A stretch of DNA of 64,000 bases from an uncultured Verrucomicrobiae bacterium (lineage in GTDB: Bacteria > Verrucomicrobiota > Verrucomicrobiia > Chthoniobacterales > UBA10450). Both the position numbers and the translations under genes were made by a program. The stretch lies in NCBI GenBank assembly GCA_963772365.1, contig CAVYXA010000001.1, positions 832,001 through 896,000 on the forward strand, written 5' to 3'. Positions 1 through 64,000 of this stretch are shown here, one piece after another. Each line of letters starts with the position of its first letter. Within the stretch, counting starts at the first letter, position 1. Under the pieces are notes generated by a model. The model was not told the origin of the DNA. It searched no databases and worked only from the letters and a program-made list of their open reading frames with translations.

Positions 1-17
1 TTCCGAAAACGCAATGA

Positions 18-1202
18 TCAAGATCGGCGCAGAGTGAGGTGAATGACTTCCGCCGGTGCATTCACCCGCAACGGAAACCAATTCCCGACACCGTTAGACA
101 CGATCAATGTGCTATCAGCGCGCTTGTACAGTCCCGACCAGTATCGAAAAATAGCAGGTCCAAATCCGAGTTGTTCGTTCAACATCAATTGTCCGCCGTG
201 GGTATGACCGGAAAGGGTCAGCGGCATGCCGGCGTCAGCCGCGGCATCGAATGCATGCGGATGATGCGCGAGCAGAATCGGAAAAACATCCGGTTGTCGT
301 TGTTCCAGCAGTCTGCGAACGGCGCGTGAAATTTCCTGGTCATGATCTTTCTCGTGATGACGTGTCCAGCTCAGACCGAGTAATTGAACGGGCACACCGC
401 GAATCGTGACGATCGCGGATTCGTCCAGAAGAAACGGAATACCCGACGCTTTGACGCGGCGTTCGAATTCCGGGCCGTTCTCGATGAGGTCATGATTTCC
501 CTCGATCAGATACAACCCGAGACGCGGATCGATCGCTCGAACCAAGTCCAGACCTTCATCCAACGCGCTCAATGCGTCGTTAATCAGATCGCCAGTAAGC
601 AGAATCAGGTCGGGGCGCATTTCATTTACCGCTGCAACCATGTCGCGCAGCACACGTCCGGAAGTGAACCGGCCCACATGCATGTCGCTGACTTGCGCAA
701 TGGTGAGTCCATCAAGATCGCGCGGCAAATCGCGGATCGGCACGACGAAACGCCGAACTCGGAAGCGATTCAGTTGGCCAAGCGCGATGCCGGTCAGACT
801 AAAAGTTAAAACTGGCGGCAGAAGCGCCGCAGTCACACCAAGAAAATCACGCCGGGTGTAGTCGCTCCGATCCTGAATCGATTGTTTCTCGACCGGCCGA
901 TGCGGTACGAATTTTTGGACAAGCAACAGCGGCACGAACACGATCGCGAGGATCGACAGCAGACCTAGCCCGACGAAATGCCAGATAAAAATGGCGGACG
1001 TCGCAAACTTCGGCAGCAACCGGTCCCAACCGGTTTGCAAAAAGCGGCCCGCGATCAGCCACGTTAATCCCGCGAGCTGAGCGATCATAAAGATGGAAAG
1101 GACAATCCGGGCCCAGTTACGCGTGGTCGCGTGCGCCAGCACGATCCACCAAATGATGTCCAGTGCCAGCATCGATCCGATGATGGTTAAAATGAAACCC
1201 AC
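18..1202 (-). CDS. Membrane-anchored metallophosphoesterase (YkuE/YaeI-like, calcineurin-like)
   Basis: N-terminal TM helices; motifs SDMHVG, LLTGDLI, GNHD, LLAHHP, LSGHTHGGQ. Confidence 0.88.
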   Translation of the reverse strand: MGFILTIIGSMLALDIIWWIVLAHATTRNWARIVLSIFMIAQLAGLTWLIAGRFLQTGWDRLLPKFATSAIFIWHFVGLGLLSILAIVFVPLLLVQKFVPHRPVEKQSIQDRSDYTRRDFLGVTAALLPPVLTFSLTGIALGQLNRFRVRRFVVPIRDLPRDLDGLTIAQVSDMHVGRFTSGRVLRDMVAAVNEMRPDLILLTGDLINDALSALDEGLDLVRAIDPRLGLYLIEGNHDLIENGPEFERRVKASGIPFLLDESAIVTIRGVPVQLLGLSWTRHHEKDHDQEISRAVRRLLEQRQPDVFPILLAHHPHAFDAAADAGMPLTLSGHTHGGQLMLNEQLGFGPAIFRYWSGLYKRADSTLIVSNGVGNWFPLRVNAPAEVIHLTLRRS

Positions 1203-1296
1203 AATCCCAACTTAATCCGTTCAAGAACGCTTGTCGTCCGAACACTGGGCGTGCACTCACTGAAGGTCGGGTTTTGAAACATGCTACGAAGGAAGC

Positions 1297-1443
1297 CCTC
1301 ACTAGCGCTTCGCGTCCGTCTCTCCCGGTGGGAGAGAATGGGACAACGCCATCATTACGACGATGCGGCCAATCGCGAGTAACGCGATCCACCGAGGACT
1401 CTTCTTCCTCTCCCTCGCAGGGAGAGGATTGGGGTGAAGGTCC
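1297..1443. repeat. REP-like palindromic pair (CCCTCAC...CTCTCCC-N-GGGAGAG family)
   Basis: ctctcccggtgggagag near 1320-1337 and cctctccctcgcagggagaggattggggtgaagg near 1406-1440, in an intergenic gap. Confidence 0.55.
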
Positions 1444-1497
1444 GTGCTACTCTTTCCCGCGGATGACCTGTCTATCTGTGACACGGCTATAACTCAA

Positions 1498-2643
1498 ATG
1501 ACCATTTTTCTCGGTTGCGGTTTTGCGGCGAAATATCTCCAGGGCGGTGGAAATTTCTCGGTTCCATTGCAATGGATGCTCGGATTGCGACGGCTGAAAC
1601 TGGATGCGATCTGGCTTGAGATCCTTCCGGCTGAAAAGAATTCCCGCGATGACCAGCGCAAGATCGACAATTTCCAGCGACAGTTGCGGCAACATGGATT
1701 GACCGGGCGCTATTGTTTGCTTTATCAAAATCCGCGCGCCGGCATTCACGAACTCGAATCGATGCGCTGTCTCGGCATGTCCAGACGCGAGCTTCTGGCG
1801 CGCCTGGCCGGGCCGACCACGTTGCTCAATCTGAGCTATTCAATTCATCCACCTTTGCTGCTTCAGTTTGAGCGCCGGATTTTTTGCGATCTGGACCCGA
1901 GCGAAATTTTTTTCTGGATGACCAGGATGGAAATGGGCCAGTCGTATCACGATGAGTTCTGGACAATAGGGCTGAATGCCAACGCTAAGGATTGCGGAAT
2001 GCCGCGATCGCCACTCAAATGGAAAACATTTTTTCCGCTAGCGGATAGGAAATTGTATCAGCGTCGCCCGCGCCCGCGCGAACCGAAGTTTACTACGATC
2101 GGTCAATGGTATTGGAGCGGAGCGATTGAGGTGGGCGGCATATTTCCCGATCTCTCGAAGAAACAGGCGTTCGAACAATATCTCGATCTTCCCTGCCGAG
2201 TGCCGACTGGAAAGTTTGAACTAGCGATGAACATGAGCGCAGATGACCCGGAGCGAGAGCGCCTCACGGGACGCGGATGGCGAGTTGTCGATCCTCATCA
2301 CGTTGCACGAACGCCGGCCATTTACCGCCGCTATTTAGCGTCGGCACTGGGCGAATTCACTGCCATCAAAGGCGTGGATGTGGCCTGGCAAACTGGGTGG
2401 CTCAGCGATCGGGCTGCCGCTTTCCTTGCGCTTGGTCGCCCGGTCATCACTGAAGATACAGGTGCAGGAAAATATCTGCCGGCGGAAAGCGGATTCCGAT
2501 TTATCCGAAACGCCGATCAAGCCGAAGCCGCGGTGAAAGAGATCGTTCGCGACTGGCCCCGATTGTCCCGGCAGGCACGAGCCTGCGCGGTGGAAGTGTT
2601 CGATTCGGTCCGAAATCTGAAGAGAATTCTCGATCTCCGATAA
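1498..2643 (+). CDS. Glycosyltransferase-like protein (GT-B, CgeB-like C-terminus)
   Basis: C-terminal GWLSDRAAAFLALGRPVITEDTG resembles GT-B/CgeB-type proteins; ATG 1498 chosen within ORF 1444..2643. Confidence 0.6.
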   Translation: MTIFLGCGFAAKYLQGGGNFSVPLQWMLGLRRLKLDAIWLEILPAEKNSRDDQRKIDNFQRQLRQHGLTGRYCLLYQNPRAGIHELESMRCLGMSRRELLARLAGPTTLLNLSYSIHPPLLLQFERRIFCDLDPSEIFFWMTRMEMGQSYHDEFWTIGLNANAKDCGMPRSPLKWKTFFPLADRKLYQRRPRPREPKFTTIGQWYWSGAIEVGGIFPDLSKKQAFEQYLDLPCRVPTGKFELAMNMSADDPERERLTGRGWRVVDPHHVARTPAIYRRYLASALGEFTAIKGVDVAWQTGWLSDRAAAFLALGRPVITEDTGAGKYLPAESGFRFIRNADQAEAAVKEIVRDWPRLSRQARACAVEVFDSVRNLKRILDLR

Positions 2644-2860
2644 GTGGATCGGCTCGCTGCGGCGAGACGATGCTAATTCCATCGCCGCAGGGCGCTAATC
2701 TTTTACTCTTCGTGGCGAAACATAAATATTAGCTGCGCCTTCGGCGCACTTGTTTGCCAACGCGTTGAGGATAGCGCGTCCATCTTACATCTCCGCCCCC
2801 AAAAAGACCGCTCGATTTCACGTTGCAAAACGTTTTTCGGGTGATAGTCGTTGTGCCGTT

Positions 2861-3145
2861 ATGGCTGACTTGATCAAAGCAAGCGAGCTCAAGGAGCGCA
2901 TGAAGAAAATCCCGGAATGGGAGCTGGAGAAAAAGCACATCGAACGCACGTTCGAGTTCGACGATTTCGCCGACGCCGTCGATTTCGTGAATGCTGTGGC
3001 CGAGGTGGCTGACGACGAAGAACATCATCCCGACATCGACATCCGGTACAACAAAGTACGCCTCGTGCTCTCTACTCACAGCAAAGGCGGCCTGACCGAG
3101 CTCGATTTCGCTCTGGCGGAGCGAATCGATACGCTATCGGAGTGA
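2861..3145 (+). CDS. phhB: 4a-hydroxytetrahydrobiopterin dehydratase (pterin-4a-carbinolamine dehydratase)
   Basis: EEHHPDIDIRYNKV..LSTHSKGGLTELDFALAERID signature. Confidence 0.9.
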   Translation: MADLIKASELKERMKKIPEWELEKKHIERTFEFDDFADAVDFVNAVAEVADDEEHHPDIDIRYNKVRLVLSTHSKGGLTELDFALAERIDTLSE

Positions 3146-3159
3146 GCCCGTGCCACTCT

Positions 3160-3285
3160 TGTCATTCTGAGGGCAGCGAAGAATCTACGGTCACGGGAGT
3201 AAAGGTTCTTCTCGCAAGAATTAGTCAGAGATGTTTCGCTTCGCTCAATTCGCCACAGGACGAATCCGCCGTGGCGGACATGACA
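3160..3285. repeat. REP-like element (GTCATTCTGAG...AAGAATCT / AGAT.TTTCGCTTCGCTCAA..CATGACA) with a nested 30-nt palindrome
   Basis: Near-identical right half at 39211-39269; related element at 30651-30743. Confidence 0.75.
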
Positions 3286-3293
3286 AGGCGTTT

Positions 3294-3428
3294 ATGGTGA
3301 GAAATCGGGCGCTTCGATTTTGGGTCGCGACCATCTTAACCATTCTGCTCGTGATCGCGGTCTGGAAATTCATCGACTGGCGAATGCAGCCGCCGCCGCC
3401 GCCAAATCCGGTGATCAAAAATCACTGA
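3294..3428 (+). CDS. Small single-TM protein with Pro-rich tail (44 aa)
   Basis: MVRNRALRFWVATILTILLVIAVWKFIDWRMQPPPPPNPVIKNH. Confidence 0.45.
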   Translation: MVRNRALRFWVATILTILLVIAVWKFIDWRMQPPPPPNPVIKNH

Positions 3429-3859
3429 TCCGTTCGGACCTTGCGGCCCTCGTCCGCGTCGATGTAGGAAAACATTGTTTCGATCTCGGAACGGCCGGCC
3501 ATTCCCGATTCTTTTTTCCGGCGCTTCAGTGTTTCGGTGAGCTCGTCGTTCCAGCCGCGTTTTCGCATGAATTCGTTCCAGACGTAAATCTCGTCATCGG
3601 ACGGACGGCGGCCCGTTTCAAAACACCAATGCAAAATCTCGTCGTCGCTCCCGCCCTTTTTCGCACGATCGGCGAGCTGATCGTAATTGACCTTTAGAAA
3701 TCGGATGCAGCTTGCGTCGAAACCGCGGCCAAGGTTCGCCTGATATTCCTCCGGCAGTTCGCCTTTTTCGTGGGCCCGAATTTTATCGAGCATGCGGGCA
3801 AAATAGACCAGGCCACCTGTCCTTACGTAAGGACTCCGCAGATTAGGCCGAGGCATCAT
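3422..3859 (-). CDS. DUF5069-like protein
   Basis: LRSPY..GGLVYFARMLDKIRA..G.LPEEY and C-terminal TMFSYIDADEGR. Confidence 0.75.
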   Translation of the reverse strand: MMPRPNLRSPYVRTGGLVYFARMLDKIRAHEKGELPEEYQANLGRGFDASCIRFLKVNYDQLADRAKKGGSDDEILHWCFETGRRPSDDEIYVWNEFMRKRGWNDELTETLKRRKKESGMAGRSEIETMFSYIDADEGRKVRTDQ

Positions 3860-4046
3860 GCTGAGCCAGTTTGACCAATTTTCGGTTTTGTTTCAAGGGT
3901 TGTGAATAAGTCAGCGGGTTGCCTAGTCCGAGCGCCCCGCCACACACGGCGCAAAAGCCGAAGCAGAGAAGCCGGCTTTTATTCACATCCCTCGGAGAGG
4001 CCGATCCACCTTTTTCAATTGGAGTGGCGCGCTGATTATCGGCCCT

Positions 4047-4158
4047 AAAAAGCGATGCGAGGACGCATCGCACTCCAAAGCACTTCGTGCAAAACTGCAT
4101 GTGCGGCAATTTTCTTTTCGCGAAGTTTTCGGACTGCGATGCGTCCTCGCGTCGCTTT
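4047..4158. repeat. REP/BIME-like element (AAAGCG..GCACTCCAAA ... TTCGGAGTGCG..CGCTTT family)
   Basis: Terminal inverted repeats; related copies at 15611-15722 and 62107-62220. Confidence 0.75.
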
Positions 4159-4244
4159 CTTTCGGCTCGAATTGGTCGATCAGAATCTTCGTGGCCCGGT
4201 TTTTGCCTTAGCCATTTACTGGTTTCGGTGCGTTAGTTAATTTC

Positions 4245-5666
4245 GTGGATCGGATCGTAGGGATAGAGACTGAGTATGGTTGCCTGCTGAGCGATGACGA
4301 ACCGCACGGCAATTCCGATCTCTGGCCGGCCAAGGTCAAAAATTACCTGTTTCGGAAAGCCGCTGCCGGAACGATCGATTTGCATTATCGCGATTACGAG
4401 GAACCCCCAGGCAACGGCGGCTTTCTTCTTAACGGCGGTCGTCTCTACCTCGACATGGGCCACATTGAGTACGCGTCGCCGGAATGTTTGCATCTGCACG
4501 ATCTGGTCGCTTATGACCTAGCCGGCGATCAGTTACTTCAATCATCGCTGGCTGCTTTAGGCGCGGACGATCGGGTGTCGTTCATCAAGAACAATGTCGA
4601 TCATCACACTGGCGCAACATTTGGTTGCCACGAGAATTATTTGATGAAACGCGAGGCGCAATTCACGCCGCCGATTCTCGGAACGCTCCTTACGTTTCTG
4701 GCCACGCGACAGATTTTCACCGGCGCAGGCAGAGTCGGCCAGGCCAATCCGCTGGCGTTCGATTTTGAACCACCGCAGCCCGAAGCACAGATTCAGTTTC
4801 AACTGAGCCAGCGAGCCGATCACATCGTCAACGACATTTATCAATGGGTGCAGTTCAATCGCGCCATCATCAACGCCCGGGATGAACCTTTGGCCGATTA
4901 TCGCAAGTATCGCCGGCTCCACTTGCTAATCGGCGACTCGAACATGAGTCCGTTCGCCACGGCACTGAAGATCGGCACTACGGTTTGCGTGCTGGCGTTG
5001 CTCGAAGAAGGCCGATTGCCCCGCAACCTCATCCTGGCGGATGCAGTCCAAAGCACACGCGATATTTCCCGCGATTCGTCGCTCCGCTGGATTGTCGATC
5101 TTGAAAACGGGAAAGCCATCGGCGCGCTCGACGTCCAATGGCATTTCTATGATCTGGCTCAGAAACATCTGCGCGGTTCCAGCGCCGAGACGGACTGGCT
5201 GCTGGAGAGTTGGAGCTTTACTCTCGAAGCGCTCGAGCAAAATCGACAATCGCTCATCGGCGGAGTCGATTGGATCACGAAAAAATGGTTGCTCGACACC
5301 CTGATCGAATCCGAAGGCTTAAGCTGGGACGACCCCTGGCTGCAAAGTGTCGATCTCGAGTATCACAACATCAACCCTGAGCGAGGTTTGTTTTTCGGTG
5401 TGACGCCTGGAAAGAGAATTGGCGAATGGAATAATTACGTGCACCGCGCCGACGCGACGCTCACCCCGCCACAAAATACTCGAGCGGCCGGGCGAGCGCT
5501 CGCCGTAGCTGCATTTCAAAAACGCGATCTGCCTTATGTCATCAACTGGGACTCGATCGCCTGTGATAGCCGCGATTTTCTCGTAATGGGAGATCCATTC
5601 CAGAGCTATACCGACGAGGTGGAAAAATTCCTGGCAGGCGCACGTCCCCCAGATCCCGAAGCGTGA
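4245..5666 (+). CDS. pafA: Pup/UBact-protein ligase family (PafA/Dop superfamily), PafA-like
   Basis: GIETEYG, NGGRLYLD.GH.EYASPEC, KNN.D...FGCHENYL, SQRADHI, IINARDEPLAD..KYRRLHL.IGDSNMS, DLEYHNI, PPQNTRA, DPF motifs align with actinobacterial PafA. Confidence 0.88.
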   Translation: MDRIVGIETEYGCLLSDDEPHGNSDLWPAKVKNYLFRKAAAGTIDLHYRDYEEPPGNGGFLLNGGRLYLDMGHIEYASPECLHLHDLVAYDLAGDQLLQSSLAALGADDRVSFIKNNVDHHTGATFGCHENYLMKREAQFTPPILGTLLTFLATRQIFTGAGRVGQANPLAFDFEPPQPEAQIQFQLSQRADHIVNDIYQWVQFNRAIINARDEPLADYRKYRRLHLLIGDSNMSPFATALKIGTTVCVLALLEEGRLPRNLILADAVQSTRDISRDSSLRWIVDLENGKAIGALDVQWHFYDLAQKHLRGSSAETDWLLESWSFTLEALEQNRQSLIGGVDWITKKWLLDTLIESEGLSWDDPWLQSVDLEYHNINPERGLFFGVTPGKRIGEWNNYVHRADATLTPPQNTRAAGRALAVAAFQKRDLPYVINWDSIACDSRDFLVMGDPFQSYTDEVEKFLAGARPPDPEA

Positions 5667-5817
5667 TACGCAGCCCAAAGTTTTGCTTCCGGAAATGCGG
5701 TCGCATTCGCTTAGCAGTTCACTCCATTCTAGTTAGGCAGTGAAAAGCCAAACGAATCAGGCATTTGATAAATCTTGACTCGCTTCTGCTATTCACCGCA
5801 GTCTCAGAGGCAAAGCG

Positions 5818-8346
5818 ATGAAAAAACACATTAATCTCAGCATCGAAGCGTATCTTCTGCAAGGCGCCTTTTACTCACTTTTGCTTTTGGCTGCTTGCGC
5901 AATTTCATTCGCGCTGGCGCAGGAAAACAGTGCCAATCACGGCGGCGCGAAGCATGCGACGCTAGCAAAGCCAGGAAAGCAGCTCACAAACAAAGCAGAC
6001 AGCACAGCACAACGCTTCACACCTACTGCATCAGCAGACGCCGCTCCACCGGGGCACGCTTCGAAACCGCTGGTTCAGACCCCGAGAACGGAGACTCCGG
6101 TGAGCCTCTCCGCCACCGGCACCAGTAACCTCTGCCCCGAAGGTTGGAATACATCGACCACTGGCCCCCCGGAACGCTATCGTGGGGGCGCCTGCACCGA
6201 CGGAACCTTCGTTTATGTTTACGGCGGTAGTGACAGCGGCGCCAATTACCTGAACGATCTGTGGCGCTGGAATCCGGCAACGGAGACTTGGACACAGTTG
6301 GCCAACATGCCAACCGGCAAACAAAATATTCAAGGGGCGTATTGGAACGGGAAGATATATGTTCCGGGCGGTTACACCGGCACTCATATTACCGAGAACG
6401 CTATCTACAACGTGGCTACCAATACCTGGACAACTGGCGCACCTCTGCCGAATCCACAGACCGGAGCCAATGTGGCTTTCAACGGTAAGATTTACAATTT
6501 TGGTGGCAATCCTGGGCCCCTAGACACAGTCACTATATACAACATAGCGTCCAACACATGGACCACGGGCGCCTCGATGCCTGTTGCCATCAGCTATGGT
6601 CGCGCCGCCGTTGCTGGTAATTTTGCCTATTATGCGGGCGGAATCACTTCAACCACGGTGGTCAACACCCTTTATCGCTATAATTTCGCAGCCAATTCCT
6701 GGGCAACAATGAGCCCGCTCCAAACGGCGCGCACCAGCGAGGAACTAATGACATCTCCCGGTGGCGACAAGCTCTATGCCGTAATGGGTGGGGACGCGTC
6801 CTTCTTTACTGGCGTCCCGTTGGAACAGTCAGTGGAAATTTATGATATTGCCAGTGACGGCTGGAGCTATGGGGTTCCTGTCGTGACCAAGGCCGCGGCC
6901 CCGGCAGGCGGATTGGCTCGCGGCAAGGCGATGGTGCAGGGAGGCGTAGATGGCGCGACCTACTACGACACCGTCCAAGTTTCCCTGGTTATGCTGTGTG
7001 GTGGTTGCGAATATGGATTCAGGACGGGCACCGATTCGATCGTGCCGGGTAACAGCGATATTGGTAGTCACTGTGACGACTGTGACACGATGATAGCTCT
7101 TCCGTTCTCCTTTGAATTGTATGACCAGACCTTCAACGCGGTAAATGTAAGTTCGAATGGACGTCTGGACTTCGTAACCGCCAACGAACCCGGCGGCTTT
7201 GCGTCACAGTGCCTGCCCGCGTCGCCTAACCAAGGGCCCTATGACTACACCATCTTTCCTCTCTGGAGCGATTATCACACCGGCATAGTGGGAGAGGGTT
7301 GCACAAACTTCGCCACAGGCTGTGGTGTGTTTACCTCGGTGTCGGGCACGGCGCCCAACCGCATTTTTAACATCGAATGGCGCGTCGTCTATTTTGCGGA
7401 TCACAATCAGACGGCGAATTTTGAGGTTCGCTTGTACGAGAACAATCCTAACAAGCGGTTTGATGTAATCTTCGGCACCGTCCAACCGGGAAGCGACCAA
7501 CTTTATGGCTCTGGCGTGCAGGGTCCCCTCTGGGGCTTTACCGAGGACTTCTGCGATGTGAATCCCCCATCCGCAGGGTCACGTACTTACGCCTGCGCGG
7601 GCCCACCGACTGATTTCAATCGCGATGCCTATTCAGATTTAGTCCTGTACAATACTGGCACCCGTCAAACAGCGATCTGGTTTTTGACCAATAGCAGCTT
7701 TGCCGGGAGTTCCTACGGTCCAACTCCTCCACCCGGGTGGAACGTCGTTGATGTGGCCGATTTTGACGGAGACGGAAATTCTGATTACGCCTTGTTTAAC
7801 CCGACTACACGGCAGACAGCGATCTGGTATCTGTCCGGCACCAACTTTAGCGGCAGCTCTTATGGACCGACTCCGCCGAATGGCTGGGCTCTGGTGGCAG
7901 TTTCTGATTTGAACCACGACGGTCACCCGGATTTTGTTCTGTACAATGCGACGACGCGACGAACAGCCATCTGGTTTTTGAATAATAATTCCTTCACTGG
8001 TTCCAGTTATGGACCAACACCACCGCCGGGTTGGCTCGTGGCAGGTGTGGGAGATTTTAACCGCGATAGGAATCCGGATTACGTGTTGTTCAATGCCAGT
8101 ACTCGCCAGTCGGCAATCTGGTATCTAAGTGGAACGTCTTTTATCAGCAGTGCCTATGGGCCGACCATCGCCCCCGCCTACCAGTTGATCGGTGTGGCCG
8201 ATTTCAACCTGGATCGAAACCCCGACTATCTGTTGTTCAAAGCAACGACCCGACAGACTGCGATCTGGTATTTGAACAACAACAGCTTTGCCGGCAGCGC
8301 CTATGGGCCGACACCTCCGTCGGGCTGGGTCGTGGTTGCACCGTAA
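5818..8346 (+). CDS. Secreted Kelch-repeat / FG-GAP(VCBS)-repeat protein
   Basis: Signal-like N-terminus; about six Kelch repeats (IYVPGG, IYNFGG, WTTGA.LP); Cys-containing central domain; five 49-aa D.N.D..PD repeats at the C-terminus. Confidence 0.85.
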   Translation: MKKHINLSIEAYLLQGAFYSLLLLAACAISFALAQENSANHGGAKHATLAKPGKQLTNKADSTAQRFTPTASADAAPPGHASKPLVQTPRTETPVSLSATGTSNLCPEGWNTSTTGPPERYRGGACTDGTFVYVYGGSDSGANYLNDLWRWNPATETWTQLANMPTGKQNIQGAYWNGKIYVPGGYTGTHITENAIYNVATNTWTTGAPLPNPQTGANVAFNGKIYNFGGNPGPLDTVTIYNIASNTWTTGASMPVAISYGRAAVAGNFAYYAGGITSTTVVNTLYRYNFAANSWATMSPLQTARTSEELMTSPGGDKLYAVMGGDASFFTGVPLEQSVEIYDIASDGWSYGVPVVTKAAAPAGGLARGKAMVQGGVDGATYYDTVQVSLVMLCGGCEYGFRTGTDSIVPGNSDIGSHCDDCDTMIALPFSFELYDQTFNAVNVSSNGRLDFVTANEPGGFASQCLPASPNQGPYDYTIFPLWSDYHTGIVGEGCTNFATGCGVFTSVSGTAPNRIFNIEWRVVYFADHNQTANFEVRLYENNPNKRFDVIFGTVQPGSDQLYGSGVQGPLWGFTEDFCDVNPPSAGSRTYACAGPPTDFNRDAYSDLVLYNTGTRQTAIWFLTNSSFAGSSYGPTPPPGWNVVDVADFDGDGNSDYALFNPTTRQTAIWYLSGTNFSGSSYGPTPPNGWALVAVSDLNHDGHPDFVLYNATTRRTAIWFLNNNSFTGSSYGPTPPPGWLVAGVGDFNRDRNPDYVLFNASTRQSAIWYLSGTSFISSAYGPTIAPAYQLIGVADFNLDRNPDYLLFKATTRQTAIWYLNNNSFAGSAYGPTPPSGWVVVAP
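7612..8343 (+). repeat. Five tandem 147-nt (49-aa) coding repeats
   Basis: DFNRD..D..L.N..TRQTAIW.L....F.GS.YGPTPP.GW repeated five times. Confidence 0.9.
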
Positions 8347-8359
8347 TATTGATCCCAAT

Positions 8360-8402
8360 GCGTGGCATCGTCACGGTCTTATCGCCGTGACGATTGCCAC
8401 GC
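8360..8402. terminator. Hairpin between convergent genes
   Basis: gcgtggca-tcgtcacgg / ccgtgacga-t-tgccacgc inverted repeat just after stop 8346. Confidence 0.55.
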
Positions 8403-8486
8403 GACATTTCTAAAGATTTTTCCAGCGGATCATGCGTCCGCCAGTGCCTCCACCGACGGCAAATAGTCCAGAGTAAACCGAGAGAA

Positions 8487-8696
8487 TCAGTTCACCCGAC
8501 GCGATGGATTTCGTTTGCGGCTGGCGCGCGTCACTTTTACCGAAAGGCGATGTCGCGAACTTCCCGACGAGCGCTGTTTATTTTCTAGGCTCGCCATTTC
8601 TCGATCGATTTCCTGGATTTCTGCCATTAATGCTTGCCGCCGTTTGGAAAGTTTCATGAGCTCCTGCAGAGTCGTTCTCGGGAGATTCGTCACCAT
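8487..8696 (-). CDS. Small basic coiled-coil hypothetical protein (69 aa)
   Basis: ATG ORF co-oriented with the upstream ECF operon; heptad-like LQELMKLSKRRQALMAEIQEIDREM. Confidence 0.5.
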   Translation of the reverse strand: MVTNLPRTTLQELMKLSKRRQALMAEIQEIDREMASLENKQRSSGSSRHRLSVKVTRASRKRNPSRRVN

Positions 8697-8760
8697 GCGC
8701 TACCTTCTCGCGTCGGATCGACAACGCAACTCCTGAACACAACCCTGGCCGATTGCGCAA

Positions 8761-9102
8761 CTAGGATGGAAACTCGCGGGCCCTGGAAACAGCGGCGATC
8801 AAACTCAGCGTAATGATGGCAAGGCCACAGCCAAGCGAGATGGCGAATACCCACATTACCGGGAGCGCCATGATGCGCCCAAGCGCGACGGCGATGAAAC
8901 GACCGCCATCGGAGAGAACATAGGCCAGCGCGCTGGCAATCAGAGTAATCCCAAGAAGAATGATCGCACGCAGTGACTGGTGGCTCTGACGAACCGGCAG
9001 CTTTTGCAAGACGCTCCGGGTGAAGCCGCCATCGTCGATGTAGGGCGCGGCTTCGCGCAATTGTTGATCCAACCAATCTTCCCGCTCCACTTCGTCCATC
9101 AT
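8761..9102 (-). CDS. Membrane protein, probable anti-sigma factor (DUF5056-like)
   Basis: IDDGGFTRSVLQKLP followed by two TM helices, directly downstream of an ECF sigma gene. Confidence 0.65.
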   Translation of the reverse strand: MMDEVEREDWLDQQLREAAPYIDDGGFTRSVLQKLPVRQSHQSLRAIILLGITLIASALAYVLSDGGRFIAVALGRIMALPVMWVFAISLGCGLAIITLSLIAAVSRAREFPS

Positions 9103-9104
9103 AA

Positions 9105-9642
9105 TTAATTCGGCCCCCAGGCAGCAAGCATCCGTTTCAATTTTTCCCGGCCGCGAAGCACGTTTGTTTTCACCGTGCCGAGCGGAATGTCCAACACTCG
9201 TGATGCTTCGTCATGCGATAAACCATTCTGACAACAAAGCACGATGGCCGTGCGCTCGTGCAATGGAAGCAAACTCAACGCATGCATAAGATCGTGTTTG
9301 AGCGCAGGATCGACAGTCTGCGGATCCTGCTGGGCTTCGAGCTGGGCTTCGTCAATCCCGACGAGCTCTTTGCGGCGACGCGCATCTTCCCGGAAACAAT
9401 TATAAGCAATGCGATAAAGCCAGGTTGAGAACCGCGCTTCGCCCCGAAAACCGCGAATATTTTTGTAGGCGCGCAAAAAAGTTTCCTGCGCCAGATCGTC
9501 GGCCAGGGCCGACATCGGTGCGAGTAAGTTGCCGGAGGAGACCGCGCACGGTGGATTGATGCCGACGGACCAGCTCGCCGAACGCGTGCTGGTCATCATC
9601 GACAAGGACCCTGGCAACGAGGTTTGCATCAGTCAGCTCCAC
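9105..9642 (-). CDS. ECF RNA polymerase sigma-70 factor (frameshift near 9510)
   Basis: AFGELVRRHQ, ADDLAQETFLRAY, FSTWLYRIAYN, LSHDEASRVLDIPLGTVKT; N- and C-parts lie in different frames. Confidence 0.85.
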
Positions 9643-9652
9643 GGGGCCGAGG

Positions 9653-10306
9653 CTACGGTAACGGCGGGGGATTGTCTTTCTTAGTATCCAACTTCCATAC
9701 AAGCAGATAGCCGAGCCCGATGAAGAACGGGATCAGGCCGATACTCCAGGCACCGCCTTCCCACTCGTTCACCGCCGCAAAAAACAACATGATGCCGAGG
9801 CCGACCATCACCAGCACCACGCCGCGACGCATATCGGAACGCTGACGTTGCGCTACTGGCGGAGCAGCAAGCAAAGCCGCCGGAACTTCCTGACCCTTCT
9901 CCACCATCATCCGCACGGTCTTATGGAGTTGGCGCGACTTCGACATGCTGAAATAGAGGATCACGGCAACGATTAAAACCGGCGCACCGAACACGGTGAA
10001 CATGGTGATGGCGACGATCAAACCGACCATGCCAGGAATATCTCCGTCGTGATCGCCGAAATGATCGCTGATCTTGTCCACATCATGGTCACCGATCGTT
10101 ACGTGAAGGTGTCTCTTGAGTTTGTTTTGAATCGCGCGCTCCAAATCGCTTTCATCCGTTGGACTCGGCGAGGCGGTAGCCGCAGGTGAGATCGCGGCCC
10201 TGGCCGGAGCCGCGTCCGGAGTGATCGTAGGCGACTGACCAATGACCTTCCAAGACAGGGCGGTGAGACAGATACAAATTAGGAAGAGAGTTTTGAAAGC
10301 ATTCAT
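9653..10306 (-). CDS. DUF6249-like membrane protein upstream of the ECF sigma
   Basis: Signal peptide, TM segments, HKTVRMMVEKG, RRGVVLVMVGLG, GLIPFFIGLGYL. Confidence 0.65.
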   Translation of the reverse strand: MNAFKTLFLICICLTALSWKVIGQSPTITPDAAPARAAISPAATASPSPTDESDLERAIQNKLKRHLHVTIGDHDVDKISDHFGDHDGDIPGMVGLIVAITMFTVFGAPVLIVAVILYFSMSKSRQLHKTVRMMVEKGQEVPAALLAAPPVAQRQRSDMRRGVVLVMVGLGIMLFFAAVNEWEGGAWSIGLIPFFIGLGYLLVWKLDTKKDNPPPLP

Positions 10307-10377
10307 TTGTCAGTGGGATGCTTCGACCCTGCCGTTTGGATTCAAAAATCTGGCTCACCCATATGCCTCAGCGCAGC

Positions 10378-11037
10378 CTATGTTCCGACCGACTTGCGCT
10401 CAATGAGGGCGCGATAGACCAGGCCTCCCGTGGCGCCGCCAATCAGAGGTCCAATCCAATAAACGTAATGAGCTTTCCAAAAGTTCGCCGCCAGTGCCGG
10501 TCCAAAAACACGAGCGGGATTCATGGCAGCGCCGGTGAGCGGCCCGCCGAACAAGATGTCGAGGGTAATTGTGGATCCTATGACCAAGCCTGCGATGCGA
10601 CGCGGGCCACGTTCATCCACGGCAGTGCCGTAAACAACGAATACCAGGAAGAAGGTCAGAATTGCTTCGACGAGTATTCCCTGCCCCGGTGTCAGATTAA
10701 TTGCCAGTTGCGGCGTGCCGGTAACGACAACATCGCGACCGAACAGCCCCAGACAAATCAAGGCCGCAGTGAGTGCCCCCAAGCACTGCGCAACCCAGTA
10801 TCGCAGAGCGTTCAAAATGGTCATATGACCACCGCAGAGAAGACCAAACGTCACGGCCGGGTTCAGTTGTCCACCAGAGATATGCATCGTTGCAGAGACG
10901 AATGCGGCGATAGTCAATCCATGAGCGACAGCGACCGCCAGGGTATCGAAGCCGGCTGTCTTAATCGCGCCGATGCCGACAAAAATGAGCGCAAACGTCC
11001 CCACGAATTCAGCAAGCATTTGACGAAATTTGTCCAT
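10378..11037 (-). CDS. MIP/aquaporin family channel
   Basis: AEFVGT, ISGGQLNPAVT and AMNPARVFGP (two NPA boxes). Confidence 0.93.
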   Translation of the reverse strand: MDKFRQMLAEFVGTFALIFVGIGAIKTAGFDTLAVAVAHGLTIAAFVSATMHISGGQLNPAVTFGLLCGGHMTILNALRYWVAQCLGALTAALICLGLFGRDVVVTGTPQLAINLTPGQGILVEAILTFFLVFVVYGTAVDERGPRRIAGLVIGSTITLDILFGGPLTGAAMNPARVFGPALAANFWKAHYVYWIGPLIGGATGGLVYRALIERKSVGT

Positions 11038-11100
11038 GCCGCGATCCAAACAAATCGGCCACGGGCTGACAACTCGTTTTCTCTTTTATTCTAACCAGCC

Positions 11101-13634
11101 TTAACTGCTTCCCGCTGCATAATTCGGGTAGCGCTCGTGCAGCTCACGACTGGCTCGGCCCGCTTCGTCGATTTTGCCCGCCTGGCGATACGCGGATGCA
11201 GCTTTTTCCAGCGCGCGTGGAGTAATGGCCGGATCATCGTAAAGCAGGGCGACACCCATGAACGCTTTGCCCGCTTCGTCGAAGTTGCCCCGCTCCAGTT
11301 GCACATCGCCGGCCAGCAAACGCGCTTCGGCATTGACTCTGCCCCTCCGGTTGCAACACCATGATTTGCTCCGCGATCTTTTGCGCTTCATCGGGCTTAT
11401 GCGCGCCGATCTTTACCGCGCCAAGCGCCAGCAACACTTTTGCTTTTCCCGCCGGATCGGTCGCTGTCGTGTAGATACTTTTCAAATGCTTCTTCGGCCT
11501 CGCCGAAATCCTTCTGCTTCGACGCCGCGTCGCCGAAATAAAACCAGAAATCCGGCTTCACATTGGCGAGATTGTCAATCTTACCGAGAGCGGTCAGGTA
11601 TTTCTCGGCGGCTTCGTAGTTCTTCTCGTTGTAAAATTCGATGCCCGAGCCATTCCAGAACTTCGGCCGGCACATTCGTTTCCGGCGCGGCCGCCATGAA
11701 ATCGTTTACTTCCTTCGTAAGTCCGGTGCGATCTTTCAGATAAAAATAGCAGAGAATAACGCGGAGCGAGGCTAGATTGTAGTATTGCTCTTTATTCAGC
11801 TGCCGGGCGGCCTGCAACGCAGCGCAGTGCCGCCTTGTATTCCTTGGCATCAAAAGCGGCTTTGCCGATATAATACTGGGCCTGCGCGGCGACCGAGCTC
11901 TTCGGAAATTCTTTCAGAAGCTGGCGAAATGTTTGTGCCATTCCTTTGCGTCTTCCTGTTGCCCGAGAATCAGCGCCTTGAATTGCAACGCCGCTTCGCG
12001 TTCGTGCGCCTTTGGATATTTGTTAAGAATCGTGTTTAGAATCCGACAAGCGGCCGCGATAGTTTTTGTCCTGCTGATAGGCCAGCGCGCGTTGGGCCAA
12101 AACGGTCGGCGTTTCCGCGCTGTCCGGAAATGCGTCCAGAGAAATACGTGAATGCTTCGACCGTGCCGGCAACGTTCTTTAACTGCACATTGCACAAGCC
12201 CAGCTTATATGCGCATTCCGCCCGCAGATTCGGCGACAGTTTTGACACGCGCAGCTCGGCATAGATTGGAGCCGCCTCGGCATAATTCTGCTGTTTGTAG
12301 AGCGCTTCCGCTTTCAATAGTTTCGCCTGATCGGCACGCTCGGCCGGCCGGGTTCGACTCCAAGTATTTATCCACCTCGGCTAAAAGCGCCGAGGGATCG
12401 GCGTTATAAACGTTAATCAGTCGCTGATAGGCGGCGTCTTTGGCTTCCCCGCGCTCTGGAAATTGCGAAATGATCACGCTGTACAGCTATTCTGCTTCCT
12501 CGGTTTCGACCCAGTTGCCGTTCGCTGTTTGCCGCCAGCAACATCACTTCGGCCTGCCCGGCTTCAGGAAGATCGGGCAGTTCTTTTTTATATTCGGCCA
12601 GCAACTTTTCGTATTGGCCTGTTACGATATTGCAGCCGGTGAAAAGCAACTTGCGCGATCGCGCGAAATTTTCCTTCCGCAGAAGCTCGTCCTTTTTGCA
12701 GCAGACTGCTCGCTCTCTCGGCCATGGCCTTGTCGATCTTGCCGTTCGCGTCTGGATCAAGATCGATAGCGATCATTCCGCCGCGCACTGCCGCTTCCGC
12801 TCTCAGAGCCGGTTTCTGCGCTTCACTCGCCAAAGCTTCATATTGTTTCAACGCTTCGGCTTTCTTTCCCCGCCGAAACAAAAATCGCCGCCGCCGCCAA
12901 CCTCGAATCCTCCCGATACGGGTTCGGATTTTTCGCGTCAATTACCTGCTGATAAATGTCCGCCGCTTCGTCTTTGCGATCGAGCATCTCCAAACAACGC
13001 GCCTCGAAGTAACGAGCCGAAAGGGCTACGGCGGGTTCTTTCGATTTGGCCGCCGCCCGGTGAAACAGCGGCAGCGCTTCCGCATAATCTTTCTCCGTAA
13101 ACGCGGTCTCGGCCAGCACGTAGGCAGCAGGGCCGGCAAATTCACTGTCACCATAATCGTCGAGAATTCTTCGGAAAGCTTTTCCGCGCCGAGCCGGAGC
13201 GACCGAACGCACGATACGATTCGCCGAGGAAAAAATAAGCACTCGCCCGGCCGGGCGCGCCGGGATAATCCTCCAGAAATATTTTCGAATTCGGGAATAG
13301 CCAGATCGTGAAGCTTCCGTCGCAAAAAGAGCGTTGGCATAATCAAGCTGACGTTTATCCGGCGCGACGGTTTCCGTTGGCGGAACCTGTTGAGGAGTTG
13401 CTTCTACCGCCGGAGGCGGAAATTGCGGAGCGATCAATCGGCGCCTGCGGCGCTGGATATGGCGGAAACGGGAACAGCGCGCGGCAGAGGAGTCTGATAG
13501 ACAGGTTGGGCGCGTCGCACTTCCGGAGGATATTGCGCAAAAAGGAAATCTGCGCTCAAGACCAGCGTAATCAGCCCGTCGCCATTTGACTGATTCGTCC
13601 GGCGGCGAACAAGAGTTTTCTCGAACCATCCCAT
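11101..13634 (-). CDS. Large periplasmic TPR protein (multiple frameshifts)
   Basis: TPR-like helical fragments spread over several frames (AAYVLAETAFTEKDYAEA, AEALYKQQNYAEA, ARLLAGDVQLERGNFDEA); follows exbD. Confidence 0.7.
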
Positions 13635-13636
13635 TC

Positions 13637-14045
13637 CTATTTCGCCGTGGCGAAGGCGACGTTGGTCACGCCGGCTTCGGTGCAAACGTTGAGCACGCCG
13701 ATGACATTTTTGTAAGCGCCGGTTTCATCTCCACGGATGATAACCGCTTGCTCGGAGTTGAGCTGGATCAGATTTTTCAGCAGATCGGCCAGCTGACTCT
13801 TCCGTCAGTGTTCGCCGATTCACCACCACGCTGCCGTCGGATTTCACATTCACCACCACGTCGCCCGGCGGCGCGATATGTTCTTTCGCGGCTGCTGCCT
13901 TTGGCACTTTCACATCCAATTCATTCTCATTACGCGCCGCATTCCAGGTGAGCAGGAAGAAAATCAATAACAGCAACAGCACATCCACCAACGGCGCGAG
14001 CTGAATACCGGGATGATGCAAGGGAGCGTGGCCGCGCAAATTCAT
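13637..14045 (-). CDS. exbD: Biopolymer transport protein ExbD/TolR (frameshifted)
   Basis: IQLAPLVDVLLLLLIFFL; C-terminal VIIRGDE..Y..VIGVLNVCTEAGVTNVAFAT in a shifted frame. Confidence 0.85.
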
Positions 14046-14102
14046 GGTTCGGGATTCGAGATGCGGGATGCGGGATTCGGGACACGAGATTCGGGATCGG
14101 GC
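14046..14102. repeat. Heptamer tandem array (GRGATKC)n
   Basis: gggattc gagatgc gggatgc gggattc gggacac gagattc gggatc. Confidence 0.9.
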
Positions 14103-14105
14103 ATT

Positions 14106-14486
14106 TCAGTGCGGGTCTGCGCGATGGTCGCGCTCCACACTTTCAATGAATAGATTAAGTTTCCGCCCGAGCAGATCCAGTTGGGCGGCCACATCGCGAT
14201 AAACAGTTTCGTTTGTCAACGAGCCCGTTTCAAAAATTGTTTCCAAGTGATCGATGGTTTCATCGCACGAAGCGTGAGCAAAGACGAGGAAGCGAATAAA
14301 CTCCTGCTTGTAACGCCGCCGGCCATAACCCTCAACAATATTACTGCGTCTGGATTTCGCGGAGCGGCGAATCTGGCTTGCTTCCTCATACATCTCGAAT
14401 TGCGGAAGTTCACGCAGCGTCATCCAGTGCCCGTCGATTAGGACCTGTCGCGCCAACTGCCAAATCTCAAGACTTCGATAGCTCAT
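14106..14486 (-). CDS. Four helix bundle protein (23S rRNA IVP / TIGR02436-like)
   Basis: [52 protein letters not shown]. Confidence 0.88.
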
Positions 14487-14493
14487 CCCAATT

Positions 14494-14526
14494 ATCTCGC
14501 ATCCCGAATCCCGAATCCCGCATCCC
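14494..14526. repeat. Heptamer tandem array (ATCCCGM)n, reverse complement of the 14046-14102 array
   Basis: atctcgc atcccga atcccga atcccgc atccc. Confidence 0.9.
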
Positions 14527-14527
14527 A

Positions 14528-15303
14528 TCAAATCTCGTCCTCGATGAGCACGGGCGTTCGCTCCAGACCCGCTTTTCGTATTGCAGCGAAAGCAAGGCCA
14601 AAACGTGGGTGGCCGCTGCTTCCAAGTCGGAAATCAATCTCTGGGCACGTCCGCGAAAAAATGCGTAAAAGATCATGGCAGGAATGCCGATCGCCAGACC
14701 GGCGGCCGTATTGACCAGCGCCTGACTGATTCCCTGCGAGAGTGCAACATAACGGGCCGATCCGATGTCCGTGCCGAGCGCACCGAAGGAATGGATGATC
14801 CCGATCACAGTCCCGAGTAATCCAAGCAAAGGTGCGATCATGCCGATATCAGCCAGATAGACGACCCGATTATTCAGGCTGGCCGCGACGCGAGTTCCTT
14901 CCGTTTGTGCGATCTCGCGGACTTGCTCGAACTGAGCATTGGGATTTTTGGTGGTGAAATCGAGCACCTTTTGCACGATTCGCGCGATGGCCTCGCCATG
15001 CCGATTGGATACCGCCAGCAGACCGAGATAATCGCGTTTCCGCAGAAGCGCGTCGGCCGTGGCCATGAATCCGCTGGAGACAATGGCCCCGCGGCGGATC
15101 GTCATCAGATAAGTGATCACGAGCATGATCGAGAAGATCGACAACAGAAAGAGCGGGATCATCACCGGCCCGGCTTTGATCAGCGCATCGAGCACGGTTT
15201 TTCGGTGCGGCAAATCGATCAAGGATGAAGGCGTTGGCGTCGCAGTTTGCGCGAAAAGCGGCGTCGCAATCACCGCCGCGATGAGGAGGAAAATTTTTTT
15301 CAT
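14528..15303 (-). CDS. exbB: MotA/TolQ/ExbB proton channel (3' frameshift)
   Basis: [36 protein letters not shown]; probable true end ..VLIEDEI* at 14528. Confidence 0.9.
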
Positions 15304-15404
15304 GCGGAGAATCGGTTAATCATAGACGAGACCATTGCCGATGCAATAGACCTACAGACGTGTCCGCCCGCTAATTTGCTCAAACTTAACAGTTGTAACT
15401 AAAG

Positions 15405-15537
15405 CAAACCAGCATCGGATCGATCGGGACGAGTGGACGGATGAATTCGACAATTGAGGGATGTCTTTGGCCTTAAACTGGCGCCCGCGACGCTTGAGCC
15501 TCGTGCTTTCCAATTCGCTCACGCGTAGCAGCTAGCC
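15405..15537 (-). pseudogene. Diverged duplicate of the last ~44 codons of the GT9 gene
   Basis: Aligns with 15792-15925; translates *LLRVSELESTRLKRRGRQFKAKDIP-IVEFIRPLVPIDPMLV. Confidence 0.85.
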
Positions 15538-15610
15538 AAGAGTCCCTGAAAGGGGTTCGGTCCTTTTTTCTTGGATTTTCTTGACCGTTTTCTGGGATAC
15601 GGGTCGATGG

Positions 15611-15722
15611 AAAGCGATTCGGTGACGCGCCGGACTCCAAAGCGCTGTGCGCGAAACCGTAAGATGCTCGATTCAATTTTTGCGGAAGCTTTCGGAGTGC
15701 GGGGCGTCCCCGCACCGCTTTT
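15611..15722. repeat. REP/BIME-like element (AAAGCG..ACTCCAAA ... TTCGGAGTGCG..CGCTTT family)
   Basis: Same architecture as 4047-4158 and 62107-62220. Confidence 0.7.
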
Positions 15723-15790
15723 AAAAACAGCAGACCAAAAGAAGGTCGTATCTTTAAATATTCAAGATTTGCTGACGAGCCTGTGATTGG

Positions 15791-16775
15791 TCAAACGAGC
15801 ATCGGATCAATCGGGACGAGTGGGCGGATGAGTTCGACAATGGCGGGGACGTCTTTCGTTTTAAACTGACGACCGCGACGCTTAAGCCTGGTGCTTTCCA
15901 ATTGGCTTACGCGCAAGAGCTGACCGTGTTTCCAAATCCAGGCATCGGGATTGTAGGGACCGACCCGGCGCGGATCGGTCCAGGTGTGGATCGACAGGAG
16001 ATTGTCGGTGGAAGCGGCGGCGATATGCATCGGGCCGCTATCGACGCTGATGACGAAGTGCGCTTTGCGAATCAAATGACAGAGCTGGAGCAATGTCGTC
16101 TGGTTCGTTAGATCGACACAGTTGTCGAGCGCGCGCGATTGCTGCTGGGATTTTCCTACTATGACGACCCGGGTCGGCGCGAAAGCGGCAGAGATTTCTG
16201 CAATTACGACGTTGGAAAGCGATTTGCCGCCGCCGCGCGCGAATGGATGCAGCAAAATGAATGGCGGATATTCGTCGAATCGCGGGAGCGGATCGCCACT
16301 GGGAATTTGGCAACGCAGCGCGTTGCCAACTCGCGCACCGGCGAGTTTCGGCAAGTTTAAGATAACGTTCGACCGCGTGATCTCGTCGGTTGACTTTGGC
16401 AACGCGATCGTAAAAGAACCGCGAGCCTTCACGGGCATCGCTCATTCCGTAGACTTGTTTCGCGCCGCTGATCTTGGCAATGAGCGCGCTGCGAAGCAGT
16501 CCCTGGAAATCGAGGGCGAGATCGGGTCGCAGCATTCGCGTGCTTTTCCACCATGGCCCAAAGCTTCGCGGGGCGCCGATTCCGGCGAAATCATTCCGGG
16601 GAAAAACGTGGACATGATTGACATCAGGATTTCCGCGAAGAATTGGCGTGAACTCGGGATTAATCACCCATGTGATCTCGGCCTTCGGGTAAGTGTCGCG
16701 GACGAGAGAGACCGCCGGCAGCGTGTGAACGATATCGCCGAGTGAGCTCGGTTTAATGATGAGGATGGAGTTCAC
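15791..16775 (-). CDS. Glycosyltransferase family 9 (LPS heptosyltransferase-like; frameshift near 16345)
   Basis: ILIIKPSSLGDIVHTLP, DLALDFQGLLRSA, HAVERYL, ISVDSGPMHIAAA. Confidence 0.9.
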
Positions 16776-16867
16776 GGATCAGGCGTGGATCGTGAATCGA
16801 GAATCGAGAATCGGCAACCAAGAACCGATTTAACGATGTAACGAATCACCGAATTCGATTGTCGATC

Positions 16868-17620
16868 TTATTTTCCTATCGCCAATCGTTCCGCCAGCAA
16901 CGGGGGCAAGCCGGCCTTAATTATTTTCTTTTGCGTAGTAGCAAGATCGTATTTTACCCGGCGTTGCTCGACATCGTTCGATTCGACATCGTAAATGCAG
17001 TAGGCGGCCCGCCAATCTCTGTCGCGCGGCTGGCCGACGCTGCCGACATTAATGAAATATTTTTTACCCGGATCAATCCGGAGATGCTCGATTGCCATCC
17101 TCTGAATGCCGTCGTCACGGACAAAGGCCACCGGAACATGGGTGTGCCCGAAAAAACAGATCGGGGTGTGTTGATAATTGAAGCTGGCTGCCGCGTCGAG
17201 ATTATTGAACACATAACCCCATTGCTCGGGCGTATCGAGTGTCGCATGGACGATGGTGAAATCGCCCGCCTTCGCCGAAACTTCGGCCGGCACGCGCATC
17301 TGGCGTTGTAATTTCAGATTGCCCAGCCATTCCTTGTCCTCGTTGGGTAAATGCTCGCGGGTCCAGGCGATGGCGTGTTCGGCCAGCTCATTGAAGTCGC
17401 GCGATGATTCACCGAGTAAAGCCTGCTCGTCATGATTACCTTTGACGATCGGGCAATCCATTTCTCGGACTCGCTCGACGCACTCATGCGGATTGGCGTT
17501 GTAACCGACCACATCGCCCAGGCAAACAAAGTGCGTGCACTTGCGCGCCTTGGCATCGGCCATCACAGCTTCGAACGCCTCGAGATTCGCGTGAATGTCG
17601 CTAAAAATGGCGAAGCGCAC
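16868..17620 (-). CDS. Metallophosphoesterase (YfcE/PPP-like) with a 10-aa palindrome-derived insert
   Basis: SDIHANL, LGDVVGY, KGNHD, FFGHTH, INVGSVGQPRD. Confidence 0.9.
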   Translation of the reverse strand: MRFAIFSDIHANLEAFEAVMADAKARKCTHFVCLGDVVGYNANPHECVERVREMDCPIVKGNHDEQALLGESSRDFNELAEHAIAWTREHLPNEDKEWLGNLKLQRQMRVPAEVSAKAGDFTIVHATLDTPEQWGYVFNNLDAAASFNYQHTPICFFGHTHVPVAFVRDDGIQRMAIEHLRIDPGKKYFINVGSVGQPRDRDWRAAYCIYDVESNDVEQRRVKYDLATTQKKIIKAGLPPLLAERLAIGK

Positions 17621-17682
17621 GGAGGAAGTTAGAAGAGTTACAAAGGTTACAAAGTTAAAATTCTGCAGGTCGATGTAACTTT

Positions 17683-18447
17683 TTAACCTTGTAACGGTTG
17701 CTCCGGAATCCGCTGATCCGGCGCAATATTCAGTTTGTCCTCGAGAAATTTGAGTCGCTTGATCAGCGTAGGCAGCCGTTCCTGCTCACTGAGATCGTAA
17801 AGTTGACGCAGTCGTTGGTAGGCTTCGCGCTCTTTTCCCTCGCAGTAGGAAAGCTCGTAAGCTGCGAAACGCTTGTCGTAACTCGGCGCGCCGGGCAGGG
17901 CCGCCGCTCTAGCATAATAACGGGATGCGAGAAGATGATCGTGATATTTCTGCTGATAAAGCCGGGCCATCTCTTCGTAGAGCTGCGGTTTATCGGGATT
18001 ATTTTCGATTCCGCGTTCGAGGAAATCCCTGCCAAGCGCAAGATACTCCCGGTGCGCTTTTACCCGCAAAGCCAGGCGCGACTGAGAAGTATCGTTCATC
18101 GCCGCGGTGCTGGCATTCCAAGCCATCTGCCAGGCGGCTGTGTCCCAGAACAGAACCGAGTGCGGTTGCAAAGTTGTGATCTGTCGGAAGAGAAACAGGA
18201 TCCGGCCCCATTCGGTTCGTTCCCAGGCGACGTATGCCTTGATAAAAAGGACATCTGCCACGGCAGCACGAAACCCGCTCATCGCGGCGATGAATCCGAG
18301 CTGCCCGAGCTTTTGTCGCAGGTCGAGGTTGAATTCGACCGCGCCTACGCGCTGTTGTCGATGTTCCAGGAAAATAGCGCGCTCCGCTGGTAGCTTTAGA
18401 ACACCGAAGACGAAAACTATTGAGAGAACGGAGAATACCCGCATCAT
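17683..18447 (-). CDS. Membrane-anchored TPR-like protein associated with an ABC transporter
   Basis: N-terminal hydrophobic anchor, GFRAAVADVLFI, FLERGIENNP; start overlaps the permease stop. Confidence 0.65.
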   Translation of the reverse strand: MMRVFSVLSIVFVFGVLKLPAERAIFLEHRQQRVGAVEFNLDLRQKLGQLGFIAAMSGFRAAVADVLFIKAYVAWERTEWGRILFLFRQITTLQPHSVLFWDTAAWQMAWNASTAAMNDTSQSRLALRVKAHREYLALGRDFLERGIENNPDKPQLYEEMARLYQQKYHDHLLASRYYARAAALPGAPSYDKRFAAYELSYCEGKEREAYQRLRQLYDLSEQERLPTLIKRLKFLEDKLNIAPDQRIPEQPLQG

Positions 18448-19304
18448 AATTCTTTGCCGTAAAACACGAATCCGGCGAGCAAGGAGTAGATCGTTGTGTA
18501 AAAAACACCCAGCAGCGCCGTTTGAAGAAATAGGCCAACCGGGACCGCCGCGCCAGCCACGACATCATCGACAAGATTGAATGCCTGCAAATCAGGAAAG
18601 ATGAGTGCGACGACGCCGAGCAGAGCGCGCGTTACCCAGCCGCTGCTGTGTTCCTGGAGCCAATACTCGCGCGCGATCGCTTGGAGATGACCTATTAAAT
18701 ACACGAACACCATCACCACCACCGTGAACACGCTCGAGGTGGCGAAAGTGGAAACAAAGAGAGTCAGCGCCGCCAACAAGCAGGCCTTCAAATAAATGAC
18801 CACTATGCCGGGAAAGAGATTGGCGTTCAGGGCCGAAGAGCGGATGGCGCGCAGAGCATCTTCAACTTGTTCCCGCGGCGCGGCCGACATTTGCCGGGCC
18901 GTCGTCTGCAACATGACTTGCTCCCGGAGATAAAGGACAGCGATGAAAAGGGCGCTCATCAAAAGCACGCTGATCGCGAGCAATAGAAGAACTCCGATCA
19001 ATTTTCCCACAATGTATTCAAACCGCGCCACCGGTTTGGCCAGAATTGTGTAAACGGTTCGATCTTCAATGTCCTGCGAGATTAACCGAGCCGTAGCCAG
19101 AATCGCCAGCAAAGAAGTGAAGATCGACATCGCGCCGAGCGAAACATCTTTCAGTATTTGGAACTCCTCCTGAAAGGTGAATCGCACCAGCACCATGGAA
19201 CTCGCGATCAGACCCAGGGCAAAGATCAGGATGAAATAGAAGACCTTTTGCCGGGTCAGATCGGTCAACGTGTTGCCGGTGATCGCGGAGAGACGGCGAA
19301 TCAT
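18444..19304 (-). CDS. ABC-2 type transporter permease
   Basis: DIEDRTVYTILAKPVARFEYIVGK; multiple TM helices. Confidence 0.85.
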   Translation of the reverse strand: MIRRLSAITGNTLTDLTRQKVFYFILIFALGLIASSMVLVRFTFQEEFQILKDVSLGAMSIFTSLLAILATARLISQDIEDRTVYTILAKPVARFEYIVGKLIGVLLLLAISVLLMSALFIAVLYLREQVMLQTTARQMSAAPREQVEDALRAIRSSALNANLFPGIVVIYLKACLLAALTLFVSTFATSSVFTVVVMVFVYLIGHLQAIAREYWLQEHSSGWVTRALLGVVALIFPDLQAFNLVDDVVAGAAVPVGLFLQTALLGVFYTTIYSLLAGFVFYGKEL

Positions 19305-19314
19305 GACTGGTCAA

Positions 19315-20173
19315 TCACGAAGCATTTTTCTTATCTTGCGTCGCATCCAGGAATAATCGCTCGAGAGTCGTTGTCGAGCTTCGCTGTTCGACCAGTCGGG
19401 CATTCGATTCCCGGGCCAGATCGTCGATCTTTCGAACCAGATCTTCAGAGGCGTTCTCGAGGACCAGGTCGGTCCGGTTTTCGATGGCGATCAATTCCTC
19501 GAGACGGCCTTCGCGCACCAGCACTCCATTGGCGAGAATACCGACACGGTCGCAAATCTCCTGCGCTTGCGCGAGCAAATGTGACGAGAACAGCACGGTC
19601 ATTCCACGCCGTTTTAGATCGACAATCAGGTGGCGAATGGCGCGTGAACCCGCCGGATCGACACCTGCAGTCGGTTCGTCGAGCACGACGAGCTTCGGAT
19701 CATTGATCAGCGCCTGAGCCAATCCAATCCTCTGGAGCATTCCTTTGGAATACGTGGCGAGCCGCCGGTCTTTAGCGTCCGTTAGCCCAACCAGCTCGAG
19801 CAGTTCGTCGATGCGTTTCCTCAAACGGTCGCGACTTAATCCGCAAAGTTTGCCGAAAAAGCGCAGCGTCTCTTCGCCAGTGAGGTACTTGTAAAAATAG
19901 GGATTCTCCGGCAGGAAACCCACGGCCTGGCGGCTTTGGACCGAGCGGCTGTCGCGCCCGAAAATCTCAGTGACGCCCGCGTGTAGCCGAGACCAGGCCG
20001 AGAATGATTTTGAGCGTGGTGCTCTTGCCTGATCCGTTAGGCCCAAGCAAACCGTAAACTTCGCCCGGATCGACCCGAAGATCGAGATCGCGCACCGCGA
20101 CAACCCCTTGCCTGCGGAACGGCATCGGGAAGACTTTGGTCAAGCCCATCACCCTGACGGCGGCGGCGTCCAC
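19315..20173 (-). CDS. ABC transporter ATP-binding protein (frameshift near 19975)
   Basis: [35 protein letters not shown]. Confidence 0.92.
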
Positions 20174-20198
20174 TTTCGTATCGCTCCGGCGCGACCAG

Positions 20199-20474
20199 TT
20201 AATCATGGCGAATTTCAAACCCGTGCGTGCTGACCGGTTGAGGTAATTCCGATTCCGTTTGTTTCCTGATGAACCCGTGAAGCTCGCCCGTAGCGATGGC
20301 ATCGAGAAAGGCGCGCACTTCATCGTCCTGCCCGGCGACCTGCAGTTCGACGCGTCCATCGATCAGATTGCGCACCCAGCCGTTGACGTCGAATCCCTTT
20401 GCGATGTGGCGCACACTCCAGCGAAAACCCACGCCCTGCACAGTTCCTTCGTAGAAAACCTGGAGCGAAATCAT
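20199..20474 (-). CDS. acyP: Acylphosphatase
   Basis: GTVQGVGFR and GWVRNL.DGRVE. Confidence 0.93.
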
Positions 20475-20560
20475 TTACGAGCTGTCAATGGCGAGCGAAA
20501 ATAATGTCGCGGGATTCTTCGACTCCGCTTCGATTCACTCAGGACCACACCATTTTCGGG

Positions 20561-20995
20561 TCACTTGTAAGAATAGACCAGGCAAAAACTGCTTTCCTGG
20601 CCATCAATCAAATCGACCGAGACGTAGTATTGACCGCTGCTGGTGGGAGAAAAGCCGGCGGCGGCTTTCTCACCGGAATTGTAATTGTCTGTGGTTACTT
20701 GTTTGCCGCTCTCATCATAGACATCGACCTGGATTTTTTTTGCCAGATCCGTGGCTCCGGCCGTAAACCAATATTGATTCCCGGCGTACAGATTTACCGC
20801 AATAAGAGCATGATCGTGCGGCTTGATCGTGCCACACCAGTGGCCATCGCGAATCTTGAATCCATCGTTCGTAAATGCGCCGGCCAGATCGAGCGCTGCT
20901 TTGCGCGCGTCGACTTCTGTATCGGTATCGGCAAGGCTAGAGAAATTGAAACCCAGCGTCAGGATCGACAACCAAACTGGTAACCAGCGCTTCAT
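20561..20995 (-). CDS. Secreted hypothetical protein (beta-sandwich-like)
   Basis: Signal peptide MKRWLPVWLSILTLGFNFSSLA; appears coupled to the upstream gene. Confidence 0.7.
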   Translation of the reverse strand: MKRWLPVWLSILTLGFNFSSLADTDTEVDARKAALDLAGAFTNDGFKIRDGHWCGTIKPHDHALIAVNLYAGNQYWFTAGATDLAKKIQVDVYDESGKQVTTDNYNSGEKAAAGFSPTSSGQYYVSVDLIDGQESSFCLVYSYK

Positions 20996-21806
20996 TTGTT
21001 TTCGGACTTGGTCTGGATGGCGTCCATCATTTTGCCGCCGCTTGATTGACCTTGCGCACCTCTTCCACCGAAGGCGCCTGTCCCGGTGGGAAGGATACGA
21101 GCTTCTCCATGTCGCCCAATTGTTCACTCACATTCTTGAGAAGCGGCTCGTTGCGAAGGTCCGGGGAAATATTTTCAATTTTCGATTGCATCAGGCTGAT
21201 AAGCGCCGGCTGCCGAAGGACCTTGGCGGCGCGCGGGTCGTAATCCTGCAAGATGGCCGAGCTCACAACCTGAGTCCCGCGGATCCATCCACCCAGACTC
21301 ACCAGAATCACCAAATCCTGATCACTGTGGGATTGCATCGAGGACTTCACTTCGTTCTGCGTCGCTTCGAGTTCCTCCTGCAAAGTATCCCAATCGTCGT
21401 CCTCAGCGAATTCGTTGATGCTGTTGCCGCGGCTGAGCAGGTTCTCGCTGACGCCAAGCGCTTTTGCCAGCTTGATGATATCGGAGCCGATATTTTTGAC
21501 CTGCTGGCTGTCTTTGGCTTCCACGGCGATGAATCCATCGGCAATGAGCCCGCCGAGATTCAGTGCGATTTGCGCGCGGTTGCGATACGTTGTCGGGATC
21601 GGCCCGCGATATTGACCTACCCAATTCGGTTTGCCCGGCTTTGAAAGCGCGGCAAAAAGCTCGCCCGGGGTCGGGATACTGATCGAATCAGTTTTGATTG
21701 CAGCCGCGAGCTGATTGGGCCCGAGCTGCGGAGTTTTTTCGGCACCGATCACTGTGCAAATCCCCGTGACTAAAATGATCGCGCCGATTCTGGCCGGACG
21801 ACTCAT
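20992..21806 (-). CDS. Secreted helical hypothetical protein (probable 1-nt deletion near the 3' end)
   Basis: MSRPARIGAIILVTGIC signal; IPTPGELF, ALNLG.LIADG, LVSLGGWIRG; adding one A gives ..AKMMDAIQTKSENK* overlapping the next ATG. Confidence 0.7.
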
Positions 21807-21996
21807 GCCCGAGATTATGCGTTGCCCCGGCAAAATTGCCAGCGGGAATGTCGGAGCCACAATAATGGCTTGTCTGCCGGAACAAGGCCTTGACCGTTCG
21901 CGATTTTGTGGGCGCCGTGGGATTACTGGCTTGGCGGCGACAATGCGTGAAAATGAACCATGGTAATAACTGCGGATTCCCATCCAATTTTTAATA

Positions 21997-22026
21997 TTGA
22001 CTTCTACACATCGTCTGAAGTGCAAT
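21997..22026 (+). promoter_or_regulatory. Putative sigma70-like promoter TTGACT-N18-TGCAAT
   Basis: Same spacing conserved upstream of the paralog (TTGACA-N18-TGGAAT at 22920-22949). Confidence 0.45.
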
Positions 22027-22033
22027 GAGGTTT

Positions 22034-22732
22034 ATGAAATCTACACGCTTGCGCCGAAAACACATTGCCCAAGTTTCTCAGGCTCGCTGGATTGCGTATG
22101 CAACTGCCGGAGCTGCCACCACCGTCGCCGGAGTCAATTCTGCCGATGCGACCATCCATTACTCCGGTGTAATAAATCAATTCGTGCAAGCGCCAAATTC
22201 TCAGTCCTCTACCGTATTCCATTTTAATCTGGCACCAGGAGCAAGCTTTAGCCCCTTTCAATTTAACGTCGGCTCGGGCTCTGGCATCGCTGCCATCGGG
22301 ATTCATGGAAATGTTAGCGGAGCGGTTAATGGTTTTCTATCAGGCTACCCATACGTTTCCCGGCTTGCATCTGGCGTGTATCCAGGCAGTCATGGATTCG
22401 TCACGCCTGGTTCCTCCGCCTTCTTCCCCGGTTACGGGACGCTAGCCTTCCGTGGCGGTTATTTTAACTCCCAGTGGCTGGCCGCAGGAACAGGTTTTGT
22501 CGGAATTCGGTTTAATACTGGCGCTGGCATTCAGTATGGCTGGGTCCGCTTGACCATGAACGGTGCGCCGGATAACAGCTTCACCATGGTTGATTACGCC
22601 TGGGCCGACGTAGGCGAAGCGATCAAAACTGGGGAAATTCCGGAGCCGGGCTCACTCGCTCTGCTCGCTGTTGGTGCGGTCGGATTACTCGCATGGCGGA
22701 GACAGCGCACCAAGGCGAACAAAGCAGCTTAA
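22034..22732 (+). CDS. PEP-CTERM sorting-domain surface protein, copy 1
   Basis: Long signal peptide; C-terminal IPEPGSLALLAVGAVGLLAWRRQR. Confidence 0.92.
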   Translation: MKSTRLRRKHIAQVSQARWIAYATAGAATTVAGVNSADATIHYSGVINQFVQAPNSQSSTVFHFNLAPGASFSPFQFNVGSGSGIAAIGIHGNVSGAVNGFLSGYPYVSRLASGVYPGSHGFVTPGSSAFFPGYGTLAFRGGYFNSQWLAAGTGFVGIRFNTGAGIQYGWVRLTMNGAPDNSFTMVDYAWADVGEAIKTGEIPEPGSLALLAVGAVGLLAWRRQRTKANKAA

Positions 22733-22752
22733 GTTCTGGCATCAACAAATTC

Positions 22753-22790
22753 ACGAAAACCGAAAACCCGAAAGGTTTTCGGTTTTCGTG
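22753..22790 (+). terminator. Hairpin after PEP-CTERM copy 1
   Basis: cacgaaaaccgaaaacc-cgaaa-ggttttcggttttcgtg; same core after copy 2. Confidence 0.7.
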
Positions 22791-22956
22791 CTTCTGATAC
22801 AGACGTCCTCTCCACCATCAACCAGCGTTCTGTTCCCGTTAATTCAGATCCCAAGTCAGCTGCTGTTTCTTGGCGCAGTGACTTCGCAAATGGCCCGATA
22901 AGAATTCCGATTTTTACCCTTGACATTCGGACAGCATTTGAGGTGGAATGAACGCC

Positions 22957-23655
22957 ATGAAAGCCATAACCTTGCGCCGAAAACCGATCGCCAACGTTTC
23001 TCAAGCTCGCTGGATTGCGTATGCAACCGCCGGAGCTGCCACAACCGTCGCCGGAGTCAATTCCGCCGATGCCACTATCCATTACTCGGGGGTGATTAAC
23101 CAAGTAGTGCATGGGCCAAATTCTCAGTCTTCCACCGTATTCCATTTTAATCTGGCACCCGGTGCAAGCTTTAGCCCGTTTCATTTTAACGTCGGCTCGG
23201 GCTCTGGCATCGCGGCCATGGGGATTTTTGGTCCCGTCAGCGGAATGCTTAACGGTTTCCTCTCGGGTTATCCTTATCTGTCCCGATTGGCAGCTGGCGT
23301 GAATCCAGCGAGTCATGGGTTTGTTAGTCCAGGCAGTTCGGCGTTTTTCCCCGGTTATGGGACCCTGGCTTTCCGTGGTGGCTATGGCAACGATCAATGG
23401 CTGGCGCCCGGCATCGGTTTTGTCGGCCTAAAATTTAACACCGGTGCTGGCGTGCAGTATGGCTGGGTGCGCTTAAATATGGATGGTTCGCCCGATAACG
23501 GCTACACTATGATTGACTACGCCTGGGCCGATCCTAATGAGACGATCCTGACCGGACAGATTCCGGAGCCGGGCTCGCTCGCTCTGCTTGCCGTTGGCGC
23601 AGTTGGACTGCTCGCCTGGCGGAAACATCGCGCAAAAGCGGAAAAGAATTCTTAG
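22957..23655 (+). CDS. PEP-CTERM sorting-domain surface protein, copy 2 (tandem paralog)
   Basis: Highly similar to copy 1; IPEPGSLALLAVGAVGLLAWRKHR. Confidence 0.92.
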   Translation: MKAITLRRKPIANVSQARWIAYATAGAATTVAGVNSADATIHYSGVINQVVHGPNSQSSTVFHFNLAPGASFSPFHFNVGSGSGIAAMGIFGPVSGMLNGFLSGYPYLSRLAAGVNPASHGFVSPGSSAFFPGYGTLAFRGGYGNDQWLAPGIGFVGLKFNTGAGVQYGWVRLNMDGSPDNGYTMIDYAWADPNETILTGQIPEPGSLALLAVGAVGLLAWRKHRAKAEKNS

Positions 23656-23676
23656 CTTCCACGTTTAACACGTTCG

Positions 23677-23718
23677 CGAAAACCGAAAACCCGAAAGGTT
23701 TTCGGTTTTCGTCGTTTT
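23677..23718 (+). terminator. Hairpin after PEP-CTERM copy 2
   Basis: cgaaaaccgaaaacc-cgaaa-ggttttcggttttcg followed by tcgttttt. Confidence 0.7.
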
Positions 23719-23792
23719 TGGCACAAACGCCGCTTGCCCTTGACCAGCGTTCCATTCGCAGTTTTCAAATTCTAAATTAGTTTGTCGGGCTC

Positions 23793-26510
23793 ATGTCGGA
23801 TTCATCGGCGAAACGAAAAGTATTGCTCATCGGTTGGGACGCAGCGGATTGGGAAGTGATCACGCCTCTTCTAGAAGAGGGATTGATGCCTTCCTTGGAA
23901 GGGCTGATCAACCGTGGAGTAATGGGAAATCTGGCCACGCTTCAACCGATTCTCTCCCCGATGCTCTGGAACTCGGTCGCTACCGGTAAATACGCAGATA
24001 AACACGGCATTCACGGCTTCATTGAGCCCGATCCAAAAAATGGCGGTGCCCGGCCTTACACGAGCACATCGCGCAAGTGTAAAGCGCTCTGGAATATTCT
24101 CACTCAATCCGGCCTGCGCAGTAACATCGTCGGCTGGTGGGCCAGTCATCCCGCTGAGCCAATCCTCGGCAACGTCGTAACCAACGCGTTCGCCGGCGTA
24201 AAAATCGACCCGCAGCGTGGATGGATAGTTCCCCCGGGAACAGTGCATCCGCCGGACAAATCCCGGTTTCTGGCGCGATTTAAAGTTTTCCCGACCGAAC
24301 TGACCGAAGCGCACGTTCTGCCGTTTATTCCGAACGCCGCAAAGATTGATCAACAGGTCGACCCTAATTTGTCGATGTTCGTAAAAGTGCTTTCCGATGC
24401 GGCGACGATTCACGCCATCGCGACTGCCTTGATGGAAACGGATCCGGCGGATTTCACGGCGGTGTACTACGATGCAGTCGATCACTTTTCTCACGCATTC
24501 ATGCATTACCACCCGCCGAAGCTCCCATGGGTCAATGAGGAACAGTTCGAGATGTACAAGGAGGTCGTGCGCGGGGCTTATCGTTTTCATGACATGATGC
24601 TTGAGCGACTTCTGCAACTGGCCGGCCCGGACACAACTGTGATTCTCTGTTCCGATCATGGTTTTGAATCCGGTTCGCAGCGCCCTCATGGAATCCCGCG
24701 CGAACCGGCCGGCCCGGCAGCCTGGCATCGGCAATATGGAATTTTCGTCATGGCCGGTCCTGGAATCAAAAAGGACGAACGTATCTATGGCGCGAGCTTG
24801 ATCGACATTGCTCCGACAGTGTTAACACTTTTCGGCCTTCCAGTGGGCGAGGATATGGATGGACGACCATTACTCGAAGCTTTTGAGACGCCGCCAAACG
24901 TAGAAAAAATTCCGAGCTGGGAAGCGAAACCCGGCGAAGCCGGAATGCATCCGGCGGACAAACAGATAGACTCCGGTCAGGCGCAACAACTCATGCAGCA
25001 GTTCGCCGCCTTAGGCTACATCGACGATCCCGGCGCCGATAAAGAAAAGCAGGCAGAATCGGCGGAGATTGAAGCAAAATACAACATCTCGCGCACTTAC
25101 TTGTGGAAAAATCAGGCCGATCGCGCACAACCGTTGCTGGAGGAAATTGTGCGGCGGCGTCCGTGGGAAGATCGATTCCTTTATCAACTTGCAGCTTGTT
25201 ACCTTCAGGCTGGGTATTTGCGACAGGCTGAACGCGTGCTCTTGGCAATATTCGATGGCGGTGAGCCCGACAATGTGCCGGCGATGCTGACGCTGGCGAG
25301 AATTCGAATGGGGCGTCGGGATCTGCAGGGCGCATTTAAGTGTCTGACCGCAGCAGAAACGATGAGGATTTCATCTCCTGCCACGTACACACAAATCGGC
25401 CGCCTTTATGAGGACCTCGTCCAATTGGACAGCGCCCAGGCCGCTTACGAAAAAGCAATCGCGCTCGATCCCGATAATGCCCTTGCTTTTCAGGGTCTCT
25501 CGACTGTTTACCGCCGCAAAGGTTTAAATCAGGAAACTGTGGAAGCATCATTGCGTGCGGTCGGTTTGCTTCATCGATTGCCTCTTGCTCATTTCAATCT
25601 GGGAATTGCCATGGCTCGCGGCGGTCAGCCTGAACGAGCAATTGTTGCATTCGAAACGGCCCTTCGATTCGCGCCGCGCATGCACAACGCGCATCGTTAT
25701 CTCGCCACTTTGCACCGGACAAATGGCGGGGATGTCAAGAAGGCAGCCTTTCATCACGAAGAAGTGGCCAAACTCATCCGGTCTCGCCCGCGCACCAAAA
25801 CGCGGACCTACGATCGCAGTGAGAAGCTTTTCGATCTCCCGCCAATTCCGAAACGCGAAGAGCGATTAAAGATTCTGCTGAAAGAACGGCCCGACCCTAA
25901 AGAGACCGGCAAAAAATCAGGTAAAACTTTCATCCTGGTCTCGGGTCTCCCCCGTTCCGGCACATCTTTGATGATGCAAATGTTGGAAGCGGCGGGCGTA
26001 AACATTCTGACTGATCGGGAGCGCGCCGCCGATATCGACAATCCCAAGGGCTATTACGAATGGGAGCCGATCAAGCAAATCATGAAGAAACCTGAATTGC
26101 TTGACGAGGGAATCGATGGTTGCGCAATCAAGTGCGTCTCCATGCTTCTCCAGAGCATGCCTCTTAAGCACAACTATAAAGTCATCTTCATGACCCGCGC
26201 CATCGAGGAAGTGGTCGACTCGCAAAGCAAAATGATTGAGCGCCTTGGCACCAAGGGGGCTGGGATTGAGATCGAACAACTCCAGCGCGGTTTGGTTGCC
26301 CACCGTGATGAAATCCTCCGATGGCTTAAAAATGTGCCGCATATGGAGTTCATGGAAATAGATTATCCGGCGTTGGTTCGAGAGCCGTCAGTAATCATCC
26401 CGAAAATCGTCGAGTTTCTAGGCAAAGAGCGGCTTCCATCCGCTGAAAAAATGGCGACGCCGATCGATGCATCGTTGCATCGTAAAAGATCGACAAGCTC
26501 AAAAGAGTAA
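23793..26510 (+). CDS. Alkaline-phosphatase/phosphodiesterase-family + TPR + sulfotransferase-like fusion protein
   Basis: N-term LIGWDAAD, SPMLWNSVATGK, DHFSH, SDHGF; central TPRs; C-term VSGLPRSGTSLMMQML (PAPS 5'-PSB-like) and DNPKGYYE. Confidence 0.85.
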   Translation: MSDSSAKRKVLLIGWDAADWEVITPLLEEGLMPSLEGLINRGVMGNLATLQPILSPMLWNSVATGKYADKHGIHGFIEPDPKNGGARPYTSTSRKCKALWNILTQSGLRSNIVGWWASHPAEPILGNVVTNAFAGVKIDPQRGWIVPPGTVHPPDKSRFLARFKVFPTELTEAHVLPFIPNAAKIDQQVDPNLSMFVKVLSDAATIHAIATALMETDPADFTAVYYDAVDHFSHAFMHYHPPKLPWVNEEQFEMYKEVVRGAYRFHDMMLERLLQLAGPDTTVILCSDHGFESGSQRPHGIPREPAGPAAWHRQYGIFVMAGPGIKKDERIYGASLIDIAPTVLTLFGLPVGEDMDGRPLLEAFETPPNVEKIPSWEAKPGEAGMHPADKQIDSGQAQQLMQQFAALGYIDDPGADKEKQAESAEIEAKYNISRTYLWKNQADRAQPLLEEIVRRRPWEDRFLYQLAACYLQAGYLRQAERVLLAIFDGGEPDNVPAMLTLARIRMGRRDLQGAFKCLTAAETMRISSPATYTQIGRLYEDLVQLDSAQAAYEKAIALDPDNALAFQGLSTVYRRKGLNQETVEASLRAVGLLHRLPLAHFNLGIAMARGGQPERAIVAFETALRFAPRMHNAHRYLATLHRTNGGDVKKAAFHHEEVAKLIRSRPRTKTRTYDRSEKLFDLPPIPKREERLKILLKERPDPKETGKKSGKTFILVSGLPRSGTSLMMQMLEAAGVNILTDRERAADIDNPKGYYEWEPIKQIMKKPELLDEGIDGCAIKCVSMLLQSMPLKHNYKVIFMTRAIEEVVDSQSKMIERLGTKGAGIEIEQLQRGLVAHRDEILRWLKNVPHMEFMEIDYPALVREPSVIIPKIVEFLGKERLPSAEKMATPIDASLHRKRSTSSKE

Positions 26511-26535
26511 AAGGCGATTTGCCTCAGTCTCGTAA

Positions 26536-27843
<1,308 letters not shown>

Positions 27844-27844
27844 C

Positions 27845-28177
27845 GTGGATCAGAGAGATTTCCGTGCCCGCCGCAACGCCACTGTTTGGCAAAGACTGAA
27901 TCGAATCCTCTTCATCCTCCTCTTCATCGCTGTCTGGCTCGGAATCATTAGCTTGTTCGTTCCGCCTTACAAACAGCTCAAGCAAAGCCGAGCCGAGATC
28001 GACAATTTGCAGGGCCAGGTAAACGAGCAGCAGACTTTGCTGGCGCGACAGACGCGCGAGGTAAATCTGCTTAAGACTGACGCGACCTATCTGGAAACAA
28101 TCGCCCGCGATAAGCTCGATTTAATGAAGGAAGGCGAAGTGATCTTCAGGATCGAGTCGAACAGGAAGCGGAAGTAA
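27845..28177 (+). CDS. Septum formation initiator (FtsB/DivIC family)
   Basis: One TM helix, coiled coil, YLETIARDKLDLMKEGE; conserved eno-ftsB order. Confidence 0.8.
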   Translation: MDQRDFRARRNATVWQRLNRILFILLFIAVWLGIISLFVPPYKQLKQSRAEIDNLQGQVNEQQTLLARQTREVNLLKTDATYLETIARDKLDLMKEGEVIFRIESNRKRK

Positions 28178-28228
28178 CCTGCGTTATCGCGCCTTTGCGC
28201 AGACCCCGGCGGTCGGCTATCCTTTTGC

Positions 28229-29372
28229 ATGCCAACTGAAAGCTCCACTGTCGATGCGGAAGACTTAAAATCGCGCATGCGTGATTTGCGGAGGTTTCTT
28301 TGACGTCGAGAAGCTCGAGAAAGATCTGAGCACTATTGAGGCGCGCATGAGCGCCGCCGATTTTTGGTCGAATCGCGAACGCGCCCAGGGCGATGTCGAA
28401 CAAGTTTCCCGGCTGCGCTCTCTAATTAACCCGTTTCGCCAATTGGAACGCGAACTCGAGGATTTCGAGGCGCTTCATCAACTTGCAGCCGAAGAACCGA
28501 ACGAAACCCAGCGAGCGCAGGCCGAGCGTGAACTCACCACCGAACACGATCGACTGCTGCACAAGCTCGGAGAATTTGAGCTGCGTCAATTTCTTTCCGG
28601 TGAGAATGATCGTGCGAATGCGTTCCTGACGATTCATTCCGGCGCCGGCGGTACGGAATCGTGCGACTGGGCGGATATGCTTTTGCGCATGTATCAACGC
28701 TGGATCGAACGTAGCGGTTTCCAATCGCAGACGGTCGATATTCAACGTGGCGAAGAAGTCGGGATAAAATCAGTAACGCTGTTAGTGACCGGCGAGTATG
28801 CCTACGGTCATCTTCAAGCCGAACGCGGCGTGCACCGCCTCGTCAGGATTTCGCCATTCGATGCAAACAAACGACGGCACACCTCGTTTGCGAGTGTCGA
28901 TGTTGTTGCGGAAATCGCGGATACAACGCCCATCGGGATCAATCCCGCGGATATTGAGATCGACACTTTCCGCAGCGGTGGCAAAGGCGGACAGAACGTA
29001 AACAAAGTGGAAACGGCCGTGCGCATTTTGCATAAGCCCAGCGGAATCGTGGTGGCGTGTCAGGCCGAGCGCAGCCAGGGCCGCAATCGCGAGCTCGCCC
29101 TGAAGATGTTAAAGGCGAAACTTTACGAGCTGGAAGAAGACAAGAAACGCGCGGAGATGGATCGACAATACGGAGAAAAAGGTGAGATCGCCTGGGGCAG
29201 CCAGATTCGATCCTACGTTTTTCAGCCCTATCAAATGGTGAAGGACCACCGCACCGGCGCGGAAACCAGCAACGTGCAAGGGGTCATGGATGGCGACATC
29301 GACATGTTCATCCAGGCAAAATTGCGCGGCGAGAAATCGGCGAAGGGCGAAACGAGCGGAGACGAAATCTAG
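28229..29372 (+). CDS. prfB: Peptide chain release factor 2 (programmed +1 frameshift)
   Basis: SPF and GGQ motifs; 24-codon first frame ends CTT TGA C at 28298-28304. Confidence 0.97.
28290..28304 (+). promoter_or_regulatory. prfB +1 ribosomal frameshift site with internal SD
   Basis: GGAGG TTT CTT TGA C. Confidence 0.95.
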
Positions 29373-30028
29373 ACAGAAGATAACAAAGGGAACGAAGAGC
29401 CATTCTTCAGCTTCTTTGCTGTCGTCGTTTCCTTCTGTTGAGATCCAACCAATTTCAGCCGAAACCGCGGGTCGAAATTTCCGCGATTATAAGTGCGACA
29501 ACACGCGAGACACGCGACCGGGCGACGGATACGCCGCACCCGGGCGAATTGTTCGCGACAATTTGGACAACGATATACGTAGCGCGCCACATATCGTTTG
29601 GTAGCAAAGGGCAGGTTGTGGCAGCGTTTCTCATCGTGAATTCCAAGATCGACACAGGCTTTACGCCATTCTTCACCGTGCGGTGAAATTCTTTTTCGTC
29701 CGGCGCGGAACTGCGCAAGCAAATGCGCCAGCTCGTGCCGCAGCGTGCGATCAACTTCGCCGAGATGATCGCGTAATCGCAAATTGAGCGAAATCAACAT
29801 CGATCCGTAATCCGCCCGACCGACGCAGGTTTTCAAACGCGAGTTCCATTGAATGCGAATCTTGTTCGCGATTCGCTCGGCACCATTGCTACGAAGAAGC
29901 TTTCGAGCAATCGATTGTAGGGCAACCGCTTCGGTTGCAATCCTCGCTGCCGGCAGGCGAGGCGCCTGCCCTACAACGGTGGCATTGTGATTTTCGAACC
30001 GCAGCTCTAGCTGTCTAAACAGCGGCAT
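29369..30028 (-). CDS. SprT-like zinc metalloprotease domain protein
   Basis: [34 protein letters not shown]. Confidence 0.85.
29915..29976. repeat. GTAG-type REP doublet inside the SprT-like ORF
   Basis: TTGTAGGGCA...TGCCCTACAA terminal inverted repeat with internal hairpins. Confidence 0.75.
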
Positions 30029-31296
30029 AATCGTTACGTTTCGCTTTCGCTAACCGATCGCAAATTCGCTCGATTGCCTCCGCCGCAGCTTCGATCTCCT
30101 TCTCCGTTGTCCATTTCCCGATCGAAAATCGGATGGCAGAACTGGCACATTCCATCGACAATCCCATCGCCAGCAGAACGTGAGATGCAACGACCGAACC
30201 GGCCATGCAGGCCGAGCCGCTCGACGCGCATACGCCTTCCAGATCTAGCGCCATTAGCATCGTTTCGGAATCGATTCCCGGGAAGCTTACGTTGAGCGTG
30301 TTCGTCAACCGTCGATCCAGATGGCCGTTCTGCATCGCATCTGGAAAAATCCTCGCAATGCGCTTCCACAATTCATCGCGCATTCTCTTCTCTTTCTCCT
30401 GCTCGTATCCTGCGGACGGACTCGCCGTGGTGAGCTTTCGCTCTTGGTTTATCCATCCTGCTGCCGCTGCCATTCCAGCGATTGCAGGAACGTTTTCCGT
30501 CCCAGGTCTCCGTTCGTTTTCGTGGGCGCCGCCAAACATGATCGGTTGGATCGACAAACCGCTGCGCAAGAAAAGCAGCCCAGCCCCTTTTGGTCCGTAA
30601 AATTTATGCGCGGCGAAACTGGCCGCATCGACGAGCGAGAGATCAACACCGTCATCCTGAGCGGAGCGCAGCGAAGTCGAAGGATCTCGTGGCCTTACGT
30701 TAAAGGTTTCATTACGGGATTCCTCGACTTCGTTCGGAATGACGGGGTTTAGCTTACCAAACGCTTGCACCATGTCGCTGTGAAACAGCACGCCTTTCGC
30801 TGCGGCAGATTTCTGAGATCTCGGAAATCGGTTGGATCACGCCCGTCTCGTTGTTCGCAGCCATGATCGAAACGAGTCGCGTCTCAGGACGAATTGAATC
30901 CGCCAGCTGATCGAGATCGACAATTCCGTCGGTCGAAAGATCGAGCCATGTCACTTCGAATTTTTCACGCTTCTCTAAATGCTCCAGCGTGTTGAGCACA
31001 GCATGATGCTCGGCCTTGTTCGAAATAACGTGATGACCAGAGGAGTGAGATCGCGCCAGGCCTAACACAGCGAGATTGCATGATTCCGTTCCGCCGCTTG
31101 TAAAAATGAGCTCAGACGGTTTAGCACCAAGCAACGCCGCCAGTTTGTCCCGAGCATCATCAATTGCCGCTCGCGCTTCGCGACCGGCTGCATGGACGCT
31201 GGACGGATTGCCAAAGTACTTCCCGAGATAGGGCATCATCGCCTCGCGCGCGGCATCGCACAGCGGAGTAGTCGCGTTGTAATCGAGATAAATCAC
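30015..31296 (-). CDS. iscS: Cysteine desulfurase (IscS/NifS class I; frameshift near 30800)
   Basis: IYLDYNATTP, FGNPSS.H, FTSGGTES, ANNETG, AHKFYGPKG.G, RPGTENV, SSGSAC. Confidence 0.93.
30651..30743. repeat. 93-nt palindromic REP-like element in frame within iscS
   Basis: GTCATCCTGAGCG..GAAGTCGAAGGATCT ... GGATTCCTCGACTTCGTTCGGAATGAC. Confidence 0.85.
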
Positions 31297-31354
31297 AAAC
31301 GCTTGCTCTTGCTCGGCGCGCCCGGCGGTCGCGCCCTACCATTCAATGGAGCGG

Positions 31355-32281
31355 TCATTGGCCGAATTCCTCGCGAGTGCTGGCTGAAACACGTTTCCGT
31401 TTCGGCACGATCTTCAGTTGCTTCTCCTCATAATAAACAAGCGAATCGGGCGGGACGCTCTGAACGAGAAACACGTTGCCGCCGATTGTAGATCTTGCGC
31501 CGATCACCGTTCCCCCGCCAAGGATCGTCGAGTTCGGATAAATCGTCACGTCGTCCTCGACCGTCGGATGCCGTTTGCCGCCCTTCTTGATCTTGCCATG
31601 CTCGTCTTTTTGAAAACTGCGCGCTCCGAGCGTGACGCTGTGGTAAAGCTTTACTCGCGACCCGATCTCGCAGCTTTCACCAATCACGACACCGGTCCCG
31701 TGATCGATAAAGAAATGCGACCCGATCTTCGCTCCGGGATGAATGTCGATCCCGGTCCGGCTGTGAGCCCATTCGGTCATGATCCGCGGAATTAACGGCA
31801 ACCCTTTTTCGTAAAGCACATGCGCCATTCGCTGGATCGTGATCGCTTCCAGCGCCGGATACGCCAGAATGATTTCTTCGTAGCTCGTCGCCGCCGGATC
31901 ACCTTCATAGGCAGCATCGATATCTGTCCACAAGATGCGACGCAGCCGCGGCAGTTCTGTGAAAAACGCTTTCAAAAATTCTTCCGCCTTCGCTTCAGTT
32001 GCCTGGTCAGGCGGGATTTTGCCGAGGCTGCGGCAGATTTCCGTTTTCAGTCGGGCATGCAAACTTCGGACGCGGTCCCGCGTGACATCCGCCAGATCGG
32101 ACGAGTTCACTAGCGCTTCACTGCGAAACCCGGGAAACATCAGGCTCATCAACTCCGCGCAGGCCGCTTCGACCGAAAGCCGGGACGGCAGATTGCCGGC
32201 CGCTTCGAGATAGTTAATCCCACCTGTCTCCCCATAAGTCTCCAGAAGTTCGTCAACGGCGCCACGAGTCGTCGTTTGCAT
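31355..32281 (-). CDS. cysE: Serine O-acetyltransferase
   Basis: AAYEGDPAA, TGIDIHPGA.IG..FFIDHGTGVVIGE, KRHPT. Confidence 0.92.
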   Translation of the reverse strand: MQTTTRGAVDELLETYGETGGINYLEAAGNLPSRLSVEAACAELMSLMFPGFRSEALVNSSDLADVTRDRVRSLHARLKTEICRSLGKIPPDQATEAKAEEFLKAFFTELPRLRRILWTDIDAAYEGDPAATSYEEIILAYPALEAITIQRMAHVLYEKGLPLIPRIMTEWAHSRTGIDIHPGAKIGSHFFIDHGTGVVIGESCEIGSRVKLYHSVTLGARSFQKDEHGKIKKGGKRHPTVEDDVTIYPNSTILGGGTVIGARSTIGGNVFLVQSVPPDSLVYYEEKQLKIVPKRKRVSASTREEFGQ

Positions 32282-32387
32282 TATGGGCAAAAGTATCCGA
32301 CGCAGAATAAGCAAGCAAAGTGAATCGTTGAAGGGGAAAGGCTAGATCGATGCGCCCATTTAGCGGTTTAACGAATTAACGAATGCC

Positions 32388-34593
32388 ATGAAACCATTCG
32401 AGATCACAGGCCTTCCACCAGACGAGCTGAATAGTTTTCTGTCCGCCACGCATTCCGACCCGTTCCGTGTTCTCGGTCCACACCGAGTGGGCAATGATCT
32501 GGCCATTCGGATTTTTCGGCCGGAAGCGAAGAAGATCGACATCTTATCGGATCGCGGAACCGATGGTCAGATCGAAGCGGAAAAAATCCATCGGGACGGG
32601 TTTTTTTGCGCGAGCGTGCCGGAGGCGACCCGCGAGCTGGATTATCGGCTTCGCATCACAAACTGGGACGGCTCGGAATGGACTATCCGCGATCCTTACC
32701 AATACGGGCCAATCATGGGCGAAATCGATCTTCACTTATTCTCGGAGGGACAGCACTGGCAGCTCTATGAAAAATTCGGCGCGCATGTGCGGACAATCGG
32801 TGGCGAAACCGGAGTTTACTTCGCTGTCTGGGCGCCAAATGCGCAACGCGTGAGCGTGGTAGGCGATTTCAACAATTGGGATGGACGCGTGAATCCGATG
32901 CGCAAACTGGTCGGGGCCGGCGTTTGGGAAATGTTTTTGCCTGGCATTAAGGATGGCGCGCATTATAAATTCGAGATCAGAGCTCAGTCCGGCGCGCTCT
33001 TGCTCAAAAGCGATCCGTTCGCGTTTTTTAATCAGCACGGCAAATCGACCGCGTCGCTCGTTTACAATCTAAGCCGCTATCAATGGAGCGATGGCGAATG
33101 GATGGAACGGCGCCGGTCGAAGGATTGGCCGCGCAGCGCGCTAAGCATTTACGAAGTGCATCTTGGGTCTTGGCGACGCCGGGTCGAAGAAGGAAATCGC
33201 CATCTGAGCTATCTCGAATTTGCAGAAACGCTTTTGCCGTACGTGCTGGAAATGGGTTACACCCACATCGAGCTGCTGCCAATTGCCGAGCATCCATTCG
33301 AAGGCTCGTGGGGTTATCAGGTCACAAATTATTACGCGCCGACAAGTCGCTTCGGCACACCCGATGAGCTGCGTCATTTCATCGACAAATGTCATCAGGC
33401 CGGCATCGGCGTGATCATGGATTGGGTGCCGGCGCATTTTCCGAAAGACGCGCATGCGCTGGCCGAGTTCGACGGCACGGATCTTTACGAGCATATGGAT
33501 CCGCGCCAGGGCGAACACCAGGATTGGGGCACGCTGATTTTCAATTTCGGCCGCAACGAAGTGCGCAATTTCCTGATCGCGAACGCGCTGTTCTGGCTCG
33601 AGAAATATCACATCGACGGTCTGCGCGTGGATGCGGTGGCTTCGATGCTTTATCTCGATTATTCGCGCCAGCCCGGCCAATGGATCCCGAATGTCTATGG
33701 CGGCCGCGAGAATCTCGACGCGATCTATTTTCTGAAACGTTTCAATGAAGTTTGCTACGAGCGTTTCCCCGGCATCATGACCATCGCCGAGGAATCAACT
33801 GCCTGGCCCGGCGTTTCGCGGCCGACTTATCTCGGCGGTCTCGGTTTCGGATTCAAATGGAACATGGGTTGGATGCACGACTTTCTCGAATACATGAGCC
33901 TCGATCCGATTTACCGCCGGTTTCATCACGGCAATATCACATTCTCGCTGCTCTACGCGTTTCAGGAAAATTTCATTCTCGTGCTCAGCCACGATGAAGT
34001 CGTCCACGGCAAGCGCTCGCTCTTGTCGAAGATGCCCGGCGACGAATGGCAGCAATTTGCCAATCTGCGGATGTTTTACGCGTGGATGTACGGTCAGCCG
34101 GGAAAAAACTGCTGTTCATGGGCGGCGAATTCGGCCAATGGCAGGAATGGAACCACGACACGAGTCTGGACTGGCATTTGCTGCAGGCGCCGCGGCACGA
34201 TGGTCTGCGACGGCTGGTTCAACATCTCAATTACACTTACAAAAGCGAACCCGCGCTCTGGCAGCAGGACGACAGCTACGAGGGATTTGAGTGGATCGAT
34301 TTTCACGATGCCGATAACAGCGTGGTTTCGTTCCTGCGCAGGTCGCGCGAAGGCGAAACGATCGTGTTCGTCGTAAACGCAACGCCGATCGTGCGTCACG
34401 ATTATCGACTGGGCGTGCCGCAGCCTGGCTTCTATCGCGAGATCATCAACACCGACGCGGAAACCTACGGCGGCAGCAACGTTGGGAATTATGGCGGCAT
34501 GTCCAGCGAGAGCGGCCATGGATGGGGCGCGAAAATTCTATTTTGATCCAGTTGCCGCCACTGGCGACTGTGGCGTTCAAAGTGGAGGCGTGA
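32388..34593 (+). CDS. glgB: 1,4-alpha-glucan branching enzyme (3' frameshifts)
   Basis: [57 protein letters not shown]. Confidence 0.96.
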
Positions 34594-34793
34594 GTAGCAG
34601 CTTATCGTTTTTAGGGGTTTCGAACCCGAGGGCGACATAATTCGGTTGCACCTCCAAGCCATTGTAATCCTTCCAAATGGGGGACTACACAGAAATTACG
34701 ATTCTTACTGACGATTTCATGTTTCCCTAACAGAAATTATCTTGACGGCTCCCGCCGACTTTAAGATTCTCGACGCCTCAACCCGCTAACAAT

Positions 34794-35485
34794 ATGAAAA
34801 GAAATAATCCTAACGCGTTCACACTCATTGAAATGCTCGTCGTCATCGCGATTATCGCAACGATCGCTGCATTCGCCGTTCCGGCGCTCACCAGCGCTTT
34901 GACCAAGGGTCAAATGACAGGAACCATGAACAACTCCCGGCAATTATATCTTGCCGGCTATCAGATGGCTCTCGATGGCGCAGCCAATTCGGACGGCAAT
35001 CTGGCTTGGCCTGGTGATTACGGAGCGAGTGTCACTACAGTGACAAATTACGTTGAGAAGCTTCTGCAGAATGATTACCTCAAAGGTGGCGATCTCCGAA
35101 AAGTCTTGAGCGCACCGGGTGCTGCTTGTGTTGTCACCGTTGATAATAATGCCAATCCGCCGACTGTTACATCAGTTGCTCCGAAAAGCGCGCTAAAAAT
35201 CTACAAGGTAAAGGACGCGGATGCTTCGAACACGATCTTCGCTGTAAGTGATAATTACACTTACAATACCGCTCTTGCGAATACCGCTACTCCCTATGGA
35301 GAGAAGGGTTTTATCGTCATGCACAAAGGCGGTGATGGTGCGGTCTTTCGGAAAGAATAACGCCACGGTGGCTGAACTATAACAATGACGGAGCCCAATT
35401 CCAAACAGCAGTTGGCAAGCTTCCCGGCGATGCAGACGGCACTCCTTCTACGGGTGATAATAGCCAAGGCTTGAACAATCCTTAG
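34794..35485 (+). CDS. Prepilin-type N-terminal cleavage/methylation domain protein (3' frameshifts)
   Basis: AFTLIEMLVVIAIIATIAAFAVP; ORF stops at 35360 but the coding-like sequence continues to about 35485. Confidence 0.8.
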
Positions 35486-36787
35486 GCCCTAGAGTCACTT
35501 CGGATCCGAACTCGCCGTCACTAACGCGAGTTCGGATTTGCATTTTCGGGCGGACCGATGCGGCGCTGCGGATTAGTTTGCCGCGCTCAGTCGTTGTGAT
35601 GCTGTAACCGCGGCGCAGCGTCGCTTCGGGGCCGAGCACGCGCAAAAGACCTTCTGCCTCGCGGAAACGGTGGCGGGCATTTTCCAGGATTCGTAAAGGC
35701 AATTCACTAAATCGGCGGCGAAGATCGACGAGACGATTTCGCCGAAGAGCAAGCTCGCGCGCAGGGCTTGCGGGCTTGAAGCGCGCGAAAAATGTGGACC
35801 AGAGCACGCCGATAATTGTCGATCCTATGGCCGAGACAACGGCGCAATGTTTCTCGGGCATGATCGAGGCGTTGCTGCGCGTCGCGGATTCGGTTCGTCA
35901 ATTCACGCCCGAGGCCGCGCGCGCAGCCATCGATTTGCCGGCGAAGATCGACAACATCCGGCACGATCAATTCCGCCGCCGCGCTGGGCGTCGGCGCGCG
36001 CAAATCGGCCACGAAATCGCAAATCGTAAAATCGATTTCGTGACCAATCGCGGAAACGACGGGCACAGAAATGCTGACGATTGTGCGCGCGACAATTTCT
36101 TCATTGAACTCCCACAAATCCTCGATGCTTCCGCCACCCCGCGTGACCACGATAAGATCGACAGGGACAAACTTCTGGTTCGGCGCGGCCAGCTCGCGAA
36201 TCGCGACGGCAATTTCCTGAGCGGCGCCTGTTCCCTGCACCCGCGCGGGATTGATCAGGATCTGAAGCCAGGGGGCGCGGCGGCGCAGAACATTGAGCAT
36301 GTCGCGAATGGCCGCGCCGCTCGGCGAAGTAACGATGCCAATCCGCCGTGGGAATTTCGGCAGCGGACGTTTGCGTTCGGCCGCAAAAAGCCCTTCCGCT
36401 TCGAGCTTTCGCTTCAGTGCTTCAAATTTTGCCTGAAAAACTCCCAGTCCGCGCGGCTGAAGAATCTGGACGTTGAGCTGGTATTGGCCGCGCACTTCGA
36501 ACACCGTCACTTTCCCGAAGACCTGGACCTGCGTTCCATCGACAGCAGCGCCTGGCTCGGACGAGCGGCGCCATGGTGTCGCGCCAAATGACGCATCGAA
36601 TCTGTGCTCGCTGATCCTTGAGGGTGAAATATTGATGACCGCTCGGATGGAGTTTGTAATTTGAAATTTCGCCCTGCACCCAGACCGCCCGGAAATTTGT
36701 CTCGAGCGTGCCGCGAATCTGGCGAGTCAATTCGCCGACGGTGAAGACCTTGGTCGATGCCTGGAAAAAATCGCCGGTTAGTTCCAT
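35448..36787 (-). CDS. xseA: Exodeoxyribonuclease VII large subunit (frameshifted; 3' end approximate)
   Basis: VWVQGEISN..H.SGH.YFTLKD, IGIVTSPSGAAIRD, RGGGSIEDLWEFNEE, SAIGHEID, APTPSAAAE, TLRRGYSI. Confidence 0.93.
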
Positions 36788-36804
36788 TCGTGACCGACTA
36801 ATTA

Positions 36805-36873
36805 ACCACGGCGATCGCAGAGAACACAGAGTTCTCTTGGTTTTTCTCTGTGGCCTCGTGCGACCTCGGTGGT
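36805..36873. repeat. Short-period inverted repeat (CACAGAG / CTCTGTG type)
   Basis: accacggcgatcgcagagaacacagag ... ctctgtggcctcgtgcgacctcggtggt between ruvB and xseA. Confidence 0.6.
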
Positions 36874-36877
36874 GAAA

Positions 36878-37890
36878 TCAAAGAAACTCTGGCTGTGCGC
36901 CAGCGGGCGGTTTGAGGCCGAGCTTTTTGTAGGCATTCGCCGTGGCCACCCGTCCTTGCGGCGTGCGCTTGATATAACCTTCCATGATCAGATACGGCTC
37001 GTTCACTTCCTCAAGGGTGCCGGCTTCTTCACCCACCGCCACGGCTAGCGAGCTCAACCCGACCGGGCCGCCGCCGAATTTGTGGATCAATGTTTCGATG
37101 ATCCGTTTGTCCCATTGATCAAATCCGTCGCGGTCGATCTCGAGCATGGCCAATGCGCGATCGGCCAACTCGGCCGTGATTTTTCCATCGGCTTTGACCT
37201 GAACATAATCGCGGACCCAACGCAGAAGATTGTTCGCTGTGCGCGGCGTGCCGCGGGCGCGAGTGGCAATTTCCGCCGCGCCGGCTGCATCAATTTCCAC
37301 TCCGAGCAAATGCGCGCTGCGCAGGATAATTTTTTGCATTTCCTCGGCGTTGTAATAATCGAGGCGAGCTGTCATTCCGAAACGCGATCGTAATGGCGCG
37401 CTGACCATTCCGGCGCGCGTAGTCGCGCCGACCAAAGTGAACTTCGGCAATTGAGACGAAGACTTCGCGCCTGCGGGCCCTGGTCGATGATGATGTCGAG
37501 CCGGTAATCTTCCATCGCCGGATAAAGATATTCCTCGATCGTCGGTTGGAGCCGATGGATTTCGTCGATGAAAAGAACATCGCCTTTTTCCAAACTCGTG
37601 AGCAATCCTGCCAATTCACCGGCCTTTTCGATTACCGGTCCGCTGGTGTTCTTGATGTTCACGCCCATCGCGTTGGCAATGATGTAAGCAAGCGTCGTTT
37701 TTCCCAGACCAGGCGGGCCGCTCAAGAGGACATGCTCAAGAACGTCGCCCCGCCGTTTGGCCGCTTCCACCATCAGTTCGAGCCGCTCGCGCACTTTCAG
37801 CTGGCCAGTGAACTCGCTGAACATTGGCGGCCGCAGCGAGATTTCGAAAGCGGGATCCGTTTCGGGTGGTTTCACAGCCTTTAAACTCAT
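36878..37890 (-). CDS. ruvB: Holliday junction helicase RuvB (frameshift near 37450)
   Basis: [57 protein letters not shown]. Confidence 0.96.
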
Positions 37891-37892
37891 CT

Positions 37893-38294
37893 TATAATCC
37901 AGATTCTTGGTTAGCACGAGCTCCGTCCCGCGCGGCTTCAGAACGTAATCGACTTTATCAAAAGCATTGCGGATCAGATGCAAACCGAGACCACCGGGCT
38001 GATCGCTTCATGGGAGCGGCCGCGCATTTCATGCGCCGCCGTTTGTTCGCCGTAATCGCGAAGGCGCAGACGAATGCATTTGCGCAATGCTTCCATCGAC
38101 AAGGCGATCGGACAATCATCGCGAAATTGATAGGCGTAACGGATAATGTTCGTGCAGGCTTCATCCACGCCGAGCACCATCAGCATTCGCTCCTTTTCGG
38201 AAAAGGGAAAACTATCGAGGAACTTGCGGACGAAATTGCGCATCAGAGCCAGATTGCCAGTGTGACTGCTAAACTCGATCTTCTTTTTCTTCAT
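37893..38294 (-). CDS. Anti-sigma regulatory factor / RsbW-like HATPase (frameshifted)
   Basis: [20 protein letters not shown], then [17 protein letters not shown] in a shifted frame. Confidence 0.8.
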
Positions 38295-38433
38295 CAAACC
38301 GCGGAAAGGGGAAACTGGACACAGCTTCCGGCGGATTCAAGTCCATAAGGACGAAATCTCCGCGCTGGATAGGTCGCGGCATACGCATGCAAAACCAATG
38401 GACATGCCCTGGAACCACTGTTCAATTTTGCCC

Positions 38434-39139
38434 ATGTGGAAACCGCTATCATTGCTCCCCCTTATCGTTCTTGCACAATCCGCGCTCGCTCAGGAACATG
38501 CACTGCCTATGACGCATTGCGCGTAGTCGGCTCCCGATTTGGGCGCGACTCGATAAATCACATCATTTCGGTCACAGGTATAGCAGGAATCCGCAGCCCA
38601 AAACATGGAAAATCATGCTGAATGATCCGCACGCTCGCGGTGGCGTGCGCGAAATCGAAGTCGCCAATGGCCGAATCGTTTCCGAGCGCACACCGATTCG
38701 GTCTGTGGCAGGTTCGACTGAAGGCGCGACAATCGACACTTCGCGTCTGAATCTCGATTCGAGCGGCGCGTTCTCAGTAGCGAATCATACCGCCGAAAAA
38801 TCGAACACTAAGTTTAAGACTGCCAGTTATACCCTGCGGACGGATGAGCAGGGCGAGCCGATCTGGATCGTGACTTTGCAAAATGGATCCGAGCCAGTCG
38901 GCACGATCTATATCGGCGCAAACCAGGGCATTGTTATGCGCACCGAAGGGATGTTTGCCGGCGCAACCATGAAGGATGTGGAGACGGACGAGGAAGATCG
39001 CGACCAGGATGAGCGCCGTGGAATTTTCGACACCGCTAAATCGAAGATCAGCCACAGCTTTTACATAGCCCAGCATGAGGCGAGACAGATGTTTGAGCGA
39101 GTAAAACGCTCGTTTACCGACTTTATCAATCGAGATTAA
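38434..39139 (+). CDS. Secreted hypothetical protein (frameshifted)
   Basis: Signal-like MWKPLSLLP..AQSALAQ, TAYDALRVVG, then ORF 38615..39139. Confidence 0.6.
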
Positions 39140-39150
39140 CTATTCGTCGC

Positions 39151-39269
39151 GTTCTGAGCGAAGCGAAGAATCTCGAATTATTTTCAGTGGAGGATCGTCT
39201 TAGCAATGCGAGAGATATTTCGCTTCGCTCAATTCGCCACGGGACGAATCCGCCGTGGCGGACATGACA
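39151..39269. repeat. REP-like element with nested 30-nt palindrome (copy of the 3160-3285 family)
   Basis: ttctgagcgaagcgaagaatct ... agatatttcgcttcgctcaa ttcgccacgggacgaatccgccgtggcgga catgaca. Confidence 0.8.
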
Positions 39270-39300
39270 GTAAAAAGAAAATACGGATATTGCTAGATCG

Positions 39301-40244
39301 ATGGCACACGAGGAACAATGGCCAGCCCTGCCGTTTGAGGACTGGAAAAAGACGGCGGAAACGCTCCACATGTGGACCCAGATCGTGGGCAAGATCCGTC
39401 TTGCCCAAACTCCGTGGACGAACCATTCCTGGCACGTCACTCTCTATCTCACTGCTCGAGGGTTAACGACTTCGCCCATTCCGTATGGCTCATCGATATT
39501 TGAAATCCGGTTCGATTTCATCGATCACGAATTGCGTATCCTGAGAAGTGACGGTGCAGTGAAAACTCTGAATCTGCGCTCTGAGTCCGTGGCCAAGTTT
39601 TATCGAGAGGTAATGAGCATGCTGACGGAGATGAAGTTGCCGGTTAAGATCGACACTCGGCCGAATGAGATTGAAAATCCCATTCCGTTCGATCGCGACG
39701 AACAACATCGATCCTACGATCCGGAATTTGCCAACCGATTCTGGCGCGTGCTCGTCCAAAGTGATCGCGTGTTCAAAGAATTCCGGTCGCGCTTTTGCGG
39801 GAAATGCAGCCCGGTGCATTTTTTTTGGGGCAGCTTCGATCTGGCTGTGACGCGTTTTTCTGGACGGCCGGCCCCTCCCCATCCCGGCGGCATTCCGCAT
39901 CTTCCGGATGCGATCACGCGTGAAGCCTACTCGCAGGAAGTAAGCAGCCTCGGTTTTTGGCCTGGCAATGCGGCTGTGCTACGCCGATTTTTTATTCGTA
40001 TGCCTATCCGGAACCGCCGGGATTCGCTCAGGCGAAAGTTGAACCGGCTGCTGCATCGTATCACGCCAAGATGCGCGAGTTCATTCTGCCATACGATAAA
40101 GTGCGTGAAGCCGACTCGCCCGATAGCGTCCTGCTAGAATTCGCCCAAAGCACGTACGACGCGGCGTCGATCCTGGGCAAGTGGGACCGGGCTGCGCTGA
40201 AAGAACACAAACCTTCCTTGCATTCCGCCCGTCAAAGCCAGTAA
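39301..40244 (+). CDS. DUF5996-like protein (frameshift near 39975)
   Basis: TLHMWTQIVGK.RL...PW.NHSWH, SPVHFFWGSFDLAVTRFSGR, EAYSQEVSSLGFWPG, FYSYAYPEP. Confidence 0.8.
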
Positions 40245-40254
40245 TTTCAACACG

Positions 40255-41230
40255 ATGAGTTCCGCAATGCGCAGCGGAACAGGAGGCATGGCGAGAAGTC
40301 AAAGATGGCTGGCGGCCGCTTTATGGCGATGTCGATCGAATGGGCGTAGCCGTCGAATGGCACGATTTCCGGTTGGGACGTTCATTCAATTGGGGCCGCA
40401 CTTTTCATCCGCGCAGTCTGGAATTTTGCTTCAATCTCGGAGGGCGCGGTGAGGTGGGCGCTGCCGCCAAGGCTGATTACGCTCCGGGGAATTCCGGCTA
40501 TTACGCGGTGGGCGATGAGCCACTGCCGGCCTCGCGTCGGGCGAATGATCGTCATCAATTTGTCACGCTCGAATTTTCACGCGCCCATTTGCAAAAGCAA
40601 TTCGTGCAAAACGAGGCCGATCTCGAACCGCAAATCCGGCAGGTGATTTTCGGCGATAAAGATGAAACGGTCGTTGCTCCGACGCGGCCGATGTCGATCG
40701 AGCACGTGCAGTCGTAGCCAGTCTGGCTGAACCGCCCGTTTCAAAGGCGGCCCGGATCATCTGGTATCAAAGCAAAGCGCTCGAACTGATGGCGCATTTT
40801 CTGTTCGCGCCCGAAGGACCAGGAATTTTTCTGCATGCGCCAGAAACGCGTCGCTCGGGAGCGGGTCGAGCGGGTAAAGGAAATATTGGCTCGCGATCTG
40901 GCGAATCCGCCGACGCTGGAAATGCTTGGCCAGGAAGTCGGTTGCAGCCCGTTTTATCTGAGCCGGATTTTTTCCCGCGAAGTCGGCCTGACGATTCCGC
41001 AATATCTTGCGCAATCTGCGCATGGAACGCGCGGCCGAATTGTTGCGCAGCGGACGCTATAACGTCACCGAAGCCGCCACTGAAGTCGGTTATTCCAGTC
41101 TGAGCCATTTCAGCAAAGCGTTTTGCGAGACGATTGGTTGCTGCCCGGTGCTTTATCCCGCCGCGAAGAATGTCGATCCTGAGATCCGTGAATCGAGAAT
41201 CGAAGATCGTGAATCGGCTGCCGATGTAAC
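40255..41230 (+). CDS. AraC-family transcriptional regulator (multiple frameshifts; ends approximate)
   Basis: [52 protein letters not shown]. Confidence 0.85.
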
Positions 41231-41260
41231 GATTCTAACGACTTCAGCGATTTACACCTG

Positions 41261-42790
41261 ATGAAAATCTCCCGCGCCCTCATCTCCGTCTCCGACAAAA
41301 CCGGCGTTGCTGCATTTGCGCGCGCTTTGGAACGCCAGGGCGTGGACATTATTTCCACCGGCGGCACGGCCGAATTGCTGCGCAAGAAAAAAATCCCGGT
41401 GCGTGAGATTTCCAGTTTCACGGCGTTTCCCGAGGTGCTCGAAGGCCGGGTTAAAGACGCTCCATCCGCGGGTTCATGGCGGGTCTGCTTTACAAACGCG
41501 GCAATCCGAAGCACGAGGCGGAAGCGCGCGAATGCGGCTTTGAGCCGATCGATCTGGTGGTGGTGAATCTTTATCCTTTCGAGGAGACCATCCGAAAACC
41601 GAACGTCACGTTGGCCGAAGCGATCGAGAACATCGACATCGGCGGCCCATCCATGATTCGAAGCGCAGCCAAGAATTACGAATCGGTCACTGTGGTTGTC
41701 GATCCTGCCGATTACGACACCGTGCTTGAGACGATGCGCGAGAACAATGGCGAGACCACGTTGAAATTGCGCGAACGACTTGCCATCAAGGCGTTCATCA
41801 AAACCTCGGATTACGACCGGGCGATCGGCAATTTTCTGAACAAAGAACAAACTACCGACGGTTCGTTTTCGATTTCGCTCCCACTGGCCATGCGTTTGCG
41901 CTACGGAGAAAATCCGCACCAGAGGGCGGCGCTCTACGGCGATTTCGAGCGGCATTTCGAAAAACTCCACGGCAAAGAACTTTCCTTTAACAACATCCTC
42001 GACATTAGCGCAGCCACGAACCTGATAGGCGAATTCGAAGCGCCAACTGTCGCGATTCTGAAGCATACAAATCCATGCGGAGTCGGTTCCGATGTCGATC
42101 TTCGGGAAGCCTGGGAGAAAGCGTTCGCCACTGACAAGCAGGCGCCATTTGGCGGGATCATCATTTGCAACCGACCGATGAACGAATCGCTGGCCAAAGC
42201 TATCAGCGAAATTTTTAGCGAGGTGATCATTGCGCCGGAGTTCGATCCGAAAGCGCGCGCGATTTTGCAGAAGAAAAAGAATCTTGCGGCTGATCCGGCT
42301 GGTATCTCTCGGTCAATGAAGCGCGGCCAAAGATCGACATCCGCTCGGTGTTCGGCGGCGTTCTGGTGCAGGATACGGATGGTCCGAACGAGATCCCGCA
42401 ACGCGTCGTGACAAAGCGAGAACCGACAAGAGCTGAACTGGACGCGATGCTTTTCGGCTGGCGCGTGGTCAAGCATGTGAAATCGAACGCGATTGTTTAT
42501 GCCGGGGCGGATCGGACGCTGGGAATTGGCGCGGGACAAATGTCGCGGGTCGATGCCTCTCGCATATCGCGATTTGGAAAGCGGAGGAAGCCGGCCTTTC
42601 TCTCAAAGGCAGCGCCGTCGCCAGTGATGCGTTCTTTCCATTTCCCGATGGATTAATCGCCGCCGCCGATGCCGGCGCGACCTGCGCGATTCAACCGGGC
42701 GGTTCAGTCCGGGACAATGAAGTGATCGCCGCCGCAAATGAGCGTGACATGTCGATGATCTTCACCGGCATTCGCCATTTCCGGCATTGA
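41261..42790 (+). CDS. purH: Bifunctional AICAR transformylase/IMP cyclohydrolase (frameshifted)
   Basis: [82 protein letters not shown]. Confidence 0.96.
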
Positions 42791-42821
42791 GAGCGTTAGC
42801 GCGTCAGGCGGGCAGGCAGAA

Positions 42822-43019
42822 TTAGCGTCTCGCTGAAAGTCGCCATGTCCAGATGCTCAATGTGCCGGCGATGATCACTCCGACGACGCTTACCCACATT
42901 GGGATTTGAGTCGTGCTGATCACGATCTGGGCTTGAGTAACCAGGCGCCAGAGATGGCCGATGGCAACGAGAGCGAAAATCAAGCCCGAAACGCGTAAAC
43001 CAGTTGCTTGCGGATTCAT
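42822..43019 (-). CDS. Small two-TM membrane protein (65 aa)
   Basis: MNPQATGLRVSGLIFALVAIGHLWRL...; appears fused to the upstream ORF only through an indel. Confidence 0.6.
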   Translation of the reverse strand: MNPQATGLRVSGLIFALVAIGHLWRLVTQAQIVISTTQIPMWVSVVGVIIAGTLSIWTWRLSARR

Positions 43020-43060
43020 GGGCTGATTCTTTCCAGAGGTGCTGGCATTTGTCAGCAAAA

Positions 43061-43583
43061 TTAAACGGATCTTGCCCGTACAAAACGTAATCGCTTGCAC
43101 GACAATCCCCAGCAAGGCTAGCGCAGCAAACAGAATCGCCGTGCCAGCAGCGGGAAGAGTAACGACGCTTTGGATCAGGTATGCGCCGACGACGGAGGAA
43201 AGAACAATCAGTGCCCAATCAAATACCAAGAGCAACAGAATTGCCCCAACGATTCCTCCGATCAAAAACGTGATCACGGAATAGCTCATGTGTTGGACAA
43301 AGAATGTGGCTGCGACGGCAGTCGCCAGTTTGCCGCCCGCCAGAAATCCGACAAGCGCAATGGCGAGCTTTTGGAGAAATAAAGCGAGCAATGCGCCGAT
43401 GAACCCGAGCACGAGCGCAAAGGTGAGGGCCAAGACAGGCGAAGGTTCATGGGCAAGCACCGGCGCGATTTCCACACCGGCGGCAAAGCCAACGGCAGCC
43501 ACGCATAGCCAGAAAAGCTTGCGCCCGAAGAGCAGAATGATTGCGCCGATAATCGCGCTCAAGATAGGAAGGGAAGCATTCAT
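43061..43583 (-). CDS. DUF4203-like multi-pass membrane protein
   Basis: LFGRKLFW..AAVGF.AG, ALIVLSSVVGA, LGIVVQ; removing one T gives a stop at 43061. Confidence 0.7.
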
Positions 43584-43693
43584 AGACTAGTTCCCTGCAC
43601 GGTTGAATCTTCGGCCATTGCTGCTCAAAGCCAAGTCTTGCTCTCTTTCAAAAAGATTGCCTGAAAACGCCAGGGCTGAGTTAAGATGCGGAC

Positions 43694-45034
43694 GTGCGCG
43701 GGGAAGATCGACATCGTCGTGAATCGCTAGCCGAGCCGTTACCCGCTACTCCTGCCCTTCCACCCGGAACAACCCAACGCACGCTCGCCATTATCATGGG
43801 CGGTGGCGCCGGTACGCGCCTGTTTCCGTTGACGAAGGATCGAGCAAAACCAGCAGTGCCGCTGGGCGGAAAATACCGATTGGTCGATATCCCGATCAGT
43901 AACTGTCTCAACTCGGGGCTGCGCTCGATTTATGTGCTGACGCAATTCAACACGATGTCGCTGCATCGGCACATTCAGGCCAGCTATAAGTTCGACAATT
44001 TTTCGCGCAGCTTTGTCGATATTTTGGCGGCGCAACAAACGCCGGCCGGCGCGCATTGGTATCAGGGAACTGCTGACGCCGTCCGCCAAAACATGCGCTA
44101 CTTTCTCGAGCATCCCTTCGAGTACTATCTGATTCTGAGCGGCGACCAGCTCTACCGAATGGATTTCCGGTCCCTACTTCATCAGCATATTCGGTCCGGG
44201 GCGGAAATAACACTGGCGACCAAACCGGTGCATCGCGATCACGTTTCCGAATTTGGGATCATGCGAAGCGACGTCGATCGGCGAATCACGCGATTCCTGG
44301 AAAAGCCGACGGACGAAGCCGCGATTACCGAGATGAAAATGAGCCGGGAACTACTGGCGGCGGTGGACTTAAACCAGGACGAGGAGCTGTTCCAAGCATC
44401 CATGGGCATTTATGTGTTTAACCGTGATGTGCTGGTGAAATGCCTCGATAACGACCTCGCGGATTTTGGGAAACACGTCATTCCGCAATCGATCCGCGAA
44501 CGACACGTGAGCGCTTACATTTTCAACGGTTACTGGGAAGACATCGGAACAATCCGCGCATTTTACGAAGCGAATCTCGATCTGACCAACATCATGCCGG
44601 AATATAGTTTTTTCGAACCGGATACGCCGATTTACACGCATCCGCGCTTTTTGCCGGGCAGTAAAGTCAATGGAGCCACGTTGCGGCAGGCCCTCATCTC
44701 GGATGGATGCATTATTTCCGATGCCCACCTGGAACGATGTGTAATCGGTATTCGGAGCGTGATCCACAACGGCGCGACCATTCGTAACAGCATTATCATG
44801 GGCGCGGATCATTTCGAATTGGACGGTGCGGACTCGGGCCAGCCGCCAATCGGAATCGGGCGAAATTGCGTAATTGATCGGGCTATCATCGACAAGAACG
44901 CCCGAATCGCTGATGGAGTAGTGATTACGCCGGAAGGCAAACCGGAGAATGTCGACGGCGAAAATTACTTCATCCGCGATGGCATCGTGGTCGTGCCGAA
45001 GAATGCGGTCATCCCGGCCGGGTTCTGGATCTAA
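43694..45034 (+). CDS. glgC: Glucose-1-phosphate adenylyltransferase
   Basis: GGGAGTRLFPLT..RAKPAVP.GGKYRL, WYQGTADAV, ILSGDQLY, EKP, ASMGIY, YWEDIGT. Confidence 0.97.
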   Translation: MRGEDRHRRESLAEPLPATPALPPGTTQRTLAIIMGGGAGTRLFPLTKDRAKPAVPLGGKYRLVDIPISNCLNSGLRSIYVLTQFNTMSLHRHIQASYKFDNFSRSFVDILAAQQTPAGAHWYQGTADAVRQNMRYFLEHPFEYYLILSGDQLYRMDFRSLLHQHIRSGAEITLATKPVHRDHVSEFGIMRSDVDRRITRFLEKPTDEAAITEMKMSRELLAAVDLNQDEELFQASMGIYVFNRDVLVKCLDNDLADFGKHVIPQSIRERHVSAYIFNGYWEDIGTIRAFYEANLDLTNIMPEYSFFEPDTPIYTHPRFLPGSKVNGATLRQALISDGCIISDAHLERCVIGIRSVIHNGATIRNSIIMGADHFELDGADSGQPPIGIGRNCVIDRAIIDKNARIADGVVITPEGKPENVDGENYFIRDGIVVVPKNAVIPAGFWI

Positions 45035-45061
45035 TTTGGGCGGAGCTGCTTCGCAGCAGGA

Positions 45062-45286
45062 TTAGCGTCGATCGCTCGAACTGGCGCCCTGCAATTGGGA
45101 GAGCTGCTGACCCTGCTCCCATTTTTCCTGCTGGTTCCACGGAATGTTCGACTCCGCTCTTGCGTCAGGATCGTCAACTAAACGAGGCGTAGTCTTTGGG
45201 CTAACGCATGAACTCAGCACGAGCGACGCGCTGATGAGCAGCAATGGGCAAATCCTTTTTAGAAAATCAGGAACTCGGTCCGGCAT
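45062..45286 (-). CDS. Small putative lipoprotein
   Basis: LLLISASLVLSSC lipobox-like; SNIPWNQQEKWE. Confidence 0.55.
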   Translation of the reverse strand: MPDRVPDFLKRICPLLLISASLVLSSCVSPKTTPRLVDDPDARAESNIPWNQQEKWEQGQQLSQLQGASSSDRR

Positions 45287-46076
45287 AAACTACAATATCG
45301 CCGCGTTCAACATGAGTGCCGCGGCCCAAACTTCTGGTGACTATATCGCCGATGGCAGTCGCAGGTTCAACTGAAGAGATGCGAATTTTGCCAATAACAA
45401 CACCATCGCGAACGACCAGCATTTCCGAATTTACTTCGACGCCCTGCCGACCGCCAAGATTGAGAACCACAAAATTGTAGGCTTGGTTCACCGCCATGAC
45501 CGTCCCGCGCACGCCAGGTTTCGCTCGGGCTGCGCTCCGGCGTTTCCGCTGATCTTCCAGTTGCGCGGTGCGTTCCCGCGCGGCGTGAAGCTTGTCTAGC
45601 AAAAACTTCTTCTCCTGTTCGGCACTCTCCAGCGCTTGCCGGGATTCATCGAGTTGCGCTTGCATTTCATTCGACGTCGCGGCTCCAGGAATTTCGCTGG
45701 CAGGTTTACCAGTGGCGTCCGTAATGTTTTTTTGCAACATCGTGATCTCCGCTTCATCCGCCTTGATTTTCGACCGAAGATCGGCTCGTTCCTTCTGCGC
45801 CCTCTCCAAATCGGCTTCCGCCCTAATCGCTCTCGACTCCGCCTTCGTGACCGCCTGCGCTGCATCGGACGCGATTGCTTCCCCGGTAGTGAGCGTGTTT
45901 ACATTGACGAGCGTCTCAGGGCGTTTTGGAGCAGCCTCGGTCTGCATGCTGACGTTTGACATTCCGGCGACAATCCCTTTCACCTTGAAATGGTTCACCA
46001 GGCTCAAGCCGGCTGCGACAATCAGCATCGACAGCGAAATTCCCACCAACGTTCTTGAGGTCTGAGCGGAAGTCAT
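45267..46076 (-). CDS. Membrane-anchored coiled-coil hypothetical protein
   Basis: N-terminal TM, long coiled coil, C-terminal G.V.AVN..YNFVVLNLG..QGV beta domain. Confidence 0.7.
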   Translation of the reverse strand: MTSAQTSRTLVGISLSMLIVAAGLSLVNHFKVKGIVAGMSNVSMQTEAAPKRPETLVNVNTLTTGEAIASDAAQAVTKAESRAIRAEADLERAQKERADLRSKIKADEAEITMLQKNITDATGKPASEIPGAATSNEMQAQLDESRQALESAEQEKKFLLDKLHAARERTAQLEDQRKRRSAARAKPGVRGTVMAVNQAYNFVVLNLGGRQGVEVNSEMLVVRDGVVIGKIRISSVEPATAIGDIVTRSLGRGTHVERGDIVVYAGPSS

Positions 46077-46212
46077 GGTTGCAAAAAACAGGGGGCGAGT
46101 TAAGCGAGAACCTCTCAAAAAAGCAATTCTGAATATTTGGCCAAAATATCTCTTCCCACGGACTCGAAATCCCATTGCGCGTGCGGGGCTTTCAAGCTAT
46201 ACGACCTGACCC

Positions 46213-46341
46213 ATGGGACAGCAGCATCGAGTTCGAACCAAACGCAAACGGCGAAAGGCATATCTCCAAAGGAAACGGGATGCGCGAAGGACGATGCAGG
46301 AAAAGCCAAAAGCGAAGCCGAAAAAACAACCTGCTGAATAA
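46213..46341 (+). CDS. Small highly basic protein (42 aa)
   Basis: MGQQHRVRTKRKRRKAYLQRKRDARRTMQEKPKAKPKKQPAE; below the ORF-track length cutoff; fills an intergenic gap. Confidence 0.6.
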   Translation: MGQQHRVRTKRKRRKAYLQRKRDARRTMQEKPKAKPKKQPAE

Positions 46342-46350
46342 ACCCAGATG

Positions 46351-46779
46351 TCAGGCCGCGCCGGCGAGCGTCGGTTCCTGCCTGGCGCGCAACTGAGAAG
46401 TAGCCAGCACTCGGGCGAGCACGCAGTAAAGCTGCTCAATCGGCAAATTCTTACTCACGTAACCATTGGCGCCAGCCCGCAAAGCTGCATGCATCTGCTC
46501 CTCATCGTAGCCCACGCCGGTAAAGACGACGATGGGGATTTTGTCGTTGATCTCCCTGATGAAAGAAATGAGCGAGATACCATCGACTTTCGGCATTTTA
46601 AGATCGACAACCACGACGTCACAATCGTGGTGGGCGAGCCAATTCGCGGTCAAGAAACCATCGGTCAAAGCTTCGCAGGTATGGCCTTTTTGGCGGAGGT
46701 AGGTTATGAGGAAACGGGCAATGCCTGGATCATCGTCGATGATAAGGAATTGAGCGGAGTCCCGGGTCGGATCTTTCAT
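46351..46779 (-). CDS. Single-domain response regulator (receiver)
   Basis: LIIDDD, VVVDLKMPKVDG, VFTG, GANGYVSK. Confidence 0.9.
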   Translation of the reverse strand: MKDPTRDSAQFLIIDDDPGIARFLITYLRQKGHTCEALTDGFLTANWLAHHDCDVVVVDLKMPKVDGISLISFIREINDKIPIVVFTGVGYDEEQMHAALRAGANGYVSKNLPIEQLYCVLARVLATSQLRARQEPTLAGAA

Positions 46780-46883
46780 GCTTATAATTATTAGAAAGCA
46801 CTAAGCTTGCCAAGTTCCCTCCGGCCCTTTTACTCCCGGCGGTCTTACATGACACCCGGACTGAAGATTTCGCTCGGCGAACC

Positions 46884-47909
46884 CTATTTTCCCGTGTTTA
46901 ACCCGAGTTTTCGCTCGATTGCTTTTACGCGCTCGAAAAACTGCCCCAGCCGGCGGACCCAGGCGATTTGAATTTTCGCTTCCTTCAACGGAACGGAGGG
47001 CGTCGCCCACCAGATTCCTCCCTTCAGGTCTTTAGAAACCCCGGTTTGGGCTCCTATCATTGTGCCATCGCTGATCTCGATGTGGCCAATAATCCCAGCC
47101 TGACCGCCAATCATTACTCCCCGCCCAATCCGGACACTTCCGGCAACGCCGACCTGGGCGGCCAGCACGGAATTTTTTCCTATCACAACGTTGTGCGCGA
47201 TCTGAACGAGGTTGTCGATCTTGGCGCCTTCCTGAATCCAGGTGCGGCCAAAGCGTGCGCGATCGATGGTTGTGTTCGCACCGATTTCCACGTCATCATC
47301 GATCTGGACCATGCCGAGCTGCGGTATCTTTTTTTGCTGTCCCTGCTCGATCTCGAAACCGAACCCATCGGCGCCGATAACCGCGCCGCTGTGGATGATC
47401 ACACTCGCTCCAATCTGGGTGCGCTCGCGGATCGTCACTCGGGGGTAGATCACACAATCGGGGCCAATCGTTGTTTCGTGACCGATATAAGTTCCGGCAC
47501 CGATGATCGTATTATCACCGATGCGGACCCCTTGCTCGATCACCGCATACGGCTGAATTGAAACGCGCTGCCCGAGATTTGCTCCAGAATCGACAATGGC
47601 AGTGGAATGAATGCCAGGCTTAAATTTGATTGGCCTCGGCGCAAACTTGAGCACGACCTGCTCAAACGCCTTCGTGGGATTTGCCACCCGGATTTGCGAG
47701 CCAACAATTTTCTCGCGGAAATCAGCGGGAACAAAAGCGGCTGAAGCGCCGGTTTTGCGAAACGCTGCGAGATACCGTGGATTCCCGTAGAACGTGATCT
47801 CGCCGGGAGTGGCTTCATTCACCGACGCCACGCCAGTGATTTTCTCCTCGGGATTACCTTCCAGTTCGCCGCCGCACATCGCGGCCAGTTGGCCAAGTGT
47901 GAAAGTCAC
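46884..47909 (-). CDS. lpxD: UDP-3-O-acylglucosamine N-acyltransferase
   Basis: Hexapeptide repeats, IGADGFG, IPQLG.V.I.DDVEIGANTTIDR, KIDNLVQIAHNV. Confidence 0.95.
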   Translation of the reverse strand: MTFTLGQLAAMCGGELEGNPEEKITGVASVNEATPGEITFYGNPRYLAAFRKTGASAAFVPADFREKIVGSQIRVANPTKAFEQVVLKFAPRPIKFKPGIHSTAIVDSGANLGQRVSIQPYAVIEQGVRIGDNTIIGAGTYIGHETTIGPDCVIYPRVTIRERTQIGASVIIHSGAVIGADGFGFEIEQGQQKKIPQLGMVQIDDDVEIGANTTIDRARFGRTWIQEGAKIDNLVQIAHNVVIGKNSVLAAQVGVAGSVRIGRGVMIGGQAGIIGHIEISDGTMIGAQTGVSKDLKGGIWWATPSVPLKEAKIQIAWVRRLGQFFERVKAIERKLGLNTGK

Positions 47910-47952
47910 AGTAGCACTTCATTCCGGGCAAGGGGCAGCGGCATAACGCGGA

Positions 47953-48920
47953 TCATTTGGCCACGCTCGCCCGCACTTCGTCCAATTTGCCGGCCGAACC
48001 AAGCTTTTCGTTCTTGTGGGCAATAAAGTTTGCGTATTCCTGGACGAAAATTTTTCCGGATCGCGAAAATCGAATTTCTCGGGATGATCGCGGAAAAATT
48101 CCCGATGCACCCGAGTCCAAACCAGACGGCCATCCGTGTCGATGTTGACTTTGGTCACGCCCAGTTTTGCCGCGGGAAGGTATTCCTCCTCGTTCACTCC
48201 GCGGGCTGAAGGATCGAGTTTACCTCCGGCAGCGTTGATTCGCTCGACTTCCGATTTGGGAACACTCGATGAGCCGTGCATCACAATCGGCGTCGGCGGC
48301 AAACCGGCGGCCTTCACCTTGTCACGGATTCCCTCGATTACTTCGAAATGCAGGGATTGCGTGCCTTTGAATTTGTAGGCCCCATGGCTCGTGCCGATCG
48401 CCGCCGCCAACGAATCACATTTGGTTTGTTTAATAAACTCGACCGCTTCGTCCGGGTTGGTGAGACAGGCGTGTTTTTCATCCACACTGATGTCTTCCTC
48501 GACTCCACCCAGCATCCCGAGCTCCGCTTCAACGCTGATGCCCTTGGCGTGCGCACGCTCGACCACGCGTTTCGTGATCGCGACATTTTCCTCAAAGGAC
48601 TCGTGACTGGCATCGATCATCACCGAGCTGTAGAAGCCGGACTCAATGCAATCGTAGCAAGCTTCTTCATCTCCATGATCGAGATGCACGGCGAAAATTG
48701 CCTCCGGGAAAATCTCCTCCGCCGCCCGGATGATGGCTTCGAGCATGCTTTTTTCGGCGTATTTCCGGGCGCCTTTGGAAAGCTGGATGATAAATGGCGC
48801 CTTGCTTTGGACATTGCCGCGGAACAATCCGAGACATTGTTCCATGTTGTTGATGTTATATGCGCCGACAGCAAATTTACCGTAGGCGACTTTATAAAGC
48901 TGAGCGGTAGTAACAATCAT
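47953..48920 (-). CDS. fba: Class II fructose-bisphosphate aldolase (3' frameshift)
   Basis: VHLDHG, SSVMIDAS, VEAELG, AIGTSHGAYK, VMHGSS, KVNIDTD. Confidence 0.95.
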
Positions 48921-49034
48921 ACGGTTAGGATGTCGATTTTACGCCGGGCGCGCAAACAGAGATCGCATCTTACGCGGAAATTCCAGCAACGCCACTGTCG
49001 GCTCATCCCGAGCGACTCGAAAGAAACGATTTTG

Positions 49035-51070
49035 TCAATGTCCGTTGCGGCTGGCGGGCAGGATGACGTTGACCAGTGTGCCATGCGAGGAAGAATCGAT
49101 TTCGACCCGGCCATGATGATCAAAGACGGTGCGTTTCACGATAGGCAGGCCAAGACCGATGCCACGCGGTTTGGTCGTGCAAAATGGAGAAAAGACTTTC
49201 TCCTTCATTTCCGGCGCGATTCCTCGCCCATTATCACGAACTGTGACCATCACTCCCGTTGCCCGCTTCCCCGCCCGGAGCGATTTGGCTGAAAGCGTGA
49301 TGCGTGGCTTGTTTTTGCCTGATAAAGCCTCAGCCGCGTTAGCGACCAGATGCGCGAATGCTTCGGCCAATGCGGTTTCGTCGCCAAAAACTTTGGGCAG
49401 ATCCTTGGGCAGGGACATTTCCACAAGCAATCCGCCATCGGTGCGAAACTGGTCTTTAGCCATGTTGATCCCTTTCTGCAACGCGCCGCGGACATCGAGC
49501 GGCTTCAACACCAGTTCTGGTGGATGAGCAAAAGTGTTGATCTGAGTAATGATCTTATCGAGGCGATCAATCTCTCTCAGAACGATCTGGTTGAATTCCT
49601 TCCGGAAATCTTTGTCGTCGAAGCGTTCCGGGAGCAATTGAGCAAAGGTCTTGATCGCGACGAGCGGATTGCGAATTTCGTGCGACATACTGGCGGCCAA
49701 ATCGCTCCAGAAGGCAGCGCGCTCGGCCAGCGCTTCCTTGTCCCGGAGTGTTTGCTCGGCAGTGAGATCCTCAATGACTGCGACGGCGCCGAGTAACTTG
49801 CCAGCATCGATAAGTCGCCGCGCCTGTACCGAAATTTTTCGCCGCGTTTGATGGTCCGTCCATTCTTCTATGAGGGGATCCTCTTTCGCATCCAGAGTTT
49901 CGCGCAGCATTCCGGCCAGTCTACTGCCAGCCGCCTCAACTGCGTGATTCAAAACATATTCACTGGAAAAGCCAAGAATCTGTTCTGCGGTCGGATTTAG
50001 CCAGCGAACAATGCCTTCCTGATCGGTTGCGATGATGCCGGGAGGAATGGCCTTGAGCAGGGTTTCAGCGAGAGTCTTCTGCAACGTTGTCTCTTCGTGC
50101 AGAAGCGCGTTCTCCAGCACAGTCGAAACGTGCTCGGCCAGCATCATCACCACTTCCAGATCGCGATCATCGAAACCCTGGCCATTGAAACGCTGGCCGA
50201 AAAACATCCAGCCAAGAATTTCATCGCGCGCAAACAATGGGATGATCGCTTCCGCGCCAAACGAATCCAGCGCTCGCCGCATAAGAGCGCGCTCTTTCTC
50301 CTCCGGTGTCTGAATGAGATTCTCTCGTGAAATGATCAAGGCCCGCCTCTCGAACCAACGCACCAGTGGATCGCGCTCGCCAAATTCCAGCTCGTAGGTT
50401 TCGCGCAGGCAACGCAGACCCGCGCGAAAGCGGTAATTTCCGTCTTGCGCGCTACGGGAAAAAATGCCGACTCGCGTCACCCCTGCGGCATCGGCGAAAC
50501 TTTCCACGACGTTGGCCAAAAGAAGATCGACATTGTCAAACCGGCGAAACACGCGCGGAAAGCGGAGCAAGGAAAACGAAACGCCGCCGCCGGGACGGCT
50601 CGGCGGAGAAACATCGACTGCATTTGCCAGTGCGGGAGACGTTACCTGCCCGCCGTAACTTTGATGAAGTTTCGTCGATCTTTCGCGGAGATCACGATTT
50701 TCCTGCAAGACTTGGAGATGCTCGAAAGCTCTCCGGGCTATTGCCTGGAAACGGCGTCGGTCTACCTCCAACTTTTCCGTTGCATAGATTTCAAGCTGCT
50801 CGGCTTCGCGAAATGGGTCGGACCCCGGAATGCCGAGGGCGATGATTAATACATCGGGCCATTCGCTTTGCACCAACTCGAGAAGATCGCCGCTTCCCGG
50901 GCTCGCAAATCCATGATGAGAATCGCCGAGCCGGCCTGATGAAGCACTGGCTCGAGGCGTTGCGGCTCGGTCACGTGACGGACCTGCGAGAATGATCTCA
51001 GGTAAACTTTGATTCGTCGGCTAAGATCGGGGTCCTGGGTGTACAGAATGGAAGCGTGCGAAGGAGTCAT
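49035..51070 (-). CDS. Cytoplasmic sensor histidine kinase (receiver-like/GAF/PAS/HisKA/HATPase; frameshift near 50880)
   Basis: [26 protein letters not shown]; start overlaps the upstream kinase stop (ATGA). Confidence 0.88.
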
Positions 51071-53577
51071 GCCGCCGCCACCTCTCGGTCGAACCTGACC
51101 AGCGGAAGCATGATATGAAATGCAGTTCCCTTCTGCAGTTCACTTTCAACCTCGATCTGGCCCCCGTGCTCTTGAATGATTCCGTGTACAACGGATAGCC
51201 CTAATCCCGTGCCATAATCTTTTGTTGTGAAAAACGGATCGAAAACGTGAGCGATATCCTCGCTGCGTATTCCTTCCCCGGTATCTCGAATCGTGACACA
51301 AAGCACTTCCGCCGTGTCTCCGTTAGGCGAAGCTGTCCCTGAGCCCCATTGATCGTCTGTGCGAATTTCCGTAGCCACGCTCAGTTCGCCCCCATTTTTC
51401 ATCGCATCCATTGCATTAATAAAAAAATTCAGAAAAACCTGTTCCAGCTGATCCGAGTCGGCCCGTATTGTATCAACATTGGCGTCAAAAAAACGAGATA
51501 ATTTAACCTGCTTCTGCTGGAGCCGGTGATCCACGAGGCGGAGTGATTTCTCCAGAATTTCATGGACGTGCATCGGCTTGAGAACCGGCTTGGCCGGACG
51601 GGCGAACCGAAGCAATTGATTGACCAGACTGTCGATCCGTTCGATCTCATGGCCAATGAGGTTCGAGAACGTTTCCCGAAAATCCGAGTCCTGATAGCGT
51701 TCCGGCAGCAACTGAGCAAAGGTCTTGATGGAAACCAACGGGTTTTTGATTTCGTGCGCCATTCCGGCCGAAAGCGTGCCCAGGCTGGCCAGGCGATCGC
51801 TCCGGCGAATCTGCAATTCCAGCCGTTTAATTGAAGTCACATCCGTAAGCACCAGCAACGCCCCCAACATCTCCTGCTCCTGACCGTGGAAAACGGATGT
51901 GCTGGCTCTCACAACCACAGCCTCATCGTCGAAACGCAAAACGATTTCCCGATCCACCCGGTTCTCGCCTGTGTTCAGGGTTTCACGCAACTGTTCGGCC
52001 AATGACCGGGGGAGATCATCGAGCGACGCATCCACCATTTCATTGGGATCGATTCCGATGATCTGACCCGCTTCGTTGTTGAAAACGGTGATCCGCTCGT
52101 CTGTTCCGACCGCGATTACGCCGCTGGTCAGTTTTTCCAGCAAGGTTTCATTATAAATCTTCGCGTTTTGCACCTCGGTGAAGAGTTCTGCGTTTTCAAT
52201 CGCGACCGCGAGTTGTCCGCATAGAACCTGCAAGGCATTCTGCTCGACAGTTCCATAGATTCGCCCCGAGCGTCGCGCACCAAGCAAAAGGAGCCCGGCC
52301 AGTTGATCGCGAGCATAAATGCCCATGGCCAGCGCGATCTGGAGCGAATCTAACTGTCGCATCACACGGCGAAGCTCCGGCGTCGATCGGATTCGGTGCA
52401 ACTCGTCCAGGACAAGTGGTTCGCGACTTGAAGAAAGCTGCTCAATTGTGGCCTGATCTCGTGTCAGTTCCAATCGATAATGGGAACCAGGATCGACAGC
52501 CGGATACGCCTGGGAAAAGGCATGTTTTTGCGGCAACAAAATAAAGACGCGATCGGTCTCGACTGCTTCGGCCACAGTATTGGCGAATCGATCGAGCAGA
52601 TCGCTTAGAGTAGTGACGGAGCTAAGAATTTTCGCAGCTTTACTGACCGTCGCGCGAAAATCGAGCTGATGAGGCCGAATAAAAAGCCGTTCGGCCAAAC
52701 GTTGCGAGATGCCACGTGCCGGAGCCATCGCAATAGCGACAACGATGGCCGCTGCGACATGCGCGATGGAACGATGATTAGGATTGGAACCAACAACTGT
52801 TGAAACGAGCCACCAAACCACGGCGTAAACGGCGAGAAGATACCCCACGAGCAACCCGTAGGAAATCGAGCGCCGCAAAAGCAACCCCACATCCATGATC
52901 TTCTGCGTGGCAATCCCATAGGCGATTACAAGGCTGAACACTACAATTCGAAACGGAGCCAGCAGAGCCAGCTCCGATCGATCAACGAACAGTCCCAGAG
53001 CAAAAGACAACAGGGTGGTGACGACGGCTACACCAGCTCCAATGAGTATAAACGCAAGCTCGGCGCGCTTACCTGCCGTAACTTTTCTCAAGTCATTCGT
53101 GTAATTGACCATCACTGCGAGTCCGGCGATCCCAAAGTAACCAAAATAAACAATCGATGAGTGCTTGTGATAGATGGGAAGAATGGCTCCGGTGTGCTCG
53201 GAAAAACGCCCGCCTGCCAGAAACCAACTTGTTTGGCAAAATGCAGCCACAGCAGCATAACCAACCCACCAAATCCACGAATTGCGCAGCAGTTGCCACC
53301 AAGACCGCTCGCTGTATTTGATCGAAAGCCTCAGCAGGTTGAAGAGCGGCAGGGTAAGCGCTCCCATTGCCGATGCCTCGCGGATATAAAAGGCGGCAGT
53401 TAGAACGGTCTTGGCATTAAATGTTAGACACAAGCTCCCTAGCCATCCGCCAATAGCCAGAGACAAAAAAAGAAAACACTGATTCGACTTTCGCCTGGGA
53501 TTAGCCTGAAATACGATGGCACCCAGCGCGAGTTGAACGATAATCGCGGTAAGTGTGGGCGTGACGGCGCTGCTCAT
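51067..53577 (-). CDS. Membrane sensor histidine kinase (N-terminal multi-TM, GAF, PAS, HisKA)
   Basis: About 8-9 hydrophobic helices, GAF (LAVAIENAEL), AHEIKNPL, NAMDAM, DTGEGI, FFTTK..GTGLGL. Confidence 0.93.
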   Translation of the reverse strand: MSSAVTPTLTAIIVQLALGAIVFQANPRRKSNQCFLFLSLAIGGWLGSLCLTFNAKTVLTAAFYIREASAMGALTLPLFNLLRLSIKYSERSWWQLLRNSWIWWVGYAAVAAFCQTSWFLAGGRFSEHTGAILPIYHKHSSIVYFGYFGIAGLAVMVNYTNDLRKVTAGKRAELAFILIGAGVAVVTTLLSFALGLFVDRSELALLAPFRIVVFSLVIAYGIATQKIMDVGLLLRRSISYGLLVGYLLAVYAVVWWLVSTVVGSNPNHRSIAHVAAAIVVAIAMAPARGISQRLAERLFIRPHQLDFRATVSKAAKILSSVTTLSDLLDRFANTVAEAVETDRVFILLPQKHAFSQAYPAVDPGSHYRLELTRDQATIEQLSSSREPLVLDELHRIRSTPELRRVMRQLDSLQIALAMGIYARDQLAGLLLLGARRSGRIYGTVEQNALQVLCGQLAVAIENAELFTEVQNAKIYNETLLEKLTSGVIAVGTDERITVFNNEAGQIIGIDPNEMVDASLDDLPRSLAEQLRETLNTGENRVDREIVLRFDDEAVVVRASTSVFHGQEQEMLGALLVLTDVTSIKRLELQIRRSDRLASLGTLSAGMAHEIKNPLVSIKTFAQLLPERYQDSDFRETFSNLIGHEIERIDSLVNQLLRFARPAKPVLKPMHVHEILEKSLRLVDHRLQQKQVKLSRFFDANVDTIRADSDQLEQVFLNFFINAMDAMKNGGELSVATEIRTDDQWGSGTASPNGDTAEVLCVTIRDTGEGIRSEDIAHVFDPFFTTKDYGTGLGLSVVHGIIQEHGGQIEVESELQKGTAFHIMLPLVRFDREVAAA

Positions 53578-54818
53578 CCAGGTTGAACACGATTTACGAT
53601 CATTGTGCTAGCGGTCCCGCCGAGGCCGCGGACGTTGATTAAAGCCCGGTCGATCTTAGTTTTTCGCGGCCGAAACTGAACAAAATCGAGCTCGAAGCTC
53701 GGGTCCATAACTTCGCAGTTGGCCGTCGGCGGGATAACTTGATCCCGCAGGGTTAACGCACAAGCGGCTACTTGAAATGGGCCAGCAGCAGAGAGGGCAT
53801 TGCCCGTGACGCCTTTGATTGAGCTGACAGCGGTACGATAGACAGACGCTCCAAAAACTTTCTTTAAGAGCTCGACTTCTATTGCATCTAGTTGCGGATG
53901 GCCCGGTCCGTACGCCGAAACGTAGTCGATGTCGGTCGGAAACAACCCACTATTGGCAAGCGCGAGTAGCATTGAATCTTCCAAGCCGGATGCGGGTTTC
54001 GTGGTGTCGCGATCACGGCACTTGCCACAGCCTAGGACTTCTAAATAGATGTTCGCACCACGCGCGACCGCACAATCAAATTCTTCCAGCACGAAAACGG
54101 CAGACCCCTCCGAAATCACACCTGAGTCACGTTCTAGATCGAAAGGTCGGCTTGCCTTTCCCGGTTCGCTGTTCCGATAAGAAGCCAAACCACCTGCAAT
54201 AAAGCTTCCCATGACTAGTGGAGTGATCGGAGCATCCGTACCGCCAGCAATTGCCAATTCCGCGCGACCAGAGCGAATTAAAGCAGCAGCATCAGCCATT
54301 GCATCCAGCCCCGATGTACAAGCGGAAGATACAGTAGCGGCGTTTGCAGAAGCTCCAATTCGATCAGCGATGACATTGGCGGGCGTTGATGGAATTGCCG
54401 CAGCCGAGGTCGTTGTCGCCATCCGATTGGGTCCATGCGCGTTTGTCGATTGATACGCGGTCTCGATTAAGTCCATTGCGTTCATACTCACTCCAATCAC
54501 AATTGGCACCGGGCTTGGCAGCTTAGGCCGAATCGGATCCAGCCCGGCATCTTCCAATGCCATCATGGTTGCCGCGTAGGCCAACTGTGTATGGCGCGCC
54601 ATGCGTTTGGGCTTGAGTTCCGGTTCGATGTAGTCGAGCGGATCGAAATTCTTTACTTCTCCGGCAATGCGGCTTTTGAAATCGCTCGCATCAAACAAGG
54701 TGATTGGTCCGATACCGCTCCGCCCGGCCAAAAGCGATTCCCAAAACGGCTCAATACCGATTCCGTTTGGGGCAACAATACCCATGCCGGTGATAACAAC
54801 TCGATTCTGCCTGGTCAT
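53574..54818 (-). CDS. FabF-like beta-ketoacyl synthase with atypical active site
   Basis: RVVITGMG, SSACTSG, ASRPFD..R.G.V.SEG; SAYGPGH replaces NAHGT, KGVTGNAL replaces KS.TGH, NVRGLGG replaces NSFGFGG. Confidence 0.9.
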   Translation of the reverse strand: MTRQNRVVITGMGIVAPNGIGIEPFWESLLAGRSGIGPITLFDASDFKSRIAGEVKNFDPLDYIEPELKPKRMARHTQLAYAATMMALEDAGLDPIRPKLPSPVPIVIGVSMNAMDLIETAYQSTNAHGPNRMATTTSAAAIPSTPANVIADRIGASANAATVSSACTSGLDAMADAAALIRSGRAELAIAGGTDAPITPLVMGSFIAGGLASYRNSEPGKASRPFDLERDSGVISEGSAVFVLEEFDCAVARGANIYLEVLGCGKCRDRDTTKPASGLEDSMLLALANSGLFPTDIDYVSAYGPGHPQLDAIEVELLKKVFGASVYRTAVSSIKGVTGNALSAAGPFQVAACALTLRDQVIPPTANCEVMDPSFELDFVQFRPRKTKIDRALINVRGLGGTASTMIVNRVQPG

Positions 54819-54991
54819 GCGTGCACAACGTTACACAACTGAGGTAGCAAAAAAACAACCCGATTGTCGATCTTGATCCAAATGATCTAAAAAAAGTGGA
54901 TAGTCGCCGGGAAAGATCGGCCTCTCGCGCCGGATTCTAGAAAGTATATCACGTCCAGTCATTATGTTCTTTTTCCGAAACTAGAGCCGCG

Positions 54992-55021
54992 TTATTCACA
55001 AACAAATCTCACTTATTCACA
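54992..55021. promoter_or_regulatory. Direct repeat TTATTCACA-N12-TTATTCACA in a divergent promoter region
   Basis: Two exact 9-mers matching the DnaA-box consensus TTATNCACA, 21 bp apart. Confidence 0.5.
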
Positions 55022-55182
55022 AATCGCAGCTTGCGCGCCAACCAAAAGCATTTCAACATTGGCCCCAGCTATGGCCCCCCAGCCTTTCCTTACCAGGCGG
55101 CATCGTGATCGAATCCCCAGAGTTTTCATCTATGTCCGTCTGCGGCACGCCGTTAGCTTCTACTCCCGTTGCCTACACACAC

Positions 55183-56334
55183 ATGACAGCTACGTCTAAT
55201 CAGCCGGAAATCCTCGTCATCGATGATGAAATAGGCCCGCGCGAAAGCCTTCGGATGTTGCTTAAGCCGGATTACCAAGTCCATACCGCCGATTGCGTGG
55301 AAGCAGGTCTCAAGCTGCTCAAGGAGAAAACGCCCGATACCATTGTGATGGATATCCGGATGCCCGGCATGAGCGGCATCGATGGCCTGCGCAAAATTCG
55401 CGAAATTGATCCCAATCTTTCCGTCATCATGCTAACCGGCTTCGGCGCTCTGGAAACTGCTCGAGAAGCAATCCGGCTCGGCGCAAATGATTACATCAGC
55501 AAGCCGTTTGATGCCACTGAAATGCGAGAAGTCATCGACCGCAACGTCGAGCGGACGCGTCTTCATCGCACCAGTGAACATACTTCCGCCGAGATCAAGG
55601 AACTGAACAATCGCCTGCTCAAGGAACTCGCCCAGAAAGAACGACTCGCCGCCCTGGGCCAGGCTTCGGCCGAATTCGTCCATGATTTGGGTAACCCGCT
55701 AACGATCGTATGGGGTTACGTGCAACTTCTGGCCAAAAAGCTGGAGGGCTCTGATAATGGCCAGGCGCCCGACAAAGCCTTGTCCGTTCGGGAACTGAAC
55801 ATCATCGAAGAAAATGTCCGGCTTTGCCGCGAACTGCTGACCATGTGGCAAAGTTACGGTAGCGTTGACGCCTGTATCCGCAAACCGATTTCCGTATCGG
55901 ACATCGTCCGTGAGATTCTCAAGGGTGTCGGTCAAATGGCAGCCGAGAATGGAATCGAGCTGAAATCGGATGTGTGTGAAGATGCCTGCTCTCTTCTCGG
56001 CGACCCAGTTCAAATCCGGCGCGCCATTCAAAATGTCGTGATCAACGCATTGCAGGCTTCGACGGAGAAAAAGCACCCGGTTTTGGTGACGTGCGTACGG
56101 AAAGATTTTTATGTCGACATCATTGTCGAGGATGGCGGGACCGGAATTGATGCAGCGCACATCGAAAAAATCTTTGATCCATATTTTACCACTAAAAAAG
56201 GCAGGAGCGGAACCGGCCTGGGCCTCTACATCACGAAAAAAGTTGTCGAGGATCACAATGGTTCGATCAAAGTAGATAGCGCCATCGATAAGGGAACGGT
56301 TTTCACGATCCGGCTGCCTCTCACGAACAATTAA
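55183..56334 (+). CDS. Hybrid response regulator / histidine kinase (REC-HisKA-HATPase)
   Basis: [50 protein letters not shown]. Confidence 0.92.
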
Positions 56335-56448
56335 AGCGTAGGCACGTCGCTCTGCACCGTTCCCGCAGTTTGGGGCCCGCGCCACGACCTGCGGATTGAA
56401 AATCACGTTTCGCTTGTCAGTTCTCGCGCGTTTCGTTTTGCTGAATGC

Positions 56449-58503
56449 GTGGCATCGGCGTACCAAGTCGCACCATTATTCTTAATCCGGATGGCCAGCG
56501 TGCCGTTTGATGCAATTGAACCGCTGTCCACGCCGGAGACGATCAAGATTGCGCGTGAAATAATTGCGGCGCCGAACGATGTAATTGCTTCGGGGCGCCT
56601 GAGTGAAATGGTGGTCCGTGAAGTCGGGTCAGCGCGAGCCTCACTTTGGAACGCCGCTCGGAATTGGCTCGCGCCCTATCTTGTTTTCGCAGGCAGCGGA
56701 GGCGTGCGCGAATTGCTTGCGCTTCTGCTGGGCAAACCAGATGTTGATCTTACGCGACGCAACTCGCGCGCCGGCGATCGCGAACGACATTTGCTCCTAT
56801 TTATTCAAAGGATCACCGCTAAGAACGACACCTTCAGTCGTTTCGGCCCCACTAGCTGGGGCAGAGTCGAACGCGACGAAAACGGAATCACCATCGATGT
56901 CCTACCGGGGATCCGTGCGCAGGAAGCTTTTCTGGAGCGTTGGACAGCTCACGCCGTCGCTGATGTAATCAATTCCGAAATTACCGATGCCAATATTCGA
57001 GTGCCGGCGCTCGAGCCGCATGCTTTCGAAATCTTGTGCGAGGATGTGGAAAAATGGCAAGCCGGCGCAGCTCGCGAAAGGTGGATCTCAATCCTCCGTT
57101 CCATAGCGGCCCTGCCGAAAAAATTCGTGGCCGCAGTGGATACAAGCGATCGACAGTCGATCCTCGATGAGGCTCGGGAACGACTCGGCGCAGTTGGTGC
57201 AGTTCGAACCCGCACCGATCGCTTCCTTTATGCAGCGACTAATCCGATCGGCGAAGAATGTTTTCGCAAAAGCAATTTCTCAATCCCCCAAAGTTCGATC
57301 GACGAACTCGTCGAGGATAGCTCACCATGGATCGATTTGTTCCGTGACACCTATGCATTCGTAGCCAGTCGCGTCGCTGCGACTCTGCGCCAGATCATGG
57401 AAAGAGCGGGCGGGAAAAGCGGCGCTATACCGCTGCCAGTATTCTTAAAGACTTGCGAAGTGGCGAGGCTTCCACTAACCGGCCCGGGTTTGATCGCGCC
57501 CGCAGTTATAGCCTTTCAGGAAGTCAAAGCCGCGTTTGCGGACCGGCTGCGGCGGCATCTCGATCTTAATGAATACGAACTTACGGCGGACGATTGTCAC
57601 GTTGTGCGAAACAATTTTGAATATTCAAAGTTTGATGAATACACCTATCCGTCAGCCGATTTGCAGATCGCAGCGGAGTCCACACAGGCGCTCGCGCGAG
57701 GCGATTATCAATGGCTGCTGGCAGAATTGCATCCAGCGGCGGCGCTGCTTCAACACTGCATGTATTGGGCGTGTCCGGACAAGCCGGTGCTGAATGCCGC
57801 AATCGCTCGTACAACTCTTGGCCGGCCGAATTTTCATTTTGGGTTTTTTGCGGCCGATTTCACGGCGCACACCTGCGTGCACCTTTTCGATGCGCTGCCG
57901 GACTTAACCAGCTTCGTCGCGCCGCAGCGTAGTAATCCTAAATGGCGAACGATTTCTCCCGCCGAAACAGAAGTATATGCCGATCAAAACACAGGGGACG
58001 TTTGTCTCCGTAAGATCGACAGTCGCGAGTATCTCGGGTCATTTGCTCGGGCGTGGGTGATTCCGCTTGGTTTTCATCCCTTCCAATTTGGAATGGCGCC
58101 GCACACGCCACGGCTCCATTGCGGCAAAGTGATTGTCCAACGGCGTACTTGGACAGTTACCATAGAGGAATTTGGCTCCGGAGACTTCAAGGGCGTTTCG
58201 AGCGATCTCGTCCTGGCCGTTGAGAACTTGCGCGCACGGCGCGACTTGCCGCGATACATTTACATTCGTCCAACCGAGCAAGCGCTTCGCCGCAGCGGTG
58301 CGGAAGGGCGCGACAAAGATACCAAGCCGGTTTTTGTCGATCTTGAGAGCTATCTGTTTCTCGAAATTTTTTATCGCTGGTTAATCAAAGCGGGAGAACT
58401 GGAAGTAACCGAGATGTTGCCCGATCCGGATCATTTGCTCTGGAAAGAACCGGATGGCCGCCACACCTTCGAGCTGCGCACGCTCATTGTTCCACGCGAA
58501 TGA
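56449..58503 (+). CDS. Stand-alone lantibiotic dehydratase N-domain protein (small LanB / PEARL-like)
   Basis: FLIR.ASVP, QRI.AKNDTFS.FGP..WG, HTPRL..G.VIVQR..W, LPRYIY, KP.FVD.ES, VTEMLP....LW..DGR.TFELR; no elimination domain. Confidence 0.8.
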   Translation: MASAYQVAPLFLIRMASVPFDAIEPLSTPETIKIAREIIAAPNDVIASGRLSEMVVREVGSARASLWNAARNWLAPYLVFAGSGGVRELLALLLGKPDVDLTRRNSRAGDRERHLLLFIQRITAKNDTFSRFGPTSWGRVERDENGITIDVLPGIRAQEAFLERWTAHAVADVINSEITDANIRVPALEPHAFEILCEDVEKWQAGAARERWISILRSIAALPKKFVAAVDTSDRQSILDEARERLGAVGAVRTRTDRFLYAATNPIGEECFRKSNFSIPQSSIDELVEDSSPWIDLFRDTYAFVASRVAATLRQIMERAGGKSGAIPLPVFLKTCEVARLPLTGPGLIAPAVIAFQEVKAAFADRLRRHLDLNEYELTADDCHVVRNNFEYSKFDEYTYPSADLQIAAESTQALARGDYQWLLAELHPAAALLQHCMYWACPDKPVLNAAIARTTLGRPNFHFGFFAADFTAHTCVHLFDALPDLTSFVAPQRSNPKWRTISPAETEVYADQNTGDVCLRKIDSREYLGSFARAWVIPLGFHPFQFGMAPHTPRLHCGKVIVQRRTWTVTIEEFGSGDFKGVSSDLVLAVENLRARRDLPRYIYIRPTEQALRRSGAEGRDKDTKPVFVDLESYLFLEIFYRWLIKAGELEVTEMLPDPDHLLWKEPDGRHTFELRTLIVPRE

Positions 58504-59291
58504 AAATCATTGCCATTGCCAATCAGAAAGGCGGCGTGGGAAAAACCACTACTGCGGTCAACCTCGGTTGCGCCCTAGCGGAAAAAGGGCAGCGCATTTT
58601 GCTTGTCGATTTTGATCCTCAGGCCAACGCCACTAGCTCGTTTGGTTTGCAAAATTTGAATGGATCGAGTCTGTATGAACCGTTACTCGGCGAAGCATCG
58701 ATCATCGACAAGATTGTTCCGACTCGCTGCGAGCGCTTGTTCATAATTCCGGCCGATCTCGACCTGGCCGGCGCCGAATTGGAAGTCGCCAGGATGGAAA
58801 ATCATCTTTCCCGTCTGACGGAAACTCTCCAGCCGCTGCGCGCCGACAATACTTTCGATTTCGTGCTGCTCGATTGTCCGCCGTCTCTCGGCATCTTAAT
58901 GACAAACGCTCTGGCCGCCGCCAATGAGCTTCTGACTCCAATCCAGTGTGAGTATTTCGCTCTGGAAGGCCTGGTGAAAATTGTGCGCGTAGTCGAACAA
59001 ATCCGCGATTCCGGCGCGAATGATCGCCTCGAGATCGGCGGCATTGTCATGACGATGTTCGACAGTCGCACAAATTTGAGCGCCCAAGTTGTAGCGGATG
59101 TGCGCAAACATTTTGGACCGCGCGTTTACGAAACAGTGATCCCCCGCACTGTTCGATTGAGTGAAGCACCAAGCTTCGGCCAATCGATCCTCGAATACGA
59201 TCCGCGCGGACCTGGCGCCAGCGCCTATCGCGCTCTGGCAGAGGAATTCCTGAAGCGACAGTCGATCGTGTTTGCAACCCAGTCTCACTGA
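58500..59291 (+). CDS. parA: ParA/Soj family ATPase
   Basis: IANQKGGVGKTTT, DPQANATS, DCPPSLG, QCEYFALEG, VRLSEAPS.G. Confidence 0.93.
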   Translation: MKIIAIANQKGGVGKTTTAVNLGCALAEKGQRILLVDFDPQANATSSFGLQNLNGSSLYEPLLGEASIIDKIVPTRCERLFIIPADLDLAGAELEVARMENHLSRLTETLQPLRADNTFDFVLLDCPPSLGILMTNALAAANELLTPIQCEYFALEGLVKIVRVVEQIRDSGANDRLEIGGIVMTMFDSRTNLSAQVVADVRKHFGPRVYETVIPRTVRLSEAPSFGQSILEYDPRGPGASAYRALAEEFLKRQSIVFATQSH

Positions 59292-59304
59292 TACCCTTTG
59301 ATCG

Positions 59305-60423
59305 ATGCCGAAAACGAAGACAAAAGCGGCCAGTAAAAATATTCATGCCGTCCTCGGCTCCGATGAAGCTGAGGTCAAACGTGTGGCGACGGAGTTGTCC
59401 GAAAAGCTGACGCCGCCGGGCGCGGGCGACTTCGGATTGGAAATTATCGACGGCGCGGTCGAGAGCGCCGATCAGGCGGCGGCTCGAATCGGATCGACAA
59501 TTGAAGCATTGCGAACGTTACCTTTCCTCGGTGGCGGAAAATTGGTTTGGCTGAAGAACGCGAATTTTCTTGGCGATTCGCCTGCGAGTCGGGCTGCCGC
59601 TGTTCAGGAACGTCTCGATGAGTTGGGCGCGCTGATCGAAAGCGACCTTGGCCCCGACGTCACGTTCCTGATCAGTGCCGTTGATGTAGATAAACGCCGA
59701 TCTTTTTACAAACTGCTTTCCAAACGCGCCGAACTGCAGGTCTTCGACAGGCTCGATTCATCGCGAACCGGCTGGGAAGAGGAAGCAATGGAACTCGTTC
59801 GGAACCATGCCAGGAAAAAGAAACTTCAATTCGACGATGATGCGCTTGAGTTGTTCGTCCTGCTCACCGGAGGCGATACCCGCCAGATCGAAAATGAATT
59901 GGACAAGATCGACATCTTTCTCGGCAAAGAGCGCAACATCAGCGCGAACCAAGTGCGCGAACTCGTGCCGCTTTCCCGGGCAGGAGTGATTTTTGAACTG
60001 GGAAATGCGCTGGCCGAGCGCGATCTGAAACGAGCGCTCACACTGGTGCGGCGACTTCTCGACCAGGGCGAGAGCGCCATCGGCATCTTGCTGGTTGCGG
60101 TTGTGCCGACCATCCGAAATTTGCTGCTGGCGAAAGATTTGATGGAGCGGCATCGATTACCGCGGCCGCATGTTCCATTTCAGTTCATCTCCGCGATCAA
60201 TCGGCTCCCCGCCAACGCTACAGAACATCTGCCGCGCAAGAAGGATGGCGCGATCAGCGGTTATGCACTGGGGATTGCCGCTCAGCATGCTGACCGATTC
60301 CAAACCGCGCAGTTGATCGAAGGCATGCGAGCGTGTCTGGAAGCGAATCTCCAGCTGGTTACAACCCAGCTCGATCACGAGCTGATCTTGACGGAGACCG
60401 TGGTGAAGTTACTGGGGCACTGA
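59305..60423 (+). CDS. holA: DNA polymerase III subunit delta
   Basis: LPFLGG.KLVW.K, DKRR.FYK, L....GGD...I.NEL.K, IFEL.NAL. Confidence 0.8.
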   Translation: MPKTKTKAASKNIHAVLGSDEAEVKRVATELSEKLTPPGAGDFGLEIIDGAVESADQAAARIGSTIEALRTLPFLGGGKLVWLKNANFLGDSPASRAAAVQERLDELGALIESDLGPDVTFLISAVDVDKRRSFYKLLSKRAELQVFDRLDSSRTGWEEEAMELVRNHARKKKLQFDDDALELFVLLTGGDTRQIENELDKIDIFLGKERNISANQVRELVPLSRAGVIFELGNALAERDLKRALTLVRRLLDQGESAIGILLVAVVPTIRNLLLAKDLMERHRLPRPHVPFQFISAINRLPANATEHLPRKKDGAISGYALGIAAQHADRFQTAQLIEGMRACLEANLQLVTTQLDHELILTETVVKLLGH

Positions 60424-60484
60424 TCAACCATAGAGCGTTTCTTTGAACCCCGAACGCGTTCGGAGGGCACAGCCGCCCTATAAA

Positions 60485-60919
60485 TTACGGTCGGCTCGCC
60501 ACCTGTTTTCGAGCCATCGGACCAACGTATGGAATGTCCCAGTAAACGCTGGTGAACGCTTTGACCGTGGCGATGATCCAGATGACCAGAAAAAGAAGTT
60601 GGACAAGACCGGCAATCACAGACCAGAGAAAATTCAAAAAGCCGCCAACGCCGGGTATGCTGCTGAAAATGAGATGCACGATTCCGGACGCAATGTTGAA
60701 CAGCAGCCAGGCAAAACCGAAAATGATCGACTGCATGGCGTAAAAGCGCACAAACGAATTCCGCTTTTCCAAAATATAAAAAATGACTCCGCCGATGAGC
60801 GGGATGCAGGCAATCGCCGCCGCCAGGTTCGGCGGCAGATCGGTCGAGGAAGGCTCGCTCGTTGGAGCGGCCTCAGGAATCAAAGGCGGCGGTGGGATCG
60901 GCTCGGTTGGATCGGCCAT
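60485..60919 (-). CDS. DUF4870-like membrane protein
   Basis: NLAAAIAC.P.IGGVIF..LEK.N.FVRFYAMQSI, KAF......IP.VG. Confidence 0.75.
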   Translation of the reverse strand: MADPTEPIPPPPLIPEAAPTSEPSSTDLPPNLAAAIACIPLIGGVIFYILEKRNSFVRFYAMQSIIFGFAWLLFNIASGIVHLIFSSIPGVGGFLNFLWSVIAGLVQLLFLVIWIIATVKAFTSVYWDIPYVGPMARKQVASRP

Positions 60920-61026
60920 GGCTTACATACACAAACTCAGACACGATTTTGTCAAGCCAACTTCACTGGTGGTTCTTCGATTTTCATTTTGGCGCAGACG
61001 CGACAATCGTTACTCTGAGGTTCTCC

Positions 61027-62089
61027 GTGATTGAACTGAAAATTTACCCGGATGTTCCCGCGATAATTGGGACTGGGGTCCTCAAACGATTGGTCGACTT
61101 TGCGAACAAGAATCTGGGACCGCGCTGCGCAATCATTTCGGATACAAATGTGGCCAAACTTTTCGGAGAACAAGTTCGACAAAATCTCTCGGCAGCCGGT
61201 TTAGAACCAATTTTGATTACAATTCCAGCCGGCGAACAATCGAAAACGTTGCAGCAAGCCGGCACAATTTGCGACCAGATGATTGCGTCGAGATTGGATC
61301 GACAATCGTTCGTAGTTGGTCTGGGCGGCGGTGTTATCGGTGATATCTCCGGATTCGTCGCGGCGATTTTCCATCGTAGAATTCCGCATGTGCAAATTCC
61401 GACAACGTTGCTGGCGATGGTGGACAGCTCGATCGGCGGCAAGACCGGAGTGAACACGCACGACGCAAAGAATTTGATCGGCGCCATCCATCATCCAGCG
61501 CTCGTGATCGACGATGTCGATTTTCTAAAGACCTTGCCGCCGCGCGAGCTCAACCAGGGGTTTGCCGAGATCATCAAGCACGCCGTCATCGCCGACGCGG
61601 AGCTGTTTGCTGATTTGCAGCAGGCCAGCCGAAAAGAATCTCTGGATCTGCCAGAGTTAATTCGGCGCAACATCGAGATCAAGTCCCGCATTGTTGCGCA
61701 GGATGAATTAGATCGAACAGGACCCCGCGCTTTACTCAACTTTGGGCACACCGTTGGTCACGCCATCGAAAGGGCGAGCGATTACAAAACCTTTCTCCAC
61801 GGTGAAGCAGTCAGCCTCGGAATCGTCGCTGCGTCCAACGTTTCGACGAAGAAAGCCGGTCTGCCGTACCGAGCAACGCGACCCCATCGTCGATCTTCTT
61901 CGCGCTTTCGATTTGCCAACAAAGCTGCCGTCAGATTTTCCCCGGGCGAAGATTTTCGAAGCGCTGCCGTACGACAAAAAATTCGATAGCGGAGAAGTGC
62001 GTTTTGTCGTAACTGAGCGAATCGGGTCCGCCCATTTATCGAACGACATCACGATGGAAGATATTCGTGAAGCGGTTTTAGCTTTGTAG
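61027..62089 (+). CDS. aroB: 3-dehydroquinate synthase (frameshift near 61870)
   Basis: GE.SK, LGGGVIGD..GF.A, PTTLLAMVDSSIGGKTG, AEIIKH, LNFGHT.GHA.E, HGEAV. Confidence 0.95.
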
Positions 62090-62106
62090 GAAAGCTGCCT
62101 TGAGTG

Positions 62107-62220
62107 AAAAGCAATGCGAGGACGCATCGCACTCCTAAAGCTTCGCAAAAACATGGCGCGCATTTCTCCATTTTCGCACGCAGTACTTTCGGAGTGCGTT
62201 ACGCGTCGCCGCGTCGCTTT
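62107..62220. repeat. REP/BIME-like element (AAAGC..GCACTCC ... TTCGGAGTGCG..CGCTTT family)
   Basis: aaaagcaatgcgaggacgcatcgcactcc nearly identical to 4047-4077. Confidence 0.75.
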
Positions 62221-63527
62221 CACTTGCGCGCGTTGCGATAGTAGTTGGTCAGTCCTTCGACAACTCCATCCGCATATTCGCGGAAAATGCTTTTGCGCTC
62301 GCGGCCGTTGATATTTTCTGTGCCTTTATAATCGCCGGCCTGGATCCGAGCAAACGCGTCGCGGCTGTTCATTACGTAGGGCTCGCAGTAAACGACCGGG
62401 CAACGATAAATTCGCGTTGCCAGCAAATTCCGCGCATAGACGTAACCTGTCGATCCTACTTTCGTCGTCACGAGCGTGGTTGGATATTGATAGGGTGGCA
62501 ATTGAGTCTCCTCCGCCATGGCGGCGGCAACGGAATCCGCCAGCGGCAGCTCTTCATCATAAACGCGGCTGAGCAGACGGCGGATCATTTCAAAGCGCTC
62601 GTCATCGAGTTCGAGTTCCTCAGGCAAATACGAACCATTCACCAGCAAATGCAGATGGTTGGTGTCGGTTAAGATCGGATGTTTCGGATCGCCCCATCCT
62701 TCGGCATTGAAGTGCAAACAGAGCACGAGATCCGGATGCAATTTCGTGTTAACAAAAACTGCCCGGCGGCGGATCTCGCTGTAGCGATAAAATAAAATCT
62801 CGCTCTGCCATTTTATCGTTTTCTCTTTTTCGGGGTCGTTCGGGTCGAGCACATCCTCGCGTGGTCGCGGCACTCCGTTCTTGATCAAAATTTTCCTGGC
62901 CAGCTCTTTGAAATCGTCGGGCCGTTTCACGGTGATCGGTTCGGTGCTTTTTCGAACAAAGGAGACGCTTGCGCCCAGTTTGCCCAATTGCGGAGCAAGC
63001 AACCGCGCCACGCGCAAAGTCAAATCGCCTTCGGTCACGGGCTCGCTTTCGCCGACTCGGAACCAGCGCTCCTCCATTTTCGCCCAACTTCCGCCGAGAT
63101 GGCCGGGATCGAGCGCAATTCGCAAGCCATCGAGCGGTTTGTCATCGGTCGGAGGCGGCAAAGCCGCGGCCGGATGCCAAAGCCGTGGCACATGCTCGCG
63201 GGAAGCGTTATCAGCGGCAAATCGCAGTGTGAAATAATTGTGTGACGCGCGATCCTTTAGAATCTGCACGGAATCGTTGTCGATCTTGAGGAGATCATCG
63301 GCAAAGCCGTGCGTGCAATAAACATCGCGAAGCAAATGTTCGAATTCATCGTGCGTAATCGTTTGCTGATAATGCTCGAGAACATGCCAGCGCGGTTTGC
63401 TGCCAAGAATGCTGACGGTTCCAGCTGCATGAAGAGTTATCGGCAGGATCGACAACAGAAAAAATGACGAGACGCGAATGGCGAAGGACGAACGAGAACG
63501 CGGAGTTCCTTGGAATTCATCATTCAT
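62220..63527 (-). CDS. N-acetylmuramoyl-L-alanine amidase-like protein (Amidase_3 fold; start approximate)
   Basis: IALDPGH.GG, EGDLTL, LCLHFNA, VVYCEP zinc-amidase motifs. Confidence 0.72.
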   Translation of the reverse strand: MNDEFQGTPRSRSSFAIRVSSFFLLSILPITLHAAGTVSILGSKPRWHVLEHYQQTITHDEFEHLLRDVYCTHGFADDLLKIDNDSVQILKDRASHNYFTLRFAADNASREHVPRLWHPAAALPPPTDDKPLDGLRIALDPGHLGGSWAKMEERWFRVGESEPVTEGDLTLRVARLLAPQLGKLGASVSFVRKSTEPITVKRPDDFKELARKILIKNGVPRPREDVLDPNDPEKEKTIKWQSEILFYRYSEIRRRAVFVNTKLHPDLVLCLHFNAEGWGDPKHPILTDTNHLHLLVNGSYLPEELELDDERFEMIRRLLSRVYDEELPLADSVAAAMAEETQLPPYQYPTTLVTTKVGSTGYVYARNLLATRIYRCPVVYCEPYVMNSRDAFARIQAGDYKGTENINGRERKSIFREYADGVVEGLTNYYRNARK

Positions 63528-63584
63528 TACTAATTCGACATTCGTCATTGGGATTTCGTCGTTTTTCAAATACGATCCTGTTCG

Positions 63585-64000
63585 ATGTTGAGGATACTTT
63601 TTCTCGGTGACGTGGTGGGCCAGCCGGGGCGAAATGCGATTATCACGCGCTTGCCTGAATTGAAGGAACAGCTCTCGCTCGATTTCATCGTCGTGAATGG
63701 CGAGAACGCAGCGGGCGGGCGCGGGATCACCGGAAAAATTACCATCGAGCTCCTGCGTGCCGGTGTATCGGTCATTACCACCGGCGATCATATCTGGGAC
63801 CAAAAGGACATTCAGAGCTTTATCGATACGGAACCGCGCTTGCTGCGGCCGGTAAATTATCCGGTTGGCGCGCCGGGGAACGGATCGATCGTGTTGGAAA
63901 CATCCAAGGGGAAAGTCGGCGTGATCAATGTGCAGGCGCGAACGTTTATGCAACCGATCCTGGAAAATCCATTTCACGCTGTCGAAGCAGCTGTGGCCAA
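63585..64000 (+). CDS. YmdB/TIGR00282-like metallophosphoesterase (partial, runs off the window)
   Basis: MLRILFLGDVVGQPGR, VNGENAAGGRGIT, ITTGDHIWD, LRPVNYP. Confidence 0.9.
   Translation, partial: MLRILFLGDVVGQPGRNAIITRLPELKEQLSLDFIVVNGENAAGGRGITGKITIELLRAGVSVITTGDHIWDQKDIQSFIDTEPRLLRPVNYPVGAPGNGSIVLETSKGKVGVINVQARTFMQPILENPFHAVEAAVA

Follow-up and report, generated by a model that had tools for sequence, protein, structure and literature searches.

The locus described here raises the question of why a ketosynthase with an altered active site is encoded in one operon with sensor kinases. The window, a stretch of 64,000 nucleotides from an uncultured Verrucomicrobiae bacterium of the Chthoniobacterales, carries the following genes:

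53574..54818 (-): KS, a FabF-derived ketosynthase and the proposed signal synthase, a Tyr303/Asn340/Arg397/Gly233 variant in which Cys167, Lys335 and Asp269 are intact
51067..53577 (-): HK1, a kinase and the proposed receptor, with a HisKA_7TM-like membrane domain (about residues 1-290), GAF, PAS, HisKA (HEIKNP) and HATPase domains
49035..51070 (-): HK2, a kinase with a degenerate receiver, GAF, PAS, HisKA (HEIRNP) and HATPase domains

The answer that we favour, from sequence comparison and with some reserve, is that KS probably makes an acylated lipid signal, which may be aromatic, and that HK1 probably serves as the receptor for it.

Active site of the ketosynthase

The KS gene encodes a protein of 414 amino acids which resembles the FabF / KAS II enzymes (Thermus thermophilus 1J3N, E. 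coli FabF), with 33-39% identity to solved FabFs. Pfam recognised a ketoacyl-synt domain and no KAS III model, the best solved relatives were FabFs, and both the domains and a structure comparison (TM-score about 0.83) revealed the thiolase-fold architecture of KAS II. The score obtained with TIGR03150 (347.6) was below the cut-off of 493.75. The predicted structure had a pLDDT of 71.6, low at residues 305-307, and that of one relative reached 96.5.

In the alignment to FabF, the motifs SSACTS, SAYGPGH, TGNAL and NVRGLGG fall on the catalytic Cys, His303, His340 and the NSFGFGG gate, as originally described. The triad therefore reads Cys-Tyr-Asn in place of Cys-His-His, and NVRGLGG stands where FabF has the gate N-x-F-G-F-G-G with Phe400 and Asn404 (numbering from the accessible part of PMC7138838). 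KS shares with FabF the catalytic Cys, Lys335, the equivalent of Asp265, Asn396 and the gate glycines. It differs in His340 (Asn), His303 (Tyr here; His, Trp or Asn in relatives), Phe398 (Arg or His), Phe400 (Leu), the Phe229 equivalent (Gly) and the two Thr that follow His303 (Pro and His or Asp), as well as in being placed in a kinase operon and not in a fab operon.

These substitutions are not unique to this sequence. Among 149 close homologs the Cys, Asn, Arg397 and Gly233 are kept in all and the Tyr in 148, the position of Asn404 is Ala in 137, and the Cys was also unchanged in 60/60 diverse members. The residue after the catalytic Cys is atypical in the window (Thr), being Pro in 137/149 homologs. 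Given this conservation and the purifying selection acting on the gene (dN/dS 0.02-0.16 in five pairs), chance, decay and sequencing error are ruled out as the origin of the substitutions. A separate intact FabF is encoded elsewhere in the same genome.

Loci were typed by residue 303 and by the residue at the Phe398 position (397), which assigned 77 of 146 distinct loci to His/His and 59 to Tyr/Arg. Tyr303 is the mark of one Chthoniobacterales subclade. The wider clade, which extends to Kiritimatiellia, Lentisphaeria and Omnitrophota/Ratteibacteria, has mostly a Cys-His-Asn triad with His at the Phe398 position, and both His are absent only in the Tyr303 and Trp303 subclades (quick IQ-TREE and FastTree trees, in which deep branches are weak). 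Most members outside the Chthoniobacterales retain His303, so that double His loss is not a trait of the family, and the earlier proposal of an enzyme made non-decarboxylating by that loss is not supported at this level. According to the part of PMC12664062 available, a Cys-His-Asn triad is able to perform decarboxylative Claisen condensation. The Tyr303 enzyme of the Chthoniobacterales may have lost turnover.

Linkage and joint divergence with the kinase

HK1 was confirmed as a membrane GAF-PAS kinase, with GAF, PAS, HisKA and HATPase domains. Its N-terminus contains six hydrophobic stretches by hydropathy and has PF16927 (HisKA_7TM) clusters as its top Atlas neighbours; PF16927 gave no match to the HK1 of the window at E 0.001, one relative scoring above the cut-off and another below it. 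HK2 is indeed a GAF-PAS kinase but not a single open frame, since compared with two relatives it is one base short near 50895. As fba in the same window is likewise frameshifted, this is probably an assembly indel or error. A degenerate receiver domain at the N-terminus of HK2 (hhalign 98.9%) had been overlooked.

The ATGA overlaps announced for KS-HK1 and HK1-HK2 are both present, and such an overlap or a similar one, indicative of translational coupling, occurs in 70/116 loci. A 7TM kinase lies directly 3' of KS in all 143 distinct loci, and downstream of KS in 69 of the 70 metagenome loci with room for it. This linkage persists while the surrounding gene neighbourhoods change, and the homologs are not found in fab/PKS clusters. 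The window itself was said to hold no ACP, fab or PKS gene, and our scans agree: the five PP-binding matches of the genome all lie outside it, and no fab/PKS gene was found among its 30 other ORFs scanned.

The 7TM part of HK1 is hypervariable. In two pairs of close genomes synonymous divergence jumps across KS and 7TM, with dS of 0.90 (KS) and 1.51 (7TM) against 0.17-0.40 in the flanking genes of L116/L129, and of 2.15 and 1.64 against 0.47-0.72 in L169/L180; DNA identity drops over the same block. This suggests that, in some close relatives, KS and 7TM have been swapped together as alleles. Over 18 genomes, residues 109-145 of KS share 47% identity, whereas the corresponding segment of the FabF from those genomes reaches 81%. 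The partial correlation of KS and 7TM distances was 0.37, 0.17 and 0.48 in three groups, distances not being independent across kin, and other segments also correlate (HK1mid-PEARL 0.37; KS-HK1mid 0.31 and 0.53). Physical closeness alone makes neighbouring segments recombine jointly. Coupling is loose in L044/L174 (KS 87% but 7TM 50% identity) and L130/L175 (KS 60% but 7TM 71%), and the pair L165/L176 shows no dS jump. In one genome (G012, locus L186) KS and 7TM are full of frameshifts with intact flanks; co-decay was considered for this case and set aside, as unpolished sequence is indistinguishable from a pseudogene.

Joint swapping equally fits two proteins that touch, and translational coupling suits a stoichiometric partner. 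KS might thus be an accessory sensor which, acylated or ligand-bound at Cys167, regulates HK1 by contact and reports either on the pool of acyl-ACP or on a lipid that has been imported. The free variation of position 303 (His, Tyr, Trp, Asn) and the change of most malonyl-side residues also speak for such a role. We nevertheless consider it rather unlikely: Cys, Lys335, Asp269, Asn340 and His/Arg397 together amount to an alternative active site that does not vary, enzymes of tailoring type have been inserted beside KS time and again, and the KS segment that changes fastest corresponds to the helix region by which the acyl tunnel of FabF is shaped.

The divergent operon and its enzymes

Upstream of KS, and on its other side, the following features were recognised:

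54992..55021 (no strand): DnaA-box-like 9-mer in two direct copies, a candidate conserved operator
55026..55040 (-): another GG-N10-GC element, directed towards the KS operon (21/59 loci vs 0.7 expected)
55143..55157 (+): sigma54-type -24/-12 element (GG-N10-GC) that points towards the REC-kinase, PEARL and parA genes
55183..56334 (+): REC-histidine kinase hybrid, with which the divergent operon begins in the Chthoniobacterales clade
56449..58503 (+): PEARL-like stand-alone LanB-N ligase, predicted to be ATP- and aminoacyl-tRNA-dependent; a proposed tailoring enzyme that follows the REC-kinase
58500..59291 (+): ParA-like ATPase, named from a sequence motif, whose gene overlaps the stop codon of PEARL

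The REC-kinase is divergent from KS, as had been noted, and its ATG at 55183 lies just 3' of the sigma54-type element. This element, whose pattern we take to be the sigma54 -24/-12 consensus, occurs in 36/58 Chthoniobacterales loci against 0.87 expected, with a pattern that was adjusted after the loci had been viewed. Of the six activators of the genome, none stood out as a clear ortholog of the sigma54 regulator that is linked to the operon (best about 41%). At least one copy of the 9-mer, which we liken to the DnaA box by its consensus, is present in 52/58 loci (0.29 expected). A replication origin at this pair is unsupported, dnaA being on another contig and the skew extremes of contig C1 far off. 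The ParA-like gene is syntenic in the Chthoniobacterales clade only, and its membership of the operon is uncertain.

The slot after the REC-kinase is shared by different enzymes. In 111 loci it holds PEARL (52), a VAO/PCMH-type oxidase (19), a class I methyltransferase (9) or a radical SAM enzyme (8), and in 23 nothing was recognised. A PEARL-like ligase fills it in 47/48 Tyr/Arg loci, and in His/His loci it is often occupied by a phenol oxidase or a methyltransferase. FadL adjoins KS and opens the divergent operon in 53/57 His/His loci, and a SibL-like methyltransferase or a B12 radical SAM gene lies between KS and FadL in 22/73 loci (repeats included). The best solved relatives of these enzymes use phenolic or aromatic substrates. 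FadL was matched in only 13/80 family genomes; the 90%-complete genome of the window gave no match to it, nor to a VAO-type oxidase (one query). Tyr/Arg, PEARL and the loss of FadL all fall in one clade of the quick IQ-TREE tree, and their association thus counts as one event.

The PEARL-like protein scored above the PF04738 cut-off and had no PDB match; as for an elimination domain, PF14028 was not found in the genome, where a control query likewise gave no match. The ATP-site motif Glu-x-Arg-Thr is present in 41/41 and a Gln-Arg motif in 34/34 ORFs, the latter chosen on two motifs. The tRNA-binding Tyr/Arg and Glu-x-Arg motifs were identified by pattern and not by alignment to BhaB. No small peptide substrate was found in 43 loci, the only shared short ORFs being antisense of the REC-kinase start. 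SnaE is a PEARL that, in the available parts of PMC11212132 and PMC11962472, amidates a small-molecule carboxylate. The ligase of the window is likewise a stand-alone LanB-N protein, in which Tyr-x2-Arg (with Phe in the window) and the C-terminal Glu-x-Arg were matched by eye, but it lies in a two-component locus with no NRPS/PKS or scaffold peptide near.

FadL and PCMH/VAO-type oxidases are typical of the uptake and catabolism of hydrophobic aromatics, and here both lie behind the sigma54-type element. KS could then process or destroy a lipid or aromatic cue imported by FadL, in a thiolase-like or retro-Claisen reaction, with the kinases sensing the cue. This is improbable in our view, as the neighbours scanned included no family for beta-oxidation or ring cleavage that recurred, FadL is absent from Tyr/Arg loci, and the functions of methyltransferases, radical SAM enzymes and PEARL are biosynthetic. 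Slightly fainter still is the prospect that KS produces a specialised lipid for the membrane, with kinases that regulate it or merely adjoin it. Nearby B12 radical SAM genes, one of them best matched (below cut-off) by a lipid-biosynthesis model, and an OlsB-like acyltransferase near KS at one locus would fit; against this stand the strict sensor linkage, a block that is hypervariable where FabF is constant, and a regex search that found no ACP-like ORF in family loci.

That KS is an inhibitor-resistant spare FabF, as the resistance conferred on FabB by a His-to-Asn change might suggest, deserves very little credence. The same applies to an inactive FabF partner resembling a chain length factor, for which the triad-less FabF paralogs of anammox bacteria offer a precedent (bioRxiv 10.64898/2026.05.19.726425, seen in part): those partners (amxFabFmut) have lost the Cys and adjoin an active KS, whereas the present family always keeps the Cys, and none of the 120 tabulated loci was seen to hold a second KS.

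A proposed lipid signal and its receptor

The reading of KS and HK1 as synthase and receptor of a lipid signal gains support from FadL, the tailoring enzymes, the sigma54-type promoter and the apparent allele swapping. Cys167 would be loaded with an acyl chain, probably drawn from the general pool of acyl-ACP, and the rebuilt acceptor pocket would hand this chain to a partner that differs from ordinary malonyl-ACP or exceeds it in bulk. The result would be a small lipid-like, possibly aromatic molecule, probably with its carboxylate retained, which as a putative autoinducer would bind the 7TM domain of HK1. HK1, HK2 and the REC-kinase would then relay phosphate to a sigma54 activator that switches on the divergent operon, possibly in a quorum response. 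In the Chthoniobacterales the PEARL-like ligase would add an amino acid; FeeG and N-acyl-tyrosine reportedly provide a precedent, and N-acyl amino acid synthases are said to be linked to PEP-CTERM. In the other classes, a phenol oxidase or methyltransferase would do the tailoring and FadL the uptake. FadL mediates uptake of long-chain AHL in Sinorhizobium (PMC9938287, accessible part).

Several known systems are comparable. In Photorhabdus, where PpyS/PluR make and sense photopyrones and DarB/PauR dialkylresorcinols, a stand-alone ketosynthase also uses fatty-acid precursors for a signal. PpyS, modelled on OleA, has a Cys-His-Asn triad (PMC4578411, in the part available). This triad is that of most His303 members of the clade, unlike the Tyr303 KS of the window, which is moreover of FabF type and coupled to a 7TM kinase relay and not to a LuxR-type receptor. 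The comparison with PpyS and DarB made in the original prediction therefore holds for analogues and not for relatives, KS falling outside the KAS III/OleA-type sequence family. The pairing of a lipid-signal synthase with a multi-TM sensor kinase and relay is also known from CqsA/CqsS, LqsA/LqsS, Ralstonia PhcB/PhcS/PhcR and Xanthomonas RpfF/RpfC, compared here by their general descriptions; these synthases belong to the PLP enzymes, methyltransferases and crotonases, and none is known to be a ketosynthase. In Staphylococcus agr and Bacillus comQXP, which use peptide signals, the hypervariable block likewise comprises the signal maker and the N-terminal sensor beside a conserved kinase core. 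Unlike these loci, the two intergenic stretches of the KS locus contain no conserved peptide ORF.

No description of the KS-7TM kinase locus, nor of a tRNA-dependent ligase that appends an amino acid to a signal, was found in the literature covered, mostly titles and starts of abstracts, with supplements and most subscription papers outside it. For Udaeobacter with kinase or quorum signalling only an unrelated microbiome paper was retrieved. Only tentatively do we suggest that the locus represents a new class of cell-cell signalling in Verrucomicrobiota and Omnitrophota/Ratteibacteria, in which a FabF-derived enzyme and a 7TM kinase-sigma54 relay would be combined with allele-specific lipid pherotypes, which may be acylated aromatic or amino-acid lipids; in the Chthoniobacterales, PEARL would attach to the signal an amino acid taken from aminoacyl-tRNA.

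The cassette is found in uncultured bacteria of soil and water, and few bacteria of soil are as abundant as the Chthoniobacterales. If the proposed reading is true, they and two other uncultured lineages would gain a chemical signalling system in which synthase, receptor, promoter and tailoring slot are all defined. The FabF scaffold would acquire a new active-site chemistry, based on Cys, Asn and the His or Arg that takes the place of Phe398, the orphan HisKA_7TM receptors a candidate class of ligands, and the PEARL ligases possibly a new role.

Ketosynthase, kinases and active site

The window holds three minus-strand genes, which encode a FabF-like ketosynthase (KS), a 7TM-GAF-PAS kinase (HK1) and a second kinase (HK2), together with a divergent gene for a receiver-histidine kinase hybrid (REC-kinase), at the coordinates read from the sequence in the original prediction. 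The features that concern us here are the following:

54818-53574, minus strand: KS
54992-55021: two DnaA-box-like 9-mers, between the divergent operons
55143-55157: sigma54-type GG-N10-GC element, facing the REC-kinase ATG at 55183
56449-58503: LanB-like gene (PEARL-like ligase)
58500-59291: ParA-like ATPase gene, overlapping the PEARL stop and syntenic in Chthoniobacterales loci

The ATGA overlaps between KS and HK1 and between HK1 and HK2 are both present. HK2, which starts with a degenerate receiver domain, is not the single open frame that had been described: compared with two relatives, it lacks a single base near 50895, which splits the gene; this is probably an assembly indel, because the fba gene of the window is frameshifted too. 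The apparently split or truncated purH-like and aroB-like ORFs and the frameshifted fba (41261-42656, 47919-48920, 60862-61989) suggest uncorrected indels in the assembly. In another genome (G012, locus L186:7300-9200) numerous frameshifts interrupt the coding sequence of the KS and of the 7TM domain's first 200 residues, while every flanking gene is intact, which reflects either co-decay or unpolished sequence. The window also carries a Pup-ligase family gene (4245-5666) in this verrucomicrobial genome.

The KS aligns over its full length with solved FabFs (33-39% identity), and the alignment bears out the residues first read: the Cys is kept, Tyr and Asn stand at the two His positions and the gate is NVRGLGG. 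These substitutions are not unique to the window. Among 149 close homologs (120 proteins among the matches listed, including the KS of the window, and 29 loci, two of them from the unpublished genomes G003 and G008), Cys167, Gly233, Asp269, Lys335, Asn340 and Arg397 are invariant (149/149 each), followed by Tyr303 (148/149), Pro305 (146/149) and His307 (141/149); five pairs give KS dN/dS values of 0.02-0.16. Where the GFVMGEG motif has Phe, these proteins have Gly233. Judged from these residues, the acyl-accepting Cys side is retained and the malonyl-extender-binding side is rebuilt, a reading that draws on the roles we assume for Phe229 and two Thr of FabF. In the numbering found in part of PMC7138838, Arg397 corresponds to Phe398, Leu399 to the gate Phe400 and Asp269 to Asp265, and an excerpt of a preprint on an anammox FabF (bioRxiv 10.64898/2026.05.19.726425) has a conserved Thr hydrogen-bonding pantetheine.

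Distribution and gene neighbourhood

The KS ortholog was found in 29/36 genomes of the window's family and in 0/24 from the order's other families, and the same pattern holds for the 7TM domain (30/36 and 0/24) and the LanB-like gene (31/36 and 0/24), tallies that include the unpublished G003, G008 and G014. Across the phylum sample, 40 of 401 genomes reached at least 431 bits with the family profile, and two more divergent members were examined besides. By their labels, the genomes with members belong to Chthoniobacterales, Kiritimatiellia, Lentisphaeria/Victivallales and, in a single case, Omnitrophota, and proteins close to the KS of the latter carry the names Ratteibacteria or Omnitrophica.

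Residues at FabF positions 303 and 398 divide 146 distinct loci (one FabF locus excluded) into 77 His/His, 59 Tyr/Arg and 10 others. Since members outside Chthoniobacterales usually carry Cys-His-Asn and a further His at position 398, and the Chthoniobacterales KS form a single clade (SH-aLRT 99) nested in the wider group of a quick tree, loss of both His is, by sequence, a subclade trait; a distinct Trp303 clade was also recovered. According to part of PMC12664062, Cys-His-Asn enzymes can decarboxylate malonyl-ACP, so the non-decarboxylating mechanism originally proposed does not extend to these members and may apply at most to the Tyr303 and Trp303 forms. In the Trp303/His398 subclade (L285, L301, L320, L348, L350) a VAO-type oxidase directly adjoins the KS. 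A Kiritimatiellia-type subgroup (L101, L104, L105, L203) has Asn at 303, with His at 340 in L078/L085, and a short REC-Fis regulator replaces the full sigma54 activator.

The predicted tie to a multi-TM kinase was borne out: the 7TM kinase directly follows the KS in 143/143 distinct loci with room for it and in 69/70 metagenome loci, all gathered by family-motif searches, so that the counts describe this KS family and not KS genes at large. The whole region is syntenic within Chthoniobacterales, which by itself is little proof of linkage. The KS-HK1-HK2 unit, however, is retained in other classes and another phylum, with all other neighbours changed. Outside Chthoniobacterales the gene downstream of HK2 is usually one for a sigma54 response regulator, and the channel FadL is encoded divergently. 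Where the locus extends 4.5 kb or more upstream, FadL accompanies 53/57 His/His and 0/48 Tyr/Arg forms, whereas the LanB-like gene accompanies 0/57 and 47/48, a split that is a single evolutionary event. FadL gave no match in the window's genome and matched in 13/80 family genomes.

The slot after the REC-kinase (111 loci) holds a LanB-like gene in 52, a VAO/PCMH-type flavoprotein in 19, a class I methyltransferase in nine, radical SAM in eight (seven on the other strand) and an unrecognised gene in 23. The closest solved relative of the oxidase is p-cresol methylhydroxylase, of which it keeps the C-terminal Tyr-Arg pair and lacks the other Tyr, residues that presumably bind phenol. That of the methyltransferase is SibL, described in part of PMC4426599 as C-methylating 3-hydroxykynurenine. 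The LanB-like protein carries PEARL-type motifs, as defined in part of PMC11962472. A SibL-like methyltransferase or B12 radical SAM lies between KS and FadL in 22/73 loci, and a radical SAM gene lies upstream of KS in 19 of the 20 loci compared from the second phylum (among its best 30). In these Omnitrophota/Ratteibacteria-type loci (L236-L255) rpoN, an HD-GYP response regulator and mreBC-like genes often adjoin the operon. In one genome (G005; L054, L189, L190) the KS-7TM and PEARL block is present twice, and in one of the two a SibL-like methyltransferase separates PEARL from parA. A divergent FadL-less member has an AMP-dependent CoA ligase-like gene after the regulator (L197:2291-3556).

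Divergence and regulatory DNA

KS averages 63% identity over 41 Chthoniobacterales loci and the 7TM domain 46%, versus 76-79% in the kinase core, the REC-kinase and ParA. A comparison with FabF in 18 genomes gives 79% identity for that enzyme and 64% for KS (81% versus 47% in helix region 109-145). Loci L116 and L129 share 91-98% of their DNA sequence in most flanking bins and 66-86% in the stretch that runs from inside KS across the 7TM region; dS, 0.17-0.40 in the flanks, reaches 0.90 in KS and 1.51 in 7TM. L169/L180 show a similar jump, in L044/L156 it is confined to 7TM and in L165/L176 it is absent; in L135/L093 KS, 7TM and FadL are 38-49% identical versus 74% for the backbone. KS-7TM partial correlations (0.37, 0.17 and 0.48 in three groups) resemble those of other adjacent pairs, and discordant KS/7TM pairs exist. 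This behaviour of the KS and 7TM block resembles that of pherotype loci such as agr and comQXP, a likeness that does not prove matching of ligands.

With a preset consensus score, a sigma54 element facing away from KS was found in 22/50 FadL-type loci (0.5 expected) and 0/59 Chthoniobacterales loci, and a second element, facing KS, in 21/59 of the latter. A pattern widened post hoc, after viewing the sequences, to include a TAGC variant matched 36/58 Chthoniobacterales (0.87 expected) and 21/50 FadL-type loci (0.94 expected), counts that include repeats. The window's genome encodes rpoN and six sigma54 activators, none of the six a clear ortholog of the operon-linked regulator. At least one DnaA-box-like 9-mer occurs in 52/58 family loci; the pair in the window and the coupled ParA gene may hint at cell-cycle control, and no parB was found among the ORFs adjoining the latter.

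Proposed function

The KS-7TM module is real and conserved. Our literature search returned no description of the locus; supplements, a possible home of gene-cluster tables, lay outside that search. The most likely reading, which we hold with some confidence, is that the KS synthesises a lipid-like signal and the 7TM kinase perceives it, in a way similar to synthase-plus-sensor-kinase systems and KS-made signals. That the KS is instead an accessory acyl sensor seems unlikely, catabolism of an outside cue is less likely still, and a special membrane lipid slightly less so again. A CLF or spare FabF is very improbable. By the criteria applied, the KS falls in none of the FabF, CLF and PpyS/OleA types. 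An intact Cys-His-His FabF and further KS genes lie elsewhere in the window's genome. The lack of ACP noted in the window was also upheld, the five ACP-domain matches of the genome all lying outside. On contig C1 of this genome, an intact KS is followed by a small cyclase/dehydrase-like gene (441305-442537) and a further KS is paired with a Cys-less partner (983603-985831).

For a lipid-like signal, two chemistries can be proposed. In the first, the acyl group would pass to an amine or alcohol, for example an aromatic amino acid, and a carboxylate would be held by His/Arg397; N-acyl-tyrosine and its VAO-type decarboxylase are a precedent. The second would be a condensation, either type III PKS-like or head-to-head, giving a phenolic lipid, for which PpyS is a parallel (part of PMC4578411). 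For the Tyr303 form we lean to non-decarboxylative transfer and then PEARL amidation; SnaE, a PEARL, amidates the carboxylate of a small molecule, according to part of PMC11212132. The 7TM kinase would then relay the signal to the sigma54 operon and so to tailoring and to uptake by FadL, for which part of PMC9938287 offers a precedent.

Follow-up and report, generated by a model that had tools for sequence, protein, structure and literature searches.

The window, i.e. the whole 64,000-nucleotide stretch of DNA analysed here, derives from an uncultured Verrucomicrobiae bacterium and raises the question of what a PEARL-type ligase does when no precursor peptide is encoded beside it. As far as the accessible part of PMC12945691 goes, the PEARLs catalogued there are borne only by clusters. 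An earlier note on this DNA described the gene at 56449..58503 (forward strand) as a stand-alone enzyme coupled to parA and holA, and speculated on a link with the neighbouring ketosynthase (KS).

Fold and active-site residues of the ligase

The open reading frame starts with GTG, encodes 684 aa and ends in a TGA that shares the letters ATGA (58500-58503) with the parA start codon; coordinates and translation bear out the overlap described in the earlier note, and all five small-LanB motifs listed there (HTPRL, KPVFVD, TEMLP and ELR among them) are present in the translation. The GTG start is supported by the invariant Arg14, which precedes Met15 and which the shorter, 670-aa database call (P0001) would omit. 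Pfam assigns PF04738 alone (E 1.5e-10, 40.4 bits against a cut-off of 28), the HMM match that the note had proposed to look for, and the AlphaFold2 model, built on an input alignment of 78 sequences, reaches a pLDDT of 94.8. It superimposes best on the split LanB-B proteins, i.e. on the TbtB glutamylation domain (6ec8; Z 21.8, rmsd 3.6 over 575 residues, the alignment spanning residues 8-681) and GodF (Z 17.9), with further matches to MibB, NisB and MadB and weaker ones to ATP-grasp ligases. Since the ELR motif lies only 7 residues before the C-terminus, there is no fused elimination domain, again as described before. A PEARL profile search finds a single copy in the source genome, and the median dN/dS of 0.17 (range 0.07-0.31, over 350 non-independent pairs) indicates purifying selection.

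Taken at face value, TbtB, GodF, MibB and NisB being the closest solved structures would make the protein a LanB-B-type glutamyltransferase of Ser/Thr side chains and not a PEARL, an assignment to which we give almost no credence. Such matches are expected, because the structure library holds no PEARL, and the identity to TbtB and GodF amounts to 14-16%; unlike the window protein, these two lack the PEARL phosphorylation residues and require an elimination partner. No such partner was found, a search for the PF14028 domain giving no match in the 41 genomes covered, the source included, although this is a weak search in that control genomes gave none either. In the portion of PMC11212132 available (alignment of Fig. 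S12), PEARLs carry QR-x3-KN(D/E)T, SPD and E-(I/L)-R, and dehydratases differ; at those positions the window protein has QRITAKNDT, SAD and ELR, so that the QR-x3-KND-T and E-L-R motifs, as well as the Asp of the SPD motif, are of the PEARL type and not found in dehydratases. With the PEARLs, or LanB-C proteins (TglB, BhaB1/B5/B7, AmmB2), it shares a LanB fold reduced to the glutamylation domain together with the ATP-grasp and tRNA-end residues.

Residue conservation was surveyed in 123 locus proteins, the window protein included, and 40 distant representatives, leaving out 28 of 151 candidate locus proteins that were partial or lacked the N-terminal motif. R121, K125, D404, E426, R555, R565, K626, D631, E655, E675 and R677 are invariant in both sets (123/123 and 40/40), and R14 is present in 123/123 and 38/40, respectively. 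Mapping by motif and spacing against the published alignment (PMC11962472 and PMC11212132, in the parts accessible) places D404, E426, E675 and R677 at the phosphorylation residues D558, E575, E813 and R815 of BhaB7, and R121 and R14 at its R208 and R34, which concern the tRNA 3'-end and the amide step. The position of BhaB7 Tyr205 is a Tyr in 118/123 proteins and a Phe (Phe118) in the window protein and four others. The PEARL-like identity proposed in the note thus holds, as the loss of catalytic residues that would speak against it is not seen, and from these residues the window protein is predicted to be an active ligase with an intact PEARL active site.

A segment of ~65 residues, present in 101 of the 123 locus PEARLs, is deleted near residue 180 of the window protein; folded alone, it resembles the RREs of MibB, TbtB, TbiB1 and lasso B1 (Z 5.8-7.2). 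The deletion affects 22/123 proteins, with boundaries and lengths that vary by lineage, and on a quick ParA tree the RRE-loss label changes 6 times, just one of these changes being forced by well-supported branches. The missing RRE, together with the Phe in place of Tyr205, distinguishes the window protein from the PEARLs named above. RRE loss is compatible with peptide substrates too, given that BhaB7 and TglB apparently manage without this domain (PMC11962472, accessible part).

Distribution, gene neighbourhood and natural losses

The closest named records of the ligase belong to Chthoniobacterales. Within the family of the source genome (hereafter the host family, tallied over 200 genomes, five of them unpublished), which is presumably the one holding Ca. 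Udaeobacter, the PEARL profile matches 166/200 genomes, two of these matches being merely remnants, and none of the 23 genomes of genus g194. Among 401 genomes of the phylum it matches 3, all host-family members, and among sister-family genomes 0/5. Host-family PEARLs form one clade (support 100; FastTree, 66 rows) nested among other proteins of 35-47% identity, which make up a wider radiation and include four named Anaeromyxobacter or Kofleriaceae, and a transfer from Myxococcota-type clusters is plausible from this unrooted tree. The contexts of these relatives rest on three high-GC contigs, which show tandem copies, a PEARL beside an NRPS, and a cluster of an MNIO enzyme, a carrier protein and a PEP mutase, since a metagenome scan with the distant alignment returned mostly the host family again and few outsiders (~4 of 80 loci, high-GC). 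A plasmid search gave weak Streptomyces/Kitasatospora matches alone, below 32% identity.

Neighbourhoods were counted over 160 loci from two partly redundant scans, taking as denominators the loci with enough flank. The first gene of the PEARL operon, adjacent in 123/125 loci, encodes RR_HK (55105..56334, forward), a receiver-HisKA-HATPase hybrid kinase whose Asp83 and His193 are unchanged in every non-gapped row of 130. A divergent intergenic region (54819..55104) separates this operon from that of the KS (53574..54818, reverse; 105/106 loci), a FabF-fold protein with a deviant active site. The KS scores under the FabF cut-off and does not have the Cys-His-His triad of FabF (KAS II): Cys167 (99/99) is accompanied by Tyr303 (97/99) and Asn340 (98/99) at the two His positions of FabF (aligned to 1j3n), and Arg397 (99/99) stands where outgroup orthologues have His. 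Having lost both catalytic His, the KS may not make anything. Its stop is overlapped by the start of HK836 (51067..53577, reverse; 86/87 loci), a membrane sensor kinase composed of a HisKA_7TM-like N-terminus (score 0.93-0.94 to HisKA_7TM clusters), GAF, PAS, HisKA and HATPase domains, and the block is completed by a second kinase of GAF-PAS-HisKA-HATPase architecture, HK613 (49035..51070, reverse; 73/74 loci), which a frameshift splits here into 50846-51070 and 49035-50876 and which is one ORF of ~670 aa in relatives. Outside the block, at 46351..46779 (reverse), lies RR142, a single-domain response regulator with an end-anchored L-x-G-A-A tail. On the other side, parA is usually followed by a GNAT gene. 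Three host-family loci have an O-methyltransferase directly behind PEARL, 57-59% identical to one found in two outgroup cassettes. A FadL-like gene was found neither at the PEARL locus nor in the source genome, and no exporter was detected at the locus.

Most characterised PEARLs work on a ribosomal scaffold (PMC12945691, in its accessible part), and a classical pearlin pathway, whose dispersed scaffold peptide is encoded elsewhere and which the cassette merely regulates, would agree with this, with the RRE-like domain that most host-family PEARLs retain (101/123) and with the distant relatives in true clusters, e.g. L144 with its MNIO enzyme, carrier protein and PEP mutase. We nevertheless judge it improbable. 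The intergenic region has no conserved small ORF in the host family, nor do any of the block gaps across the 160 loci, in none of which series is a RiPP tailoring enzyme, peptidase or transporter conserved beside PEARL. A heuristic genome-wide scan of 24,130 short ATG ORFs, as had been suggested, returned 84 acidic or leader-like candidates, none of which looked by eye like a PEARL scaffold or a convincing acidic leader. The absence of a local precursor reported in the note stands. LanC and YcaO were each found in 0/25 host-family genomes, the source included (one match each elsewhere among the 41 genomes searched; YcaO in 5/14 controls), and RRE loss has occurred repeatedly, the window protein being a case. 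An NRPS/PKS assembly line with a ureido-forming C domain, as expected for a SnaE-type PEARL, is absent beside PEARL, the stand-alone KS being the sole such gene of the block. Rfam at gathering threshold gave 0 matches over 43-64 kb of the window, and a promoter/terminator scan gave 2 and 5 sites, fewer than the shuffle means. With its PEARL-type motifs and LanC and YcaO at 0/25, the locus is not a class I lanthipeptide or thiopeptide LanB system, and it is not a pearlin cluster.

Four separate losses have removed PEARL, the KS, the three kinases and RR142, and ParA has stayed. In g194 an enoyl-CoA hydratase between lpxD and parA replaces the block in 4/4 fetched loci, and genome-wide searches found no orthologue of the KS or HK613 (12/12 genomes each) nor of HK836, RR_HK or RR142 (5/5 each); the genus keeps parA despite PEARL, KS and RR142 each being 0/23. 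In genome G417 fba abuts parA, the five block genes and RR142 being gone, and G493 (92% complete) and G499 (95%) show fused HK613-PEARL remnants beside an intact parA, with RR142 missing. Over the whole host family the KS matches 154/200 genomes and RR142 162/200. That the losses in g194 and in g201 arose independently is favoured by their different junctions and by tree position, one origin not being rejected by the AU test (p 0.126). As the five block genes are contiguous, their co-deletion may be passive; the only separate events are the loss of RR142 and, in G493, a deletion inside PEARL. Four genomes of 70-84% completeness (G413, G426, G473 and G431) lack PEARL, KS and parA, and were not counted because parA is absent too and completeness is low. 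KS-negative, PEARL-positive genomes show contig ends in 6/7 fetched cases; the seventh, G411, has an intact PEARL and a frameshift-riddled KS and 7TM region with no extra substitutions, maybe an assembly fault. G424 (94% complete) retains PEARL and the cassette and has no RR142, and in L151, where the cassette is missing, the gene preceding the PEARL-parA pair is an unrelated, pyrophosphatase-like one.

These losses also bear on the genes downstream, parA (58500..59291, forward), which encodes a ParA/Soj-type ATPase translationally coupled to PEARL, and holA (59305..60423, forward), encoding DNA polymerase III delta. Both follow PEARL as the note stated, and the synteny comparison that it called for shows PEARL staying with the KS-kinase block and with parA but not with holA, whose adjacency is particular to the source genome (0/115 loci elsewhere); the holA coupling was accordingly rejected as accidental, and the parA-holA heading of the note misleads. 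PEARL could act alongside ParA in partitioning the chromosome or controlling the cell cycle, the link with kinases and KS being passive gene order: parA follows it in 137/142 loci, within 10 bases in 87/142, and L151 keeps this pair without the cassette. We hold this to be very unlikely, since parA orthologues with 75-80% identity persist in all four loss lineages, parA is present in sister families that have no PEARL, the O-methyltransferase mentioned above lies between both genes or replaces parA in 3 loci, and the ParA C-terminus is unconserved. Retained in every loss lineage, ParA is therefore demoted as a partner.

The cassette across Verrucomicrobiota and its variable slot

The KS-kinase cassette is older than PEARL and occurs across Verrucomicrobiota without it. 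The 7TM sensor part of HK836 is found in 48/301 phylum genomes, from which 20 outgroup loci were chosen among the top-scoring hits on long contigs; three sister-family loci were added to these. Most outgroup loci show KS-HK836-HK613, to which an NtrC-like regulator is often added. Two genes run divergently from this group, namely that of a FadL-like lipid porin, in the region equivalent to 54819..55104 (15/20 loci), and RR_HK (17/20). The KS triad is Cys-His-Asn in 16/17 outgroup proteins, Cys-Trp-Asn in the 3 sister-family loci and Cys-Tyr-Asn in the host family.

The slot behind RR_HK, which is the position of PEARL, contains in 17 outgroup loci a FAD-linked oxidase (8), a SAM methyltransferase (4), a radical-SAM protein (1, with a second ~1 kb away), a receiver protein (1) or nothing co-oriented (2). 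The sister-family loci have as a neighbouring gene (3/3) a PaaK-like ligase of the carboxylate-activating type, co-oriented in 1/3. What the comparison reveals is a cassette of KS, 7TM kinase and FadL that spans the phylum and whose tailoring enzymes are interchangeable. In the host family the gain of PEARL coincides with the disappearance of the FadL-like gene and with two changes in the KS active site, which suggests a changed cassette ligand. A literature search, largely outside subscription journals, found no work on the PEARL gene or on this cassette.

PEARL might also be a downstream output of the cassette, producing a metabolite or membrane lipid that carries an added amino acid and has nothing to do with the signal. 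Its operon diverges from the sensor genes, as that of a regulated output would, and in the outgroup locus L205 the slot methyltransferase is followed by an OlsB-like N-acyltransferase and an acyltransferase. The chemistry of the slot, however, varies by lineage and its position next to the FadL-like porin is constant, which fits the handling of one ligand class better than a fixed end product, and we find an output role quite improbable.

Proposed acyl-signal conjugation and possible C-terminal tagging

Given the stand-alone KS, the FadL-like porin and the 7TM sensor, the cassette would make and sense an acyl-derived ligand. The reading that we prefer, and credit with an even chance of being right, is that PEARL is the tailoring enzyme of a small-molecule signalling cassette and joins a tRNA-borne amino acid to the carboxylate of an acyl signal. 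The KS would make or hand over a fatty-acyl-derived acid, whose carboxylate PEARL would phosphorylate with ATP; on this acyl phosphate PEARL would then move the amino acid from aminoacyl-tRNA, yielding an N-acyl-amino-acid conjugate. Conjugation would either make or inactivate the ligand of the 7TM kinase HK836, and the signal would be relayed via the kinases to RR142. In favour of such a role are the invariant catalytic residues with a median dN/dS of 0.17, the four co-losses with the cassette while ParA persists, and the other small-molecule enzymes that hold the slot in other lineages. The occurrence of the cassette without PEARL elsewhere, the outgroup FadL-like porin, the adjacent PaaK-like ligase of the sister family, the O-methyltransferase shared by three host-family loci with outgroup cassettes and the RRE deletions of differing boundaries also count in its favour. 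The connection between PEARL and the KS pathway, offered in the note as speculation, has become its best-supported part by virtue of these co-losses and of the variable slot.

There is precedent for PEARLs forming amides on small carboxylates without a ribosomal scaffold, on which the same chemistry is inferred here: SinB1 and SinB2 act on a small nucleoside in the sinefungin pathway (10.64898/2026.05.21.726688) and SnaE, of threopeptin, on a short non-ribosomal substrate (PMC11212132), according to the accessible parts of both sources. Unlike these enzymes, which belong to complete natural-product clusters, the window PEARL is accompanied by neither NRPS nor modular PKS nor exporter. A stand-alone KS beside a receptor recalls PpyS/PluR photopyrone and dialkylresorcinol signalling, and the Cys-His-Asn triad of PpyS (PMC4578411, accessible part) is that of the 16/17 outgroup KSs. 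The KS here is in contrast FabF-like and not FabH/OleA-like, its triad is Cys-Tyr-Asn, and the sensor is a 7TM histidine kinase and not a LuxR protein. Ralstonia signals with fatty-acid methyl esters through PhcB and PhcS, PhcS being a histidine kinase, and the plant GH3 acyl-amino-acid synthetases resemble PhcB in that modification of a carboxyl group turns an acyl signal on or off. To our knowledge neither PhcB/PhcS nor GH3 uses aminoacyl-tRNA, and the likeness to the cassette drawn here is one of concept.

Several observations point away from acyl-signal conjugation. The cassette functions without PEARL in other lineages, 2/17 outgroup slots have no enzyme and the PaaK-like gene is co-oriented in 1/3 loci; L151 has PEARL-parA without the cassette, and G411 an intact PEARL beside a frameshifted KS, maybe through an assembly fault. 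The KS, with both catalytic His gone, might produce nothing, the co-deletion of contiguous genes could be passive, neither a FadL-like gene nor an exporter turned up at the locus, and RRE loss would suit peptides as well.

The response regulator may offer a different kind of substrate, in line with the cellular protein that the note had suggested as one alternative. If PEARL extended RR142 and/or HK836 by an amino acid at their Ala-Ala ends, a ClpXP degron would be hidden or altered, and the output of the kinases would track the charging of a single tRNA; we regard this as possible but unlikely. RR142 shares the genome profile of PEARL (162/200, 0/23 in g194) and disappears in each of the four losses. 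In 24 genomes without PEARL, of which 23 were selected because they carry the cassette or the 7TM kinase, no orthologue of RR142 exceeds 36% identity, and its distribution follows that of PEARL and not that of the wider cassette. The RR142 tail is anchored at the end of the protein and preceded by a linker whose length varies; it ends in AA in 26/30 loci and in 23/29 further matches, and uses all four Ala codons. HK836 ends in AA in 72/77 host-family loci vs 3/23 outgroup loci. The tmRNA tag of the source genome ends in LAA and ClpX is present; an AA-to-DD change blocks ClpXP (PMC7142297), and a PLALA end is recognised by BhaB7, which is able to attach labels to folded proteins when these bear a short tag (PMC11962472), in the parts of these two sources that were accessible. 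The same part of PMC11962472 reports, however, that BhaB7 does not accept a PAAAA end. AA ends are moreover common among the signalling proteins of the source genome (4/28 receiver ORFs and 2/21 kinases, the count over its long ORFs being 21/1,379), so that the AA tails can be explained as an ordinary degron, and that of HK836, which overlaps the start codon and ribosome-binding region of the next gene, is further weakened as evidence. G424 keeps PEARL and cassette without RR142, and tagging leaves unexplained the small-molecule enzymes in the same slot of other lineages. If true, tagging would tie a phosphorelay of abundant soil bacteria to aminoacyl-tRNA supply, and would mirror, at the C-terminus and without the ribosome, what the aminoacyl transferases of the N-end rule do.

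Whether it conjugates an acyl signal or tags a regulator, the window PEARL differs from TglB, BhaB and AmmB2 in having neither scaffold gene nor biosynthetic cluster alongside and in being single-copy, family-wide and placed in a two-component cassette; in contrast to the PEARLs of the literature consulted, all of them from specialised-metabolite clusters, it is encoded by a near-core gene in a large family of soil Chthoniobacterales. Either reading, if true, would be new biology, namely tRNA-dependent making or quenching of a lipid signal, or C-terminal tagging of a regulator, and the natural deletion lineages together with a six-gene parts list (PEARL, KS, three kinases and RR142) make the system testable. 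The RRE-less protein of 684 aa is, in addition, a compact scaffold for ligase engineering.

A phylum-wide cassette lacking the PEARL gene

The loci of other Verrucomicrobiota and of the sister family in which no PEARL-like gene is present (L198-L217 and L171-L173) carry a cassette found throughout the phylum, which combines a FabF-fold ketosynthase with a Cys-His-Asn active site, a 7TM-GAF-PAS kinase, a second kinase, an NtrC-like regulator, a FadL-like porin and a receiver-kinase, together with a tailoring enzyme that varies between loci. This cassette looks like a separate lipid-signal system by itself, so far undescribed. At one outgroup locus (L205, 13765-15326) the methyltransferase directly behind the receiver-kinase is followed by an OlsB-like amino-acid N-acyltransferase and an acyltransferase. 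Within the window's own family, the genus g194 (L167-L170), which lost PEARL and cassette, has an enoyl-CoA hydratase gene between lpxD and parA, in place of the entire fba-to-PEARL stretch.

Integrity of the locus and the surroundings of parA

Several window genes appear split or altered by frameshifts (40255-42656, 47919-48920 and 49035-51070), namely the AraC-like regulator, purH, the end of fba and the second kinase HK613, which suggests indel errors in the assembly; unlike these, the PEARL ORF is intact. In G411, a family genome with an intact PEARL gene, many frameshifts affect the ketosynthase and the 7TM part of the sensor kinase HK836 (L261, 10300-12155), with no excess of substitutions and with intact neighbours, and this region is either a pseudogene or a local assembly fault. 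Immediately 3' of PEARL, an O-methyltransferase is inserted in L071, L029 and L030; in L071, where the stretches concerned are 12574-13686 and 13765-14574, a 3' piece of PEARL is also duplicated and joined to a fragment of an unrelated ORF.

No parB lies next to parA, either in the window (58500-59291) or in the other loci examined, and the genes usually found downstream encode a GNAT acetyltransferase and a uracil-DNA-glycosylase-like protein (the latter named by eye). In nine loci (L025, L152, L153, L155, L156, L013, L048, L079 and L088) ParA carries in-frame inserts of about 45-70 codons past its first eight residues, within the lead-in to the Walker A region, which are probably small mobile repeats.

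PEARL-like genes on high-GC contigs

On one high-GC contig (L144, 1-11340), two PEARL-like genes flank an MNIO (PF05114) enzyme cluster that comprises, besides this enzyme, a partner protein, a carrier protein, a PEP-mutase-like gene, an AMP ligase, a KS III, a RidA-like gene, a methyltransferase and a MATE-like transporter (some names assigned by eye). This set is a so far unexplored cluster. PEARL-like genes stand in tandem on a further high-GC contig (L110, 650-5574), with no precursor visible beside them, and on another (L087, 19-3611) an NRPS adenylation domain follows immediately after the PEARL-like gene.
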